NCBI GenBank assembly: GCA_051294905.1
Contig: CM119380.1
Coordinates: 22,940,001-23,004,000 of the forward strand
Length of the DNA: 64,000 nucleotides
Reading direction: 5' to 3'
Source: Botryllus schlosseri
Lineage: Eukaryota
Shown: positions 1 through 64,000 of the stretch, one piece after another
How the letters are laid out: the number at the start of each line of letters is the position of its first letter
Numbering within the stretch: the first letter of the stretch is position 1
Position numbers and translations under genes: made by a program
Notes under the pieces: generated by a model
The model's input: only the letters and a program-made list of their open reading frames with translations
Database searches by the model: none
Told to the model about the DNA's origin: nothing

Positions 1-1179
1 TATATGAAAGGATACAAATCCCTACTAAAGAATTCCAAATTCCTCGTTACTGACCCCGTGTGGCTATTGGAGTTATAAACATGCCAGACGAAAAATGGGT
101 TATGCCAATGTGCATAAGGAAGGACGGAAATATTCGACAGGGAATGATTTATCCCCAAATCCACGAGGGAAAGAAGAGAGAAGGATAGTTGTCAGTAATT
201 TCCATATACCTACAGTGTATCAAATGTGTCATCTCGCGGCCAACTTCGTTTGAAACCCTTCCTTCCATTATCAGCAACTACTGCATATCGAGAGTCAATG
301 GAGTGTTTGCTTCTGTTTCAAGATGTCTTACGTAGCTATGGGAATGCGGGTGCTTATTTATGAATAGCGTGGTGGGATCATGATACTTTACGAACTGTAC
401 TTCAAAGGCCCACTAATTTACCGCATCGGCTTTGAAAGACGTTTGCATGTTTGTTTTATATACACACAATATTGGATTTTCCTGCACTACGAGTAAGATT
501 GTTTTTATATTCTCAGACAAAAGAACTTTTGCCGCTGCAGCTTGATCAACGACGGTACGCTTGAATGACTATATCAGTTTACTGACCCGACGTCCGTGTG
601 AAGACGATGCGAAATACCTTGCTGCTTCCGTGACTGATTCTGTACGTGTGACCATGTTGCTTTTCCCAGTATTGAATAGTCAGCAATCTATACGCAAGTT
701 GAAATGTCTGTTACAAATTGTGACGCAATCCATAGCATAGTACCGCTAAGATGAAGGCTATTCTCACCTGTCAGGATCGTTCACGGAGTCGAACAATCTG
801 CACCTCCACTCAGCGAGCTTTGTAAACAAGAATGTGAGTGATTCACCGAATCGAGTCGTTCTTGACTGATTCATTAGAATCGAATAAGGGTCAAACTTCT
901 TCATCCATATGGACGCAGTAAGCATAAAGTTATGAAATATATCATCATTGGTTTATATGTAATCGGGTTCATCAATTTTGAGCAAATATGACTTGTTATT
1001 TCTAATAACAATCACAGATTAGAAACTAGGTCACGTCGTGATATTGTAGAAAGGTTTTATCGTAAGCACGTGCTTGACGCACTGAGCTATATAAACGGCA
1101 GTCAGCTAGCGTCTGTTCTTTTGTCATATTTTGTACCATCGGAGGGCGTCTTCGTATAACTAAGGTCTGTTGTCGTGCG

Positions 1180-1213
1180 ACTATAGAGTATGACATATGT
1201 CATACTCTATAGT
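1180..1213. repeat. 34-bp perfect spacerless palindrome
   Basis: actatagagtatgacat|atgtcatactctatagt is its own reverse complement; gtgcgact occurs on both flanks. Confidence 0.9.
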
Positions 1214-1319
1214 GCGACTCATAAACTGATCGGACACTGAACCAGTATAGGACACGGACACTATGAAACAAGTGGTCAGTTCCCTTCGAATTGTCTATGC
1301 CAAGTCGGGTGCCTGCGAT

Positions 1320-2264
1320 AACCTAACCGTTGACATCGCTGGTCAACCAATTTCAAACACTAAAAATGCCAAATACCTTGGTGTTTTACTGGATTCGGAC
1401 ATGTCCTGGAAGAGTCACATACAATCACTCAAACCACAACTATCGAAGGTATGTGGTCTATTTCGCCGCCTTAGCTACACTCTGCCAGTCTGCGTGCTGT
1501 TGATACTCTTCAACACTCTATTCCTATCAAAGTTACAATACGGAATTCTTTGTTGGGGTGCGGCCTGCAAGAATACAATTGACCCACTGCAAAAACTTCA
1601 ACATCGGCTCATCCGTATCATTGCCAAAGCCCCACGGGGGCCTGGATGTGCAACTGACAATCGCTTTTTAAAAGATTTGGTGTTCTAAACTTAGAAGATA
1701 TGAGGAAGCTAGAAATTGCCAAGTTTATGTATCAGTTCCATTGCGGTCAATGTTCCTCAAATTTCAACGACTACTTCACCTCCGAGACAAAAGCTCACAA
1801 GTACAGCACACGCGCATCAACGAAGAACAACTACCATATGATCAGGACTGAACACAAGAAAACGCATTGCTCTATCAAGTATGCCGGACCCCAATTGTGG
1901 AACAGCATCTCGCCGGCTATCCGACAGTCGTCGAGCATGTCGGCATTCAAGTCGAAATACAAGCAATTTCTTCTAAATCAATACTAGCCAGTCTTCAGGA
2001 TTACTGGACCACGACCTAACATCGACCGCGCCCTCCACCACATGCCACCTCATTTTGTCGCTTGCGTCTTATATTCTCTGCATTACTTTTCATTCAGTGT
2101 GCATGCCTCGTATTTACTTCGCCTGGCTAAGGTGGGTGTCTGATCTTAAGGTTACTCCAAGTTGTTTCGACACCTTCCTATCCTTTCATTGTATCGCAGT
2201 CTTGTGATGTTTAAAAACGATGAAAATATTAATAAACCTGATTGATTGATTGATTGATTGATTG
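1320..2264 (+). mobile_element. 5'-truncated LINE (L2/Crack/CR1-like): RT C-terminus, 3'UTR and (GATT)6 tail
   Basis: ORFs 1263-1688 and 1700-1987 read KYLGVLLDSDMSWKSHI...LQYGILCWG...LQKLQHRLIRII and SIKYAGPQLWNSI, typical of the post-RT region; the frame is broken near 1640-1700; AATAAA at 2231 then GATT repeats at 2240-2264. Confidence 0.85.
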
Positions 2265-2328
2265 TAAAACCACAACTTACGCCATAAAATAAAGTACTGC
2301 ATCTTGTTATGGGTAATGAAGTATACGA

Positions 2329-2690
2329 CTGGAACATCACGCCGGCTCTCTGTCAGTCGTCGAGCATGTCAATTGTCCACATTCAAATCGAAATACAAGC
2401 AATGATGATGATGATTTCTACTGAATCTATACTAGCCATCCCTCAAAACCACAATCTGACTTATCGACCTCGCCTACCGACACCTGCAGCATTCATTTTT
2501 GTCGCTTACTTTTATGTTATTCATTCTTGAGTCCAGTGAGCATGTCTCTTATTTACATGCTGTTGGCCAAGATGTGTGTCGGATTAAAAGACTACTCCAA
2601 GTCGTTTCGGCACCCTCCTATCTTTTCGTTCTATCGCAATCTTGTGGTGTATTGATTTGATAAAAATCTCAATAACATGATGATAATGAT
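2329..2690 (+). mobile_element. Second, shorter 3' end of the same LINE family
   Basis: Re-uses tggaaca..gccggct..cagtcgtcgagcatgtc and the 3'UTR ...cctatc.tttc.tt.tatcgca.tcttgtg.tgt; ends in (ATG)n-like tail. Confidence 0.7.
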
Positions 2691-3162
2691 GACACAACGA
2701 CCCGAGTACTCAAATGCGCACGTTACGACGAAGAACTATTTGATCACGAGGAATTATCGTTTCCATACGTTTTTTTTTTCACCATGGAAGACAAACCTCG
2801 TCCGTGCCACGTGACCCGCGTAAACGGTGACCTAGAAGATAAGAACTTATGCTATAACTGCAACATAAAACATATTGTGAGTGAACCCACAACCCAGGGA
2901 TATCTAGATATCACTATTGATAACTAAGGCAAACCGGTTTACCTTAGTTATCTACAATATCACAGCCCTTACCTGTAACCCTCAAAATTTAGCGAAAGCG
3001 TTATTTCACGTCATACTGGTCGTGCTGGATGCATTTGTGACGCCATCATTGGTTATCCAGAGTATAAATGAGTTTTTGTGAACAACACGCAATATAATTT
3101 TCGATATATACATTCCAGAGCAGTTAAATGGTAAGGGTATTCGCGCATGTGCCTCCGTAAAT

Positions 3163-3432
3163 GGTTGCCCGACGTATGAGCGTGCGATACAATGGAAAAC
3201 GACAGTTGTGCATGGGGCACTTTAGCATGCGTCACTTCAGCACGTGACTTTATAACCCCAAAACTAACCCTAACCGAAACATAACCCTGAAATTAACCCT
3301 AGATATATCCTAACCCCAAGCCTTACCCTAACCCGTAATTTAACCCACATGCTCATGTGTCGCATGTCCATTGTCCAGTCCATAGTCCGATTGTCGCATG
3401 CTCATTGTTCAATGCTCATATGTAGGCTATCC
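3163..3432 (+). mobile_element. MITE-like element with degenerate (CTAACC)n core
   Basis: Imperfect terminal inverted repeats ggttgcccgacgtatgag / ctcatatgtaggctatcc; a reverse-oriented relative lies at about 51915-52141. Confidence 0.55.
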
Positions 3433-6400
3433 TGTATAAAATGTTTGACAAACGCGTCTATTCCCCACCAGAAACCAAAATTCCCCACCGGTTGGGAACC
3501 ACTGCCTTACAATGAATGGTACAATGAATATAATCAATGACGTGGTTTATCATGCTGTGCTCCGGCTTGTTTATATTAAGAGCAATCAAAACGGAACAAG
3601 AAAATAGCTTCACATTGTCTTTCTTTAGGGATAATACTGCAATTGGAAGTATATTTTGCTATAGATTATATCGGGTAAGCAGTGGTTATTTCGATGATGC
3701 ACTTTACAATTACAAATGCACAATATGCTTTCATTTTTCGCGTGACTCGCCTTCACACAAATAGTAGTTATTTCTTCATGTTACTCATAAGGCATAGTAT
3801 GATAGTGGACAAGTTTAAAATATGCAATTAATGTTATTAGGAATCTAGGATCCGGGTGAGTCAATGACAGTTGATTAATTGCACGTCGCCATGACAAATA
3901 TTGTAGTATAGAATATTTGTGATTCATTCGGTTCTCTCCACCATCATTTGCATATACTCGTCCGTCATCCATTACATTGTTCGGTATTCCTTTGCTTTAG
4001 TATCTGAAAAATTACAAACTGCACCAGCTGTTTTTTTGTTTAACTTGAAAAGTATAGTTGGAGTCGAAAAGAGCTATAGGTGAAGTCAAGCCCAACCTTG
4101 ATCTACAAATAACAATTATATTAGGACTCGAAAATAATTTAAGGAAAAAAGCACGCAAACTTGATGAAAAATTAGTCACCCAAAATAGACAAGATCGAAG
4201 ACTAATCATCTAATAGTAATAATAATAATTTCAATCGATTTGACACGGGCCCTGGTAATGTTAGCGCAGGCCAGTATTTATTTAGCACCATTGCTTGAAT
4301 CTTGTCCTTAATACGGACAATATCCATTAGGCAATGGATGCTATGCTATGTGAACTGTACTATTTCATAATTGTGACCCAGCGAAGTTGATTGGGCGCTG
4401 TCTTCCCTCACTTCGTTCCCTATAACCACGTGACGTGGCTAAAATAATTATGCAAAGAGTGATGAAATTGAAGAGGAACTAGGAAACAAATGAATGGAGG
4501 AAATACCCGCAATGTGGTATTTTCATTCAACGCACAGCTCCGCAGCTGGGAAGATTTTATATCGCCGCTGAAACTTGCGAAAGCTGCATGTGAGAAAGTA
4601 AACATACAGTAAACAAATGACTTTTGACTTAATCAGATCACTTCCGCGTGACTCAGATGGCAGACTCAGATTTTCTATTTTTGAGTGCCAGACTGAAAGG
4701 AACGAACTGTTGCTATTGTTAGCCAGCGCTAGATAAAATTCCCACCAGATTTCTGACGCTCCGCTCGACGTACAATAGGCCGGGCGGTATTGTTGTGGGG
4801 ATGATAGTAATTACTTACGCTCAAGTCATGTAAACTATTCAATGAATAATCAGAGTACTCTGAAATACCCTACTGCGTTTATCTGGTGAATCGAAGTTAT
4901 TTATATCTTGACGCAGGGCAACGCATCCTATGCTGTAGTTCTGGTCTGTCTGTTGAATAGTGCGTGCAATTAGTCCACGCTTGATATGTTGCGTATAAGT
5001 TTACGCATGGCCTAATTCTAATCTGGCTCGTTTTATGTTCTGGTTTTGACATTCTGAAGCGCAAATTCAAACCCACATAGTACGCTATATATATATATAT
5101 ATACGATCATAAATACGCAATTTCTTTCCTAACATTCTATACTTCAATATATTTATATATATAATTCTATATTCTGATGATTCCTGATGTTGGGGTTTTT
5201 GTGCATCCCTAAAACTACTTCCTTCATCTTTAGCGAAATGTTATTTTCAAATATAAACATAACATTGAACTCTATGGCTACGAACAGAGTGACGTCATGT
5301 CTTATCAGTGTTTTATGTCCAATGTCCATTGTCTATGCGTTTCAAAGATACGCGCCAGCGGCACGGCGTACTCAAAGATGAAACCGCCTTGGATACGTTG
5401 CAGAAATAATTTCGAGCAGCATTCATCGTAAAGGGGGATTTATAGTTGGCGAGATATCGGCGTGGTATGTTTCACAGCTGCAACACAAACGGATTGCGGG
5501 TTCGAGACCGACCAAGTTCAACTCCAGGATTCCAACCGCGATGCGGAGCCTGAATCTTGCGAATATATTAGCAGCCAAACTGGATTTCACCAAAACATCC
5601 GATCGAATTCGGGAGACAAAATATTCACAATCCGTGTTGGCCCACATTAATTTCATTGCCAATGTGATAAGTGATAAGATTTCCAGTGCGATTCACCGTA
5701 TGAACGTTTTCAATTTTCGGGCTCACATAATTTCTGCGATGCAGAAGTACATACTCCATATGACGAATGATGTCATGCGTAGCACAAGAGTATTGTCATT
5801 CAAATACATTCGAACGTGTCGAACTGTCTGAACATGAACCAGTCAGCTTTTCTCGATTAGTTTTCGATTCATTGTTGCGAAGTTTCAGTTGTGCCAATGT
5901 GTGTGAACTAAGACGTAACGTAACGTAACCATTTATGATTGTAATCAATGATACTAGCAATGTATTTCGCCGCGAAAACCGGTCTCACTAATAAGAAGTT
6001 CCTGCATGTGTATTGTGTAGTTTTCGCGGTCACTGAGTCATGTCTTCACTAGCCGTTATATAGTTAGTCATATTGCGAATGTTATCTTCTCATTAGTGAA
6101 GTAGCGTTGGGCTCGTAATAGCGCCGGTATAACCATAGGCTAAAAATAATTTACCTATTCTTGGATCCCTGCAGGTAGTTCGTAATAGCAACAAATACAC
6201 AGGTGTTAACTTATTTGCATGTGTACCATAATTAAGATACACTCAAGTCCGAATATTTTCTATAGAAAACAAATTTGAATATCAATTCCAAACTTGAAAG
6301 AATATAGTTTTACTGCAGATATCGATACTATTGATAGCCTTGCGGTGCTGCATTCCACCGCTGCAGCACCAATGGGCTTCGGGTTCAATTCCTTTTACAC

Positions 6401-9400
6401 AGGGTCCCTGCCTACGATAGAAGGCTTGTCCTATACCTATAGGCTTGTCGTCACCACCCGATCAACGTAGACAGTACCAGATAAAATCATAGAATAAAAA
6501 TGGACATCGCTATCGCTCGGTGGGTAGTGGGAGTGCATTCAACAGCAAATCTATGTATGCCACGTGTCTCTCGATTGTAAATGACTATTGACTATATGAC
6601 CGGGACCAACGTAGGCCCCGATATGACCCATATTTTAGCACCATTAAATAACAACAACTATTGGTGTATGAGGATTTGTGTCAACAAGTTGTAATTTACG
6701 GCAAATGCTTCAACTCGCTATCGCCACGTGTCGCGTGGTCAACATCCGGGAAATGCACGTTTAAAGACACCGTCTTTGGGCTTATACAATTAGAGTGAAA
6801 CACGTAGCCGTGCCAACAATGTGAGAACGAGAAAAACCGAAAAAAGAGAAGTTATTATTTCTTACGTAGTGCTGTGAGTAGGTAATCCTTTTTCAGTTGC
6901 TATAGGTGTTGGGTCTTCCGTTATCGTATCTGAACTGTTCGTACTACGTATCTCATTTGTCATTTGTTGCAAAATAAGTTTAATAAAGCCTATCTCTAAG
7001 TCAGAACAAGAAGATTCACTTCTGAAACAGCGAAGTTAGATATAGGGCGAAAATGATGGCCTAAGAGAATAATCCCCCTAACGGCATTATTAAGGATCAT
7101 TTGAACGGTTTACGTCATGAATGATTGAAGGATAGCTATTTAACACGGGTGTAGGTCTACAGATATATTGGTAGCATTTCGTTTAGCCACGGTATGTAAT
7201 GTTGCTAAATATTGCGTAGCGATTGGTATGATTGATTTAATAGTGACACCACGCTTTTGAGACTTTGTGTCAGGCATTCATACCTAAACATATTTCTCGA
7301 TAGGTTGCGATTGCGTTTAGTTGGTTTCTTTTCATGAGGCTGCATTTCAAATGATGCCGATCAGAATTAGGGTCTTTGTTTGTTTTCAAGTGACAAGAAT
7401 TAATTTCGTGAGTATACACCTTCTGCTACTGACGTTTAGTTTCTCCCATTTTCGTCTATTCCTTTGGCATAGAATATTTCGAAATATCCGGTGCTATTTT
7501 TAGATCATGCAAAGAATAGAATTCACTTCCGCAAGTTCAGTTTTACAAACAGGGCACCGCGAGGAAATTATTTGCAGGCAACTGATTTACCAAGCGAAAC
7601 TTGGTAAGTAACGACTGATATCCAGAGAACAGTTCGAAACAGTTGCAGAAACTTGCGCGGATGCTTCATTTTTGTGACTTAGTTTAAGGCAGTCAACCCC
7701 AATTTCAAGGAAAATGAAACATGCATATACAAGCGACTCCATTTTGTTTTCCGATATTGAGAAATATGCTTCAAGGAATGCTGTAGCTACAGTTGCATAG
7801 AAATGTTGACACAAAAAAGTATTCAAATATGATTTTGTTAATACGTTTCAATTAACACATGAACTGGATTTCACGAACATGCAATCTTCATCTGTTCCCA
7901 CGTATATTTCCCCCTGGTAATTCGATGGTAGCGCCTGCACCTGCGTCCACCAGTTTTTAAAAATGCCGCGTGACTTTGCACAAGCTTAACCGCATGTTCT
8001 ACTTCCAATGGATTCCCATGTTTCGTGTTTAATATATGATAATGGATATATGTTTAATGATTCCGACTTCACAAAACCGTGTTCTGAATACCGAGAAAAA
8101 GTCAATAATAGGCATGGTGTGAACGTGAGGTTCACGTTCGTGTTCTGTGTGTGTACCTCGGAAATTCAGAGGTTCACGTTCAAAAACGAACCTTGGTAGG
8201 TTCTGCACTGTGAACCTTTTGCCTGTACTACAATTTTCTCGTCATTATAACATCTTTGGTTGGTAGCATAACAATCAACACGAAACGAGCATGTAACTTG
8301 ACAATCTCAACAATTTTACCTACTTTGTTACAGAAGTTTGAACAAAATATCAAGCTTAGCTGTTTGTGAATATTTAGCGACTCTCTGCTGTGAGCTTGAC
8401 CCGCAATCACATAACATCGAGAGCGAAATACGGTACATGTAGGTAGTCAGCGAGTGATACTTATTCAACCAATCCATGAAATTGATATCGTCGTCTGATG
8501 TAAAAAATCTAGCAAGCGTATGGGGTCCATCTCGATTTCGAGACCGACCGAGTTCGTCTTCAGAATTCCTACCAAAGTGTTGGAGGTTTATCCAGGTTTA
8601 TCTCGTCACCTCACGCGTGTAAGCGGTGTCTTACAAGAAGTCTAGAAGTGGGCCGTGCTATTAGTCGGCAGTTACGGAAAAAATGAATAATATCTGCCAT
8701 ATGGATACCACAAAACAAACGAAGTGATCTGCAGAACCGCGTACGCTCACTCGTATATATCAGTTTTATGTTGCTCAGAACTTTTATGAACAGGTATTAG
8801 TCGACGATATACTATAGTAGCACTATTATGTCATGGAAAGTCGGTGTGCATATAGTGCATCCATGGCATAACCGCGCGAAAACTTTTAAAAGTTAATGAA
8901 TGAGTTCGGTCAATACCAATATCACTTGCATATATTGCGGGTCGCCTGTGTATGCCGCTGATGGACTCATTTGGAAAGGACAGGATCATTTTGTGCAAAG
9001 GTTTCATCGCCGACATCTTTCTGCAACTGAAGAATGGAAGTCGGATGTTGGACGACACGTTCTCTCATAATTACGAGTATATAGTCAGACTCAAATCCGT
9101 AAATTTTCAGGAGGGGGTGCTAAAAGCAAGAAATTGGGTGACAATAAATCGCGCGAAGTGCTAAGAAAAATACCAAGTGACTGGCCCCAGGTTTCGCCAA
9201 TGCGTCGGAACTGATATTTACGTCATCAACAATCCAAATTTCGCGGTAAAGCTAATCGACTTTTTGGTTGGCCTTGCAAAATGCATTATACATTGCATGG
9301 GTAATTTATTACTTCATATTATAGTTAATTTCGGGAATTATCTCGCGGGTCACGGGTTGACCGCCCGTGGCCTATAGGAACGCGAAAACACTGTACTGTA

Positions 9401-9827
9401 AAACTGAAGCAAAGGTTGTGGAATAGAACGGAATATTATTGGTCTATTTCAGGGATCCACACGCCTGGTCTATTTTCAGTAATGCGCTGAATCCGTAATA
9501 AAGATGTCGTGAAATTCGACGCCACTTACCCAGGCGGCCCGGGTACAATTACCACCGACGGAGGTTTATCGGGGCTCCTCTTCCCCCTACGTCGCCGTTC
9601 TTACTGCGACAAAAAACAAACAGTGAAAGAAGAGATGAAAAATGTACTCAAGAAGAAGGCGAATGGTAAGAGCGTCTAAAATGGACCGAATAAAGATTAA
9701 CATAAAAAACTGTGACATCGGGCACGAGGTCGACGTGGATGCAAGATTAAGAGACCGCAGCTGGTCGCTGACATAAATACACGCGCACATAAATGATATA
9801 TTTACTCTCATGTTACACTATGTACAG

Positions 9828-10228
9828 CAGGGACGGGCAACATAGAGAACGCGACGCGATTTTAAGCGGCCCGCAGACACTTTCCGGTCTTACTTGATAA
9901 TGTGGCCAGCGGGTTTACATGCACAATTTCACAGTTGCGAGCAAACATCTACGACCATGAACAATAACAAGACAGAGCTGCGTCCCAATCAAATTGGTCG
10001 ACCACAGATGTCTCATTGACTTCAACAGCTAAGTACATTACGGTAATAAATTCATGGAATACTGTTTTGGTATGTTTGTTTTAAACTTGAAGTTTACAAT
10101 ACATACGATTTATTCCTTATATAGGTGGATAAATACGCGATTAATGTATAGATTTAGGAATCCGCGGCCCGTCAAGTACTTCATTCTCCCATATACGGCC
10201 TGCCGACTGGTGAAGTTACCAGCCCCTG
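9828..10228 (+). mobile_element. Non-autonomous hAT element (401 bp)
   Basis: TIRs cagggacgggcaac / gttaccagcccctg; perfect 8-bp TSD atgtacag (9820-9827, 10229-10236); residual EQTSTTMNNNKTELR resembles the hAT dimerization domain. Confidence 0.9.
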
Positions 10229-12393
10229 ATGTACAGTATGCCTGGCAGGGTCTGAAATAAGTCCACAACACCTTCTAATATTCTGGAGAGAAATATGAAG
10301 TTCAGCCGTGGTTCATACTGCATGCGTAAACGGATTTTTCAAAGTCAGTAGTTACAAATTTAGGATCACATATCTTAGGGTGGAGCGATATCTTTAGAAT
10401 GAAGGAATAAGACTTAGCAATCTGCTATGACAATACCAATGTCTCTGTAGAAGAAAATCCAACGTCGATGGGGGTGAAGACGATTTTCCTCCATTTTAAA
10501 CATAATCCAGTTCCCAACCTTATTTTGACTTCATGTATAATATATGTGCGTACGACAGAAGTACACGCAATGTCATATCACCAAGTCGTTCTTTAACTAT
10601 GAATGCTATCAAAGATGTGCATGTATCAGAAAAATTATTGAGCTTATTCACGTCATAATAGGATGCTGTCCATGCTGTAATCGTGATTTGTAACCATAAT
10701 TAAATACGACGATTACAACGTCTTCAACTGATCGTAATCCACTAATTTTGAAAAATCTAAAGTAGTCTCAATCGATAATTTCGCAAAAATAATCGATTGC
10801 TTAGTAACAGCATGATTACTCGACTTCATAGTTTTACAAGGACTATGACATAAACTGAAAAACGGATAGTGCGATGTATCATGTTATTGATTTGACAGTA
10901 GAAGTGTCGGATTTGTCAACATCTCTGCTCATGATTACATCATTAATATGACCAACGCATATCCATTGCGTTGGCACGAATTAACCGCACGTAGCCAAGT
11001 AGTAGCTATGCATTCGATTGCAAGATTGAGAAAATCACCGCTATGCCATATTCCTGGTCATCAACAGGTAGGCTACCACTACCTCGTATAAGGAGCTTAA
11101 AAATCCCCACCTTTTCTAGGTTTCAGATCGCCAGCGAAAAAAGCTGTGTAAATGAATATCTTGTGACGTAACAGCAAATTACTTCCCAATTTCCAAGAGT
11201 TAGCTTCCTTATGATAGAGTATCACTTAATTGTTATATTGTCTTCCAATATACATGTATTTTCAATGCTCAAGTCCAAGGAAGTCAAATGAATGTCATCA
11301 TTATTACTTTTACTTTACTTTTACTATTACTTTTCATGTGATCGAAATCGATACACGTACTATTTGCAGCAATCACAATCTTATAGTCTCGCTTTTCAGA
11401 AGTAATCGTATAGTCGATTACATTGAAGCAGTATTAACCGCTACATCGTATTAGAATAAGGTGTATACTGTATATAGTAGTTCAAGTAGCACGCAAACAT
11501 CAGGAATTATTCTCTGTTCCTATATCTCTATTCGCGCCTTTGTATTCGGAGATCAATCCGCATAAACATTGGTTTACGGCCCCGCGCAGTGTGAGTTATG
11601 TACATTAATACACGCATATGATCGTCAATAACATTTAGCATATATGCTTTTGGTGATCACTGAAATGGATTTTAACGAATATCACAATGTTACTATATAT
11701 GCGTCTCGTAATAATAGCAAGGTGCATGCAGACAATATCCGTTAATCGAGATCCTCCTTCGTGCCAAATACTTCCGATGAATGCATCCAACTATTATGTA
11801 TTTTTATCTGTGTTGTGTTGACTTTGTGGAATTTGTGATTTGCATGAGGATTTTCTCCCTAAACATACTCGCGAAGTTGACATCGTGAGCCTAATGGTTT
11901 TATGCTGGAATTTAGTTTCTCAATGGTTACCAAAATTATATCCCGAAATCCAGCACAATAATGAAAGGACTTGCGGATTCTGCTGCGCACTGTTACGCAC
12001 TTTCCCTCGATTTGCAATCGATGCTGTGTCATTGATTATATATTGTCACCAAAGTTTTGGAAATTGCAACATGATCCAAACAGTACTTTGTTTTTTTTTT
12101 GCTTCCGTGATGTAATGTTATGTGTGTCTCGAATTGTTAGTAATTGCACGATGTAACTGATGGTGAATGCAGGAGTAGAATAACGATGGCTAATTTGAAT
12201 TCAAATATATATTCTTCCAGAGCAGAGTGTGACGGTTTGATATAGACCTTCTTAATATCTGCGGGTACAGGTATCAAACTAGCGCCACGCAAGTGAGAAC
12301 GTGAAACTGGAATAATGCTAGAGTATTGTGCGTAGAGGTCAAACGTTGGTGCGTCTACGCAGTACTATTCCAGCGTAGCGTTGCCAGTCGACT

Positions 12394-12455
12394 ACGTCAC
12401 GAGATGACGTTCACTTGCTCGCTAGCGGCAAGATACTACTTTCCTCATATAAATA
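12394..12455 (+). promoter_or_regulatory. Putative promoter: two CRE/ATF-like half sites and a TATA box
   Basis: ACGTCA at 12394-12399, TGACGT at 12405-12410, TATAAATA at 12448-12455, about 100 bp upstream of the signal-peptide ATG. Confidence 0.5.
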
Positions 12456-12557
12456 GACTATACGTCCGGCTATGGACATCCGGTGATGGAACATAAAGGC
12501 AGTGGAGATGTAGTGAAAGTATCAATTCATCAATCGCAGTCCGAAGAGCAACAATTA

Positions 12558-13079
12558 ATGGAATTAATATATCTTCTCACATTCGTTTACTTGGGATTTA
12601 GCACTGTCGAATCGGCGGCTATAAAAACCTGCAAAGAGAAAAGTATACGGTTCGAAGTCGCGACTGATAGAAGAATGTATCCATCTGTAAATGATGCAGG
12701 GGAGTTGGAGTTGATCCAGTCTCTGCCTGAGAAATGGTGCCGACTGCACACAGAAACGGAATCTGACGGTACTGAAGGATGGATGTTTACGCGTCTCATA
12801 GAGAAGGACGACCCAAGATGGGCATGGGCATTGACTGTCACAATGGACCATAAACTGGCCGCAGAACCACTCGACACATCAACGTTGATAGATGTACAGT
12901 CCAACACTGTGTGCAACAATCGCACATTATTTTATGTAGAAGATGAGAAAAGGAACCAAGATAAAAGATTCATTAAAACATGCGACGGAAAATACCTGGC
13001 AATATCCGAGACTGACCCTGACAATGTTTTCCAGTTTGTTGACAGCGCTCGAGATGCAACTCCAGTTGAAATTGAGTGA
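12558..13079 (+). CDS. Intronless secreted protein, 173 aa, candidate IL-1/FGF-like beta-trefoil
   Basis: Longest ORF in the window; MELIYLLTFVYLGFSTVES-AA signal peptide; 4 Cys; NRT sequon; TATA upstream and AU-rich region downstream. An in-frame upstream ATG at 12486 would add 24 aa. The gene is well supported; the fold call is inference. Confidence 0.75.
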   Translation: MELIYLLTFVYLGFSTVESAAIKTCKEKSIRFEVATDRRMYPSVNDAGELELIQSLPEKWCRLHTETESDGTEGWMFTRLIEKDDPRWAWALTVTMDHKLAAEPLDTSTLIDVQSNTVCNNRTLFYVEDEKRNQDKRFIKTCDGKYLAISETDPDNVFQFVDSARDATPVEIE

Positions 13080-13288
13080 CATCGTCACGAGCCAGAATAC
13101 AGAGGCGGCACGCTATGGCGTGAGAGAAAATATTTCCATGTTTTATAGAGACTACAAAGTAATATATTTTACAATATTTATTATAACATGCACTGTAACA
13201 GCGATGACATTGTGCTATGCAAAACCTTTATAGTTCCTTATTTTTTCACGTGTGACTGTGCTTCTTTCCTCAAAATTTTATAATTTAT

Positions 13289-13705
13289 GTATTTTACGGT
13301 TCAAATGCACATATTTACATATTTATTATTCTATTTATTCAATATCTTTAATATGAATATATATATATATTTCTTCCTATTTTATAAATTATTTATTATT
13401 TATAGAAGATTTATACGTTTATAAATTATGAATTTCTCATAAATACTAGTACACATTCGATTTATATGAATATTGTGTGAATTGAGATCATGTGTAAGTA
13501 TTTTACGGTTCAAATGCACTTATTTACATATTTATTATTCTATTTATTCAATATATTTAATATGAATATATATATATTTCTTTCTATTTTATAAATTATT
13601 TATTATTTATAGAAGATTTATACGTTTATAAATTATGAATTTCTCATAAATACTAGTACACATTCGATTTATATGAATATTGTGCGAATTGAATTGAGAT
13701 CATGT
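13289..13705 (+). repeat. Tandem duplication (about 209-bp unit) of an AT-rich, ATTTA-rich segment
   Basis: gtattttacggttcaaatgcac...gaattgagatcatgtg occurs at 13289 and 13498 with few differences. Confidence 0.9.
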
Positions 13706-13862
13706 GCAGTGGCGAGATAGCGAGATAACACCAATGGGTGCCAAAAGCCTAGAGGTGGGCCGTGCCATAAGTCGGCAGTTACGAAAAATATGAAGAATAT
13801 CGGCCTGGTGTAAATGACCATAGCAGTCGAAAAACACCATGAATACCCCAAAACAAACAAAC
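13706..13862 (+). mobile_element. Internally deleted tRNA-derived SINE with 14-bp TSD
   Basis: Head gtggcgagatagcg, family 3' body and (CAAA)n tail; TSD aattgagatcatgt at 13692-13705 and 13863-13876. Confidence 0.85.
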
Positions 13863-15161
13863 AATTGAGATCATGTAGCGGCAGTTGAGAACATGGGCCT
13901 GGCATGTGTGAATTGCTGGTGTCGTGTTTGCTAGGATATTGTAGATGTGGCATTCGCGTAAATGATAATTGAAAATCCATGACAGTTCTAGGCAATTACG
14001 GGGTTGTAGGATGCGATCTCCAACAATTGGGGGAGTAAACGAGGGCCAGGCCGAATGACAGCGAAGAGAGTGAGAACATAACGAGAATGACTATGAGATA
14101 GGAAGTAATGGCATATTGAGTGTTTATCGCCACAACCGTTAATTCGCACTGTTTGACTCCGTTTATTCTCGATGATAGGCTGGATTTTTCTGAATGCAAA
14201 TTGAACGTGTAAAATAATTTCCTCTTGCCACAACGCTCCTGAACCAGTAATTGGCAATCAGACCGCTGTCGTGGTTCTCGGCGTCGAAATTGGTACAAAT
14301 ATTGGATATTTGAGGCCAGTTTCAAGTCATTCTCTGCATAGTAAATGCTAACTGTTTCGTTGCAATTCACTTAATGACGACAATTGAAGACGTCGTGCCA
14401 TTGCGACAGTTAGTTGCAATCTTTCGTCAAACGAATTTGAATCACATCTTCTTCGCAATCTTGGTTTGCAGCTTGTTACTGGCACGCTTTCACAACTCAG
14501 AGCAATCAAACAACCTTGTAGTCAAAGCACCTTACAGTCACCGCACGATACAAGTTACTGCATCGCTCAAGATACAAACCAATCATGTCGGGAGTTCTGG
14601 AAAAGGTTGATTTGAACGGAGTGTCTGGCACGTGTCCATTGTATTTAAAATACTCGTTTCCTAGGTAGTTAAGACACTGAAAGGAATTTTGTATTTTTAG
14701 CACAACACGCCGTTTCAGATAGACCTCACGTTGTGTGAATAAACCAGATTGACGTCATTACGAAATGTTCGTCATTTCATAGCAATGTTATATGGTACTG
14801 CCCATAATGCAAGTCATAATGATTGATGGCGATCGCTGTGATGCATTATTTTCCTGCGAATCTAACTAAACGCCTTTTCATACCCACGCAATTGAATGGT
14901 TTTGTACCTGAGAGACCCGTGTCTGTTATGTAACCACTATTCTTCTGAGGAACACTGCAAGCCTTCGGGAAACCTCAAATTTTCACTGAATCATAAAAAA
15001 CTAAATCATACCACAATACACATCTAATACATTACCATAGATTAGTGATGTACAAAACAAACTGTGCATCAACAGAGTGGTAAAGAACAAAGCCATTAAA
15101 ATATGATTGCATGCAAAACGAAAACAATATAATGAGTATTTATTGCAAATATGCTGTTACC

Positions 15162-15590
15162 TAGGGTTACCACACTTCCTCCTTTAAGAGGATTTCTCCT
15201 TCTTCAGGAAATTGAAAATGTCCCTCTTTTTGGCAAATCGTTTTCCTTCGCAGCTTTTACACCAAGGCTAATGGACAGGGTTAACTATAAACCGGCATAA
15301 ATGATGCGAAATAAGTAGAACGGACGTTCGAGCGGGTCATTCGGGTATCGAATCATTGAGTTGACATGTTTTTTTTATTTTATTTATTTTTGTTTAGTCA
15401 GCACCATAGAGTTATCCCGAAAAGTAGGCAATGCGGGAATCGAGTCAAAGTGAAGACCTTTGTTTTTAACCAACACAACAAAATTCCCAGCAAATATTTC
15501 AAAATCAGCTGTTTTCAATTTTGGTAAACTAGCTTCTATGATTTATAAAAAAGTGTCCTCCTTCCCAGGTTGTAAAATATGGTAACCCCA
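15162..15590. mobile_element. hAT-type MITE (TAGGGTTACCA ends)
   Basis: TIRs tagggttacca / tggtaacccca; TSD ctgttacc / ctgctacc (7/8); a related fragment is nested near 31850-32200. Confidence 0.8.
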
Positions 15591-16113
15591 CTGCTACCTT
15601 TCAGATACCAGTTTAGAAATGCAAAAGGCTTGAGATCTTGGAAAGTGTCATCGTATCGCACGGTCGAAACGCAACAGCGTGATACCAATTGCTTAATTTC
15701 AAATGAGCATAAGGATATTGGAGATAAAATTGGAATCTCAGAAAGGAAGGGTTTCGATTTCGTACCCCTGCGTGGCCACTGCGCACAGCGCACCACAACA
15801 ATAGTTACAATTCCACTGCTAATATCGCCTAATTGCCTGCAACGATGACTAAGACGGGCGCGTCATCACAGATCACATGTCTGATTTGAGCGTGTGACTT
15901 GACCTCCAGGGAACCCCTGAGACTGGCTCACGGAAACCCTGGGGTTCCCTGGAACATAGATTAACAACCTCTGTTCTATACACAAATTCCATTCTGAATG
16001 CGTGTAAAGAAGATAATGATGTTTATTGGAAAATATATCGCACACCAGTTTTTAAATAGAATTTCCGTGGTTCGCATTCATTTCAATCGCATCCTATCAT
16101 CATAACTATTTAT

Positions 16114-17067
16114 TAGGGATGGTGTGAACGTGAGGTTCATGTTCGCGTTCTGTGTGTGAACCCCAGAAATTTAGAGGTTTGCGTTCACAAACGAACCTTG
16201 GTAGGTTCTGCACTGTGAACGTTTTTTATATATTACGATTTTCACTTCATTATAACATCTTTGGTTGATATTTATTACATTTCAACTGCGGGCCACTACA
16301 TATGCATGGCCCTGGAAGCATAAGAAATCAACGCTAAGCTTGCAAGCACCTTGACAATTGAAAAATTTTTACTTGCTTTGTCACAAAATTTTTGTCAAAT
16401 ATTTAGTCACTCTCTGCTGTGAGCTTGACCCGCAATCACACAACACCAAGAGTGAAATGCACTACATGTAGGTAGTCAGCGAATGATGCTTATTCAACCA
16501 ATCAATGAAATTTATCTCGTAGTCTGATGTAAAAATTCTAGCAGGCGTACGGTGTCAATCTTGATTTCATATGTTTATTGCATCATGAAAACCAAATCCG
16601 TGCGATTGGTGTGTTGGCTAACTGCTGTATAACTTGTTAGTGGGGAAATATCGGTAGCAATTAAAGAAATCCGTTTTACACTCAATATCAACGTAGCAAT
16701 ACTTAGACGCGATATACATATAGCCCGTTCAGGCCTATACCGGTTCTGGTCGAAATTGTTGGCAAAGCGACGGAAGATATTGATTTTATGGGATTGGTAT
16801 ATCATCCGATTGCCCCAGTTGACACTATTGGCGATGTTTAAAACGTCAATATGTATTTCAGCATATTGGCATTATATGGCCCGATCGAGTCGTCGCTAGG
16901 TGTCGTGTACATTAATATAGGCTAACACTTCACTGAAATCTAGGGTTGAAATTAGCAATATGACGTCCCGTGACGTCATGAGGTTCACTTTCGCATTCAC
17001 ACGGAACCCTTTAAAAAGTTTCGCGTTCACACGGACCCGAACCTTACAGAAGTTCACATCATCCCTA
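16114..17067. mobile_element. hAT-type non-autonomous element (TAGGGATG ends)
   Basis: TIRs tagggatggtgtgaac / gttcacatcatcccta; TSD ctatttat / ctatttgt (7/8); a truncated copy lies at about 8107-8500. Confidence 0.8.
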
Positions 17068-19751
17068 CTATTTGTGTTGAATAGGGGACCGTCTGACTTA
17101 CCGGGATTACTGCTTTGATGGAGATTTAGGTTTCAATATCAATGACCTGCGATCTCGCATTCGCACAGTAATGAGCGTACAAATATATGCCGAAACATGG
17201 AATGTGGTATAAATCGAATATTGTTATCCGATTTATGGATACAGTTGTTCAAAATGATAACTATATTCGTGTACCCCCTTATGTAATGTTACTCACTATA
17301 TATATCATGCAAAATGAAAGAAATACCTAAAAGTCATCCAATCAGCAAACGTGTTCTCATACGTATGTTCACAACTGCATTTGCATACTCTTCAGGCGAG
17401 CGCTGGAAGCAATTTGCGAACGGATATATATCCTCGCAAGCTGCTATGATTAGGCAAGAGCTATAGAACTAATAGTTACTAACTATATATCAAGTATCAG
17501 ATTGTCAACGTCATAAGGTTTACGAGCATAGGCCGTCCGTGCTGTCATTGTCACGAATTCGCTGTTGCCTATATAAATATATTTGTGTTGTCTAAAATAG
17601 GTAGATGTCCTGTCCCCCTAAACTCGTCTTTGGCAAGGAGCGCTATCACAAGTATTAGTTCGTGCAAAATCACAGAATCACTTACAAAACACGCCTGGTT
17701 CAAAGACAAGTGTTAGGGGGAGTCGAGTCGCGTATTCGAATGGCTTGACTTGACCTGCGAAGCAAATTTTCAAGCCAATGTTCAAGTATTCTACTTCGCA
17801 AAGCATTCTGAATCTCTCAGCCGCACTAAAAGACCACTCATCGATACTAATCCTATATTCATATGATTACATTTACATTTTAGATATGGATAATTCTGTC
17901 AGCAGCCATATCGCGGACAAAACAGCTTCGAGATACCCTAAACTGCCGTCGTAAGGGCCTTGACTATAGCCAGTATATATACAACCAGTATGCATTGCAT
18001 ATGCATCAATTTCTAACTGAGGATTCGCGCAATTGAACATCGGTGTCTCACTAATGATGCCTGAGTCCGTCTTGGGCTATATGTGGGGTTGCGATTTACG
18101 AGCACCAGTAATGTGCTGAAGTCTTGGAATAAGCCCCGCAGTTTCGGAACTCAGTTGTTGAATTCGGACCCAAAACTGGAGGCTTATTGGGTGGATTTTG
18201 GAGGTAGCAAATGCATACAACACTAAAGGCACAAATGTTAAACAGTCACATGAGTGGTTGGTGATTAAAAAGTAATGTTTCACTAAGAAGTATAGCTGAT
18301 CCTTGCTTGGACAAGTCGACAAAATTGACGGGTAACAAATTTCTCCTACATTATCAAACATTGTTTCTCGTACCCCTATGACTTCGGCACTGCCTACAGC
18401 CTCCATGCACCATCAGTCAATAAACATCGCATTAAATAAAATATACTATCACAAAGTATTTAGCATTGAGTATAGGTATTGAGTATATACTCCGCGAGCA
18501 ATTTTCTCAGACACATAAATAACCAGTGACTCATATTCTCATAGTTGAGACACGTAACTAGATTTGACGCGGCCTCGCCAATATGCATATTGCATCCGTA
18601 TCCGCACATTAGTTCAAGCGACACAGACTGAAAATGTTTGGTGATTCGAAATTGGCTCGAAATGGGAAATTTTGAGAGGACTTGACTTGACTCGAGTCAT
18701 TTTGAGAATTCGCATGACTTGACTAACGATTTGGCGCATATTCATCAATTTAATGTAGGAGAAAACGCTTTCCCGAATTTTACTGAAGATGGAATACATC
18801 GCAAAATATATTATGTGCTGAAATATCGTGACGACATATCCATTGTTACGTCAAATGACAAACAAATTATTATTCCCGTGGATATACAGTACAATCGATG
18901 TCGTATAGACAAGGATAATGTAGAAGAAACCGCATCGCCCACTTAATCAGCAGTCTACGCCCAAATAAACGTCTTGTGTGTACTGTGTAGTGATCGCGTC
19001 ATTTGCGTCGCAAGCATCATTGTACTCGTGCTTAGGCATAAGCGTAAAACGTGTCACTGTAGTCTGCAAGGTGAAACTCGTTAATCTATTGTAAACTACT
19101 ATTTATAGCGAAGTGACTGTAACAGTTTTAACTACTTTATATGACTAACCTTACCGTTGGTGTTTTTCTTGGTCGCATTTATAAACCTGGCTTTTTGAAA
19201 ATCGAAGTCATTTACTGTTAAATTCCAACCAAGACAAACACAGCATGGAATATGGAAAAGCAATTATGGTGGAAAATTGCACCTATAGTATGGAAGTTTT
19301 TCATTCAATTCCATATAAGGATCAGGCTGAAGATCCTAACTTTTTATCTGTGAATAGCATACCCAGCTCGCACAACTAGTAAAACAACAGTCCCATTCAC
19401 CTCCGGCTGTCACCCACTCCTCCTCAGTCGCTACACATAGGCCGGCCAGAAGACAGGCCTTCGAAAACGAGGTCGGTCTGCGGCACGCATGCGAGGGAAA
19501 ATCATAATTAGTTGTAATTTCTTCCATGCAGTGAGATATCTGCGATAATGATTTTCAACATTGGGGTCCTTTTTTTCTGGGGTTCGTGAACGTCCAATCT
19601 ATTTTTCAGCTTCCCATGAGTAGATCTGATCAAAGGTGCTGGCCTTTCAGGCTGGAGCTTACCAAATCTGAAATTGGGGTACGACCATAGAAAAGTTGGG
19701 AACCACTGCATTAAGGAGACATGTTGCCCCTGAACGTAAAATTGACAGAGG

Positions 19752-20592
19752 TGGTCAGTAACGAAGTTCTTTTACCTTTTCGAAGTACTACTACTACTAC
19801 TACTACTTCTACTTCGTAATATTTTGTGATCTACTTACGTTTCACTATTTTCAGATTGTCAAGTACAAGTATAGTTTAATCCTGCAATCATTAAGACATA
19901 GCCTGAAGAATTTCAGAGCTGTTTCACCGAGTAACAACGTTTAATTTTCATAAACGTTAAGTAAAGCCCTGAACTTTCGTCACGCTTCGTGAACAGTAGA
20001 TATGGAGTGACAAATATGATTTCATGAAAGTATCGGTGAATATAATTTAGATAGTGGGTTGCGTGGTTCTGTTCACACTGGATTGTCGCCAATATGGCAT
20101 ATCTCATCACAGTAGATATGGTCCATGCCGTTTGAAACCACCGTTTCGCAATCTAGCATTTACCCAATGATGGTCAGTAACGAAGTACCTCTACTTTTTG
20201 AAGAACTCAAGTAGTTTTCTGCTCATTTCCTGTTACTTCTACTTCGTAATATTCTGTGATCTACTTACTTTTCGCTATGTTCAGTTTGTCAGTATAAGTC
20301 GTTTAATCCTCCGAACAGGAAGATAGCCTGAGAAATTTCGAGACTGTTTGCACGGAGTATCAACATTTAATTTTCATAAAAGTTCAATAAAGCCCAGAAT
20401 TTTCGTCACGCTTCGCGCACAGTGAATAAGGTGTGTCCAGTATGATTTTACAAAAGTATCGGTGAATATAATTTAGGTATCGGGTTGCGTGATTCCGTTC
20501 ACACCGCATTGTCGCCCGTATGAAATATTTCATCACAGTATATATGGCCCATCATAACGTTTAAGACTGATGTTTCGCAATCTAGCATTTAC
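19752..20592. repeat. Diverged head-to-tail duplication, about 419-bp unit
   Basis: tggtcagtaacgaagt...tttcgcaatctagcatttac at 19752 and 20171; the head carries tacttctact motifs also seen in KCTD3 introns. Confidence 0.8.
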
Positions 20593-20699
20593 TTATCATA
20601 TCGTAATCTAGCAGTCCATGGCGTGTCCTAATCTGGAAAAGTGGTCTCTGACTTTTTTTTTAGCTTTAGACCTGATTTAGCATACTACCTTTTTGTGAT

Positions 20700-20980
20700 G
20701 TGGCGAGGTAGCGTTGTGGTATAATCCATAGCTGCTGCACCAATGGGTTGCGGGTCGGAGTCCGACCGAGGTCGGCTCCACAATTCCTATCTTAGCGTTG
20801 GATGTTTAGGTATATATACGCTCCTCCTCGCCACGTGATTCTTATAACAGTTGTCTTGTATAAAGCCTAGAAGTGGGCCGTACTACAAGTCGGTAAATAC
20901 GGAGTCATAAATAAAGTATACCGGCCTGGTGTAAAATGACCAATGCAATCGAAACACAATGAATATCAAAACAACCAACC
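20700..20980 (+). mobile_element. Near full-length tRNA-derived SINE
   Basis: ggcgaggtagcgttgtggt (A-box-like), gggtcggagtccg (B-box-like), conserved ctagaagtgggccg...cggcctggtgtaaatgacc body and CAA-rich tail; other copies near 8510-8730, 22530-22670(-), 26915-27040(-), 30715-30880. Confidence 0.75.
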
Positions 20981-23900
20981 AGAAACTTTCTGGATTAGAG
21001 ACATAAAATACATTTTCCGCTTTTCGAATTATGTATTTATATTTCACCTTCAATCCACAGTATCATACTTTGAGTTCTAATTAGTTTCAGTTCTTTTGTC
21101 TGGAGAACGTATGACGAAGTTTAAAAGCAATTGTAGTAATGGGTCTATTTTCCGAAAAATAGCTACACTAAATGGCATTTTTACGATCCGCCGTATTCTG
21201 ATCAACGTATAGTAATCGCGTATCCGATCCAACTTCTCCGTATTTCTCTTCCACTATATTACACGGGCCCTACAATATGGGGGAGAGCGCCATCCCATGA
21301 CATTCTCTAAAACGGCGTGTTCGAGTAAACAAATGCGATCACTATCGCATTTCCAATTGAATAGTGTATTCATATTGAAATGAACCCGACTATTCTCGGC
21401 TGACACACGCATTTCCATATCAATACTATCACATGCATCCCTTGATGTGGATGAATGCTTATGCTGCCGCAAATTGATATCTCGTGGGATGCATCAATAT
21501 GAATCAAGCTCTATGCACTTTACGCATAACTCAATTTGCAGCTTTCGACAGTCCGTGCGGACAAATTACGACCTTTTTGATAACTTCTTACTTATATTGA
21601 GTAGATTTAAGTCAGTAAATTTTATTTCTACTTCAAGTAGTTTTAGGTTTCTTTTAAAAGTGCTATTTCTACTCGTACTTGACAGCACAAATTCCACCAG
21701 CCGAGGAACAGGATGCGCCCCGTGAAGAAATTTCGATTTGGGATCGTGTGTGTCTCATGAAGGGAATCTTTTATTTTAATTTAGCGTGATACGTTTGGCA
21801 GCTTGCAGTATCTTCTGGCTATATAGCAGACGTAAGGTCACAAAATAACAACACGCAACAAAGTAGTTATCTTAAACACGGTAATTATTACGTGCCGTAA
21901 ATCAAAAATAAATAGCAATATATGCAATTCCCAATATTCTTGACAAAATTTAGTCACGAATTTGAAAAACTACTTCTAAACAATAAATACATTCTGACAT
22001 GTCATATATTGAAACTCGAGCTTTTCGTGTTGTAGTGGGAAGGACCGTCGTAAAATGGGGGTATGGGCGAAGCTCCCAGGAGTTTGATTGGTCAGCCTAT
22101 GGTGGGCTCAGACCAAGGTTTTGTGATGGGGGTTGACGAAGTGCTGTTTAGATCCTGGAAAACGGTATCAGTGTTCCGTCTTTATTGATTCATGGCGTAG
22201 TTTTCGCCCTTCAAATCAGATTCTGAACTGATGAACTTCCCGCATGATACCGACTTTTCGGAACATCGTACCTCCGCGCGCGTTTTGTCAAATTATCATC
22301 TAAGTGACAAAATGACGAAAACAACTAAATCTGTTTGGTAATTTAACTCGAGTCGCGGCGTACCTGCAAACCTCTCACGTCACACCAACGTGCCACGGAC
22401 CATCGCTGGAAGAGCGCTGCATTAGGACTCGTGTGACCTCCATGATGACATATTTACATGTGATAATACGCCATTGGGATCAAAACAATTTCAGAGTTTT
22501 TCCCCTGCCCTACGACTCGATCTATTTAAAAAATTCGTCAGTATGGTGGTGGAGGTGGTGTTCTTGTTGTTTGTGGTATTCATGTTGCATTTCGACTGCA
22601 ATGGTCAATTGGTCATTTACACCAGGCCGATAGTCTTTATTGTAATTCCGCCGCTGCCGACTTGTAGCCACTAGCCATGCACTATACAAACTGATATTCC
22701 ACTATCTCTTCAATATACATATATTAGACATGTGGTAGTTTGTACAGATTGTTAACATAATGCTTCTTCCCAATTTTACTTGTCAAGTTTTGGTAGCAAT
22801 TGCTCGCATTCCCGGAATTTCAAATATGTATGGATTCTATTGGCTTTTGGTTCAAGACTTCGTTGACCTAAACATTGCCGATTGTCAATTCACAGAAAAT
22901 AACAACTACACAGAGGCTCATTAAGTGGAAATATCATTCTGGCTACTGTCATGCACTGCGAATGAAGGACAATCCTTGTTGTCAGGATTATGATAAATGT
23001 AAACTTGTGATGTATCAAGGCGTCAATATATAATGGCGGAAGCATCCTTCAAATTTGTGTAAACTCTCGGTTTCGCCCACTATGACGCAGTTGATTTGGG
23101 ATTGATGTATTCCAAAAGTGAATACCGGGAACAGGAAGCGTACGCGACCTACATGGGAAAGCCGTAAAACGCAGTTACGATATTGATGAACTCTTAAGGC
23201 GTTCTTTGCTGTACTTGAGAGTTCGGAATCGGAAATTATAGAACGCACATTCATCGATCTCCATACTTCAACATCACTATAAAATTGAGTATCGACACTT
23301 CGGCAGTCACGACATTCACAGTTATCGGTATATACATATATGTCGTTGTTTATGTTTTCTCGTTTGATATGACCATATAAGGAATTTCGCATTTGTAAAT
23401 GCATTAATTAATGACAGCGACTTAAAACTCGACTTCGTATATAGTGTTCCGTGTTTGGGAAATACTCAAGCACGGTTGCTCATAGCATGTTCCGTCTGTA
23501 TAGGATGATGTAATTTAGGAAAAGCATGGGTGTTGTAATGAAGTTTCTGTTGTGTTGAATTCTAGCCAAAAGCAGCCGCCAATGATTCTTTTGTATATGC
23601 ACTGCAGAAAACCCTGGATGTTATCTATGTATCTTTACGCAATCTGTTTCTTGGCATGGTTTCGCCACATCGCCCGGAGCTCATATTACATTAATTTGAA
23701 TGGGCGGTTCATATTGTTGCGCCGCGTCAAGATGTCGGTACACGTCATATGCTACAGGCTACGCGCTAGCGTTCTGCACGGTTCCCCAGGGACAATTTCC
23801 ATGCAATAAGTGAAATGGTTTGTGCAGGGATATCCCTGGGTTTGTGGTAATGAAAATAGAAAAGCGGTGCACTCCCATTCGAGTTTTTAATGTTTGCTGT

Positions 23901-24240
23901 GGCGAGATATACACGGGAGCCGTGTTGGATTAGTCTGGTGGTTTGACAAGGGGAGCCGGCTCCACGTGACATTCCTACCTTACGTCATATTGGTTACATA
24001 TACAATTGCCAAAAAAAGAGATGACTGCATTCACCAAGATTTCCGTGACAAGTGATTAAAATATGATTGTAGAGTATATTCCCTACTTTATGCCAAAAAT
24101 ATAAACTAAAATGGAAAATGTAAATTAGATGAGACAAGGGTATCACAAACAGTAGCACGTGATTTAGGCTACATTATAATACAAAATCGTACTGTCGCGA
24201 TGTTTGACCGGGATCCAATATAGCCAGGGCCTACTCACAC

Positions 24241-24965
24241 GTTTGTTTGTGGTGTTGATGGTGTTTGTCGACTGCAACGGTCATTTACACCAGGCCGATA
24301 TTTCTTATATTTTGATTCCGTAGCTGCCGACTTGTAGCACGGCCCACTTCTAGGCTTTTTAAGACACCGCCTACGCCTTCGTCAGAAATTCAGCGGCGCA
24401 GGAATTTCTGTGATGGGTGCGTGTATTTTGTGATATGCCGACCCGTCATGTGACGAAGGCACTCCTCGATTATCCTGAGGTTGAAATCGGGATATTGTCG
24501 GCTGAATTCGCATCTTCATCGTATAAAGTGCCACGAAGATGGCCTGTGCCACACCTTCATGGCCGAAGAGACCGTCGAACACTTTCTGATTGTGTGCCCA
24601 GTATATGCTTCTCAGAGACAATATTTGAAGAGTGCGGCCAGACGGAACCATGTCGACATGACAGTACGGGCCCTATTATCCAGTCCATATACAATTCAGA
24701 CTGTTATTGAATTCGTATTAGCCTCCCGATTGATCTAATTTTTGCGGATATAATATTTTCGACGTGGTCTGGTGCACAAGACCTTAGTAGTTAAGCACCA
24801 TTAACCCCACATACAACACACTCATGAGCCTAGAGATGGCTAGGAGGAGCCTAGATAAACCTCCAAAACCTAGGTAGGAATTCTGGAGTCGACCTCAGTT
24901 GGACTCGAACCCACAACCCATTGGTGTTGCAACTGTGGATTATACCACTACGTTATCTCGCCACG
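24241..24965 (-). mobile_element. SINE copy split by an inserted LINE 3' fragment
   Basis: SINE 3' half at 24241-24387 and 5' half at about 24840-24965, both on the minus strand. Confidence 0.7.
24388..24825 (+). mobile_element. LINE 3' fragment with C-terminal Cys/His motif (I/Nimb-like group)
   Basis: ORF 24481-24738 GLCHTFMAEETVEHFLIVCPVYASQRQYL matches the C..ETxEHxLxxCP motif of non-LTR ORF2 C-termini. Confidence 0.7.
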
Positions 24966-26453
24966 CCTAATCGCACGATTAGTGATTATATGATTTAAGA
25001 ATTCTACCCAAACGTGGAAGTTGAAGACTTTTTCAAGTTAGGTTCGGGTTCGACTTTCAAACATATTTCGAGCTTGAATCGGTCCGAATGTCACTCGACT
25101 ATGCAACGGTAGGAAAGTGTGTACGAGTTCCTCGGCGAAATCAGGCTGCAATCAGCCTTCGGCTTCGTGTAAAAATCCCAGGTCCCGATGGTACCTCTGA
25201 AACTAGATAGAATGATAATTCCACCAAATATTTTAGCTTTCATAGATCTACGTATAGATGCATACAGCCCAGCATTCGGTGGAATACCTAGGACCTTCAC
25301 GTAATGCGTCACAACAGGCCTAAATGCTACGGTTTGAAGAATATAATCGACTACGCCTGCAGAATTTGGAGTAACGTCTCATGCGCTTGGAGTTTTGAGT
25401 TGATTCTTGTTTGCTCATGCAATTTCTAGCGATAATTATTTATATTTAGTAAGTAGTAACCATGCAGGTTAGAGATGATATTCAGAGGAAACGTAGCAAA
25501 TATATTTATAATCTCAGACATTGATAAAGCAAACGGGAAACTGCTGCTTTCCCGTCTGGTTTTGGTGTAAGGATACTTATCTTCGATACAGGTTCACCAC
25601 ACGTTTGACTCCAGTCTCATGTTAATAGCCCACTCTATTTATGGTGCGCATGAAGCAAGCACGTCATCAACGTGATATTTTCCGATTTGAATATAGTGAT
25701 ATGTGATAGTATTGGTTAGTAATAATGTTATTCTTCAGATCACAGTGGTGCTTAGTCTTGTAGTATATATGCTTACATTGTTCCTTCAACTTTTGCCCTT
25801 CAGATCACTTGTCGCGTTGCGTGTTTAACTCAACTTCGGATGCTTCCGAGGTGGCGAGATAGGATTATTACTCACCCACAATTTTACTGACGTCAGTCAA
25901 CGGTAGCCAATCTAAATCGCGCGCGCAATCGCTTGGTAACTTGCCAATGTCATGCATGTATACTAGGTAGAATAAAGCGGCACGTACGGTGATCGTGTGC
26001 CGCTTCTGTATTAAATCACCATGAGTTATAAATTTTCACGTAATACTAACAATATAATATAAACAAACTGTATTTATAAGTATACCAACGTTCAAGATAT
26101 CTGCTTAACATCTGCGGCCTTGGATTCTTGGTTCGTATTTGATTCTTGGTTCAAATGGTGCAATACTGGCGTTTCCATAACTTCGAATCGAGTATCGGCT
26201 GTATCGCCCACTGCTCGAGCAAAGAGCTCATGTACCCCCCCCCCCCCACACACACACACAATGAGATTATTGGTAATCATTGAACCATTCAAGTTACCAT
26301 CAAATAGAAATGAGCAGTATAACATCCGCATGTGTTTCAGTGAGAGCATGCTACATTTGGCAACTGATGAATCCGAACGAGTGCTTCGCGTTTCCACTTA
26401 GTTAGAATCTGCGACATTTCTGACCTCTATACCTTTCGTAACCTGCTGTAAGC

Positions 26454-27774
26454 CAGTGCTTCCCAACGAGTGGGTCGCGAACGCGAATAGGTGGGCCGCG
26501 AAGCCGTTTTAAATGTTACACTTTCGTATTCAATTTTCCAAATATTCCTAGCACTTTATATTCTCAAGATTAGAAAAGTAAATTCACATTCCCCTCCTCC
26601 AAATCAAATTGTTTTGCGCTCGTAAGCGCGACAGGCCACGTTGCCGTGCTCACAATAATTCGTGAGCCAGATTTTCGTCACAGTCATATTGATTGGAGCG
26701 AGAAATCTGACAGTGCGTTGTTGTGTATGCGTATGATTGAAATTCATTCTTTCCGCCAAACGCTTTTCGAACGTTGATCGGGAAATGCAGTAATCCAGCC
26801 CGATATGTCGTCATAATCAGCAAACAATTGCCGCAACACAAGCTATCCATAACCCCTTTGCGTTCAACGTATTAGAGACAATTGCTTACACATTGGATAC
26901 GCGCTTTCTTGTCTGCTGTTGTTTGTGGTGTTCATTGTGTTCTTCTACTACAATGGTCACGGTCATTTACACCTGGCCGATATTCTTTATTATGATTCCG
27001 CATCAGACGGCTTGGAACACGGTCCATTTCCACCGCCTAAGCAAATCGGGTGACGAGGAGCCTAGATAAGCTTTTCACGTCTGTAATCATCTGTTACATG
27101 CAGGACGTTAACTGCCGCACCGCAACCCGTCAATTGGTGCATCGAGCTCGAAGAGGGGCCAAAATAATCCCACGAGTCAACATACATTGTGGACTATTTG
27201 TTTGGAGAATTATTAAACTTCTATCAAATTTTCTTCGCGTCGCGCGCGATTTGACATCTTTAGATGTCTTGGTTGTTTAATAGCGGTAGTGCGGTACCCA
27301 TCTCCCTAATAAAATAATACGCATACTTTATAGAAATAGGCCTTTCGGTGTCGGCCATTACCGCGCCACGACATACTGTATGAAGTGTCGGCAAACATGC
27401 GACTCCGAGAAATATGCTGTCAGAAAGATCGACAATGAGAAAACCTCTGCCCAAAAGGATCGAAATCTTCGGTATACATATATCGCGAATAGTCCATTGA
27501 CTATAGGTGCCTTAATGGCGCTCTCCAAATATTGATGTCGCCAAAAATTCATAGTAGCATATGCAATTGCCAATATCATTGACCGAATGCCATCATGAAT
27601 TCTGAAAAATATTCATGCTAGGAGCGACCAGATAACTGTAACGCACTGACAACATAAAAACTGGCGCCCACGAGCAGTGGTTTAAATTTTAGTCGCGAAA
27701 GGGCGTCTCGTGGGTCGCGCAATGAAATTTGGATGAAAAGTGCGTCGCGAACTGAAGAAGGTTGGGAAGCACTG
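26454..27774. mobile_element. hAT non-autonomous element with nested SINE
   Basis: TIRs cagtgcttcccaac / gttgggaagcactg; TSD ctgtaagc / ctgtaagt (7/8). Confidence 0.8.
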
Positions 27775-28169
27775 CTGTAAGTGAATCGAATTGAGGTCAT
27801 ATCAATCTCCCAGCGATGTCGATAGTCAGCGTCGTTTCAGCAATAATTGTTTGTTTCTTACAAATTGGGGTATCCAATGTCGAAGCAGAAGAAACTATCT
27901 TATCAATGAAATGGACACAGTGATATTTTATTGTTAATATTTTCCGATTACACTAATATTCTTCTCTCATTCTTAGCTCGCAACGGATGTATATTTGAAT
28001 AAATAAAATTAAAATTATTATCAATTCCGCTACAATCTTTTCGCAACAACGAGGGTGAGGGTTGTTTTTGGCCACCGTTTGCGAATTTGAATCGCTATTT
28101 CTATGTTGGTCGATTCATATTCATAAATTCAATGTGTGTAAGCTGCATGCAGTATAGATTGGTATAACC

Positions 28170-28752
28170 CAGGATTGTAACAAGTCACAGGGCTCCGAGT
28201 CACAAGTCAATCTCACTTTTATAGTTTTGACTCGAGTCAAGTCGAGTCATTTTCTATTCACCTCCGAGTCAAGTCCGAATCCAAGTCAGCGAGGAGAGGG
28301 TCGAGTTCGAGTCATGGTATGATGACTCGAGTCCCAATCCAAGTAATTGCGTAGACTGCTCAGTTTCCAGATGAAGTCTTGTTAAATCCACTTTTTATAA
28401 CTCTGTTTTTTTATATCGAATGGTTCGCATTTATAATATAATATTTTTCCTCACTTTTCGCAGTTTATGGTCGCATTTTCAAGTACCAGTACCGATAGAC
28501 GAAATCCCAATAGCGAGGTTACTTTACTATTTTTCGTAAAGCTTTTTGGAGGTACAGAACTTCAATATATATATTTTACGAAATTACAATGAAATGTCGC
28601 TCTTGGCCGTCTGAATCTCGAGTCATATGACTTGGTTCGAGTCATGCGCAAGTTGAGTCAATACACAAATTGACTCGAGTCGAGTCGAGTCATTTCCGTA
28701 TTTTGAGAAAATCACTCGAGTCAAGTCATCAGAAAATCATGACTCGAGTCAG
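28170..28752 (+). mobile_element. MITE rich in GACTCGAGTC palindromes (right end truncated)
   Basis: Colinear with the complete copy at 38571-39153. Confidence 0.75.
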
Positions 28753-29157
28753 ACTGCAGAGAAAAAAATTATACGCCCTTATAGAAATACCAACTTGGAA
28801 TCATGTGTTCCTCACGAAGGAAATTCGTTTCTGGTACGTTTGAGCGATTCCAATATCTTTCCACTATACTGACATTCCTGATGGGAGGTCAAGAAATAAC
28901 AGCATGCGACAAAATGACTAATCACCATTGGCCCACCCGAAGATCAATCCGCATTTATAACTAGCCCTAAATTATTTAAAACACCCCTCCATCAACTCTA
29001 CCGGAGAATCTGATCACATGGGATGCGAAAAGATAAATGTTTGATATATGTGAGACTACTAATATTAAGGACGAAATTCGTTCGTTAATCCCAGAATTTA
29101 TTCACATGTCCAGTGACCAACTGACCACTCGTGATTTCGGTGCATAGGCCTATACAT

Positions 29158-29745
29158 CAGGGGCGGGCAACATACGAACCGTGGGCCGGATCCGGCAAGC
29201 GACGGGATTTTGAGCGCCCCTCAGAGAGTTTCTGACCAGAAAGTGAAATTCTAATCTGAAAGCATTGACAAATTGTATGCGTCACAGAATCAATGCAAGT
29301 TTGCCAACCTGAGAGAGATGGTCATGAAACTACTTGTTCTGCTTGCATCGACCTACCTACATACGAGCGAGCGAACAATTTCGACCATAAACATTAACCG
29401 AATAAGGCTGCGTTCCAATATAAATACAACTGCTGTTCACGTGCAGTCTTTACCAAGGGTTTTTACACCCGTCATGCAGCCAGAGTTCAAAGAACTTGTT
29501 GACAACTTTGATCGACCACAGCGGCTTGATTGACCTCAACAGCTATTCAAGTACACTAGGTTGAAATTCATTAAATACCGTTATTGGTCTCTATATTGCT
29601 TTGAACTTGAAGTCTACATTAAATACGATATTTTCCTTGTATAGGCGGATAAATACGCGATTAATGTATCGATTCTATATTCCTGCCCGCCAATACTTCA
29701 TTTTCCCATGTCAGGCCCGCCGACCGGAGACGTTGCCCGCTCCTG
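29158..29745 (+). mobile_element. Internally deleted hAT (Buster/GTF2IRD2-like) retaining the transposase dimerization domain
   Basis: TIRs caggggcgggcaac / gttgcccgctcctg; ORF 29273-29533 KFANLREMVMKLLVLLASTYL..ERTISTININRIRLRS resembles the hAT C-terminal dimerization domain. Confidence 0.85.
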
Positions 29746-31530
29746 GCCTATATAGTATGCCTATATGGAAAGTAGATTAGCCCGGAGTTCACCGGAAATG
29801 GACAATTGGACATGGACACTGGACAATTTCACAAATAGGTATATTTGGTGCCTAGTTAGTGCATTACGGCTATGTCCCGGAATGCAACCGTTGGCTACAT
29901 AAGTGATCGAAATGTGTCCGTGACTGGCCATCCCAGTTATAAATAAATTGAGTTCAAATTTGTTTTATTACAAATACAATTTTATTTACTTCCGTCGGAC
30001 ACTGTAAACAGGCGGAACGAGAAACATCGCCATAGTGTGTCGATATTAACGACATATACAGTTTATAATCGACGTCCACATCTATATATGTACGATGATA
30101 ACTATGGAATTATGAAAAATAATAAGCGTGCGCGGATGACGGGTTACACTAGAAATGCTCTCCAACATTGATGAGGCATACTTGCGCTTGATGACGACTA
30201 TGTAGTGTACAACGAAACAATAGCGGACCAAGTGCGATTGATAATTGGCTACTCTTGGCTTCTACAATGACCTCTATTTTCAGAATCCGTCCAGTGTCCA
30301 TCGTATGAGAGATATACTCATAACCCCAAGAAACTAACGCAATGAAATCCGTTTAGGGAGAGAAGTAATTTCATGCGATTGCAAAAAGAAACATCAAAAG
30401 AAAGATCCAATCGCAGAGTAATAGGATATCGCAATCCCAATTATGCGATGTTCCCGTTCAATTTATATGCGCAGATATCAGCAATTTATCCTTTTCATGA
30501 GGGAAATTCTCAAAAGAGTCGGTCGATATACCCGATGTCGTGACCAGAGAATGCAGTTTCGAATTGAACCTATTTGTAATATCCTTCACTCACGACGACG
30601 AGATTTATGTATTTCAGTATGAGAAGTTGTCATCTGCGGTTGACTCACAAAAGTGTGCGACGCCTCTTTCCAATCCATGTTTTAAACTTAGTAGATTGAT
30701 CATTTTTTTGTATTTTACCCGCCATCTCAACCGTGTAAGCGGTGTCCTATAAATGTCTAGAAGTGGGCCGCGCTGCAAGTCGGCAGCTACGGAATAAAAA
30801 TGAAGAACATTGGCCTGGTCTAAATGACTATAGTAGTCGACAAACCCCATGAATACCTCAAAAAACAAACAAACAAACTTGAAATGGTTTTGAATTGTTC
30901 TGGAAATCAATACGTGTTCTTGATTACAGATTGGCGAAATCATATTTACATATGCTCCCGACACTCGACTATCATCGGTGACTATTCTTTGACCGCGCTC
31001 CATGCCATCCATCCATATTCAATGCTAACTCTTGAACTATTACAAACTGAAATCTAGTTAAACGAGGATTTTATGCCGCGAAAGAACAGCTGCTTCGCGT
31101 TTTGCTACGTGACTCATGGGATCAACCGGTCGGCGGTCGTATTCAAGGCTGTTGTTCGCTGCATGATTTGATGAAATCTAACTTGAGCGATGCAACCAAG
31201 TGTGCAGTATTGCCAAACCTTCCAAGAAACCACGTCGTGGACTTTGCTCGGTGGAGAATAAAGACCTGCAACTCGGATTGCTTCCCGTTTGAATATGTTT
31301 TGAGGTGTGTGCGAGTGCAAAGGTGTATTTAGGCAAGGTCCCTGTGAGACAATATAGGCAACGTTTATTATGTGTGATTCTGATTTCTTTTAACAAGACA
31401 AACCCACGTTCAACCAGCGAACGAAGATCCGTAAATTTGTAGAAAAATATATAATTTTTACAGATCGGGAAGAAGTCCATCGAATTCTATCGGCTCTGCG
31501 TACGATTCTTAACGTACGAATAGCGCAACA

Positions 31531-34500
31531 ATGAAATTAATTTTTGCATTAGGGGTGTTTCTTATTATTGTCACTCATAATGACGCAGCACCAACCGATA
31601 AAGGTGAGAATTCAAACTGAGAGCGAAGTCGATTAGTTTTGTAATCAAATCTATACATTCCAGTTGACCTGCTTGCACCTGTGATGGGATTTTGGAATTC
31701 ATTCTAGTAAGTATACAAAATGATAATGGGGTCGAAGTGGAAGAAATGAGATGAGATGAAATTTCCTATAGAACAGGGGTCACCAACCTTTTTGCAACCG
31801 AGGGCTACTTTTGCGTAATGATTGAAGCGGCGGGCTACTATTTACTCTAGGCTTACCATATTTTGGAAATGTAAAAAGAGGACATTTTTTCAGAAATTTC
31901 TGACATGCAAAACTGGAGAAGAATTCTCAAAAGTAAATTTTTCCCACTTCGTGATCGGTTGACTAAAAAAAAAATGTCTTCTTTTCGCTCAGAGCTAAAA
32001 TCACCGCTTTTCCCTCCGAAATACCCGCCGGAGCTTCACTTCTGCGGTAATTTGCGGCATATCACTCGTAATTTCCTCTAAATCTGACCTAAATTTTCAA
32101 AAAAGAAGACAAAATCTCAAAAAAGAGGACAAAAGGGCGTCCTCCGAGGACACTTTCAAAAGAGTCAAAAAAGAGGACAAGTCCTCTTAAAAGAGCCTAA
32201 TTTACTCCCGTCGTTTACCCGTACCACACTGAATTTCCGCTTTGATATTCATAGCACTGGCTATGACTGGACATCATGTTATCTGTTTCTATAGCAGTTA
32301 GTGGGAAGTCTAGCATTGTATGATATCAACTAGTGCGCTGTACTCTGGTATTTAACTTGATACTGCAATTCTGAGTGAGTGTTCCAGATGTGCATTAATT
32401 AGGCGTGTTTTGTGTTTGTTTTTGATGAAGTTCATGTCCGAAACGGCTGATTCACAACGATAAGTTGAACCATAGACGCTTGCAACCTTCATAGCTGCTG
32501 CGCATACACCACTGTACTTTTCCGTATCAACAATGCACCAAACGTTTGCTGCAGACTGAGGTGGAGGTCATTTTGCAGTGTTACAATTTCAATCTCCAAC
32601 TGTTCAGCATCCAGAAATGACAAGATTTCATTATACCGGACAGCAGCAACGATTACAGAAAGTTAGAAACATGGTATATTAAACTGTGTTGAGTGTAACA
32701 GAAACAAGCTGTGCCAAAAGATGCAATACGTAATGGGTATTATACAGATATTGAAAATCTGCTAGTACTTCACGGCTATCCGACTCCGAATAGTAATATT
32801 GTTTACTACTTTGTCATTGTCCTGGTCGTCGAGCTATCGTAACGGAACCCCCCACCATTTCAAGAAGACCATGAACGGCATTCCGTCATGTCGCCTGTAT
32901 ATAGGCAATGCGCCATATCTTGAATTTCTGGTGATTCTATCACATATATATCCATATAGCCTATTACTAATTGTAATTGAAGATATTTTTATTTTTTTTT
33001 ATATGTAAGTTACATGTTAGTGTGTTTTAAACAAGAATAGCTGAATCAATCAATCTATATAGGCCTATCTAAAAAGTCACTGGTAATAATCTGACGAATA
33101 GTAAATGCTGCTATTCCACCTATTTTTAGAATGGGCTCGCGGGCTACTCATCTTGTCCACGCGGGCTACCTGGTGCCCGCGGGCACCGGGTTGGTGACCC
33201 CTGCTATAGAATGTATTGCGTATAGACCAGGGTTGGGCAATTATTTTCCTCCGTGGGCCAAATGGGAAAAATAAATGCGTTGGCGGGCCGAGTGAAAAAT
33301 TTAGCTATATTCTACAGCGTTTTTTAATTTTATTTCTAAATGACATTGTTAATAAATGCTGCTCAGTGAATGTGTCGATATTAGGTAATGAGAAAGATTG
33401 TTCACTAAACTTCGACTTCGCACCACCCTTCTGATGCTTTCACGTCTCGCAGTTCGAGAACCAACGAACTGAAATGTATATGCAATAGTACAAAGCTTAT
33501 TTTCTTGGTCGCTGCCTTCCGAGCAGTGTGCAGCTTAAAAAGCCTTTATGTTGAGCGAAGCTTGCAGTTTTTCTGAACTTTGCCCTCCCTTGACCGAGTG
33601 TTTCGTGTTTTTGTCATAAGACCGACTTTAATTAAAATCCTTAATTTCGGCGACATGATCAGCAAAACTGAAAGGATGGGTTTACCCGTGACTCCAGTAT
33701 GCGAATATTTAGTGCTCTAAATTCTAAATCTAAACCTTCTTTGAATTTCAGTTTTCGGCTTTCCTTTTTTGGCATACCCGTTAATCCTTTATGGGTGATA
33801 GATATGATGAGTCATATAGTAATCGCGAGTACTGATTGACTTGTTTTACGAATTAAGGATTTGGAAACATATCACGCCACAAATTGAAATAAACGCTGTA
33901 TAATGCGTAATGTGACAATGTCAACAAGGAAGGTTCGAACTAAACTATATGGCAAGACTGATTTCTTGTGAACCAAATTTCTACTCATTCTTTGCCGCAT
34001 TCCCTTTATTTTGAATGTGGATTACGCATGCCGGGTACATGCAGCGTAATCGTGACATATTAATGAACAGGCTTCAGAGTAAACGAATATCTTGTTCATT
34101 TGACCCCGCCTATAGTTTTAGTCATTCAAAAAGCAAGTTTTATGTTTTGAAATCCAAGCAACCTTTCGCGGGCCGGACAGAATGGCTTCGCAGGTCGCAC
34201 TTTGTCCAGGTTATAGGTGTAGACCAGTGGTTCCCAACCTTTTTCGACTCATCGCCCCCTTTTGAAGCTCCATACCGATCATCGCCCCCCAAATATTGGG
34301 AACCGAAAAAATGAGTATACAAACTGGGATCACCGGCGAGTTGACTAATAACAAAAAAGTCAACTTTTCGGCTCGACGGCTCGAAATTATATTAGCTATA
34401 CCCTATTTCAGGTACTGTTTGGTGAGTCACCGTATTTAGCCTAAACGCGCGAAGCGCGACAAATTTATATAATTCATGGTATAATTCATGGTCAATATGG

Positions 34501-35803
34501 CCGGGAATTGCATATATATTGCTATCAATTTTTTATCCTCTCTCTGCTCACGTAATCAGATTTACCGGTAGAGCTGAGTGTGGTGTGCTGGAAAAGGTAG
34601 GACCCCTAAATAATAATTAAACATCTTGGGGCGGACTCGTTGTTGTATGATGCTTTTTCGTGACCTCCTATATCTGCTATGTCAAAATATATGGAAATCG
34701 CTAAAACGTACCAAACTAAAAGACGCACATGATTTCAAATTGGTATTTCTTAACCGGAAAAAAAATGTTCTCTGCGGGATGGCATTTGTCCCGTAGGGTT
34801 CAGATCGCCAGGACATATGACAATAGTAAATTGCGCGCAGCGCAAAATTTTTTGAAAAAGTTGCATAAATTTCTAAACGGTCCTGACTCTATATAGCCGT
34901 TTTAACGCGCCATCGCCACGCTATCGCCCCTTCATTGTTTTCGCCCCCTATCGCCCCTTCGTCCGTTTTCGCCCCCTATCGCCCCCTTCGTTATTTTCGC
35001 CCCCCTAGACCGCCAAATCGCCCCCTGGGGGGCGATATCGCCCACGTTGGGAACCACTGGTGTAGACTGTAGGTAGATTATGGGAAATAATATTGATGGA
35101 ATACTATATAGTGTGCTGGATTGATTGTTCAAGTTTGATCGCACACTGCAAATATATATGGTGAGGCAATAATGAATCTAGTGACCAACACCTACGGCGG
35201 AGATGTTAATCGTCTCGCATAGTTGTATAAGACTTCGCGCGAGGATTATCCCGAGTCGTCTGGTGAAACTTTGAATCCAGTAAAGTATAGGTTGCCACGG
35301 TTAACAGTTTTAATCAAACGATTAGCATTTTCCGGAAAAGCTAACTTTATGATCTCCGTCCTTAGAGGGGAATTCTGGGGTCGACCCGACTCGGGCACAT
35401 CTCGATGAAGTCGCTACGCAGGGTTATGTTAATCGCTGTCTCAAATCGTTGGAATCTCAATAATAACATCGTTCGTTTCGTCTCAAACAGCAACAAAATC
35501 TCTCAATATTCCACGGCAACAGTGGAAACGGTCAAGGACTTGTATTCGGAACACGCTTCCGACACCGTCGACACGATCAAGACGACCTACCAGTCTCGGC
35601 GTGAAGAGGGAAGGAATGCGTTGACCGCTGCGGCTGTTGCCGCCAAAGATCTGATTCAGAATCACGCCGGGGAAGCGGTCCAGGAGCTTTCCGATACTTA
35701 CACTGAAAATCTTGAATCCGCGAGAAGTCAGGCGAAAAGGAAAAGAAAAAGAAAGGGAAGGAAAGGAAGTAAAGGAAAGAAGCGACGAAGAAATAGAGAA
35801 TAA
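31531..35803 (+). CDS. Gene A: secreted apolipoprotein-like amphipathic protein with polybasic tail, 142 aa, 3 coding exons
   Basis: Exons 31531-31603 (MKLIFALGVFLIIVTHNDAAPTDK, G|gtgaga, phase 1), 31664-31706 (ttccag|VDLLAPVMGFWNSF TA|gtaagt, phase 2), 35491-35803 (caaacag|C completes Tyr; NKISQYSTATVETVKDLYSEHAS...KRKRKRKGRKGSKGKKRRRNRE*). AATAAA overlaps the stop (35799-35804). Alternative acceptors at 35365 and 35420 would create stops. Confidence 0.75.
31774..33203 (-). mobile_element. Degraded hAT element in gene A intron 2
   Basis: TIRs caggggtcaccaacc / ggttggtgacccctg; perfect TSD ctatagaa; minus-strand remnant EQLEIEIVTLQND...AAMKVASVYGSTYRCESAVSDMNFIKNKHKTRL (dimerization domain). 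Confidence 0.9.
33228..34216 (-). mobile_element. Degraded hAT element with transposase N-terminal remnant
   Basis: Left TIR cagggttgggcaa, decayed right TIR; TSD gtatagac / gtgtagac; minus-strand remnant resembling the GKP.C...K..N..R.Y..KH zinc-finger region. Confidence 0.7.
34225..35059. mobile_element. hAT MITE with internal 27-bp tandem repeats
   Basis: TIRs cagtggttcccaac / gttgggaaccactg; perfect TSD gtgtagac; tatcgcccccttc...ttttcgccccc repeats at about 34922-35005. Confidence 0.9.
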
Positions 35804-38570
35804 AACTTTACATTATATATAGTTTTAGTTGACAAATATACATTCTCATCTCGTCATCACACCCGGGTTTTTGAATCATGTATCGCAATGTCCAAATCGC
35901 CGGGTTAGGATTTCAGTTATACTACATTCGGACCTGCCAACGTCGTAAATATCATGACTCTGAAGCTGTCAACGTATTGACGTAAATAAGTATAAAGTAT
36001 GCTAACGTAAGGGTGATCTTATGTATCGAATTTTGTGCATTATTATGCTATTGCTTAATGCATGCGAAAACCGCTTTTTTGAGATAGGAACTGTTGAAAT
36101 TTTCCATGCCTATTGCCCATTATGGTCACAGTATGTTGAAATATCGATGATCAATATATCTGTAACCATTTTCTCGCTTTTTACGTTACAATAAAGACCA
36201 CCGATTTCGTCTGTGATTGCATAATCAAATCCCGGGTGGATGAATTTCTTTCAGGGATAATTAGTTCAGTGTACTTTGGATTAGGATCCAACCGTGATAG
36301 TAAATCCTTGGTGGCAACTGGTTGGGTATTGACAATCAAGTGAACGGGTCTCGGGATATCCAAAGCGGCATCAGTAATGATTTGTTAGTTACGTGGTGAC
36401 GACATGAGCTAACTGACAGCTTCATTGAATTACTGCCGTTTGTCCAGGCAGCCTGCCTATCTTGTTTTCGTATTTGTAGTCGATCTGACAGTTTGACATA
36501 CTACTAAAATGAACCGCAGACTACAGACTGCTCTTTGCTAACATTGCCGCGTCGTGTTGCTTACAACTGACCCGTCGAGTTCACTCAGAATCAATCTATA
36601 GCAGCGCCTCTACGTACAATCAGGACCGTAACTGCCGCACCCCAAACCCCCTAGAAGGGAGCCCAAAATTATTTCGTGAATTACCATGAATTATAGTTTT
36701 TTCTGGAAATTTAAACAACTTTTTCGCGATTTAATATTACCAAATATCTTGATTATTGGGTACCGTTCCCCAGGAAACATCCGCATGATGATGATCAAGA
36801 TGATGATCATAATGAAATGAACATTTCGGCGTCTCCATTACTGCGCCACGACGCACTGAGACAAATGAAGTTTTAGGCCCGTGTAACATGTGACTCCGAG
36901 AAATTATATATGCATGTTTTCATTGTTTAGTTGTCCATAAGCGTTAAATGGCTGGAGCCTAATGTAGGCCTACCTGTCCTGGAAATCTGGACCCCACAAG
37001 ACAAGTGACATACCGCAATGAAGAAATACCAATTTAAAATCGTGTGAGTCTTTTATTTTAGTGCGTTTGAGTGATTTCAATATCTCTTGACATAGCAGAC
37101 CGAGATCACGAAATAACATAATGTAACGAAGTTATTATACCAACGGGTCCGCCCGAAGCTGTTTGATTTTTATTTACGGGCCCTAGATTTTTTCCAAGAC
37201 ACCTCCCTCAGCTCTACCGGTAAATCTGATTATGTAAGCAGAGACAGAATAAAAATTTGATAGCAATATACATGCATTTCCCGAAAATATTGACCGATTC
37301 ATGAATTATAGTATCGATCGAAGCTGACTCACTACACGTTCGAGAGATCTCTCTGATAAGCAGGGGTCAAATGTACAAGCTGGTGGGGGTCTGGGGGGTG
37401 AAGGCCCCAGAAGTTTTGTTCATCACCTCGGTTAATATCGATTTTGATTCGTAGTGAGATAAGTCTTGTTTTCAAAACCTAATCCGGTTAACTCTTATCG
37501 GAGGACTTAAAAAAGGCCATCATAATATAAATGGCCCGCGCACTTTTCATAAATCTAGTGTGGCCCTCTGGCCGAAAAGATTGGCCGCCCCTGAAAAAGG
37601 CTGTTCGGGTACATAAGCAAATGTTTCTCCTCATTTAAACGTTGATAATCGATTTATTGATTACTTTTGGAGTAGAACAGAGTGGAGTTGACATGTGTTC
37701 CGCTTGCGATATCTGTCTGTAATGATTCTCGAGGAAACCAGCGCGAGAGCTCAAAAATATTGGATTGGTACTTTTTGCGAGATGTTTATAAATAGCGCAT
37801 AGTACATCATTGCATCCGCGTAGCTAGGGTGTCTGGGGGGTCGCGTTTAAGAACTGCTGTGCTGGATGGTGGTCCGGTAACCTCGAGCCCTGATTAGTAT
37901 TTAGCATTTCAAATACGTTACAGCCTTGTTCATCCTTATTTCAACATGCCAGAGGTGGACAACATACAGGCGTACGAAGTTAAACAATAATTATGCGGCC
38001 TTTAACATATAATTAAATTAGCGAGTGTTGGCGACCGTCAATATGCAATATGAATTTACAATTTGGTTCCCAAATCTTTGAGTGAATTTAAACTTGAAAA
38101 TTTTGTTCACGCTTGGCGCGATTCGGGTGACTAGGATTTTTCTTTTTTAATATAATAGTGTCATATGAGTCCCACCGTACAAATGCGAACCACAAAGGAG
38201 TATGGCGCACCCCATCAAGAAACACCAAGTTGGAATCGTGTGCGTATGACGAATGAAGGTTTTTCTTGTACGTTTGGCCGCATCCAATACAATATATATT
38301 TCGAATATGCCATCAATCCTGATGGGAGGTCAAAAATAACAACATGCAACAAGGCGATTAATAAATATCGGAAGACGCATCATCATTCATTTTGTTCCCA
38401 AAATTTTCGAAGACACCCCATCCTTCAGCTCTGTCGTTTAATCCGATCACGTGGGCTAAGAGTGGATAAATATTTGGCAGTAACATATGAAACAACCAAT
38501 ATTATCAACGAAATAAATTTTCCAGATGTAAAAAATTTTCGCGCACCGCGTGACTAGAAATGGAATCCAG

Positions 38571-39153
38571 CAGGGTTGTAACCAAGTCACAAGGCTCCGA
38601 GTCAAAAGTCAATCTCACTTTTATAGTTTTGACTCGAGTCAAGTCGAGTAGTTTTCAATTCACCACCAAGTCAAGTCCCAGACCAAGTCAGCGAGCAGAG
38701 GGTTGATTCTGACATTTCTGAGTCATGCCATTATTATGACTCGAGTCCGAGTCCAAGTCATTCTGTTGACTGCTCATTTCCTGTTAAAGTCTTATTAAAT
38801 CCAACTATTTGTAACTCTGTTTGGTGATATCTAATGGTTCGCATTTATTATAAACTAATTTTCCTCGCTTTTAGCAGTTTCGGGTCGCATTTTCAAGTAC
38901 CAGGATCAATAGACGAAATCCCAATAGTGTGGTTACTTTACTATTCTTCGAAATTACAATGAAATGTCGATCTTGGCCGTATGAGTCTCGAGTCATATGA
39001 CTTGGTTCGAATCATGCGCGTTGACTCGAGTCCAAGTCGAGTCAATAAGCAGATTTACTCGAGTCGAGTCATTTCCGTATTTTGAGAAAATGACTCGAGT
39101 CAATCGAGTCATCAGAAAATCGTGTCATCATGACTCGAGCCTTTACAACCCTG
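38571..39153 (+). mobile_element. Complete GACTCGAGTC-rich hAT MITE (583 bp)
   Basis: TIRs cagggttgtaa / ttacaaccctg; TSD gaatccag / aaatccag (7/8). Confidence 0.85.
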
Positions 39154-39537
39154 AAATCCAGATAACTTCTAATATTTATACTTGCGATTTTAGTGCATAG
39201 ATGGTAAGCCTGCGGGGATGTTCTGCTGCTACAATTAAAAGCTTTTATATGCAAGGTATATCTTAAGAAATCAGTGATGGCACAAAGCACGACAAAGTCC
39301 CTCCGCGGTGCGAAGTTTCTAGGAGCCAATTTAACATGAGTATATGACGTCCAGATTGACCATAACGAGTCTCCACCGGAATGCGGCATTATGCTACAGT
39401 ATATATGTAATCAAAGCACGGCCATGAATAACAAATAGATTGAACACCCCTGGATTAAGCTTACCATGCGCAATCAGTGAATTATCTGTTCAGGGGTGTA
39501 CGTGTTTCGAGTAAACGCTAAAAGGGTGTACCACGAC

Positions 39538-40344
39538 TAGGGCTGGGCACAATGATTCGAGTACTCGAATCTGAATCGAGTATTAATTTTAATGATTCGA
39601 GTCGAGTAGTAAAAGATGATTTTTTCGAGTACTGAAATTGTACGCTTCTCGCCACTGAACTAATACTGTTGCCCTACCTCGCCCAGACATTGCTTCATTG
39701 ATCATTTGCTACCATCGTTTAATTTTTCTTCTATTTTTTTTTTTTTAACTACCGTAACATTTTTTACAGCCAGACTGTTTAGAGTCAAGTGTACCTGTTT
39801 GATGCTGGTGTGATCAGACTAGATGACCTTCACGGTCTTCTCGATCATTCCTATCTAATACCGAATACTGTGTATGCATATTTTCTGTACCACCACCACT
39901 GCCGTGTGTTATGTATTTTGGTTTGATGAAAATAAAGACTCTCTCTCTCTCTCTCTCTCTCAACGAAAATTATAGTTTCGATACTAATTTTCACTATTGA
40001 AGCCTTGAAACCTTGATCGGTCGTATCGTAGCATACGAAACATATAATACAAAGCTACGAACGTTATTGGAAATAGCACATTTCCGAAGTCATGATCATC
40101 TCACAACATTGTCACCAAGTGCAATGAAATCGGTATGGTCGAAAAAATACCAAAGTATTATTGATGTGATGGATAGTAGGCATTATATTCTTTGTGGTCG
40201 CATAAAAGGTACATAATTGAACTTTAATATATTACATTCTGTTATGACGTCATAATGAGTGATACTCGATTACTCGACTCGACTCGAAGCATAATACGTG
40301 ATTCAGAATCGAATCACTCAGGTACTCGATTTTGCCCAGCCCTA
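39538..40344. mobile_element. hAT MITE (TAGGGCTGGGCA ends) with nested retroelement 3' end and (CT)n tail
   Basis: TIRs tagggctgggca / tgcccagcccta; perfect TSD accacgac; the nested 39780-39960 segment has a reverse copy at about 49530-49720. Confidence 0.9.
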
Positions 40345-42650
40345 ACCACGACGAATAAATTTGAAGAGCACTGCTAACTGATTGTTGGATAATAATCTGA
40401 CAAGCGAAGTGACACAATGCGATATCGAATTAGCAAACCGACGACGTAATGTGAACTGTGAGTCGTGTAGTTGGGAAGGTCAGCGTGTATCAGAGCAAAT
40501 ACAATCTCTTATTGATTTAGCTGTCATGTGTTTTCCGCCCATGCCTATACGTTGAATTGGGGATGTGTATAGTAATTTCTTACGAAAACCTCAGTATGAA
40601 GAGTGGTAATAAGATTAGAAACAAGTCGCCAATTGCATCAGCGACCGTTTGGGGCATGTATTTATAAATTTGACTCGAAAGGGCCACACCAACCATGAAC
40701 CTCACCGCACGCCACTCGGTTAAGTTCATATCGCACCTGGTGCTGTATTTGCGTTATATTGACGTGAACTGTTTGTGTTAGTGATAATGGTATTGATTAC
40801 ACAATTCACAACCTGCTGCACTTTAGTTGCGGACAAACTCTGATGCAAGGGAAGGCGACTTCTTGAGCAAGCCTGATTCGCTGACGGGCATTAAAATGTC
40901 TCTGGAAGAAACTTCCCAAGCCTACAATCCCCCTGCTATACACACAGCTAGCTCAAAGGTCATTTTCCAAAATCCAATGGAGACAATAAATAATCAAACT
41001 GTGACGCAACGGGCATCCGAAACTGCATGCATAGCGTGAAATCGTTAAGACTCTTGGCCTGTGGTTATTTGATAACCAATACACTTATTCACACATGCTC
41101 CTTCCGATAAATATTTGCTAGTTGGTGGAATCTGGTGCAACGAGGATCCGATTTCAACGACCTTCGTACTCTTCCAATGTATTACAAAGACATTCGGATC
41201 CTCAGATACCTAATAAACAGGGAGTTGCTGCTCATAATTAGCATTCATCAACTTGCGTTCGAGATAAAGATAGCGTGTGGACTCAGAACTGATATTGTGA
41301 CCTATGAAATTGGGATTTCCTTATATTTGCTTCAATGAATCCCGTAGAGATTCATGTTCTTGTATGAAAATATTCAAGAGTCACTGTGGTGTAGGACGAT
41401 GTACCGCTATTAAGCAAAACATACTTTAGCCAATTAGTAGTCAGGTCGCTGTATTTTTCTATTGCGTGGTCGGGCTATGGTGAAGCTACGAATATGTGCA
41501 GGACAGACATTGCATTGTATGGTACGGTATAGTATACTGAATGCTTTCTGTATCTAACACGGAAATATGCAGATGTGTTATTGAAAAAATTCCCATACTT
41601 CCATATTCGACTACTTTTGTCGGCACCACGATGAATTTGCCACTGATCTTTTGTTTGCGCATCTTTATTAGGTTCCGCGTAAAGCTTACGAAGCCTTGGT
41701 CTATATTCATTTCATGAACCTCCATTTCACGTATTCATGGTACTTTCTTGCAGAAGGTGAAATTTTCGACCGACTTGTATTTAAAAGCTACTCGAAAATT
41801 CGTGTTTACAGCCACGTTGATTTACGTGTACTAAACGTCTGTTGACATATAATAGCTTTCTGTAGCAGCATGATCTAATGATCAATTTTCCCATGGTGAT
41901 TACTGGTTTGTAAATTTCTTTAATGAGAATGAGTTTTGCAGTTGTCCTTCGTCTGTACCAATTATGATAATGAATCATCAAAGGACTTAAACACTCTACC
42001 AATACGATTGGAGTTGACGAAAGGCTTCGTTGCAATGCGATTCACTGCAGTATTGATAAAGTATTCTGTAACTCCGATTTTGAATTGCTTGGTAGCCTAT
42101 TAAAGGATTGACTTACAATGCAAATGCATTACGCTGATCTAGCAAAGAATATAGGCCTACCACACCTTAAACCTTGATATTCGTGAGGGACAATTGCAAT
42201 TAGATTAAGAGTCACTCAACATCAATTGTCCAACTATATTATTTTGTTTGCGGGAGACAGGGCAAACGTTGCTACATTGGTGCATAAAGTATTTGCGGAA
42301 GATAATATATGAAACAAGGACCTAGGATTATCTTCCCATCGGAGTTGGTTTAAGTAACAGTGCGTCCGAAATATTATTGTGCCAGAAAACGCATTATATT
42401 TATCACACTGAAGGTATTATAATACCTTCTATAGAAAGAAAGTATGGAAACTGTATCAACTATATGGTATAGAAGGATGTCAGTATGGTATGGAAAGTGT
42501 TAGCGAAATGTAGAATATGAAAATTGCTCGTTCCATACCATTATGCCATTTTCCTACCTGCACAATGCGAATAACCCCAACTGATCTTCGCAGGAAAGGT
42601 CGTTTGCTAATATCTCTAACGAGTTATTTTATTGCGGTACTGCAAGGAAG

Positions 42651-43324
42651 ATGAAATCCTACATCGCTATCTGCCTCATTGTCATTTTGGCCATTGCAGC
42701 CGTAGAGTGCTCACCTGCAGCGGGTAAGTCTAACTGTACAAGTGCACTTTCACAATTTGCAAATGGATCAACGTGCAGGCATTTGTTGTTTCCTATAGTC
42801 TTCGTTTCTGTTATAATATTTCAGGCAATAACGATGCCTTGATTCTGTTGGTCTGCTGTTCGATTTTTCCTAACAGTAAACTATCTGCGCAAACAACGCA
42901 ATTCGAACAATAAATAGAATTGAGGTGTAATGTGGTTCATGCCCCTGACTTTTTGTATGCATTTATAGAGACAATTGCAGCCGAATACGGATCATGCTGG
43001 AGTTTTTGTACAGTATCTATGCCGCTATTTATATTATATGCTTATCATTTAGGCGCGCCGGACTGGGGGGAATGGATGTCTTCTGTAAAGACGTACGCGA
43101 CGTAAGTGATTACTGATAGTCCAGAAGATTTCAATTATAGCACTATGTTTCGATAGGCCTGGTAGAATTATCATTGTCAGATTTGTTAAATATCCAATTC
43201 TCTTCTCAGTGCTGTTGCCCAAACCGGGAAGACATACGGCACGGCAGCGATTGAGAAGGTCAAGGAGGGCTGGGCCGGAGTGACCACGACTTTCAATGGT
43301 CACTTGGCGAGTAATCAAGAGTAA
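42651..43324 (+). CDS. Gene B copy 1: secreted apolipoprotein-C-like peptide, 78 aa, 3 coding exons
   Basis: Exons 42651-42723 (MKSYIAICLIVILAIAAVECSPAA, G|gtaagt, phase 1), 43053-43101 (catttag|GAPDWGEWMSSVKTYA AC|gtaagt, phase 2), 43210-43324 (ttctcag|T AVAQTGKTYGTAAIEKVKEGWAGVTTTFNGHLASNQE*); AATAAA at 43456-43461. Confidence 0.85.
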
Positions 43325-46300
43325 TTCCAATGGACTGCAAACCGAAAGGGTCAAGACATATTTCAAACTGACGTCTTCTTCATTGTATTCTGTAATTTTG
43401 AAATTTATTACAGTATTTTTTCGGTATTGAACAAGTTATCGCATTTTACCGGCCCAATAAACTTTTCAATTAGAAATAACATTCTTTCGAATTCGGGATA
43501 AGCATCGCAGAACTTTCGACAGGTTAAACAATTTTAGCGTAGCATGAATTCATAACTTTGGAAAGGTTGAACTGCGGCCCATATTTGACTGCGTATTTTG
43601 GAGATGAAAATAATTTAGAATGAAACATATTATTAAAAAAGCACGTGGATCTGGAACTACAAATATTTACAGCCAATCTTCACTCAATGCCCTTAAAACC
43701 GACAAGAAATATTAACACTAATTCTACATACTTAAGTATCGTCAATGGTGACCCCCTTCTCAAAGGACTCCGCATGGAGAAGTCCAACAATTGGCCACCA
43801 ATCGGCAGTATCATTGTTACTCCTGCCAATATATTTGAATTTGGAACCACTGTATGGTCGGAAATTTGACCATGTGTGGATTACATTCGAATTTGATCTA
43901 CGACTTTCGGGTGTAATTTGATTTGAAATTGAACTTTGAAGCTAAATTCTAGAACAGGGCTTGGAGCAGCTACCATGAATTGTGCGTTATCTGTCTGCAG
44001 GGATGGGCAAAACCTAGGACCAGAGTGATTCGATTTCAAATCGAGTGTTACGCTCCGATTCGAGTGTTCGAGTATCACTCATTATGAAGTCAAAACAGTA
44101 TGGATGACTTGGAAAGCTCAAATATGTGACTTTAATGTTATCACAAAATGACAGTTACACAACAACGAAGATAATTTGGTATTTTTCGGCCATGTCTATG
44201 CTTTAGATGAGAGGTGTCAACCATACGGACCGTCAGACGGTTTCATCCGACCCTCGAAGCAATTTTGAGTAGATTGGAAAATGTTTGTATTATCCAGCAG
44301 CCAGCACATATCTAACATATGTTTAGAATTTCAGTCAGAAATACACCCATTATATAATCCCCCAAGACAGCAAATGTTATAACGTACGTTTTGGTCGTTG
44401 CCTAGCTCAAACGATAGTTCGTTATATTTATTTGATTAGAGTTTTGGCTGTAACAATTTTAGGCTTGTCGAGTAGCTTGCCAACTCAAATTGAGTCTACC
44501 ACCTCACTTTCTTTGCTTCCTATAATCCGAGCCTTCCCCTGAGACCCGGTCAAATGTAACTCAACAAATTACAGAATAGGATAACAAATTTACTACATAG
44601 AAAGATCACGTCAACGTCGAGGCAATAGTCACAATAGCGGTTACCAACAGTTAACTCTCTAGGCTCTTAAACTTGCAATCTAAATCAATAAAATACAATC
44701 ACCTGAATGATGGCCGAAACTTACAATACTTATACAATACAAATAATGCCCTATGGTACATCATATCCCTAAATTTAGCCTAACTTCAATCACCGATCCA
44801 ACGATATTACAAGCAACAAAGCGACTAAACTTCAACAAGTGGCTATCAAGACACGAGGGGAAAATCCAACCAGAGAGGGCACTACTAAGCTGTGAGGCTC
44901 ACAATCACTTGACCATTTCTCGTGCTACAAATGTCGAGTATGTTCATTGTTCATAGGCCACATTATAACCACCCAACAGCGGTCTTATGGTCACCATTCT
45001 AGTCACCATTAGGAACCAAGTCGCTAACATTGATACCCAATTCCGGAAAAACAAAAACCGCACACTGATTTCAGAGGCTTATGAAAAATATTTGCTAGTT
45101 GGTGGAATCTGGTGCAACGAGGATCCGATTTCAACGACCTTCGTACTCTTCCAATGTATTACAAAGACATTCGGATCCTCAGATACCTAATAAACAGGGA
45201 GTTGCTGCTCATAATTAGCATTCATCAACTTGCGTTCGAGATAAAGATAGCGTGTGGACTCAGAACTGATATTGTGACCTATGAAATTGGGATTTCCTTA
45301 TATTTGCTTCAATGAATCCCGTAGAGATTCATGTTCTTGTATGAAAATATTCAAGAGTCACTGTGGTGTAGGACGATGTACCGCTATTAAGCAAAACATA
45401 CTTTAGCCAATTAGTAGTCAGGTCGCTGTATTTTTCTATTGCGTGGTCGGGCTATGGTGAAGCTACGAATATGTGCAGGACAGACATTGCATTGTATGGT
45501 ACGGTATAGTATACTGAATGCTTTCTGTATCTAACACGGAAATATGCAGATGTGTTATTGAAAAAATTCCCATACTTCCATATTCGACTACTTTTGTCGG
45601 CACCACGATGAATTTGCCACTGATCTTTTGTTTGCGCATCTTTATTAGGTTCCGCGTAAAGCTTACGAAGCCTTGGTCTATATTCATTTCATGAACCTCC
45701 ATTTCACGTATTCATGGTACTTTCTTGCAGAAGGTGAAATTTTCGACCGACTTGTATTTAAAAGCTACTCGAAAATTCGTGTTTACAGCCACGTTGATTT
45801 ACGTGTACTAAACGTCTGTTGACATATAATAGCTTTCTGTAGCAGCATGATCTAATGATCAATTTTCCCATGGTGATTACTGGTTTGTAAATTTCTTTAA
45901 TGAGAATGAGTTTTGCAGTTGTCCTTCGTCTGTACCAATTATGATAATGAATCATCAAAGGACTTAAACACTCTACCAATACGATTGGAGTTGACGAAAG
46001 GCTTCGTTGCAATGCGATTCACTGCAGTATTGATAAAGTATTCTGTAACTCCGATTTTGAATTGCTTGGTAGCCTATTAAAGGATTGACTTACAATGCAA
46101 ATGCATTACGCTGATCTAGCAAAGAATATAGGCCTACCACACCTTAAACCTTGATATTCGTGAGGGACAATTGCAATTAGATTAAGAGTCACTCAACATC
46201 AATTGTCCAACTATATTATTTTGTTTGCGGGAGACAGGGCAAACGTTGCTACATTGGTGCATAAAGTATTTGCGGAAGATAATATATGAAACAAGGACCT

Positions 46301-46627
46301 AGGATTATCTTCCCATCGGAGTTGGTTTAAGTAACAGTGCGTCCGAAATATTATTGTGCCAGAAAACGCATTATATTTATCACACTGAAGGTATTATAAT
46401 ACCTTCTATAGAAAGAAAGTATGGAAACTGTATCAACTATATGGTATAGAAGGATGTCAGTATGGTATGGAAAGTGTTAGCGAAATGTAGAATATGAAAA
46501 TTGCTCGTTCCATACCATTATGCCATTTTCCTACCTGCACAATGCGAATAACCCCAACTGATCTTCGCAGGAAAGGTCGTTTGCTAATATCTCTAACGAG
46601 TTATTTTATTGCGGTACTGCAAGGAAG

Positions 46628-47301
46628 ATGAAATCCTACATCGCTATCTGCCTCATTGTCATTTTGGCCATTGCAGCCGTAGAGTGCTCACCTGCAGCGG
46701 GTAAGTCTAACTGTACAAGTGCACTTTCACAATTTGCAAATGGATCAACGTGCAGGCATTTGTTGTTTCCTATAGTCTTCGTTTCTGTTATAATATTTCA
46801 GGCAATAACGATGCCTTGATTCTGTTGGTCTGCTGTTCGATTTTTCCTAACAGTAAACTATCTGCGCAAACAACGCAATTCGAACAATAAATAGAATTGA
46901 GGTGTAATGTGGTTCATGCCCCTGACTTTTTGTATGCATTTATAGAGACAATTGCAGCCGAATACGGATCATGCTGGAGTTTTTGTACAGTATCTATGCC
47001 GCTATTTATATTATATGCTTATCATTTAGGCGCGCCGGACTGGGGGGAATGGATGTCTTCTGTAAAGACGTACGCGACGTAAGTGATTACTGATAGTCCA
47101 GAAGATTTCAATTATAGCACTATGTTTCGATAGGCCTGGTAGAATTATCATTGTCAGATTTGTTAAATATCCAATTCTCTTCTCAGTGCTGTTGCCCAAA
47201 CCGGGAAGACATACGGCACGGCAGCGATTGAGAAGGTCAAGGAGGGCTGGGCCGGAGTGACCACGACTTTCAATGGTCACTTGGCGAGTAATCAAGAGTA
47301 A
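46628..47301 (+). CDS. Gene B copy 2 (identical, in second duplication unit)
   Basis: Exons 46628-46700, 47030-47078, 47187-47301 with the same splice sites; AATAAA at 47433-47438. Confidence 0.8.
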
Positions 47302-50089
47302 TTCCAATGGACTGCAAACCGAAAGGGTCAAGACATATTTCAAACTGACGTCTTCTTCATTGTATTCTGTAATTTTGAAATTTATTACAGTATTTTTTCG
47401 GTATTGAACAAGTTATCGCATTTTACCGGCCCAATAAACTTTTCAATTAGAAATAACATTCTTTCGAATTCGGGATAAGCATCGCAGAACTTTCGACAGG
47501 TTAAACAATTTTAGCGTAGCATGAATTCATAACTTTGGAAAGGTTGAACTGCGGCCCATATTTGACTGCGTATTTTGGAGATGAAAATAATTTAGAATGA
47601 AACATATTATTAAAAAAGCACGTGGATCTGGAACTACAAATATTTACAGCCAATCTTCACTCAATGCCCTTAAAACCGACAAGAAATATTAACACTAATT
47701 CTACATACTTAAGTATCGTCAATGGTGACCCCCTTCTCAAAGGACTCCGCATGGAGAAGTCCAACAATTGGCCACCAATCGGCAGTATCATTGTTACTCC
47801 TGCCAATATATTTGAATTTGGAACCACTGTATGGTCGGAAATTTGACCATGTGTGGATTACATTCGAATTTGATCTACGACTTTCGGGTGTAATTTGATT
47901 TGAAATTGAACTTTGAAGCTAAATTCTAGAACAGGGCTTGGAGCAGCTACCATGAATTGTGCGTTATCTGTCTGCAGGGATGGGCAAAACCTAGGACCAG
48001 AGTGATTCGATTTCAAATCGAGTGTTACGCTCCGATTCGAGTGTTCGAGTATCACTCATTATGAAGTCAAAACAGTATGGATGACTTGGAAAGCTCAAAT
48101 ATGTGACTTTAATGTTATCACAAAATGACAGTTACACAACAACGAAGATAATTTGGTATTTTTCGGCCATGTCTATGCTTTAGATGAGAGGTGTCAACCA
48201 TACGGACCGTCAGACGGTTTCATCCGACCCTCGAAGCAATTTTGAGTAGATTGGAAAATGTTTGTATTATCCAGCAGCCAGCACATATCTAACATATGTT
48301 TAGAATTTCAGTCAGAAATACACCCATTATATAATCCCCCAAGACAGCAAATGTTATAACGTACGTTTTGGTCGTTGCCTAGCTCAAACGATAGTTCGTT
48401 ATATTTATTTGATTAGAGTTTTGGCTGTAACAATTTTAGGCTTGTCGAGTAGCTTGCCAACTCAAATTGAGTCTACCACCTCACTTTCTTTGCTTCCTAT
48501 AATCCGAGCCTTCCCCTGAGACCCGGTCAAATGTAACTCAACAAATTACAGAATAGGATAACAAATTTACTACATAGAAAGATCACGTCAACGTCGAGGC
48601 AATAGTCACAATAGCGGTTACCAACAGTTAACTCTCTAGGCTCTTAAACTTGCAATCTAAATCAATAAAATACAATCACCTGAATGATGGCCGAAACTTA
48701 CAATACTTATACAATACAAATAATGCCCTATGGTACATCATATCCCTAAATTTAGCCTAACTTCAATCACCGATCCAACGATATTACAAGCAACAAAGCG
48801 ACTAAACTTCAACAAGTGGCTATCAAGACACGAGGGGAAAATCCAACCAGAGAGGGCACTACTAAGCTGTGAGGCTCACAATCACTTGACCATTTCTCGT
48901 GCTACAAATGTCGAGTATGTTCATTGTTCATAGGCCACATTATAACCACCCAACAGCGGTCTTATGGTCACCATTCTAGTCACCATTAGGAACCAAGTCG
49001 CTAACATTGATACCCAATTCCGGAAAAACAAAAACCGCACACTGATTTCAGAGGCTTATGAAAAATGGACCAAAAAGCAGTTCGTCGCACAAGCGAAAAC
49101 GCCAATGCGAAACCGTTATACGCAGGTAGTATTGACAATAAATTAGTCACAAAAATATAATTGAAATATCTGTTGTCGCAGTGCTGCATCAGTTTCGCCT
49201 TAACAGGCTCCCTGCCTCCACAGAAATCCGAATCATGATTTACAATTCATGAACCAAATCCCAACGTTCGCGTTTACAGCTAATCTCCTGTATACTATTC
49301 CTCACAACACATGCCACATACTCAGGGCTAACGCCAGACTACGACTAAAACAAAGGAAGATCAGAACTATGCCAACCTATGTCGTCGTTAGAGCCACTGT
49401 TTTAGCGGTTTATGACTGTATTCAACCTGTCAATCATCGTACTATTGTTAATTCCGTTCTTTGCGAATAATGGTGTTACTAAAATAGAACCCCTACCCAG
49501 TACCCTATCATCCGTAGGCTAATATGATGTAATAGAGAGAGAGAGTCTTTTAGAGAGAGTCTTTATTTTTCATCAAACCAAATACATAACACTCGGCAGT
49601 GGTGGTGGTACAGAAAATATGCATGCACAGTATTCGGTATTAGATAGGAATGATCGATAAGACCGTGAGGGTCATCTAGTCTGACTATCATGCATCCAGG
49701 CTTGTGACAAACAAGGGCATAGATTATGAGGTAACATTTTGGAATAATTTGGCCAATCTGACCTGCGCGCGATCTGAAAGTTTGAATCCGGCCCGGGACG
49801 CAAGTTGAATTCGACACCCCTGCTTTTGATGATGGGATGGTTTCAGGGCTCCCACGGCGAGAGGAATGCATCAAAACTATAATTGTTGTTGATTAAATAA
49901 CTCTTGGTGAAAAGGATTGCATAAATTTCAGTACTCGAAAACACATATCTGATATCTCACTGTTGGACTAGAATCGTTACAATTAATACTGTATTCGTAT
50001 CGTCGAGAATCGCTCTTGCTTCCGCGCACTGTGCTGTCTGTACTTCTCAGTTGCCATCATATATTCCAGAGAGCCATAGTTTCGAGTGT

Positions 50090-50445
50090 TGGAAGGTGTG
50101 TCGTGACAGTAGCTGACCAGAAAACAGTTTTAGCTTTACCCGGCCTTCACTGTCGAATAATTTCGTGAGTAAAAGTGCCCGTCCCTTGAAGTCCGTTGTT
50201 CAATCCAGTTATGTGTTCAAAGAGATCAACTAAAACAACGTCAGATCTGAAAGCCATTCGGAATTTCTGTGTTGAGGATACTCTTCATCTTTCCCTCTCA
50301 TCTCCAAAAACAGTAATATTAACAGCAAGTATATAATGGGGGATTGCGACAGACTGTGGCCGCGGATTAGATTATCATGTAAGACTGGAAACTGTCTGCG
50401 GGTCGGGTCCGACCCGCGGGCCGTATGTTGCGTTTCCCGCCTCTC
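50090..50445 (-). mobile_element. Degraded hAT transposase fragment (GTF2IRD2/Buster-like)
   Basis: Minus strand FLEMRGKDEEYPQHRNSEWLSDLT/(frameshift)VDLFEHITGLNNGLQG resembles EWLxDLAFLVDxxEHLNxLNxxLQG; hAT-like terminus caacatacggcccgcgggtcgga near 50400-50435. Confidence 0.7.
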
Positions 50446-51019
50446 CACTATGCCCCGATAGAATAGCCTTTTTTACTCGTTCGCCACTCTATTTGTATTG
50501 ACCGATGCAACATGATTGCGAATTGTCGCGTTGCGCATAACCATTCTTCATTTATTACAAAGAACGATCAAAAGGCATCGCCTCATTGAATGAATATAAA
50601 TTCTGAATTTTGCTAATTTCGTGTACTTTCAAACAAGAGCCGTTGCGCGTACGCTCATCGCGGGTAAATTTATTGATTGTGTTTAGTGAAAGCTTAGCAT
50701 GCATGTGCAGAGTTGGTCATTATCTGTAATCAGGTACAGACAGAAGTAACGCCTAAAATATCCGTCTTCTGATATATACTATCCTTATTTTTCTTTTTGT
50801 AGCACCAAAAAACGGTGTCTCGATAATTTCCGCATGATGCCATGGCGGGGTATTAAAGCTTGTTGTGAAATATGCAAGACGGGCGTGATGCATCTCGGAA
50901 ATTCTTTGATGTCACATTGATTTGATACCTTGTGCGATCCTACTATTTACATTCTCTAGGTCAGTGGTTCTTAACCTGGGCTCCAGCGACCCCATGGGAT
51001 CGCATGGGATCATCGCTCT

Positions 51020-51248
51020 ATCAATCAAATATACCGGACCTAATGTATGGAACAGTATGTCGTCGGCTATCAGTCAGTCATCGAGCATGTACAATGTACA
51101 TGTACACTTTTCAAGTCGATATACAAGCAATTTCTGCTTAAGAAAACTCCTAGTCGTTTCGGCATCTTCCTATCATTCATTGTATTGCAGTCTTGTGATG
51201 TTTCGAAGTGATAAAATTTTATGAATAAACTTGAACTTAAACTTGAAC
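51020..51248 (+). mobile_element. Third 3' end of the L2/Crack-like LINE family, (AACTTG)n-like tail
   Basis: SIKYTGPNVWNSMSSAISQSSSM and the same 3'UTR as 1860-2236. Confidence 0.75.
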
Positions 51249-51249
51249 A

Positions 51250-51900
51250 CGAACTCCCCAAATTGATCGTCAAAGTTGCTTTTGGTGATGTAACGGATAG
51301 TAGACGGATGAAAGATATTGAACGCGGCCTCGTTGAGGTCATCTTTGTCAACGGAAGCAGGATGTCTGCTGAAGCGATGAGATTCAGCAGGTAGTAGCCT
51401 ATATGCGTTGTTGAGATAATAAGCAGCCGATATAATTGTTGTCACTTATTTTAGCAGATAGAACAAACGGGAATATGTCTTTGTCAGGCACATCCGAGTA
51501 CAAGTGATAAATTAAAGACCTTGAAGGACAGAGACCAACGGCTGTTAGAGTATGAGTTCGATCTGCTTTTAAGAATATCTATATTTATATCACCCATAAT
51601 GAAACAGATCTTTTTTGCACTGTTGATTTTATCCTCGGTGAATTCAGCGATTATATTTTTGCCATTAGGATGGCGTGCGACGAGAAAGGATTTGTGTTTT
51701 GCCGATTGGGTGGTCAATTTCTAGCCACAATTCTTCGCTTTGATCAATATTCAGTCTGTATTCCGAACAGTTTGTAAGAAATGTCATCATCTACGTATAC
51801 ACCAACTCCGCCGTAGGTTTCGGGCGCTGGCGTATATTCGAAGGTATAGTCCGATATATTTACATTCTCTGAGGATTCATTCGGCAAATTGCGTGCGACG
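51250..51900 (-). pseudogene. LINE APE-endonuclease remnant
   Basis: Minus-strand pieces YTFEYTPAPETYGGVGVYVDDDISYK and ICFIMGDINIDIL (GGV.xY and GDxN motifs), frameshifted. Confidence 0.75.
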
Positions 51901-52635
51901 CTTCGGCATGCGATAATTGGGCATGCGAGATACGACACATGAGCAAGAGCATGAGTATGTGGGTTAAATTACGGGTTAGGAATGGATTAGGGTTGGATTT
52001 ATGGTTGGGTTAGGGTTAGACTTGGGGTTGGGGTAAGTTTTTGGGTTATACAGTCACATGCTGAAGTGGCGCATGCTGAATAAGTGTCCCGTGCTGAACT
52101 GTCGTTTTCCAGTGTGTCGCATGCTCATATGTCGGGTAACCCTATTATTTTTACTACTGTCCCTAAATTATGGGAGGCGCCAGACTTGAGCAATTTATGA
52201 AAAGAGGCGCTGCGCTGGACTGAAAATGGTTAATAAACACTGCTTTGATTTGGTGGAAAATTTTTTTAAACTGATGGTTATGATGACCTTCAAAGAAAGC
52301 AAACCAGAATTCTAGCATTATAAATCGACGCTTCCGAAAAATGTAAATCCGGATCCAGTGTGTTTAAGAAAACTTGAAATGCGAATCCTTATCCTAAGTT
52401 ATCCTGTGAACTGCGAAGGTCGATGAACTTGAACATAGCCACTGCCCACTGTGCCCAGCACATTCCTCCAAATAAATCCAAGACCGAAATTTTCGGAATT
52501 ATTCCGGATAGAACTGAGCATCGACGCTCCCGGTAAAATCCCCATCAATGAAATGTTTACGATGAGCGTCAGTCCTGTTTTGGGGTGATTAGTTAGATCT
52601 GGGTTTTCGCTATCTAGACTTCGCATCGGTATATT

Positions 52636-55600
52636 ATGGCGGGTGATGCACAATTTGGGAAGTCATCCTCGCCAATTATTACACTGAATGTTGGAGGGAC
52701 AAGGTAAGCAATCTTCAATGGATTATTTGTTGATGAACTGAACTGTATGTATTCATTTCACACTAGGTATTGTACGTCACGCGAGACATTGACTTGGATC
52801 CCTGACTCGTTTTTCAGCAGGTAAGTCATTTTGTTGAGCGCGGTTGTTCACAGACAGTTTTTACTGACCGATGGTTAGCGTCTGATTAACTTGTATTAGG
52901 CTCAGGCCATCTATGTGAGAAGGGGTTAGCTCGGGACCTCGGGTTTGGTTACGGTAGCTATCGTTATGATTAGTGTCTCAAGTCTCAAGTGTCGATTACT
53001 TCAGACTATTGTCGACTTGTGTTAGGTTACTTTGGGTTAAGCTAAGGGAGAGTCCAGTGCGATCACCCTGAAATCAATATTATTCAGCTGAAATGTCTAT
53101 GAACAGCCAAAGAAGCACATTTCATTATGATAAAAGTATTTTGGACAGACCGACAAATTATCTTTTTACAGCCTTTTGAGTGGCAGGATCCCATCATTGA
53201 AAGATGAAACCGGTGCAGTAAGTATGTTTTTGATTTGATTTTCGCTTTCCATATTGCACTACAAGATTGACGTAATTGAAGATGCGAAGTAGTCGAAACG
53301 GAATAGTGAAATTATCCGAGAATGTCTAGAATTAGATCTATCAACCTCATACTCTCCTTGATACACCTCTGCCCGTTATCGTGATGCTGAGTGATAACTC
53401 AAAACATTGACTTTTCAAGTTCCTATACATCAATTTACCAAGCTATCACCTGTTTTACAGATATTTGTGGACAGAGATCCATTGTTATTTCGTCCAATTT
53501 TGAATTTTATGCGTTCAAAAGAATTGGATATACGCGGCATAGATGTGGAATCCCTTCGTCATGAGGCTGAGTTTTACGGTATCATTCCATTAGGTCGGCT
53601 ATGTGGCATTTTTTCCGTGGTTGGTACTGTCTGTATAAAATTCTACCTATTTTTTTAGTCTCGCGTCTGTCGGTTTGCGCCGAGCTGGATCACTCTGGAT
53701 GCGGAAATGTGCTTTTTCACGGTATGATAGAAAAGCCAGTCTTCCCCGTTCCAACCAATCGACCACAGCCTCCGATTGCCAATGCGTATCAAGTACCGAG
53801 GATGAACCCTCCGTCCCAAAACGAAGATATTACTAGAAATTTGCTATCGGTTCCCAAGGACATTGAAGCTGGTAAGCATATGGTCTCTTTCCTAGATTCG
53901 TTCATTCTATTCATGTGATATGACTACAATTGTTGAAGAAAAGTGCCATAGTGTGTTTTAATCCACCCCCTGTATTTGATACTGAATGATTTGGTGCAAC
54001 ATGATTTGTAGTGACTCTTGTTACCGTCTTTATGAAACATTTCACATCTGTATTTTCTGAAAAAAGAAATGGACGCTTATCGCTAGACGTCTAAATATTT
54101 GATTAGGCCTACTTGACTGCAAATGAAATCAACCAACTTCGTTAACACAGTCAGTTGTTTGATTCGAATAAGGTTGCTTTCACATGACATATGAAACATG
54201 TTGAATCATCCGTTACTAGATGTATACTATCAAAATTTAATTGGTTCAACATTGGTTTTGTGGCGTGGCTAACAGAGGGCTTTGACTGATGCATAATGAT
54301 CAAGCAATTCTCTAAATATTCCTAACTACTGCATTCTTGAACGCTCAGTAATTTCATTATTTTTTCCAGATCAGCTCATTCAAGACACTAGAAAAGTTCT
54401 CATCATAACTGGGCACAACAGCTGGATAGCTGTAGCTTACGCGCACTGTGTTGTCTGCTATAAAGTGAAAGATAATTGCGGCTGGCAGCAAGTGTTTATC
54501 AGCCCCTACCTCGACAGTGTCGTGGAGCGTGTCGCCATCAATGCAAAAGTTCAAGGCATGGCGCCGGACTCCAAATCTAGGATGATAGCTGTGGGATATT
54601 CTTGCCATATTCGACTGTGGAGCTTCCAGGATGAGCTTGTATCAAATGAAATTGGTGGGTTGCTTGCCTATTTGTTAACTTCTAGTGGTCAATTTGTTAG
54701 AGCCCAAGAGCCGCATTTTGTTTAGTGTTGCTGCAAAGAGCCTAACCATTATGTCAGCTAAAATGACAACTACCTAACCCTCCTCACACTGATAAGGCTC
54801 CATCTCTTCGTACCACCAAGACCATGAACACCTATCGCCAATGTTCACCGTGTTTGTTTTCGGTGAATGTTTCCCATGACCATTAATTTGCAATGCTCCC
54901 TGTTAATACATCATGTATTGACTTGCGTCATGTTGATACTCAAAGGTTAGGAACTTTAATATAGGTATTTGCCTCATTAAGAGAATATTGATAGTGAATG
55001 TAACGAGGCATTGGTGGCTGAGAATTGTAAAATTAAAATCGATTGAAGAGTCACATGAAGAGGTTGGTCAGCTGTCTTCTAGAGATTACCATTCAATATA
55101 ATTTGTATTTTGATAAGTGATTATATCCTGTTTGTTTTGCAGTCTCCAAACTGATAAAAGCATTTTGCGCACAAAAATCTCTCTTTGGTAGCTTCAGTAG
55201 CAAATTCTAATGGTCTGTACAAACTCAAAGTTTGTTAACCTGTACGTATCACGCTAAATTAGCAGCGGTACGAATACAAATCACAGGCATTAAATAGAAT
55301 ATTCAAATATTGCCAGGAAAGAAATTGGGCCTTGATCTCAATGCTGTCTTATAGTAGAATATCTCAGAATTTCCCCAATACGTCATTGATAAAACAAGTC
55401 TACAAGGAATATTGAACATTTCAGTCAGAGTTGAGGTGACAAGCTCCAAGCTCATTATATATTAATAGTAATAATTAGTAATATTGCAGTTCCGAATGGT
55501 TTCGGTAAAATACTCACCTTATTACAATTCTTACACGGAAATTTATGTATCCTTTTGACAGGGGTATTCAATCTGCAGTCTACCGTAGACTCGTTGTTTT

Positions 55601-58600
55601 TCATTGGGAGTCAGCTCGTCGCTCTCAGTGGCCGAGGGGGAAGGGTCGGCGTTTGGAACGCAGTGTCTCAGCACTGGCAGGCGCAGGATGTGGTTCCTAT
55701 CACGAGCCACGACACGGCCGGATCGTTCTTGTTGCTCGGTGGGGAGAACGGCGGCATTTACTATACTGGTACGTGTCACAGAAGTACCACCTACCTCTGG
55801 AGGGGTTTTCAGCCTTTTCACACTTGAAATTACTCCAGTATTATGGAAACTGTAGGCCAATATATGTTTCGAAATTTGTCGCTTATTGTACTGTCTTTAG
55901 TCATTTTGTGTTGATCGCAATGAGAATCTTCAGATTTTTAACGTAGCCACCTTCTATTGACTACTAAAGTATACGTCACTATATCTACTCCTTGAAACTA
56001 CTTACTCAAGTAATTTAGAGACCCCATGTCTACTTCTAGTTGAGCAGTTTTCACTTATCTTGTAAATCGCTACTTATACTTGTATTTGGGTGGGAATTTA
56101 TATCAGTGCTGGCTACTTTGACCACCTCTGGATAGCACATACAATAGCCTAGCTGGACAGTGTTACAAGTCGATGCTGATTTAATTCGGGTTAGTTCCGA
56201 TTTGACTTGCTCAAAACCTTGCGAATTCTGATGGAATGATGGTTTTACTACCTGCTACCTGCATGCTACTTCTTTCATGAGAATTGTGGGTGTCTTGAAT
56301 TCCTTGTCAATTCAATAGACGTCATCTCGATTTACCTCTTTTACTTGCAGACATGCAGAAATTTCCGCTCCGGTTGAAAGACAACGATCTCCTGATAACG
56401 GAGCTGTATCACGACTCTTCGAACGACGCCATTACTGCGTTGAGCGTCTATCTCACACCGAAAGTACAGAGTGAGTCAATTTTTGAAATGGCGGTTATAT
56501 AATTGTCCAGTTAAGATGTTGACTTTACTTTAATTCTACGATCAGGAAAATTTTGTCGACAGTCTATCACAGCACAGATCAATGTGACAAAAGTTAACCT
56601 GCCTTTGTAGCCGGATTGATTAGCCTGCATTTTGAGTTTGCTGGATCGAATTTTTGACTCACCAACTGCGTCAGTGCTCTGTGCCTGTTGATTTTTCGGA
56701 TACCGCTGTAGGATATTTCTGATTGAGTGTGGGATGCAATACCCACCTATTTTAACATTTTGGATCATTCAGTTCAGTTAGATGTATTGATAAATTTATT
56801 ATTTCAAAACAACACGAGATTACAGTAGAATGATAAGATAGAACGGAGTCGAAGCGAATTGAAGTAGCCATCTAATGAAACACCCACCTTTGCCTGGAAC
56901 ACATACAGTACAGTTGATGTGGGAATTGGTTTAGTTGGATTTTTCCTTTCCCATCATTATATCGGCAATGTATAGTCTTTTTTAATGGATGGAATTGAAA
57001 ATATAAATAATTCCAAATTCTTGAAATCAGACTGTGCAATGTGCATATAAACAAAATCTTGGTAACTCTACCACTTTTGACTGACCCAAATTTGGTACAT
57101 CATAAGTTTACACGTGTACTGAATTTTTATCTATGACGCAGACGCTTTGGCTGGGAACTGGATTGAGGTCGCCTACGGTACTGCATCCGGCACTGTGAGA
57201 GTGATCGTGCAACATCCGGAGCTGGTCGGGCAGGGATTTCAGCTTTTTCAAACGTTTTCGGTGCACTTGAGTCCGGTGACCAAAGTCATGCTTTCCGAAA
57301 AGCATCTGGTGTCAGGTGAATGTCCGAAGGTTTTTTTCGAGTCATGATCCGCTCCGGTACGGTCAGGGGTGGTCAATAACAAAGTACTTCTACTCTTTTC
57401 GAGTTCTCAAGTATGTGGGTTGTGTTATTAGACTACTTCCAGAACTTTGTGTATTAATGGTCATACCACCAAATATGACTATTGATGTACAAAATCCTCT
57501 ACTAGCAGAAAATATTCGGGTTTATTTCAATATGAATATAATAGTCAATTGCATATTGCAGTTCAGTAGCTCCAATAGTCTTAACATATTTGGATATAAT
57601 CATCAATTTCCCCTCTCAGTGAAGCAGGAAAGTTGAATGAACTGAGACACAAAGCCTGGTAAAAATACTGACAGCAATACAGTAATGAAGGAACGGCTTC
57701 CGTTGTTGACAACGTGACCTTATGTGCAGCGGTGTATGCCAATTTGACTAAAGCACACAGTGCTGATACTGATGTACTCGTACATAAATAATGATGAAGA
57801 GTTTGTCCCCTATTGTGTAACTGAAGAAGCAGCCCGTATTGTCTGGATTCGAATGTAAAATAGGAATAAGTCCTGATCATGTTGGCTAGTGTGTTGCTGG
57901 CAATGTTTGCGTTGACTTTGATTTATTTGCAGTGTGCTCGGACAACAATCACGTACGCACTTGGAAGGTCACGAGATTTCGCGGCATGATATCGACCCAG
58001 CCCGGATCCATGCCTCTGGCCTCGTTTAAAGTGGTGTCGTTGGACGCGGAGCACCTGTTGCGTGAGTCGGCCTTTGGTGCTGTTTGGTAAATCCTGCGTA
58101 GGCTTGCACGAGTAATAATTGTGTATGAATGAGGAAAGGCATTGAGTCATGGCGAATTTCCTTTGAGGTGACGCGGTGTCTGGTTTCGTTTGTTGAAACC
58201 GCTTCCGTTTGTTGTTGGCGGCCAGAAAAATTTCACATCAGCTATTGATGCTGACACTGTTCTAAGGCGCCACTACTGATAAACTAGCCTAAATCTGCTT
58301 TTAGTCTATGAAGTCCTAGATCAGAGGTCTCAAACACGCGGGCCGCATGCGGCCCTCGAGATCATTTTGTGCGGCCCGCGTGGGCATTTTGGATTTTGAA
58401 ATTTTCGACAATATCCATCTGCCACATATCTTTTTTTAGATTTGAGAACTTAAAAATCGTTTTAAAACTACTCCAAAAACCTGAAACTACTCATCAAACT
58501 TCCCTTTCAAAAGTTACCATGCGGTGAAAGATCATCTATTACGTCACATCACCTGATTATGATGGTAAAACATTAGCCGTTGATGATTTGTGACTGAAAA

Positions 58601-61600
58601 TGGTGATTTGGACTTGTACGCGACTTTTGTAGAATTACTCGAACTCGGGCTGAAGGGGTGATAATATAAAAATGAATCCAGTTAAGTTAGGTCAAACGTT
58701 ACAATCATAGAAGGACTTGAAATGCCGTGACTTGGTACAACCACAGACGCAACAAACTATCAGACTGTTATGGGAAATAGTAATATATCAAAAGGTCGTA
58801 GCTTGCGTTTCGTATCGTATTTAGCTATCTATGCAGGGCGGTATGGCAACCATTGGAAGTCTGTAGAGATAGTTGCATCTCGCGTCATCTTGGGTCTCTT
58901 TATCCATCGCTAATCAAAGGTGGCGAGTAAAGTAGTGGCAGGGCAGTGTGGTACGCTGCCCAGGTGTATCACAAATGGATTCTTTGGCGATTGGACATTT
59001 CTATTGCTGTGGTACATTAATCATTATATTCAATTTGTTATTGATCTGTTCCAATAATCGAAGGTAAATCTAACGTTGATGTAATTTGACTTTGGTAATG
59101 TCATGATCAATATCATAGTTATCAGGATTAGGCTGTAGGCCTACTGCTCCAATGCTCTGATATCAGATCAATCTTTGTTAAATTCTAAAATATTCTACCT
59201 ATTATTGTGGCACGTCAAATGTCCGCCAGTTGCAAAATTATAACGCGGCAGATTTTAGGATATTACGAATATTCAACTTACGATGCATTTGCACTCTCGT
59301 ATGGTGTCGATAACTAATTATTTTGACAAACTAGGCCAAGTAGCCTGCTACAACAATTTTTTTCGCGCCAGGCGTGAATTCATAATAGTAATCACATTTT
59401 CACGATGTGTGTGGAATGCCAAGTCTGCAAGGTACCGTCAAATAAGGCCTACTTGGAAATACATTGAATACTGGTGCTGCGGCTCGCGACGCCATCAGAA
59501 ACTTGGAAATTGGCCCGCGAGCACATTTGAGTTTGAGACCTCTGTCCTAGATGTAGGCTTTGTGTGTTCATAATATACGCAGTCGGTAGCACGAGCCTTT
59601 TGCTGCCAAATACCGAATACAGGAGACCTCGTGTTCTCTGCAATCTACGCAATACTTAAATTACAATTCAGGTGTATTTTTCACCACGATAATTTGGAAT
59701 GGCGTAATAAAAGACTGGTACAGACTTACAGCGACTTAAAACCTTTTTTTGTTACATTACTGATTTGGTCTCCTTTTGTAAAAAGTTCCCAAGCCTTACA
59801 TTGCTGATCTTTGTCTTGCATAGACATATGGTGTTTATCTACTGATATTTATATATGTACTGTTTAAGCCCTTGGTATAGTTCAGTACGTAAGTTAGTCA
59901 TTACATCTGACCCAACCACATAAAGCTGAGCAGTACTGCTGGAATCTCATTAGTATTCATGGCATGCGCTTTCTTTCCTCGATATGCATTTATCGACATG
60001 CAAACAGGGTGGACCTGACTTTGATTCAGTATCCAATAACCAGGAGCTTACAATGCCGAATCCAACACAGGCATACAACGACCATTCGTCAATACCCATA
60101 ACCGTGGGTGCAACATAGGGGAACGCAATAATTACCGAAGTCATGATGACAAACATAACAATGGTGAAGAACCAACTTACACACGTCCCATGCGGCGTTT
60201 GCTTAATTACAAGCCTGTATATTGCCAGATTACGAGATGAGAGAAGTCTGGAATGTCGATTTGTGCTAAATGCGAATGTGTTAATTCGCTATGAAGTGTA
60301 AATAGCAATTCCTCGAAAACATCGGCGAAATTTTAAACCCCGTCATCGCGACGTTCGTTTACAGTTTCCTGTTTTGTTTCTAGCCGTTGATATGACCGAT
60401 TAGATTTGACAAGAGCGTTACTTACTGACTCTGCGCAATCTCGTTGCAGGGAGCTACGGCACCGGCAACGATATAGGGCCGCACGGAGAGAGGGAAGAGG
60501 AGCAAGTGTTCATACAGAAGGTTGTTCCCGTCTCCGACAGGCTCTACGTCCGTCTGTCGTCGTCGGGCGAAAGGTAAACAAACCCAGTGTTGGTCTGACA
60601 AGAAGTACTTCTGTTTTTTCGAAGTGCTACTTGCACTATTTACTAAACTGGTTAGTTTTTAGACTATTATTACTTCTACTTCGACAGTTTTGTAGGCAAA
60701 CCTACTCACTGTTTGCATTCCAATTCTGAGATGTTTTGGAAATCGCAACTTATACTTGTGATGGAGTAGAATTTTACTTCTACTTGAACTCGAGTAGCAA
60801 TGCTCACTACTTCGGACCATCTAACCGCGGTTTTGCGTCGTTGCAGGGTGACCGAGATTGTATCTGTCGACGGGACAATGATCACTTGCCATTGTTTACA
60901 CGAGTGCGAGGGCTCCACGCGTATGGGCTCGCGTCCGCGGCGGTACCTGTTCACCGGACACAGCAACGGCGCCATACAGATCTGGGACATGACCACTGCG
61001 CTGGAGAAGACCGTCAAGGAACCGGGTCGGTGTTAATACTCCAGTAGTAGAAGTAGAAGTAACAGTGTCTATTATAAGTGGAAGTAGCCATTTTAAGAGG
61101 TGTCAAAACTACCTCGAGTTGGAGCGGAAGATTAAAGCTCTGAAAGTAGGTATATAGTTCCAAAAAGTAGATTTGGTCGAGAGGCTGCGTAATTTTTTAG
61201 CAGTTGATCGAAGGCCGCTACTTTCGAAGTTACAAGATGCGTGTTCTGGTTCAAATAGGCACCATCTTCAAACATGTATTCAGTCGCCGTTACGCAGACG
61301 CTATTTTGAGCTGTCCTTATGAGAATTTCACTTGTAAACTTATCCCCAAACTACTTTGTACTTTACAAAATCCAAAGTGTTCAAAGTTAGTAGTTTTTGC
61401 CTAAAAAACATAGGTCGAAGCATTAGTATTTTGAGAACAGGATCGCTTGAGTGAGTTGTGCAAGCGCGAAAAAGCTACTTGAATGCCCCGAAAAAGTAGT
61501 GGTAGGCATACTTCGTTGGCTGCTACTTTGGGTTTGATACCAACATTTGTGTTTTGCGAACGGGCAGCTGTCGGCGGGCCTTCCGTGGAGGAAATTTTGA

Positions 61601-63173
61601 AGCTGTTGAATCATTGTGACGTGTCGAGGTCGATGTCGCCTTCGATGAGTCCGGCATCGTCGCTTTTGGATAAATTGCTGCTGCGCAGTTCCAACACCAG
61701 CCTGGACAGCACAAATACGATCACTTCCAATACGGACACGTAAGTATATTTGATTCTGGGGTCGCGTCGGCACCCGCATCGCTGCACAATGTTGAGCAGT
61801 AGGGCACAAAGACACGAGTTCGAGTTCAGTGTTAATTGTAATGACCGGAGTCAATTATATATCCTACATATCACGAATAAGATTTTGTCAACGAAAAGTA
61901 TAGTTTCAATACTCGAAAAGACTATTGGACGTACAGAACTTCAGTATGCAATTGAATAATAAATTGTCATATTGAAATAAACTGGAATATTTTCGACTGA
62001 CACTCGTCAGTGGAAATCTTCGGCAACTAGGAGAGAATTCTAAAGGAGTTGGTATATCAACTGTCGTATCACCAATTATGACATCACATACATGGAATTT
62101 CGAAATCTATGCGAACAGAGCTCAATGTACCGTTTGTAGATGATATATGAACCCTTTATGTTGGTTTCAATGCTTTGCACTCAATACATCTAAAACATGT
62201 CGCATGGGGCTCCTAATATTCATGGAACGCAATTTTTTCCAAGTAGTGATAAGAGCGTCATGATGGTCACAAAGCTCTACGGAAGCAGTCATGGTCCGGA
62301 ACAAGGAAATTAGTTATGATGACATGTTACTGTCAACGTTTTCCTTGTGCCCGTAAAAAAGGTACACAATTCAATTTTTGAGTCACGATTATCCGACAAC
62401 CGTCGGAAATGACGGAGTGTAAAGTGTGTCGATCGCGCTAATAGCATTCGTCTCGATGCGCGTAAAGTCCTTTTGATCAACTATATCTCCGCAGGGCTGG
62501 AGCGGCACAAGGAGGCAAGGCATCCGAGGCGTCTGCTAGCCACGATTGTGGCGCATGCGGCGGGCCTGAAGAAAACGCCTCTAGCGTCTCGGACACTCCA
62601 TTCCGAAGACAGCCGTCCGTGCTACACAAACGAAACATATCGGCCTCGAGTTTCTCCCTATCCGCCGCGTCCCCGGCAGGGGGCGTACCTCTCCCGGGGC
62701 ACTCGGCCCCGCCGGCCCCTGACGATGAAGCGCAGAAGAAAAACGCGCCCGCTAAAGCGAAGAAAGAGAAAATAGCCGAGGCCTTCTCTTTCGGCCGCAA
62801 AGGATCCTCTTTAAAAAAGAAACACCAGCGTAGCCTGTCCTCGTCTAGTCAGCAGAGCGATTGCGAGGACTCCCCGCCGCCTGTGCCGGTGCTGCGGCGG
62901 CACATGAGCCTTAAATCTGGCGAGAAGCCGCCCAGCGCGGTTCAGAACGAGCGCATGTCGTTTCCGAACATACACACGATGTGGCGAGCGCCTAACTTCG
63001 CTAGCGAGGAAGAAACGCGGCCGAGCAGAGATGAGGAGAAAACACAGCGGCCTACAACCGCGAGAAACAACTCTTACAAGTCTTCCATTCAGAATTCGTT
63101 GGTGACTGAACTTATGGCGACGCAAAAGGCCGGTAACAAAGCCGCGGACGCTGACGCGGATTCACAAGCGTAA
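52636..63173 (+). CDS. KCTD3: BTB/POZ and WD40-like protein, KCTD3/SHKBP1 pro-ortholog, about 860 aa, 14 exons
   Basis: Exons 52636-52703, 52767-52820, 53172-53217, 53461-53593, 53659-53871, 54370-54654, 55562-55768, 56351-56470, 57142-57315, 57933-58061, 60450-60573, 60847-61025, 61568-61739, 62495-63173. All introns are GT-AG and phases are consistent (2583 nt). Motifs [72 protein letters not shown] match KCTD3/SHKBP1. Confidence 0.95.
58322..59544. mobile_element. hAT non-autonomous element in KCTD3 intron 10
   Basis: TIRs cagaggtctcaaac / gtttgagacctctg; perfect TSD tcctagat. Confidence 0.9.
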
Positions 63174-64000
63174 CGCGCGGCAGCTCGCATCAGCGCGCGT
63201 CTCTCGTGAGAATTCGAGAGAGATTCGAACCGTGGCGTCGTGATGACTTTATGACGTCGCAAAGGAAGAGATGTACGTCCAACTCGCTACCGACCACTTT
63301 TCTCTATAATAGATAACTAACCTACGGTTAGATGCGCAACACACGGCCGTCAGATTCGGATTATAATATAGATTTTGTTAAGAATTGCGACAGTAGTTTT
63401 CGTTCAAGACAAGCTTTGATAAATTTTGCGCTCTGGTCGCAAGCTACAAGACTGCCACATTTTTCCACATGCTGCGAGAATATTGGTATCAGCATCAAGT
63501 TGCCCAACCGAGTCACATGTTTCGGATCTATCCGTAATCTGAGTTATCTATCTTCGCAAGAATTCGGGAAGGATTATATATGATCGTTGGTCACTGTGGT
63601 AGAGTATCCGTATTTTCGCAGAGCGTTTCTATAACGCAGTACGTTAACAGTTAGTGGCGAAGAAATATTTCTACTGCCGCGCTATGGCGATTGGCAGGGT
63701 TTGTTTCCTAATATCAACGGGTTTTATCACAATCCTGTGAAAATATCGATTTTCGCCCCTTTTCCTATGGTGCTGAGCGACTCCGAACCAAGAAATTGAA
63801 TATCGGTCTATATTCCATTTGACATTCCGAAGAGGAGTTCGAAAATAGTATTAGAGCCCCTTGTCTCGTTGCAAACTCGTTCGTGCAGTCTTGGCCGTGT
63901 TTCTGAAGTTTGGCCTTCCGTTAATCGAGGCACCCGCCCGTCTAAATACTGATGAGCATGGCGTGCTATTAACTATGCTCTTTCGAATCATTTTCATTAT

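Follow-up and report, generated by a model that had tools for sequence, protein, structure and literature searches.

A single-exon Botryllus schlosseri gene for a predicted secreted protein, probably a beta-trefoil, and its bearing on the question of a tunicate interleukin-1

The window analysed here is a 64,000-nt stretch of the Botryllus schlosseri genome (contig C10:22,940,001-23,004,000). A first-pass annotation, made from the letters and their open reading frames, pointed to a short intronless ORF in this window and read its product as a secreted protein that threads onto the beta-trefoil of interleukin-1 (IL-1). Does the gene encode an IL-1-like cytokine, and if it does not, to which kind of trefoil protein, if any, does it belong? 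We followed the question from the gene to the fold of its product, and from the fold to the families with which it can be compared. Positions are those of the window unless a contig is named.

The open reading frame and its predicted product

The ORF at 12558-13079 (+) starts with an ATG at 12558 and ends with a TGA at 13077-13079. It consists of 173 codons without interruption and is the longest ORF within the surrounding 20 kb, and the description of the gene as intronless is borne out by this single 522-nt stretch. The GC content of the ORF is 43.7% compared with 36-38% in the flanks, and the sole SNP seen in it, at 12767, is synonymous. The features of the locus are as follows.

12395 to 12409, forward strand: two CRE half-sites, CGTCA at 12395 and TGACG at 12405, with no full CRE (motif match).
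12448 to 12454, forward strand: TATA-like element TATAAAT, 110 nt 5' of the ATG (motif match).
12486 to 12488, forward strand: in-frame upstream ATG, a candidate alternative start 24 codons 5' of 12558, which would add 24 hydrophilic residues.
12558 to 13079, forward strand: complete single-exon coding sequence, 173 codons plus TGA, unique in the genome; the relative P0001 has the same length and ends.
12558 to 12614, forward strand: predicted signal peptide of 19 aa, cleaved after VES (read from the sequence by the -3/-1 rule).
12615 to 13076, forward strand: mature domain of 154 aa, acidic, probably a beta-trefoil (Pfam, HMMER/BLASTP, hhalign and language-model signals).
12951 to 13052, forward strand: best-conserved subrepeat, mature residues 113-146, RFIKTCDGKYLAISETD...VFQFV (hhalign and hmmsearch; the region overlaps the Kunitz_legume match).
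13286 to 13692, no strand assigned: AT-rich tandem duplication, two units of 208-209 bp that are 96-98% alike, unique to this locus in the genome.

There is indeed an ATG at 12558, where the first-pass annotation had put the start, but the in-frame ATG at 12486 went unmentioned there. The latter has a good Kozak context (G at -3 and G at +4) and is probably no more than some 6-8 nt away from the start site that the TATA-like element predicts. Two tiny out-of-frame upstream ORFs start at 12472 and 12508. We kept 12558 as the putative start, because ATG 12486 is so close to the TATA-expected start site and because P0001 is called from the Met homologous to 12558.

The leader, MELIYLLTFVYLGFSTVES, has a mean Kyte-Doolittle hydropathy of 2.15 over residues 3-14, and its composition fits the cleavable signal peptide that had been claimed. 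Since Val at -3 and Ser at -1 place the predicted cleavage after residue 19, the mature part is taken to be 154 aa, in agreement with the earlier figure. The mature protein has a net charge of about -10 and Cys residues at mature positions 6, 42, 100 and 123. An NRT sequon, also described before, is present at mature residue 102, but it is not conserved, as P0001 has NRI there.

P0001 is the sole clear relative of the query in searches of 5.8 billion clustered proteins and 1.8 billion representative ones. It is a protein of 173 aa, 51-54% identical to the query and encoded by a single uninterrupted 522-nt ORF, on a 5.9-kb contig assembled from SRR25569784. The two proteins have in common the start, the stop, four of four Cys and three of four Trp, together with the blocks KWCRL, EGWM, DTSTL, VCNNR, RFIKTCDGK, SETD and VFQFV. 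Identity is 14/19 (74%) in the leader compared with 48% in the mature part, where mature residues 1-35 and 71-98 are 32% identical and residues 36-70 and 99-154 about 60%. A well-kept leader in front of a variable mature part would be the pattern of fast-evolving secreted effectors.

The genome searched comprised 495.5 Mb in 219 contigs, and no second copy or paralogue was found in it, the relaxed profile search included. A retrocopy origin of the ORF was considered and rejected, the genome holding no parent paralogue. Nothing was added to the alignment by a word-indexed search with the profile of the pair, by a query with a repeat-unit region of the bacterial protein P0002 (see below), by a scan of metagenome contigs or by the relaxed profile search of the species' own genome.

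Signals for a beta-trefoil fold

With hmmscan at E-values up to 10, the sole Pfam match of the query was Kunitz_legume (E 0.036, residues 107-162). Its score of 14.4 bits is below the gathering cut-off of 25.9, and P0001 was unmatched. NCBIfam gave no match, and the PDB, searched by sequence with both the protein and the profile, gave none either.

The only other HMMER match among the 1.8 billion representative proteins was P0002 (E 5e-4), and outside the tunicates no other protein is similar to the query at library-wide significance. P0002 is a 1320-aa surface protein from an uncultured Ruminococcaceae MAG (CABSLQ010000017.1). It is built of six tandem repeat units of ~143 aa, followed by Ig-like and CBM_X2 domains and a C-terminal anchor, and its Pfam matches are Fascin, FRG1, DUF7910 and CBM_X2. 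BLASTP aligned P0002 with precursor residues 29-157 of the query over 133 columns (pairwise E 1e-7), and hhalign against the six fascin-like repeat units gave a probability of 84.8% and an E-value of 6.5e-6 over 34 columns. In hmmsearch, positions 107-150 of the pair profile matched the motif in three P0002 repeat units, with one weak stretch elsewhere (profile 54-76). The motif matched, vfIKa-dGkYl, opens the fascin-like repeat units of P0002, and the subrepeat at mature residues 113-146 of the query resembles the first hairpin motif of fascin/FRG1-like trefoil units.

The language-model neighbours of the query, all of them trefoil families, were RicinB_lectin_2, CDtoxinA, Ricin_B_lectin, Inhibitor_I66 and CCL2-like (0.94-0.88), and P0001 had the same families plus I48 and AbfB. 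When the ricin-type and other first-round families were removed, Fascin, FRG1 and DUF7910 came next, and one cluster had FGF as a co-hit. These assignments are to be read against a recognition score of 2195, below the usual 2300, and against the high false-consistency rate of the method, in which shuffled sequences can look family-consistent.

AlphaFold2 was given a two-sequence alignment of the query and P0001, with each orthologue first in turn. Mean pLDDT was 38.1 and 36.6, both models thus being of low confidence, and the secondary structure in them was all-beta with 10-11 strands. Foldseek searches with these low-pLDDT models against the PDB (twice) and the AFDB clusters yielded no match with an E-value below 0.2. 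The PDB list of the first model was headed by IL-18 and fascin chains, the IL-18 rows having E-values of 0.2-2 and a TM-score of 0.23; we regard the IL-18 and fascin rows as noise because they did not recur with the second model or among the AFDB clusters. A threefold internal repeat was not detected by self-hhalign, which gave one weak off-diagonal match, residues 3-35 against 120-152 (two IKTC-led segments, E 0.099).

The first-pass annotation had claimed a beta-trefoil. Weak but convergent sequence signals for the trefoil clan favour that part of its reading, while AlphaFold2 and Foldseek gave no confident model. On these signals the mature domain is probably a beta-trefoil, and the language-model caveats are the reason why we do not put the fold higher than that.

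It is also conceivable, though rather unlikely in our judgement, that the gene encodes a conserved secreted protein of some other all-beta fold and that the trefoil signals reflect a short common hairpin motif. The similarity seen in the alignments falls largely within about 35 residues, AlphaFold2 gave no confident trefoil, and the recognition score is low. Against this, signals of three independent kinds point to a single clan, the BLASTP alignment to P0002 extends over 133 columns, and both the size of 154 aa and the number of strands fit a trefoil.

If the fold is a trefoil, the main functional rival to the reading that we prefer is a secreted protease inhibitor, either of the Kunitz-STI type or like the fungal I48/I66 trefoils. 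Kunitz-STI proteins (PF00197) are secreted trefoils with two disulfides, and theirs is the only Pfam family that registers for the query; the language-model neighbours include Inhibitor_I66 and I48 clusters, and the predicted secretion and two putative disulfides of the query would be STI-like. The match itself, however, stays at 14.4 bits against the cut-off of 25.9 and does not extend to P0001, no Kunitz_legume genes were found in the genome, and the Cys spacing of the query (6, 42, 100, 123) does not fit the STI disulfide pattern. An inhibitor of this kind seems improbable to us.

Conservation, flanking elements and expression

The reading frame, length, leader, Cys and Trp have been kept between the query and P0001 across about 50% amino acid divergence, which argues for purifying selection and hence for a real gene. 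That the gene is real is our conclusion from this sequence comparison. The opposite view, that the ORF is silent or dying, unexpressed and without function, would have to explain a degree of conservation that is unexpected without purifying selection, and we give it about as small a chance as a protease inhibitor. What speaks for it comes from the flanks and from the RNA data.

The first-pass annotation saw the profile of an inducible cytokine gene in a TATA box with CRE-like sites and a 3' region dense in AU-rich elements. TATAAAT and the CRE half-sites are present as putative elements, but a full CRE is absent; at least three CRE half-sites occur in about 4% of 400-bp bins. The 3' region does contain 17 ATTTA pentamers in 13080-13700, against an average of 1.6 in window bins of the same size, but 16 of the 17 lie beyond 13285, inside or adjoining the 208-209-bp tandem duplication. 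Neither AATAAA nor ATTAAA, the canonical poly(A) signals, was found within 1.1 kb after the stop codon.

Three bulk RNA-seq runs labelled as the same species, of each of which 6-13% was sampled, were compared with 11300-14800. Reads on the ORF in these samples numbered zero, and the ORF sequence was not listed for any indexed RNA run. In a further run, X1, whose type is a guess, contigs cover parts of the ORF and non-coding DNA at similar low depth; as coding and non-coding sequence are covered alike, X1 is probably genomic DNA. Because the RNA sampling was shallow, expression may still occur, perhaps only in certain tissues or after a challenge.

Some other observations were made in the same searches. 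The segment 13742-13860 is a high-copy dispersed repeat, with a word depth of about 29,000x in run X1, and it is the only RNA-seq-covered part of 11300-14800. The reads match it at 95-99% and continue into unlike sequence, and some of them become A-runs after about 13788. ARAGORN found no tRNA in it, and the segment resembles a transcribed SINE-like element. Just 3' of the repeat lies an ORF of 124 aa at 13996-14370 (-), and X1 contigs cover 13867-14247 at a depth of 11. Elsewhere in the genome, C13:3075887-3093673 contains three tandem TIR-domain matches in 18 kb, two of them with in-frame stops, and these may represent a small group of genes or pseudogenes for TIR receptors. At C9:15029126-15029521 (-) there is an exon-sized Pfam Cellulose_synt match of 26.3 bits, above the cut-off, consistent with the tunicate cellulose synthase and hence with a tunicate genome.

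Interleukin-1 and the known beta-trefoil families

The interest of an IL-1-like gene in an invertebrate chordate had been put down to IL-1 being a vertebrate innovation. This premise is outdated, because IL-1 homologues ('IL-1anc') have been reported across Eumetazoa (Fontenla-Iglesias et al. 2026, Nat Ecol Evol, PMC13736523), although the same survey found no candidates in the tunicates Ciona, Botryllus and Styela. According to that work, strand beta9 of IL-1 and IL-1anc proteins carries an (F/L)ES motif that is largely conserved, and their trefoil is spread over 3-5 exons, two intron phases being conserved. [quoted passage not shown] A signal peptide is absent from the IL-1 family except in lamprey PmarIL-1.1 and in IL-1Ra (PMC13736523).

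The strand-for-strand register with IL-1beta that the first-pass annotation gave did not hold up. Its nine block pairs contain 15 identities in 65 positions and have a BLOSUM62 sum of 47, and 80% of shuffles of the mature sequence allow an equal or better collinear placement of the blocks, the best real placement having z = 0.95. The manual alignment is at chance level. Pfam IL1 (PF00340) gave no match on the protein (hmmscan, E up to 10) or in a six-frame search of the genome; this is weak evidence if taken alone, because IL-1anc proteins also escape HMMER (PMC13736523). IL1 was never among the language-model neighbours of the query, of P0001 or of the query with the first families excluded. 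[FL]ES occurs in neither the query nor P0001, and the residues that the earlier alignment set against this motif are AEP (query) and MVP (P0001). No PDZ or pro-domain is present, as the hydrophobic leader begins at residue 3 with nothing ahead of it, and the TIR matches, among the best candidates listed, are all on C13 while the window is on C10.

An IL-1-like identity is not supported: a match to the IL1 profile, the (F/L)ES motif, introns, a PDZ or pro-domain and a linked TIR gene are all lacking. The first-pass annotation had itself named best matches to lectin- or fascin-type trefoils, and the lack of a transcript, as outcomes that would speak against it; the best matches found are of the lectin and fascin types, and no transcript was seen in the sampled runs. 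The likeness to the IL-1 superfamily comes down to the probable fold class and the size of the domain, with the signal peptides of IL-1Ra and PmarIL-1.1 as a further parallel. The query differs from the superfamily in its single exon and its four conserved Cys; neither sequence nor profile comparison ties it to the family, and no linked gene for a receptor was seen among the TIR matches listed.

If the protein were a tunicate representative of the IL-1 superfamily, or an independent trefoil cytokine, it would be a conventionally secreted, IL-1Ra-like ligand or antagonist which, its gene having lost the introns, either signals by way of an Ig-TIR receptor or blocks one. Its mature length of 154 aa, the all-beta low-confidence AlphaFold2 models and the IL-18 rows at the head of the first Foldseek list (E 0.2-2, TM 0.23) could be brought forward for it, as could the existence of secreted members and the gap that tunicates form in the distribution of IL-1anc (PMC13736523). 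Given a second model that did not reproduce the IL-18 rows, a chance-level alignment, no IL1 Pfam match, language-model neighbour or (F/L)ES motif, and a single-exon gene with four conserved Cys, no PDZ or pro-domain and TIR genes that lie on C13, we hold this identity to be highly improbable. If it were true, the gene would close the gap in the 2026 survey, where IL-1anc was seen throughout Eumetazoa but not in Ciona, Botryllus or Styela. IL-1-like activities have been reported from tunicates from 1989 onward, and the molecule was never cloned (PMC9020223); the evidence argues against the present gene being that molecule.

We prefer, by somewhat more than an even chance, to read the gene as encoding a lineage-restricted, secreted trefoil-like protein that acts outside the cell as a lectin- or effector-type binder and not as a ligand of the IL-1 or FGF type. 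On this reading it would be a genuine lineage-restricted ascidian gene, with two members so far. Its small acidic product would enter the secretory pathway by means of the cleavable leader and most likely form a single beta-trefoil, braced by two disulfides that the four conserved Cys would supply. The domain would then serve as an extracellular binding module, with variable loops recognising a glycan or another ligand. A lectin- or effector-like role is proposed because of the nearest neighbours, the conserved leader with its variable mature part, and a precedent in Ciona, in which a fast-evolving ricin-type trefoil protein is expressed in the testis (PMC3036616). So understood, the gene encodes a taxon-restricted and nearly orphan secreted protein, and since its probable fold is a very common one this is unsurprising. 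The result is of use for annotation, and it offers a candidate for a fast-evolving lectin or effector that may act in the immunity or reproduction of ascidians; a larger importance would follow only if the gene were proved to encode a cytokine.

Among the trefoil families with which the protein may be compared, FGF (PF00167) did not match the query protein, and the FGF model run on the genome found FGF-like exons above the cut-off on C6, C11 and C14 and below it on C16. The fascin/FRG1/DUF7910-like repeats represented by P0002 have in common with the query the hairpin motif v-f-I-K-x-x-d-G-k-Y-L...F-x-f-V. The stretch of similarity is short and offset from the boundaries between the P0002 units, and a direct Pfam Fascin match is not obtained. 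Fascins are cytosolic actin bundlers without disulfides, whereas the query has a leader and four Cys.

The ricin-B assignment is favoured by the language-model neighbours alone. The query has no Pfam ricin match (PF00652/PF14200) and no (QxW)3, its Cys pattern differs from that of ricin-B proteins, and hhalign against 25 bacterial RicinB_lectin_2 (PF14200) domains from 25 Bacillota loci gave probabilities of 1-2%. A QxW motif is absent from the query and occurs once (QKW) in P0001. The R-type single-domain trefoils, which comprise the arthropod '16 kDa salivary peptide' cluster, RicinB_lectin_2 and the lectin-like CdtA/CdtC, are proteins of about 140-180 aa, often secreted and with a single trefoil, and this group lies nearest to the query and to P0001 alike in the language-model comparison (0.93-0.94).

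What the first reader, a model, noticed from the sequence alone, without database searches (positions are those of the whole stretch)
31531..47301. Cluster of exchangeable-apolipoprotein-like genes in an apparent invertebrate chordate
Seen in sequence: gene A and gene B (two copies) are invisible as single ORFs but share one architecture: a 73-nt first coding exon (24 codons plus G) encoding the signal peptide, a phase-1 intron, a short 43/49-nt Trp-containing exon, a phase-2 intron, and a last exon of amphipathic helix, with poly(A) signals. Established: vertebrate APOA1/A2/C1/C2/C3/E genes have this phase-1 then phase-2 coding-intron pattern, encode 11-mer amphipathic helices and sit in tandem clusters; the family is generally treated as vertebrate-specific. 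By-eye resemblances: B APDWGEWMSSVKTY...TAAIEKVKE to apoC-I (APD...AAIEHIKQ) and apoA-II (YGKDLMEKVK); A GFWNSF...VKDLYSEHAS to apoC-II (SYWES...LRDLYSKST). Inference: these may be pre-vertebrate members of the family, implying an earlier origin of this lipid-transport system. Caveat: intron 1 falls just after the signal peptide rather than within it, and low-complexity helices can converge.
Basis: partly seen in the sequence, partly recalled or inferred. Interest (0 to 1): 0.9.

Follow-up and report, generated by a model that had tools for sequence, protein, structure and literature searches.

The report
Secreted amphipathic-helix gene pair, ascidian
Three small hidden genes (one single, one duplicated) are real and encode secreted proteins that should form long two-faced helices able to sit on fat or membrane surfaces, much as blood apolipoproteins do, but nothing tested here shows they are relatives of the vertebrate apolipoproteins.

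Summary
Gene B and its identical copy (+3977) have the same plan: a 73-nt signal exon in phase 1, a 49-nt Trp exon in phase 2, and a helical last exon.

A and B are probably paralogues (p about 0.005). Both are significantly amphipathic and are predicted to be long helices.

Descent from vertebrate exchangeable apolipoproteins is not supported:
- ApoC-I, ApoC-II and ApoA-II profiles give no hit.
- A scores 18.5 bits against PF01442, whose cut-off is 90, and A's only relative (62% identical) does not hit it.
- The A profile finds no apolipoprotein in the PDB.
- A has no 5'UTR intron and no 33-codon block, and its repeat is 37 residues.
- A resembles alpha-synuclein at least as well as any apolipoprotein.

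Homology is not excluded either, because apoC-I and apoC-II fail the same pairwise test against each other.

Best reading: a lineage-restricted secreted protein family that binds lipid or membrane surfaces, an apolipoprotein analogue.

The parts
31448..31454 (+). TATATAA box of gene A. RNA coverage starts about 10-30 nt downstream, at roughly 31462-31480.
   Evidence: Sequence. RNA depth rises from the 31467 bin and the contig of X29 starts at 31462.
31531..31603 (+). Gene A coding exon 1: 73 nt, a signal peptide plus about 4-5 residues, ending in phase 1.
   Evidence: joint 31603|31664, GT..AG, 156 raw read mates plus 3 contigs.
31664..31706 (+). Gene A exon 2: 43 nt, a hydrophobic aromatic segment containing Trp, ending in phase 2.
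31707..35490 (+). Gene A intron 2: 3784 nt, filled with transposon-like repeats.
   Evidence: Joint 31706|35491 in 232 raw read mates plus 3 contigs. Very high repeat depths occur inside the intron.
35491..35803 (+). Gene A last coding exon. It encodes two 37-residue acidic amphipathic repeats (protein residues 47-83 and 84-120) and a polybasic tail of 22 residues (+15) from about 35738.
35804..36212 (+). Gene A 3'UTR, with AATAAA at 36190-36195.
   Evidence: Transcript contigs end at 36209-36212. Poly(A) signal.
42651..42723 (+). Gene B copy 1, coding exon 1: 73 nt, signal peptide, phase 1.
   Evidence: Splicing is inferred from consensus signals and from the RNA word share.
43053..43101 (+). 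Gene B copy 1, exon 2: 49 nt, two Trp residues, phase 2.
43210..43324 (+). Gene B copy 1, last coding exon: an Ala/Thr/Gly-rich helix with loose 11-residue repeats. AATAAA lies at 43456.
46628..47301 (+). Gene B copy 2, identical to copy 1: exons 46628-46700, 47030-47078 and 47187-47301. AATAAA lies at 47433.
41109..49066 (.). Perfect tandem duplication: a 3977-nt unit in 2.0 copies with a 4-bp overlap at the junction. It carries the two B copies.
   Evidence: Its reality in the DNA was not tested.

Best explanation
A and B are real, expressed and probably paralogous genes. They belong to a lineage-restricted family, apparently ascidian, of small secreted proteins built from amphipathic alpha-helix.

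After signal-peptide removal, A (about 122 aa) has three parts:
- a strongly hydrophobic aromatic N-terminal helix;
- two 37-residue (15+22) acidic amphipathic repeats with a small-residue Ala/Val/Thr/Leu apolar face;
- a 22-residue polybasic tail.

B (about 55-58 aa) has a Trp-rich start followed by about three loose 11-residue Ala/Thr/Gly-rich repeats.

The most likely mechanism (inferred) is that the proteins are loosely structured in solution and fold into long helices of about 11/3 periodicity. These helices lie flat on a lipid or membrane surface, as exchangeable apolipoproteins, synucleins and perilipins do. A's tail either tethers it to polyanions such as sulfated glycans or acidic lipids, or is trimmed at its many K/R-R sites.

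The proteins are best treated as functional analogues of exchangeable apolipoproteins. Common descent is not demonstrated.
For: Shown:
- Gene A is transcribed and spliced as modelled.
- The five listed coding variants of A (31551, 31566, 31575, 31578, 35671) are all synonymous by my reading, whereas the UTRs carry 11 listed variants.
- One relative, P0001, is 62% identical over 80 residues. It keeps 25 of 29 hydrophobic positions, the 37-residue repeat (z 5.7) and a basic tail.
- Mean hydrophobic moment over 18-residue windows is 0.33 for A, B and P0001, z 3.5-4.8 above shuffles.
- Acidic residues sit at the polar centre and K/R at the interface.
- AlphaFold2 predicts one continuous helix for A's last exon (pLDDT 78.6) and for B's last exon (pLDDT 85.7).
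- The only weak profile or feature hits are to lipid-surface amphipathic-repeat families: Apolipoprotein A1/A4/E for A, the Perilipin 11-mer region for P0001, and LEA_4, Phasin and Synuclein clusters in the Atlas.
- For A-B paralogy: the genes are adjacent on the same strand, have an identical 73-nt first coding exon length and the same phases, and give a local alignment p of 0.003-0.007.
Against: - There is no experimental or expression-site information.
- All profile hits are far below the family thresholds, and the Atlas scores (0.66-0.76) are in the range that shuffled proteins reach.
- The apolar faces are weak (many Ala/Thr/Gly). A soluble coiled-coil or matrix role is therefore equally compatible with the helix predictions.
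- B's splicing is not directly shown.
- B's 11-residue periodicity is only z about 2.
- The taxon (ascidian) rests on earlier unchecked notes.
Confidence: 0.5

Rival explanations
1. A and B are true pre-vertebrate members of the exchangeable apolipoprotein multigene family. They would have diverged beyond recognition by sequence but kept the phase-1/phase-2 intron pattern, tandem clustering and amphipathic repeats.
For: - The phases 1 then 2 match those of APOA1, APOE and APOC3. This is my own knowledge of their coding exon lengths: 43/157/604, 43/193/718 and 55/124/121 nt.
- The genes form a same-strand tandem cluster.
- PF01442 is the top Pfam hit for A (E 0.002), and neither reversed nor shuffled A reproduces it.
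- Real family members can be just as dissimilar: apoC-I versus apoC-II gives p 0.83 in the same test.
Against: - A scores 18.5 bits against a curated cut-off of 90.
- P0001 does not hit PF01442 at all.
- No ApoC-I, Apo-CII, ApoA-II or ApoC-III profile hit was reported at a max_evalue of 10, although HMMER's filters drop most matches above about 0.1.
- No apolipoprotein appears in the profile-versus-PDB search.
- The B-apoA-II p-value does not survive correction for 8 comparisons.
- A matches alpha-synuclein, an unrelated 11-mer family, more strongly (p 0.007 and 0.015).
- A has no 5'UTR intron.
- The intron lies after, not within, the predicted signal peptide.
- The middle exon is 14-16 codons rather than the 33-codon block.
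- The repeat unit is 37 residues, not 11 or 22.
- Phase-1 introns next to signal peptides are common in secreted-protein genes generally (my own knowledge).
Confidence: 0.12
2. The genes encode host-defence precursors. The amphipathic helices, or A's polybasic tail once released at dibasic sites, would act on microbial membranes or surfaces. This would resemble anionic-propiece plus cationic-peptide precursors.
For: - The proteins are small, secreted and lineage-restricted, and the genes are recently duplicated and polymorphic.
- A combines an acidic part (-6) with a +15 tail that has many K/R-R motifs.
- Trp-rich amphipathic N-termini are present.
Against: - B's mature peptide has net charge -1 and no dibasic sites.
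- A's tail contains no hydrophobic residue, so it is not an amphipathic cationic peptide.
- The five listed coding variants of A are all synonymous, which is unlike fast-evolving antimicrobial peptides.
- There is no hit to any antimicrobial peptide family in Pfam.
Confidence: 0.15
3. The proteins are secreted helical proteins with no lipid role. They could be coiled-coil or oligomeric components of tunic, extracellular matrix or an adhesive, or signalling proteins retained on glycans by the basic tail.
For: - A single long helix is predicted, and a fold search finds no match.
- The apolar face is weak and made of small residues.
- The polybasic C-terminal tail is of the kind that retains secreted factors on sulfated glycans (my own knowledge).
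Against: - The periodicity signal is at 100 degrees (amphipathic helix), not a clear heptad.
- Shifts 7 and 14 are not enriched in A.
- The N-terminal aromatic hydrophobic helix (moment 0.5-0.6) is typical of membrane or lipid anchoring.
Confidence: 0.18
4. Gene B, or the second B copy, is not a functional gene. The 3-exon model for B could be a chance reading, and B' could be an assembly artefact.
For: - B's joints were never laid on reads.
- The duplication is 100% identical over 3977 nt in a genome where gene A shows many SNPs.
- No relative of B was found.
Against: - All four splice sites of B are strong.
- The architecture is the same as that of the verified gene A.
- More than a dozen RNA-type runs from several studies hold 0.23-0.36 of the locus words, matching the exon-only share.
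- The exon 3 helix is predicted with confidence.
Confidence: 0.05

Closest known systems
Vertebrate small exchangeable apolipoproteins (apoC-I, apoC-II, apoA-II; also the ApoA-I/A-IV/E family, Pfam PF01442)
   Same: Both groups are secreted, small, and encoded by same-strand tandem genes. Both have three coding exons with intron phases 1 then 2, and a last exon encoding amphipathic helix with acidic residues at the polar centre and basic residues at the interface. PF01442 is A's top, sub-threshold Pfam hit.
   Different: No profile match reaches a family threshold. A has no 5'UTR intron. The first intron lies after the predicted signal cleavage site. The middle exon is 14-16 codons rather than the 33-codon block (block as described in PMC5037836 after Li et al. 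1988). A's repeat unit is 37 residues and lacks proline punctuation. A carries a polybasic tail. Lipoprotein association is unknown.
Alpha-synuclein, perilipin and LEA group-3 type 11-residue amphipathic repeat proteins
   Same: They share long uninterrupted helices of about 11/3 periodicity with small Ala/Thr/Val/Gly apolar faces. B has K-T-Y-[AG]-T-A repeats. A versus alpha-synuclein gives SW p 0.007-0.015. P0001's best Pfam hit is the perilipin 11-mer region. Synuclein, LEA_4 and Phasin clusters appear among the Atlas look-alikes.
   Different: Those families are cytosolic and lack signal peptides. All matches are below threshold, and no KTKEGV motif is present. A and B are secreted.
Insect apolipophorin III
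   Same: It is an invertebrate exchangeable apolipoprotein made only of amphipathic helices. It is the precedent for a non-vertebrate protein that works like apoA-I or apoE (my own knowledge).
   Different: ApoLp-III is a five-helix bundle of about 160 aa. No Pfam ApoLp-III hit was reported for A or B, and A is predicted as one extended helix.
Polybasic C-terminal retention tails of secreted proteins (for example long chemokine or growth-factor isoforms, and the heparin-binding cluster of apoE)
   Same: A's tail has 17 K/R in 22 residues at the extreme C-terminus of a secreted protein. Its basic character, though not its sequence, is conserved in P0001.
   Different: This is only a compositional resemblance from memory and was not tested. 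The tail is encoded by a purine-rich low-complexity tract, and its length differs between A and P0001.

Membership tests
Exchangeable apolipoprotein multigene family (ApoA-I/A-II/A-IV/C-I/C-II/C-III/E) | Sequence match to a family profile at its curated threshold | tested here: not met
   A scores 18.5 bits (E 0.002) against PF01442, whose cut-off is 90. No ApoC-I, Apo-CII, ApoC-III or ApoA-II hit was reported for A or B at a max_evalue of 10. P0001 has no apolipoprotein hit. The profile of A plus P0001 against PDB sequences finds no apolipoprotein.
Exchangeable apolipoprotein multigene family | Four-exon gene with the first intron in the 5'UTR (PMC5037836, after Li et al. 1988) | tested here: not met
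   Gene A RNA contigs run colinear from 31462/31506 (one from 31332) to the exon 1 donor. RNA depth begins about 31467, just after a TATATAA box, and no upstream joint is listed. Gene B was not tested.
Exchangeable apolipoprotein multigene family | Coding introns in phase 1 (within the signal-peptide region) and then phase 2 | tested here: inconclusive
   The phases 1 and 2 are met in A, B and B'. However, the first intron follows codon 24, which is 4-5 codons after the predicted cleavage site, whereas in APOA1, APOE and APOC3 it follows codon 14-18 inside the signal peptide (my own knowledge). Phase-1 introns beside signal peptides are common in general.
Exchangeable apolipoprotein multigene family | Common 33-codon block in the penultimate exon | tested here: not met
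   The middle exons are 43 nt (A) and 49 nt (B), that is 14-16 codons.
Exchangeable apolipoprotein multigene family | Tandem 11- or 22-residue repeats in the last exon | tested here: inconclusive
   In A the significant self-shifts are 15 (z 4.1) and 37 (z 5.9), while 11 and 22 are not significant (z 0.7 and 1.3). In P0001 the z values are 5.7 for shift 37, 3.6 for 15, 2.6 for 11 and 2.5 for 22. In B they are 1.8 for shift 11 and 2.0 for 22. The shifts 15, 22 and 37 all keep the phase of an 11/3 helix.
Exchangeable apolipoprotein multigene family | Class-A type amphipathic helices | tested here: met
   The mean hydrophobic moment is 0.33, z 3.5-4.8 above shuffles. D/E cluster at the polar centre and the few K/R sit at the interface. 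The feature is not specific to this family.
Exchangeable apolipoprotein multigene family | Reversible association with lipoprotein particles | not testable with these tools
   This needs density flotation of haemolymph or yolk with mass spectrometry, and lipid-binding assays.
Exchangeable apolipoprotein multigene family | Conserved synteny with vertebrate APO clusters | tested here: inconclusive
   Ten neighbouring ORFs gave no Pfam hit. One looks like a WD40-type exon. The neighbouring genes could not be identified.
Synuclein | Cytosolic protein with KTKEGV-type 11-mer repeats; Pfam PF01387 | tested here: not met
   A and B have signal peptides. No Pfam Synuclein hit was found. There is only pairwise similarity of A at p 0.007-0.015.
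Cationic antimicrobial peptide precursors | A cationic amphipathic mature peptide released from an anionic propiece | tested here: not met
   B's mature peptide has net charge -1 and no dibasic site. A's helical part has charge -6. A's +15 tail has no hydrophobic residues.

The most novel reading that the evidence does not exclude
A and B are the first exchangeable apolipoproteins outside vertebrates that descend from the same ancestor as apoA/C/E. They would have kept the phase-1/phase-2 gene plan and tandem arrangement. This would place the origin of the HDL-type lipid transport proteins before the tunicate-vertebrate split.
Probability: 0.1. Interest if true: 0.85.

Novelty: new variant of a known kind. 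Interest (0 to 1): 0.42.

Why it matters
The exchangeable apolipoproteins are treated as a vertebrate invention, and no tunicate counterpart turned up in the paper library. Tunicates are the closest living relatives of vertebrates. An expressed, secreted gene pair built of amphipathic helix, with the apolipoprotein intron-phase pattern, is therefore a concrete candidate. It could be the ancestor of the family or an independent invention of the same solution. Either outcome can be tested directly by flotation proteomics and lipid-binding assays. The case also shows that small multi-exon secreted genes of this kind are missing from very large protein collections: only one relative was found among 1.84 billion representatives.

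Tried and rejected
- Word-index homologue searches with A's last exon, with B and with the A+P0001 profile found nothing beyond P0001.
- The exhaustive HMMER search gave P0001 plus two spurious repeat proteins. P0002 has 29 copies of a short Y-S-S..T-V-D-T-I motif in a 6781-aa protein, and P0003 is a 565-aa repeat protein. I rejected both as composition or repeat matches.
- DNA for P0001's contig could not be fetched, and its run accession is in no paper. Its species and upstream exons are therefore unknown.
- The PDB sequence searches with A and with B gave only chance hits.
- The global hydrophobic moment over the whole protein was uninformative because the helices change register. I replaced it with sliding windows.
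- A weak tblastn hit of A at 14182-14358 on the minus strand (E 0.085) lies in an ORF with a different character, Cys- and Arg-rich with a C-terminal hydrophobic segment. I judged it to be chance.
- Foldseek with the single-helix model of A returned nothing, as expected for one helix.
Only its last exon was folded.
- Rfam found nothing in the window.
- The taxon could not be established from the window itself.

Full report
**1. Observation**

I rebuilt both gene models from the sequence.

Gene A:
- A 73-nt first coding exon (31531-31603) encodes 24 codons plus G and is followed by gtgaga.
- A 43-nt second exon (31664-31706) lies between ccag| and |gtaagt.
- A 3784-nt intron follows.
- The last coding exon (35491-35803) completes a 142-aa protein.

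Gene B:
- Its exons are 42651-42723 (73 nt), 43053-43101 (49 nt) and 43210-43324, giving a 78-aa protein.
- An identical copy lies 3977 nt downstream and ends at 47301, which is the end coordinate of the finding.

The phases are 1 then 2 in all three genes. AATAAA signals lie at 36190, 43456 and 47433.

A scan of both strands for ATG exons with a hydrophobic core ending at a donor site found the 73-nt phase-1 type only at these three places.

**2. Transcription and splicing**

RNA-type runs hold 0.46-0.81 of the sampled words of A's last exon plus 3'UTR.

I laid three RNA contig sets and one raw bulk RNA-seq run on 31300-36300. The results were:
- Both predicted joints appear as GT..AG skips: 31603|31664 and 31706|35491.
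- Each joint is present in one contig of each contig run, and in 59+97 and 107+125 raw read mates.
- Coverage begins about 31462-31480, just downstream of a TATATAA box (31448-31454). It ends at 36209-36212, about 20 nt after the AATAAA.
- No joint upstream of the ATG is listed, so A has no 5'UTR intron.
- The five listed variants inside the coding sequence (31551, 31566, 31575, 31578, 35671) are all third-position synonymous changes by my reading. The short UTRs carry eleven listed variants. This fits purifying selection on the protein.

Read laying allows one call, so B's joints are not directly verified. DNA runs hold 0.97-0.98 of the sampled words of 42500-43500, while more than a dozen RNA-type runs from several studies hold 0.23-0.36. 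By my arithmetic, exons plus about 50 nt of 5'UTR and about 150 nt of 3'UTR would give about 0.36. The data therefore fit a spliced mRNA but do not prove the exact joints.

**3. The duplication**

The segments 41109-45085 and 45086-49062 are 100% identical, with a 4-bp AAAT overlap. Gene A shows many SNPs between samples in this genome. The duplication is therefore either very recent or an assembly artefact, and I could not test which. In practice the 'cluster' holds two distinct genes.

**4. What the proteins are**

Protein A after the signal peptide has three parts:
- A hydrophobic aromatic segment (residues 25-46) has an 18-residue hydrophobic moment of 0.5-0.6.
- Two 37-residue repeats (47-83 and 84-120) share 12 of 37 identities. 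The self-shift z is 5.9 at 37 and 4.1 at 15. Each repeat is a 15+22 unit.
- A 22-residue tail carries net charge +15. The helical part has net charge -6.

Protein B has a Trp-rich start and then rows of 11 residues sharing K-T-Y-[AG]-T-A and V-K-E-G-W-A-G motifs. The 11 and 22 shifts reach only z of about 2. Its mature charge is -1.

Further properties:
- Sliding-window hydrophobic moments average 0.33 in A, B and the relative P0001, z 3.5-4.8 above shuffles.
- On helical wheels D/E sit at the centre of the polar face and the few K/R at the interface. The apolar face is made mostly of Ala, Val, Thr, Leu, Ile and Tyr.
- AlphaFold2 predicts a single continuous helix for A's last exon (with the two-sequence alignment, pLDDT 78.6). 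It also predicts one for B's last exon (pLDDT 85.7).

A and B align locally with p 0.003-0.007. Adjacency, the same strand, an identical 73-nt first coding exon and the same phases add to this. Together these make paralogy likely.

**5. Relatives**

Word-index searches found nothing for A or B. The exhaustive HMMER search of 1.84 billion representatives with A's helical part gave three hits.

One hit, P0001, is a true relative:
- It is 113 aa, comes from a Logan contig of run SRR25569784, and is 62% identical over 80 residues.
- It is an ORF that reads from an intron into the last exon.
- It keeps 25 of 29 hydrophobic positions, the 37-residue repeat (z 5.7) and a shorter basic tail.

The other two hits are repeat artefacts.

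The family therefore exists in at least one other sample, but its range is unknown. Earlier notes of this scan place the genome in the ascidians. I could not confirm that from this window.

**6. Test of the apolipoprotein reading**

Profile searches:
- For A, the top Pfam hit is PF01442 (Apolipoprotein A1/A4/E) at E 0.002 and 18.5 bits, against a curated cut-off of 90 bits.
- No ApoC-I, Apo-CII, ApoC-III, ApoA-II or ApoLp-III profile hit is reported for A or B at a max_evalue of 10. HMMER's filters drop most matches above about 0.1.
- Reversed and shuffled A do not hit PF01442, so the hit is not trivially compositional.
- The 62%-identical relative does not hit PF01442 either. Its best hit is the 11-mer region of Perilipin (E 0.055).
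- A profile of A plus P0001 finds no apolipoprotein among PDB sequences at E up to 10.
- The protein-language look-alikes are weak (0.66-0.76). They include LEA_4, Phasin and Synuclein clusters.

Pairwise tests.
- With residue shuffling most comparisons give z of about 2. That null destroys helical periodicity.
- With a null that keeps composition and local periodicity (reversed, 11-residue blocks permuted), A versus apoC-I, apoC-II and apoA-II gives p 0.19-0.88.
- Under the same null, B versus apoC-I and apoC-II gives p 0.13 and 0.28.
This does not survive correction for eight comparisons.
- As a specificity control, A versus alpha-synuclein (checked) gives p 0.007 and 0.015, better than any apolipoprotein comparison.
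- The same test also fails for apoC-I versus apoC-II (p 0.83). The absence of signal therefore does not refute homology.

Gene structure:
- The phases match those I recall for APOA1, APOE and APOC3.
- The vertebrate plan also includes a 5'UTR intron, an intron inside the signal peptide, a 33-codon block and 11/22-residue repeats, as summarised in PMC5037836 after Li et al. 1988.
- A lacks the 5'UTR intron. Its first intron follows codon 24, after the predicted cleavage site. Its middle exon has 14 codons, and its repeat unit is 37 residues.

**7. Conclusion**

The genes are real and the resemblance in kind is real: secreted, clustered, and built of amphipathic helix. Membership of the vertebrate family fails every feature that could be tested strictly.

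The weak matches scatter over several unrelated families that share only the 11/3 amphipathic helix. I therefore read A and B as a lineage-restricted family of proteins that bind lipid or membrane surfaces, working like exchangeable apolipoproteins (confidence about 0.5).

The rivals are true but unrecognisable homology (0.12), host defence (0.15), a matrix or other non-lipid role (0.18), and an artefactual gene B or B' (0.05).

No paper in the library describes exchangeable apolipoproteins in tunicates.

Noticed in passing
window 41109-49066: A perfect 2.0-copy tandem duplication of a 3977-nt unit with a 4-bp AAAT overlap at the junction. It is 100% identical even though the genome is otherwise SNP-rich. 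It is either a very recent duplication or an assembly artefact.
   Followed up: partly
window 31775-35075 (intron 2 of gene A): The intron is packed with short elements bounded by terminal inverted repeats. One example is GGGGTCACCAACC...GGTTGGTGACCCC at about 31777/33190, and another is CCAGTGGTTCCCAAC...GTTGGGAACCACTGG at about 34226/35046. Parts reach word depths of tens of thousands in RNA and DNA contig sets (34139-34305). These are high-copy MITE-like families, and some are transcribed.
   Followed up: no
window 34490-34751 and 37021-37295: Two inverted-repeat pairs (106 nt at 87% and 79 nt at 86%) flank gene A's last exon. They are probably two copies of one transposon in opposite orientation.
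   Followed up: no
window 35738-35803: A's polybasic tail is encoded by a purine-rich, AAG/AGG-like low-complexity tract, and reads seem to be cut there. The tail is 8 residues shorter in the relative P0001, which suggests that its length changes by slippage.
   Followed up: partly
window 13996-14370 (-): A 124-aa ORF has a weak tblastn match to A's repeats (E 0.085, 31% over 68 aa) and a C-terminal hydrophobic segment. I judged the match to be chance. Its transcription was not checked.
   Followed up: partly
window 55555-55827 (+): An ORF looks like one exon of a WD40 or beta-propeller protein (Atlas named hits 0.86-0.88, all in the WD40 clan). It probably belongs to a larger gene spanning about 53-64 kb whose identity would be needed for a synteny test.
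   Followed up: partly
window 31479-31578: Samples differ from the assembly at eight positions within 100 nt around A's start. Four are in the 5'UTR and four are synonymous changes in the signal peptide. All eight are fixed in the raw RNA run laid, which points to high population diversity or a divergent strain.
   Followed up: no
window 39938-39971: A (CT)n microsatellite of about 15 units lies between genes A and B.
   Followed up: no
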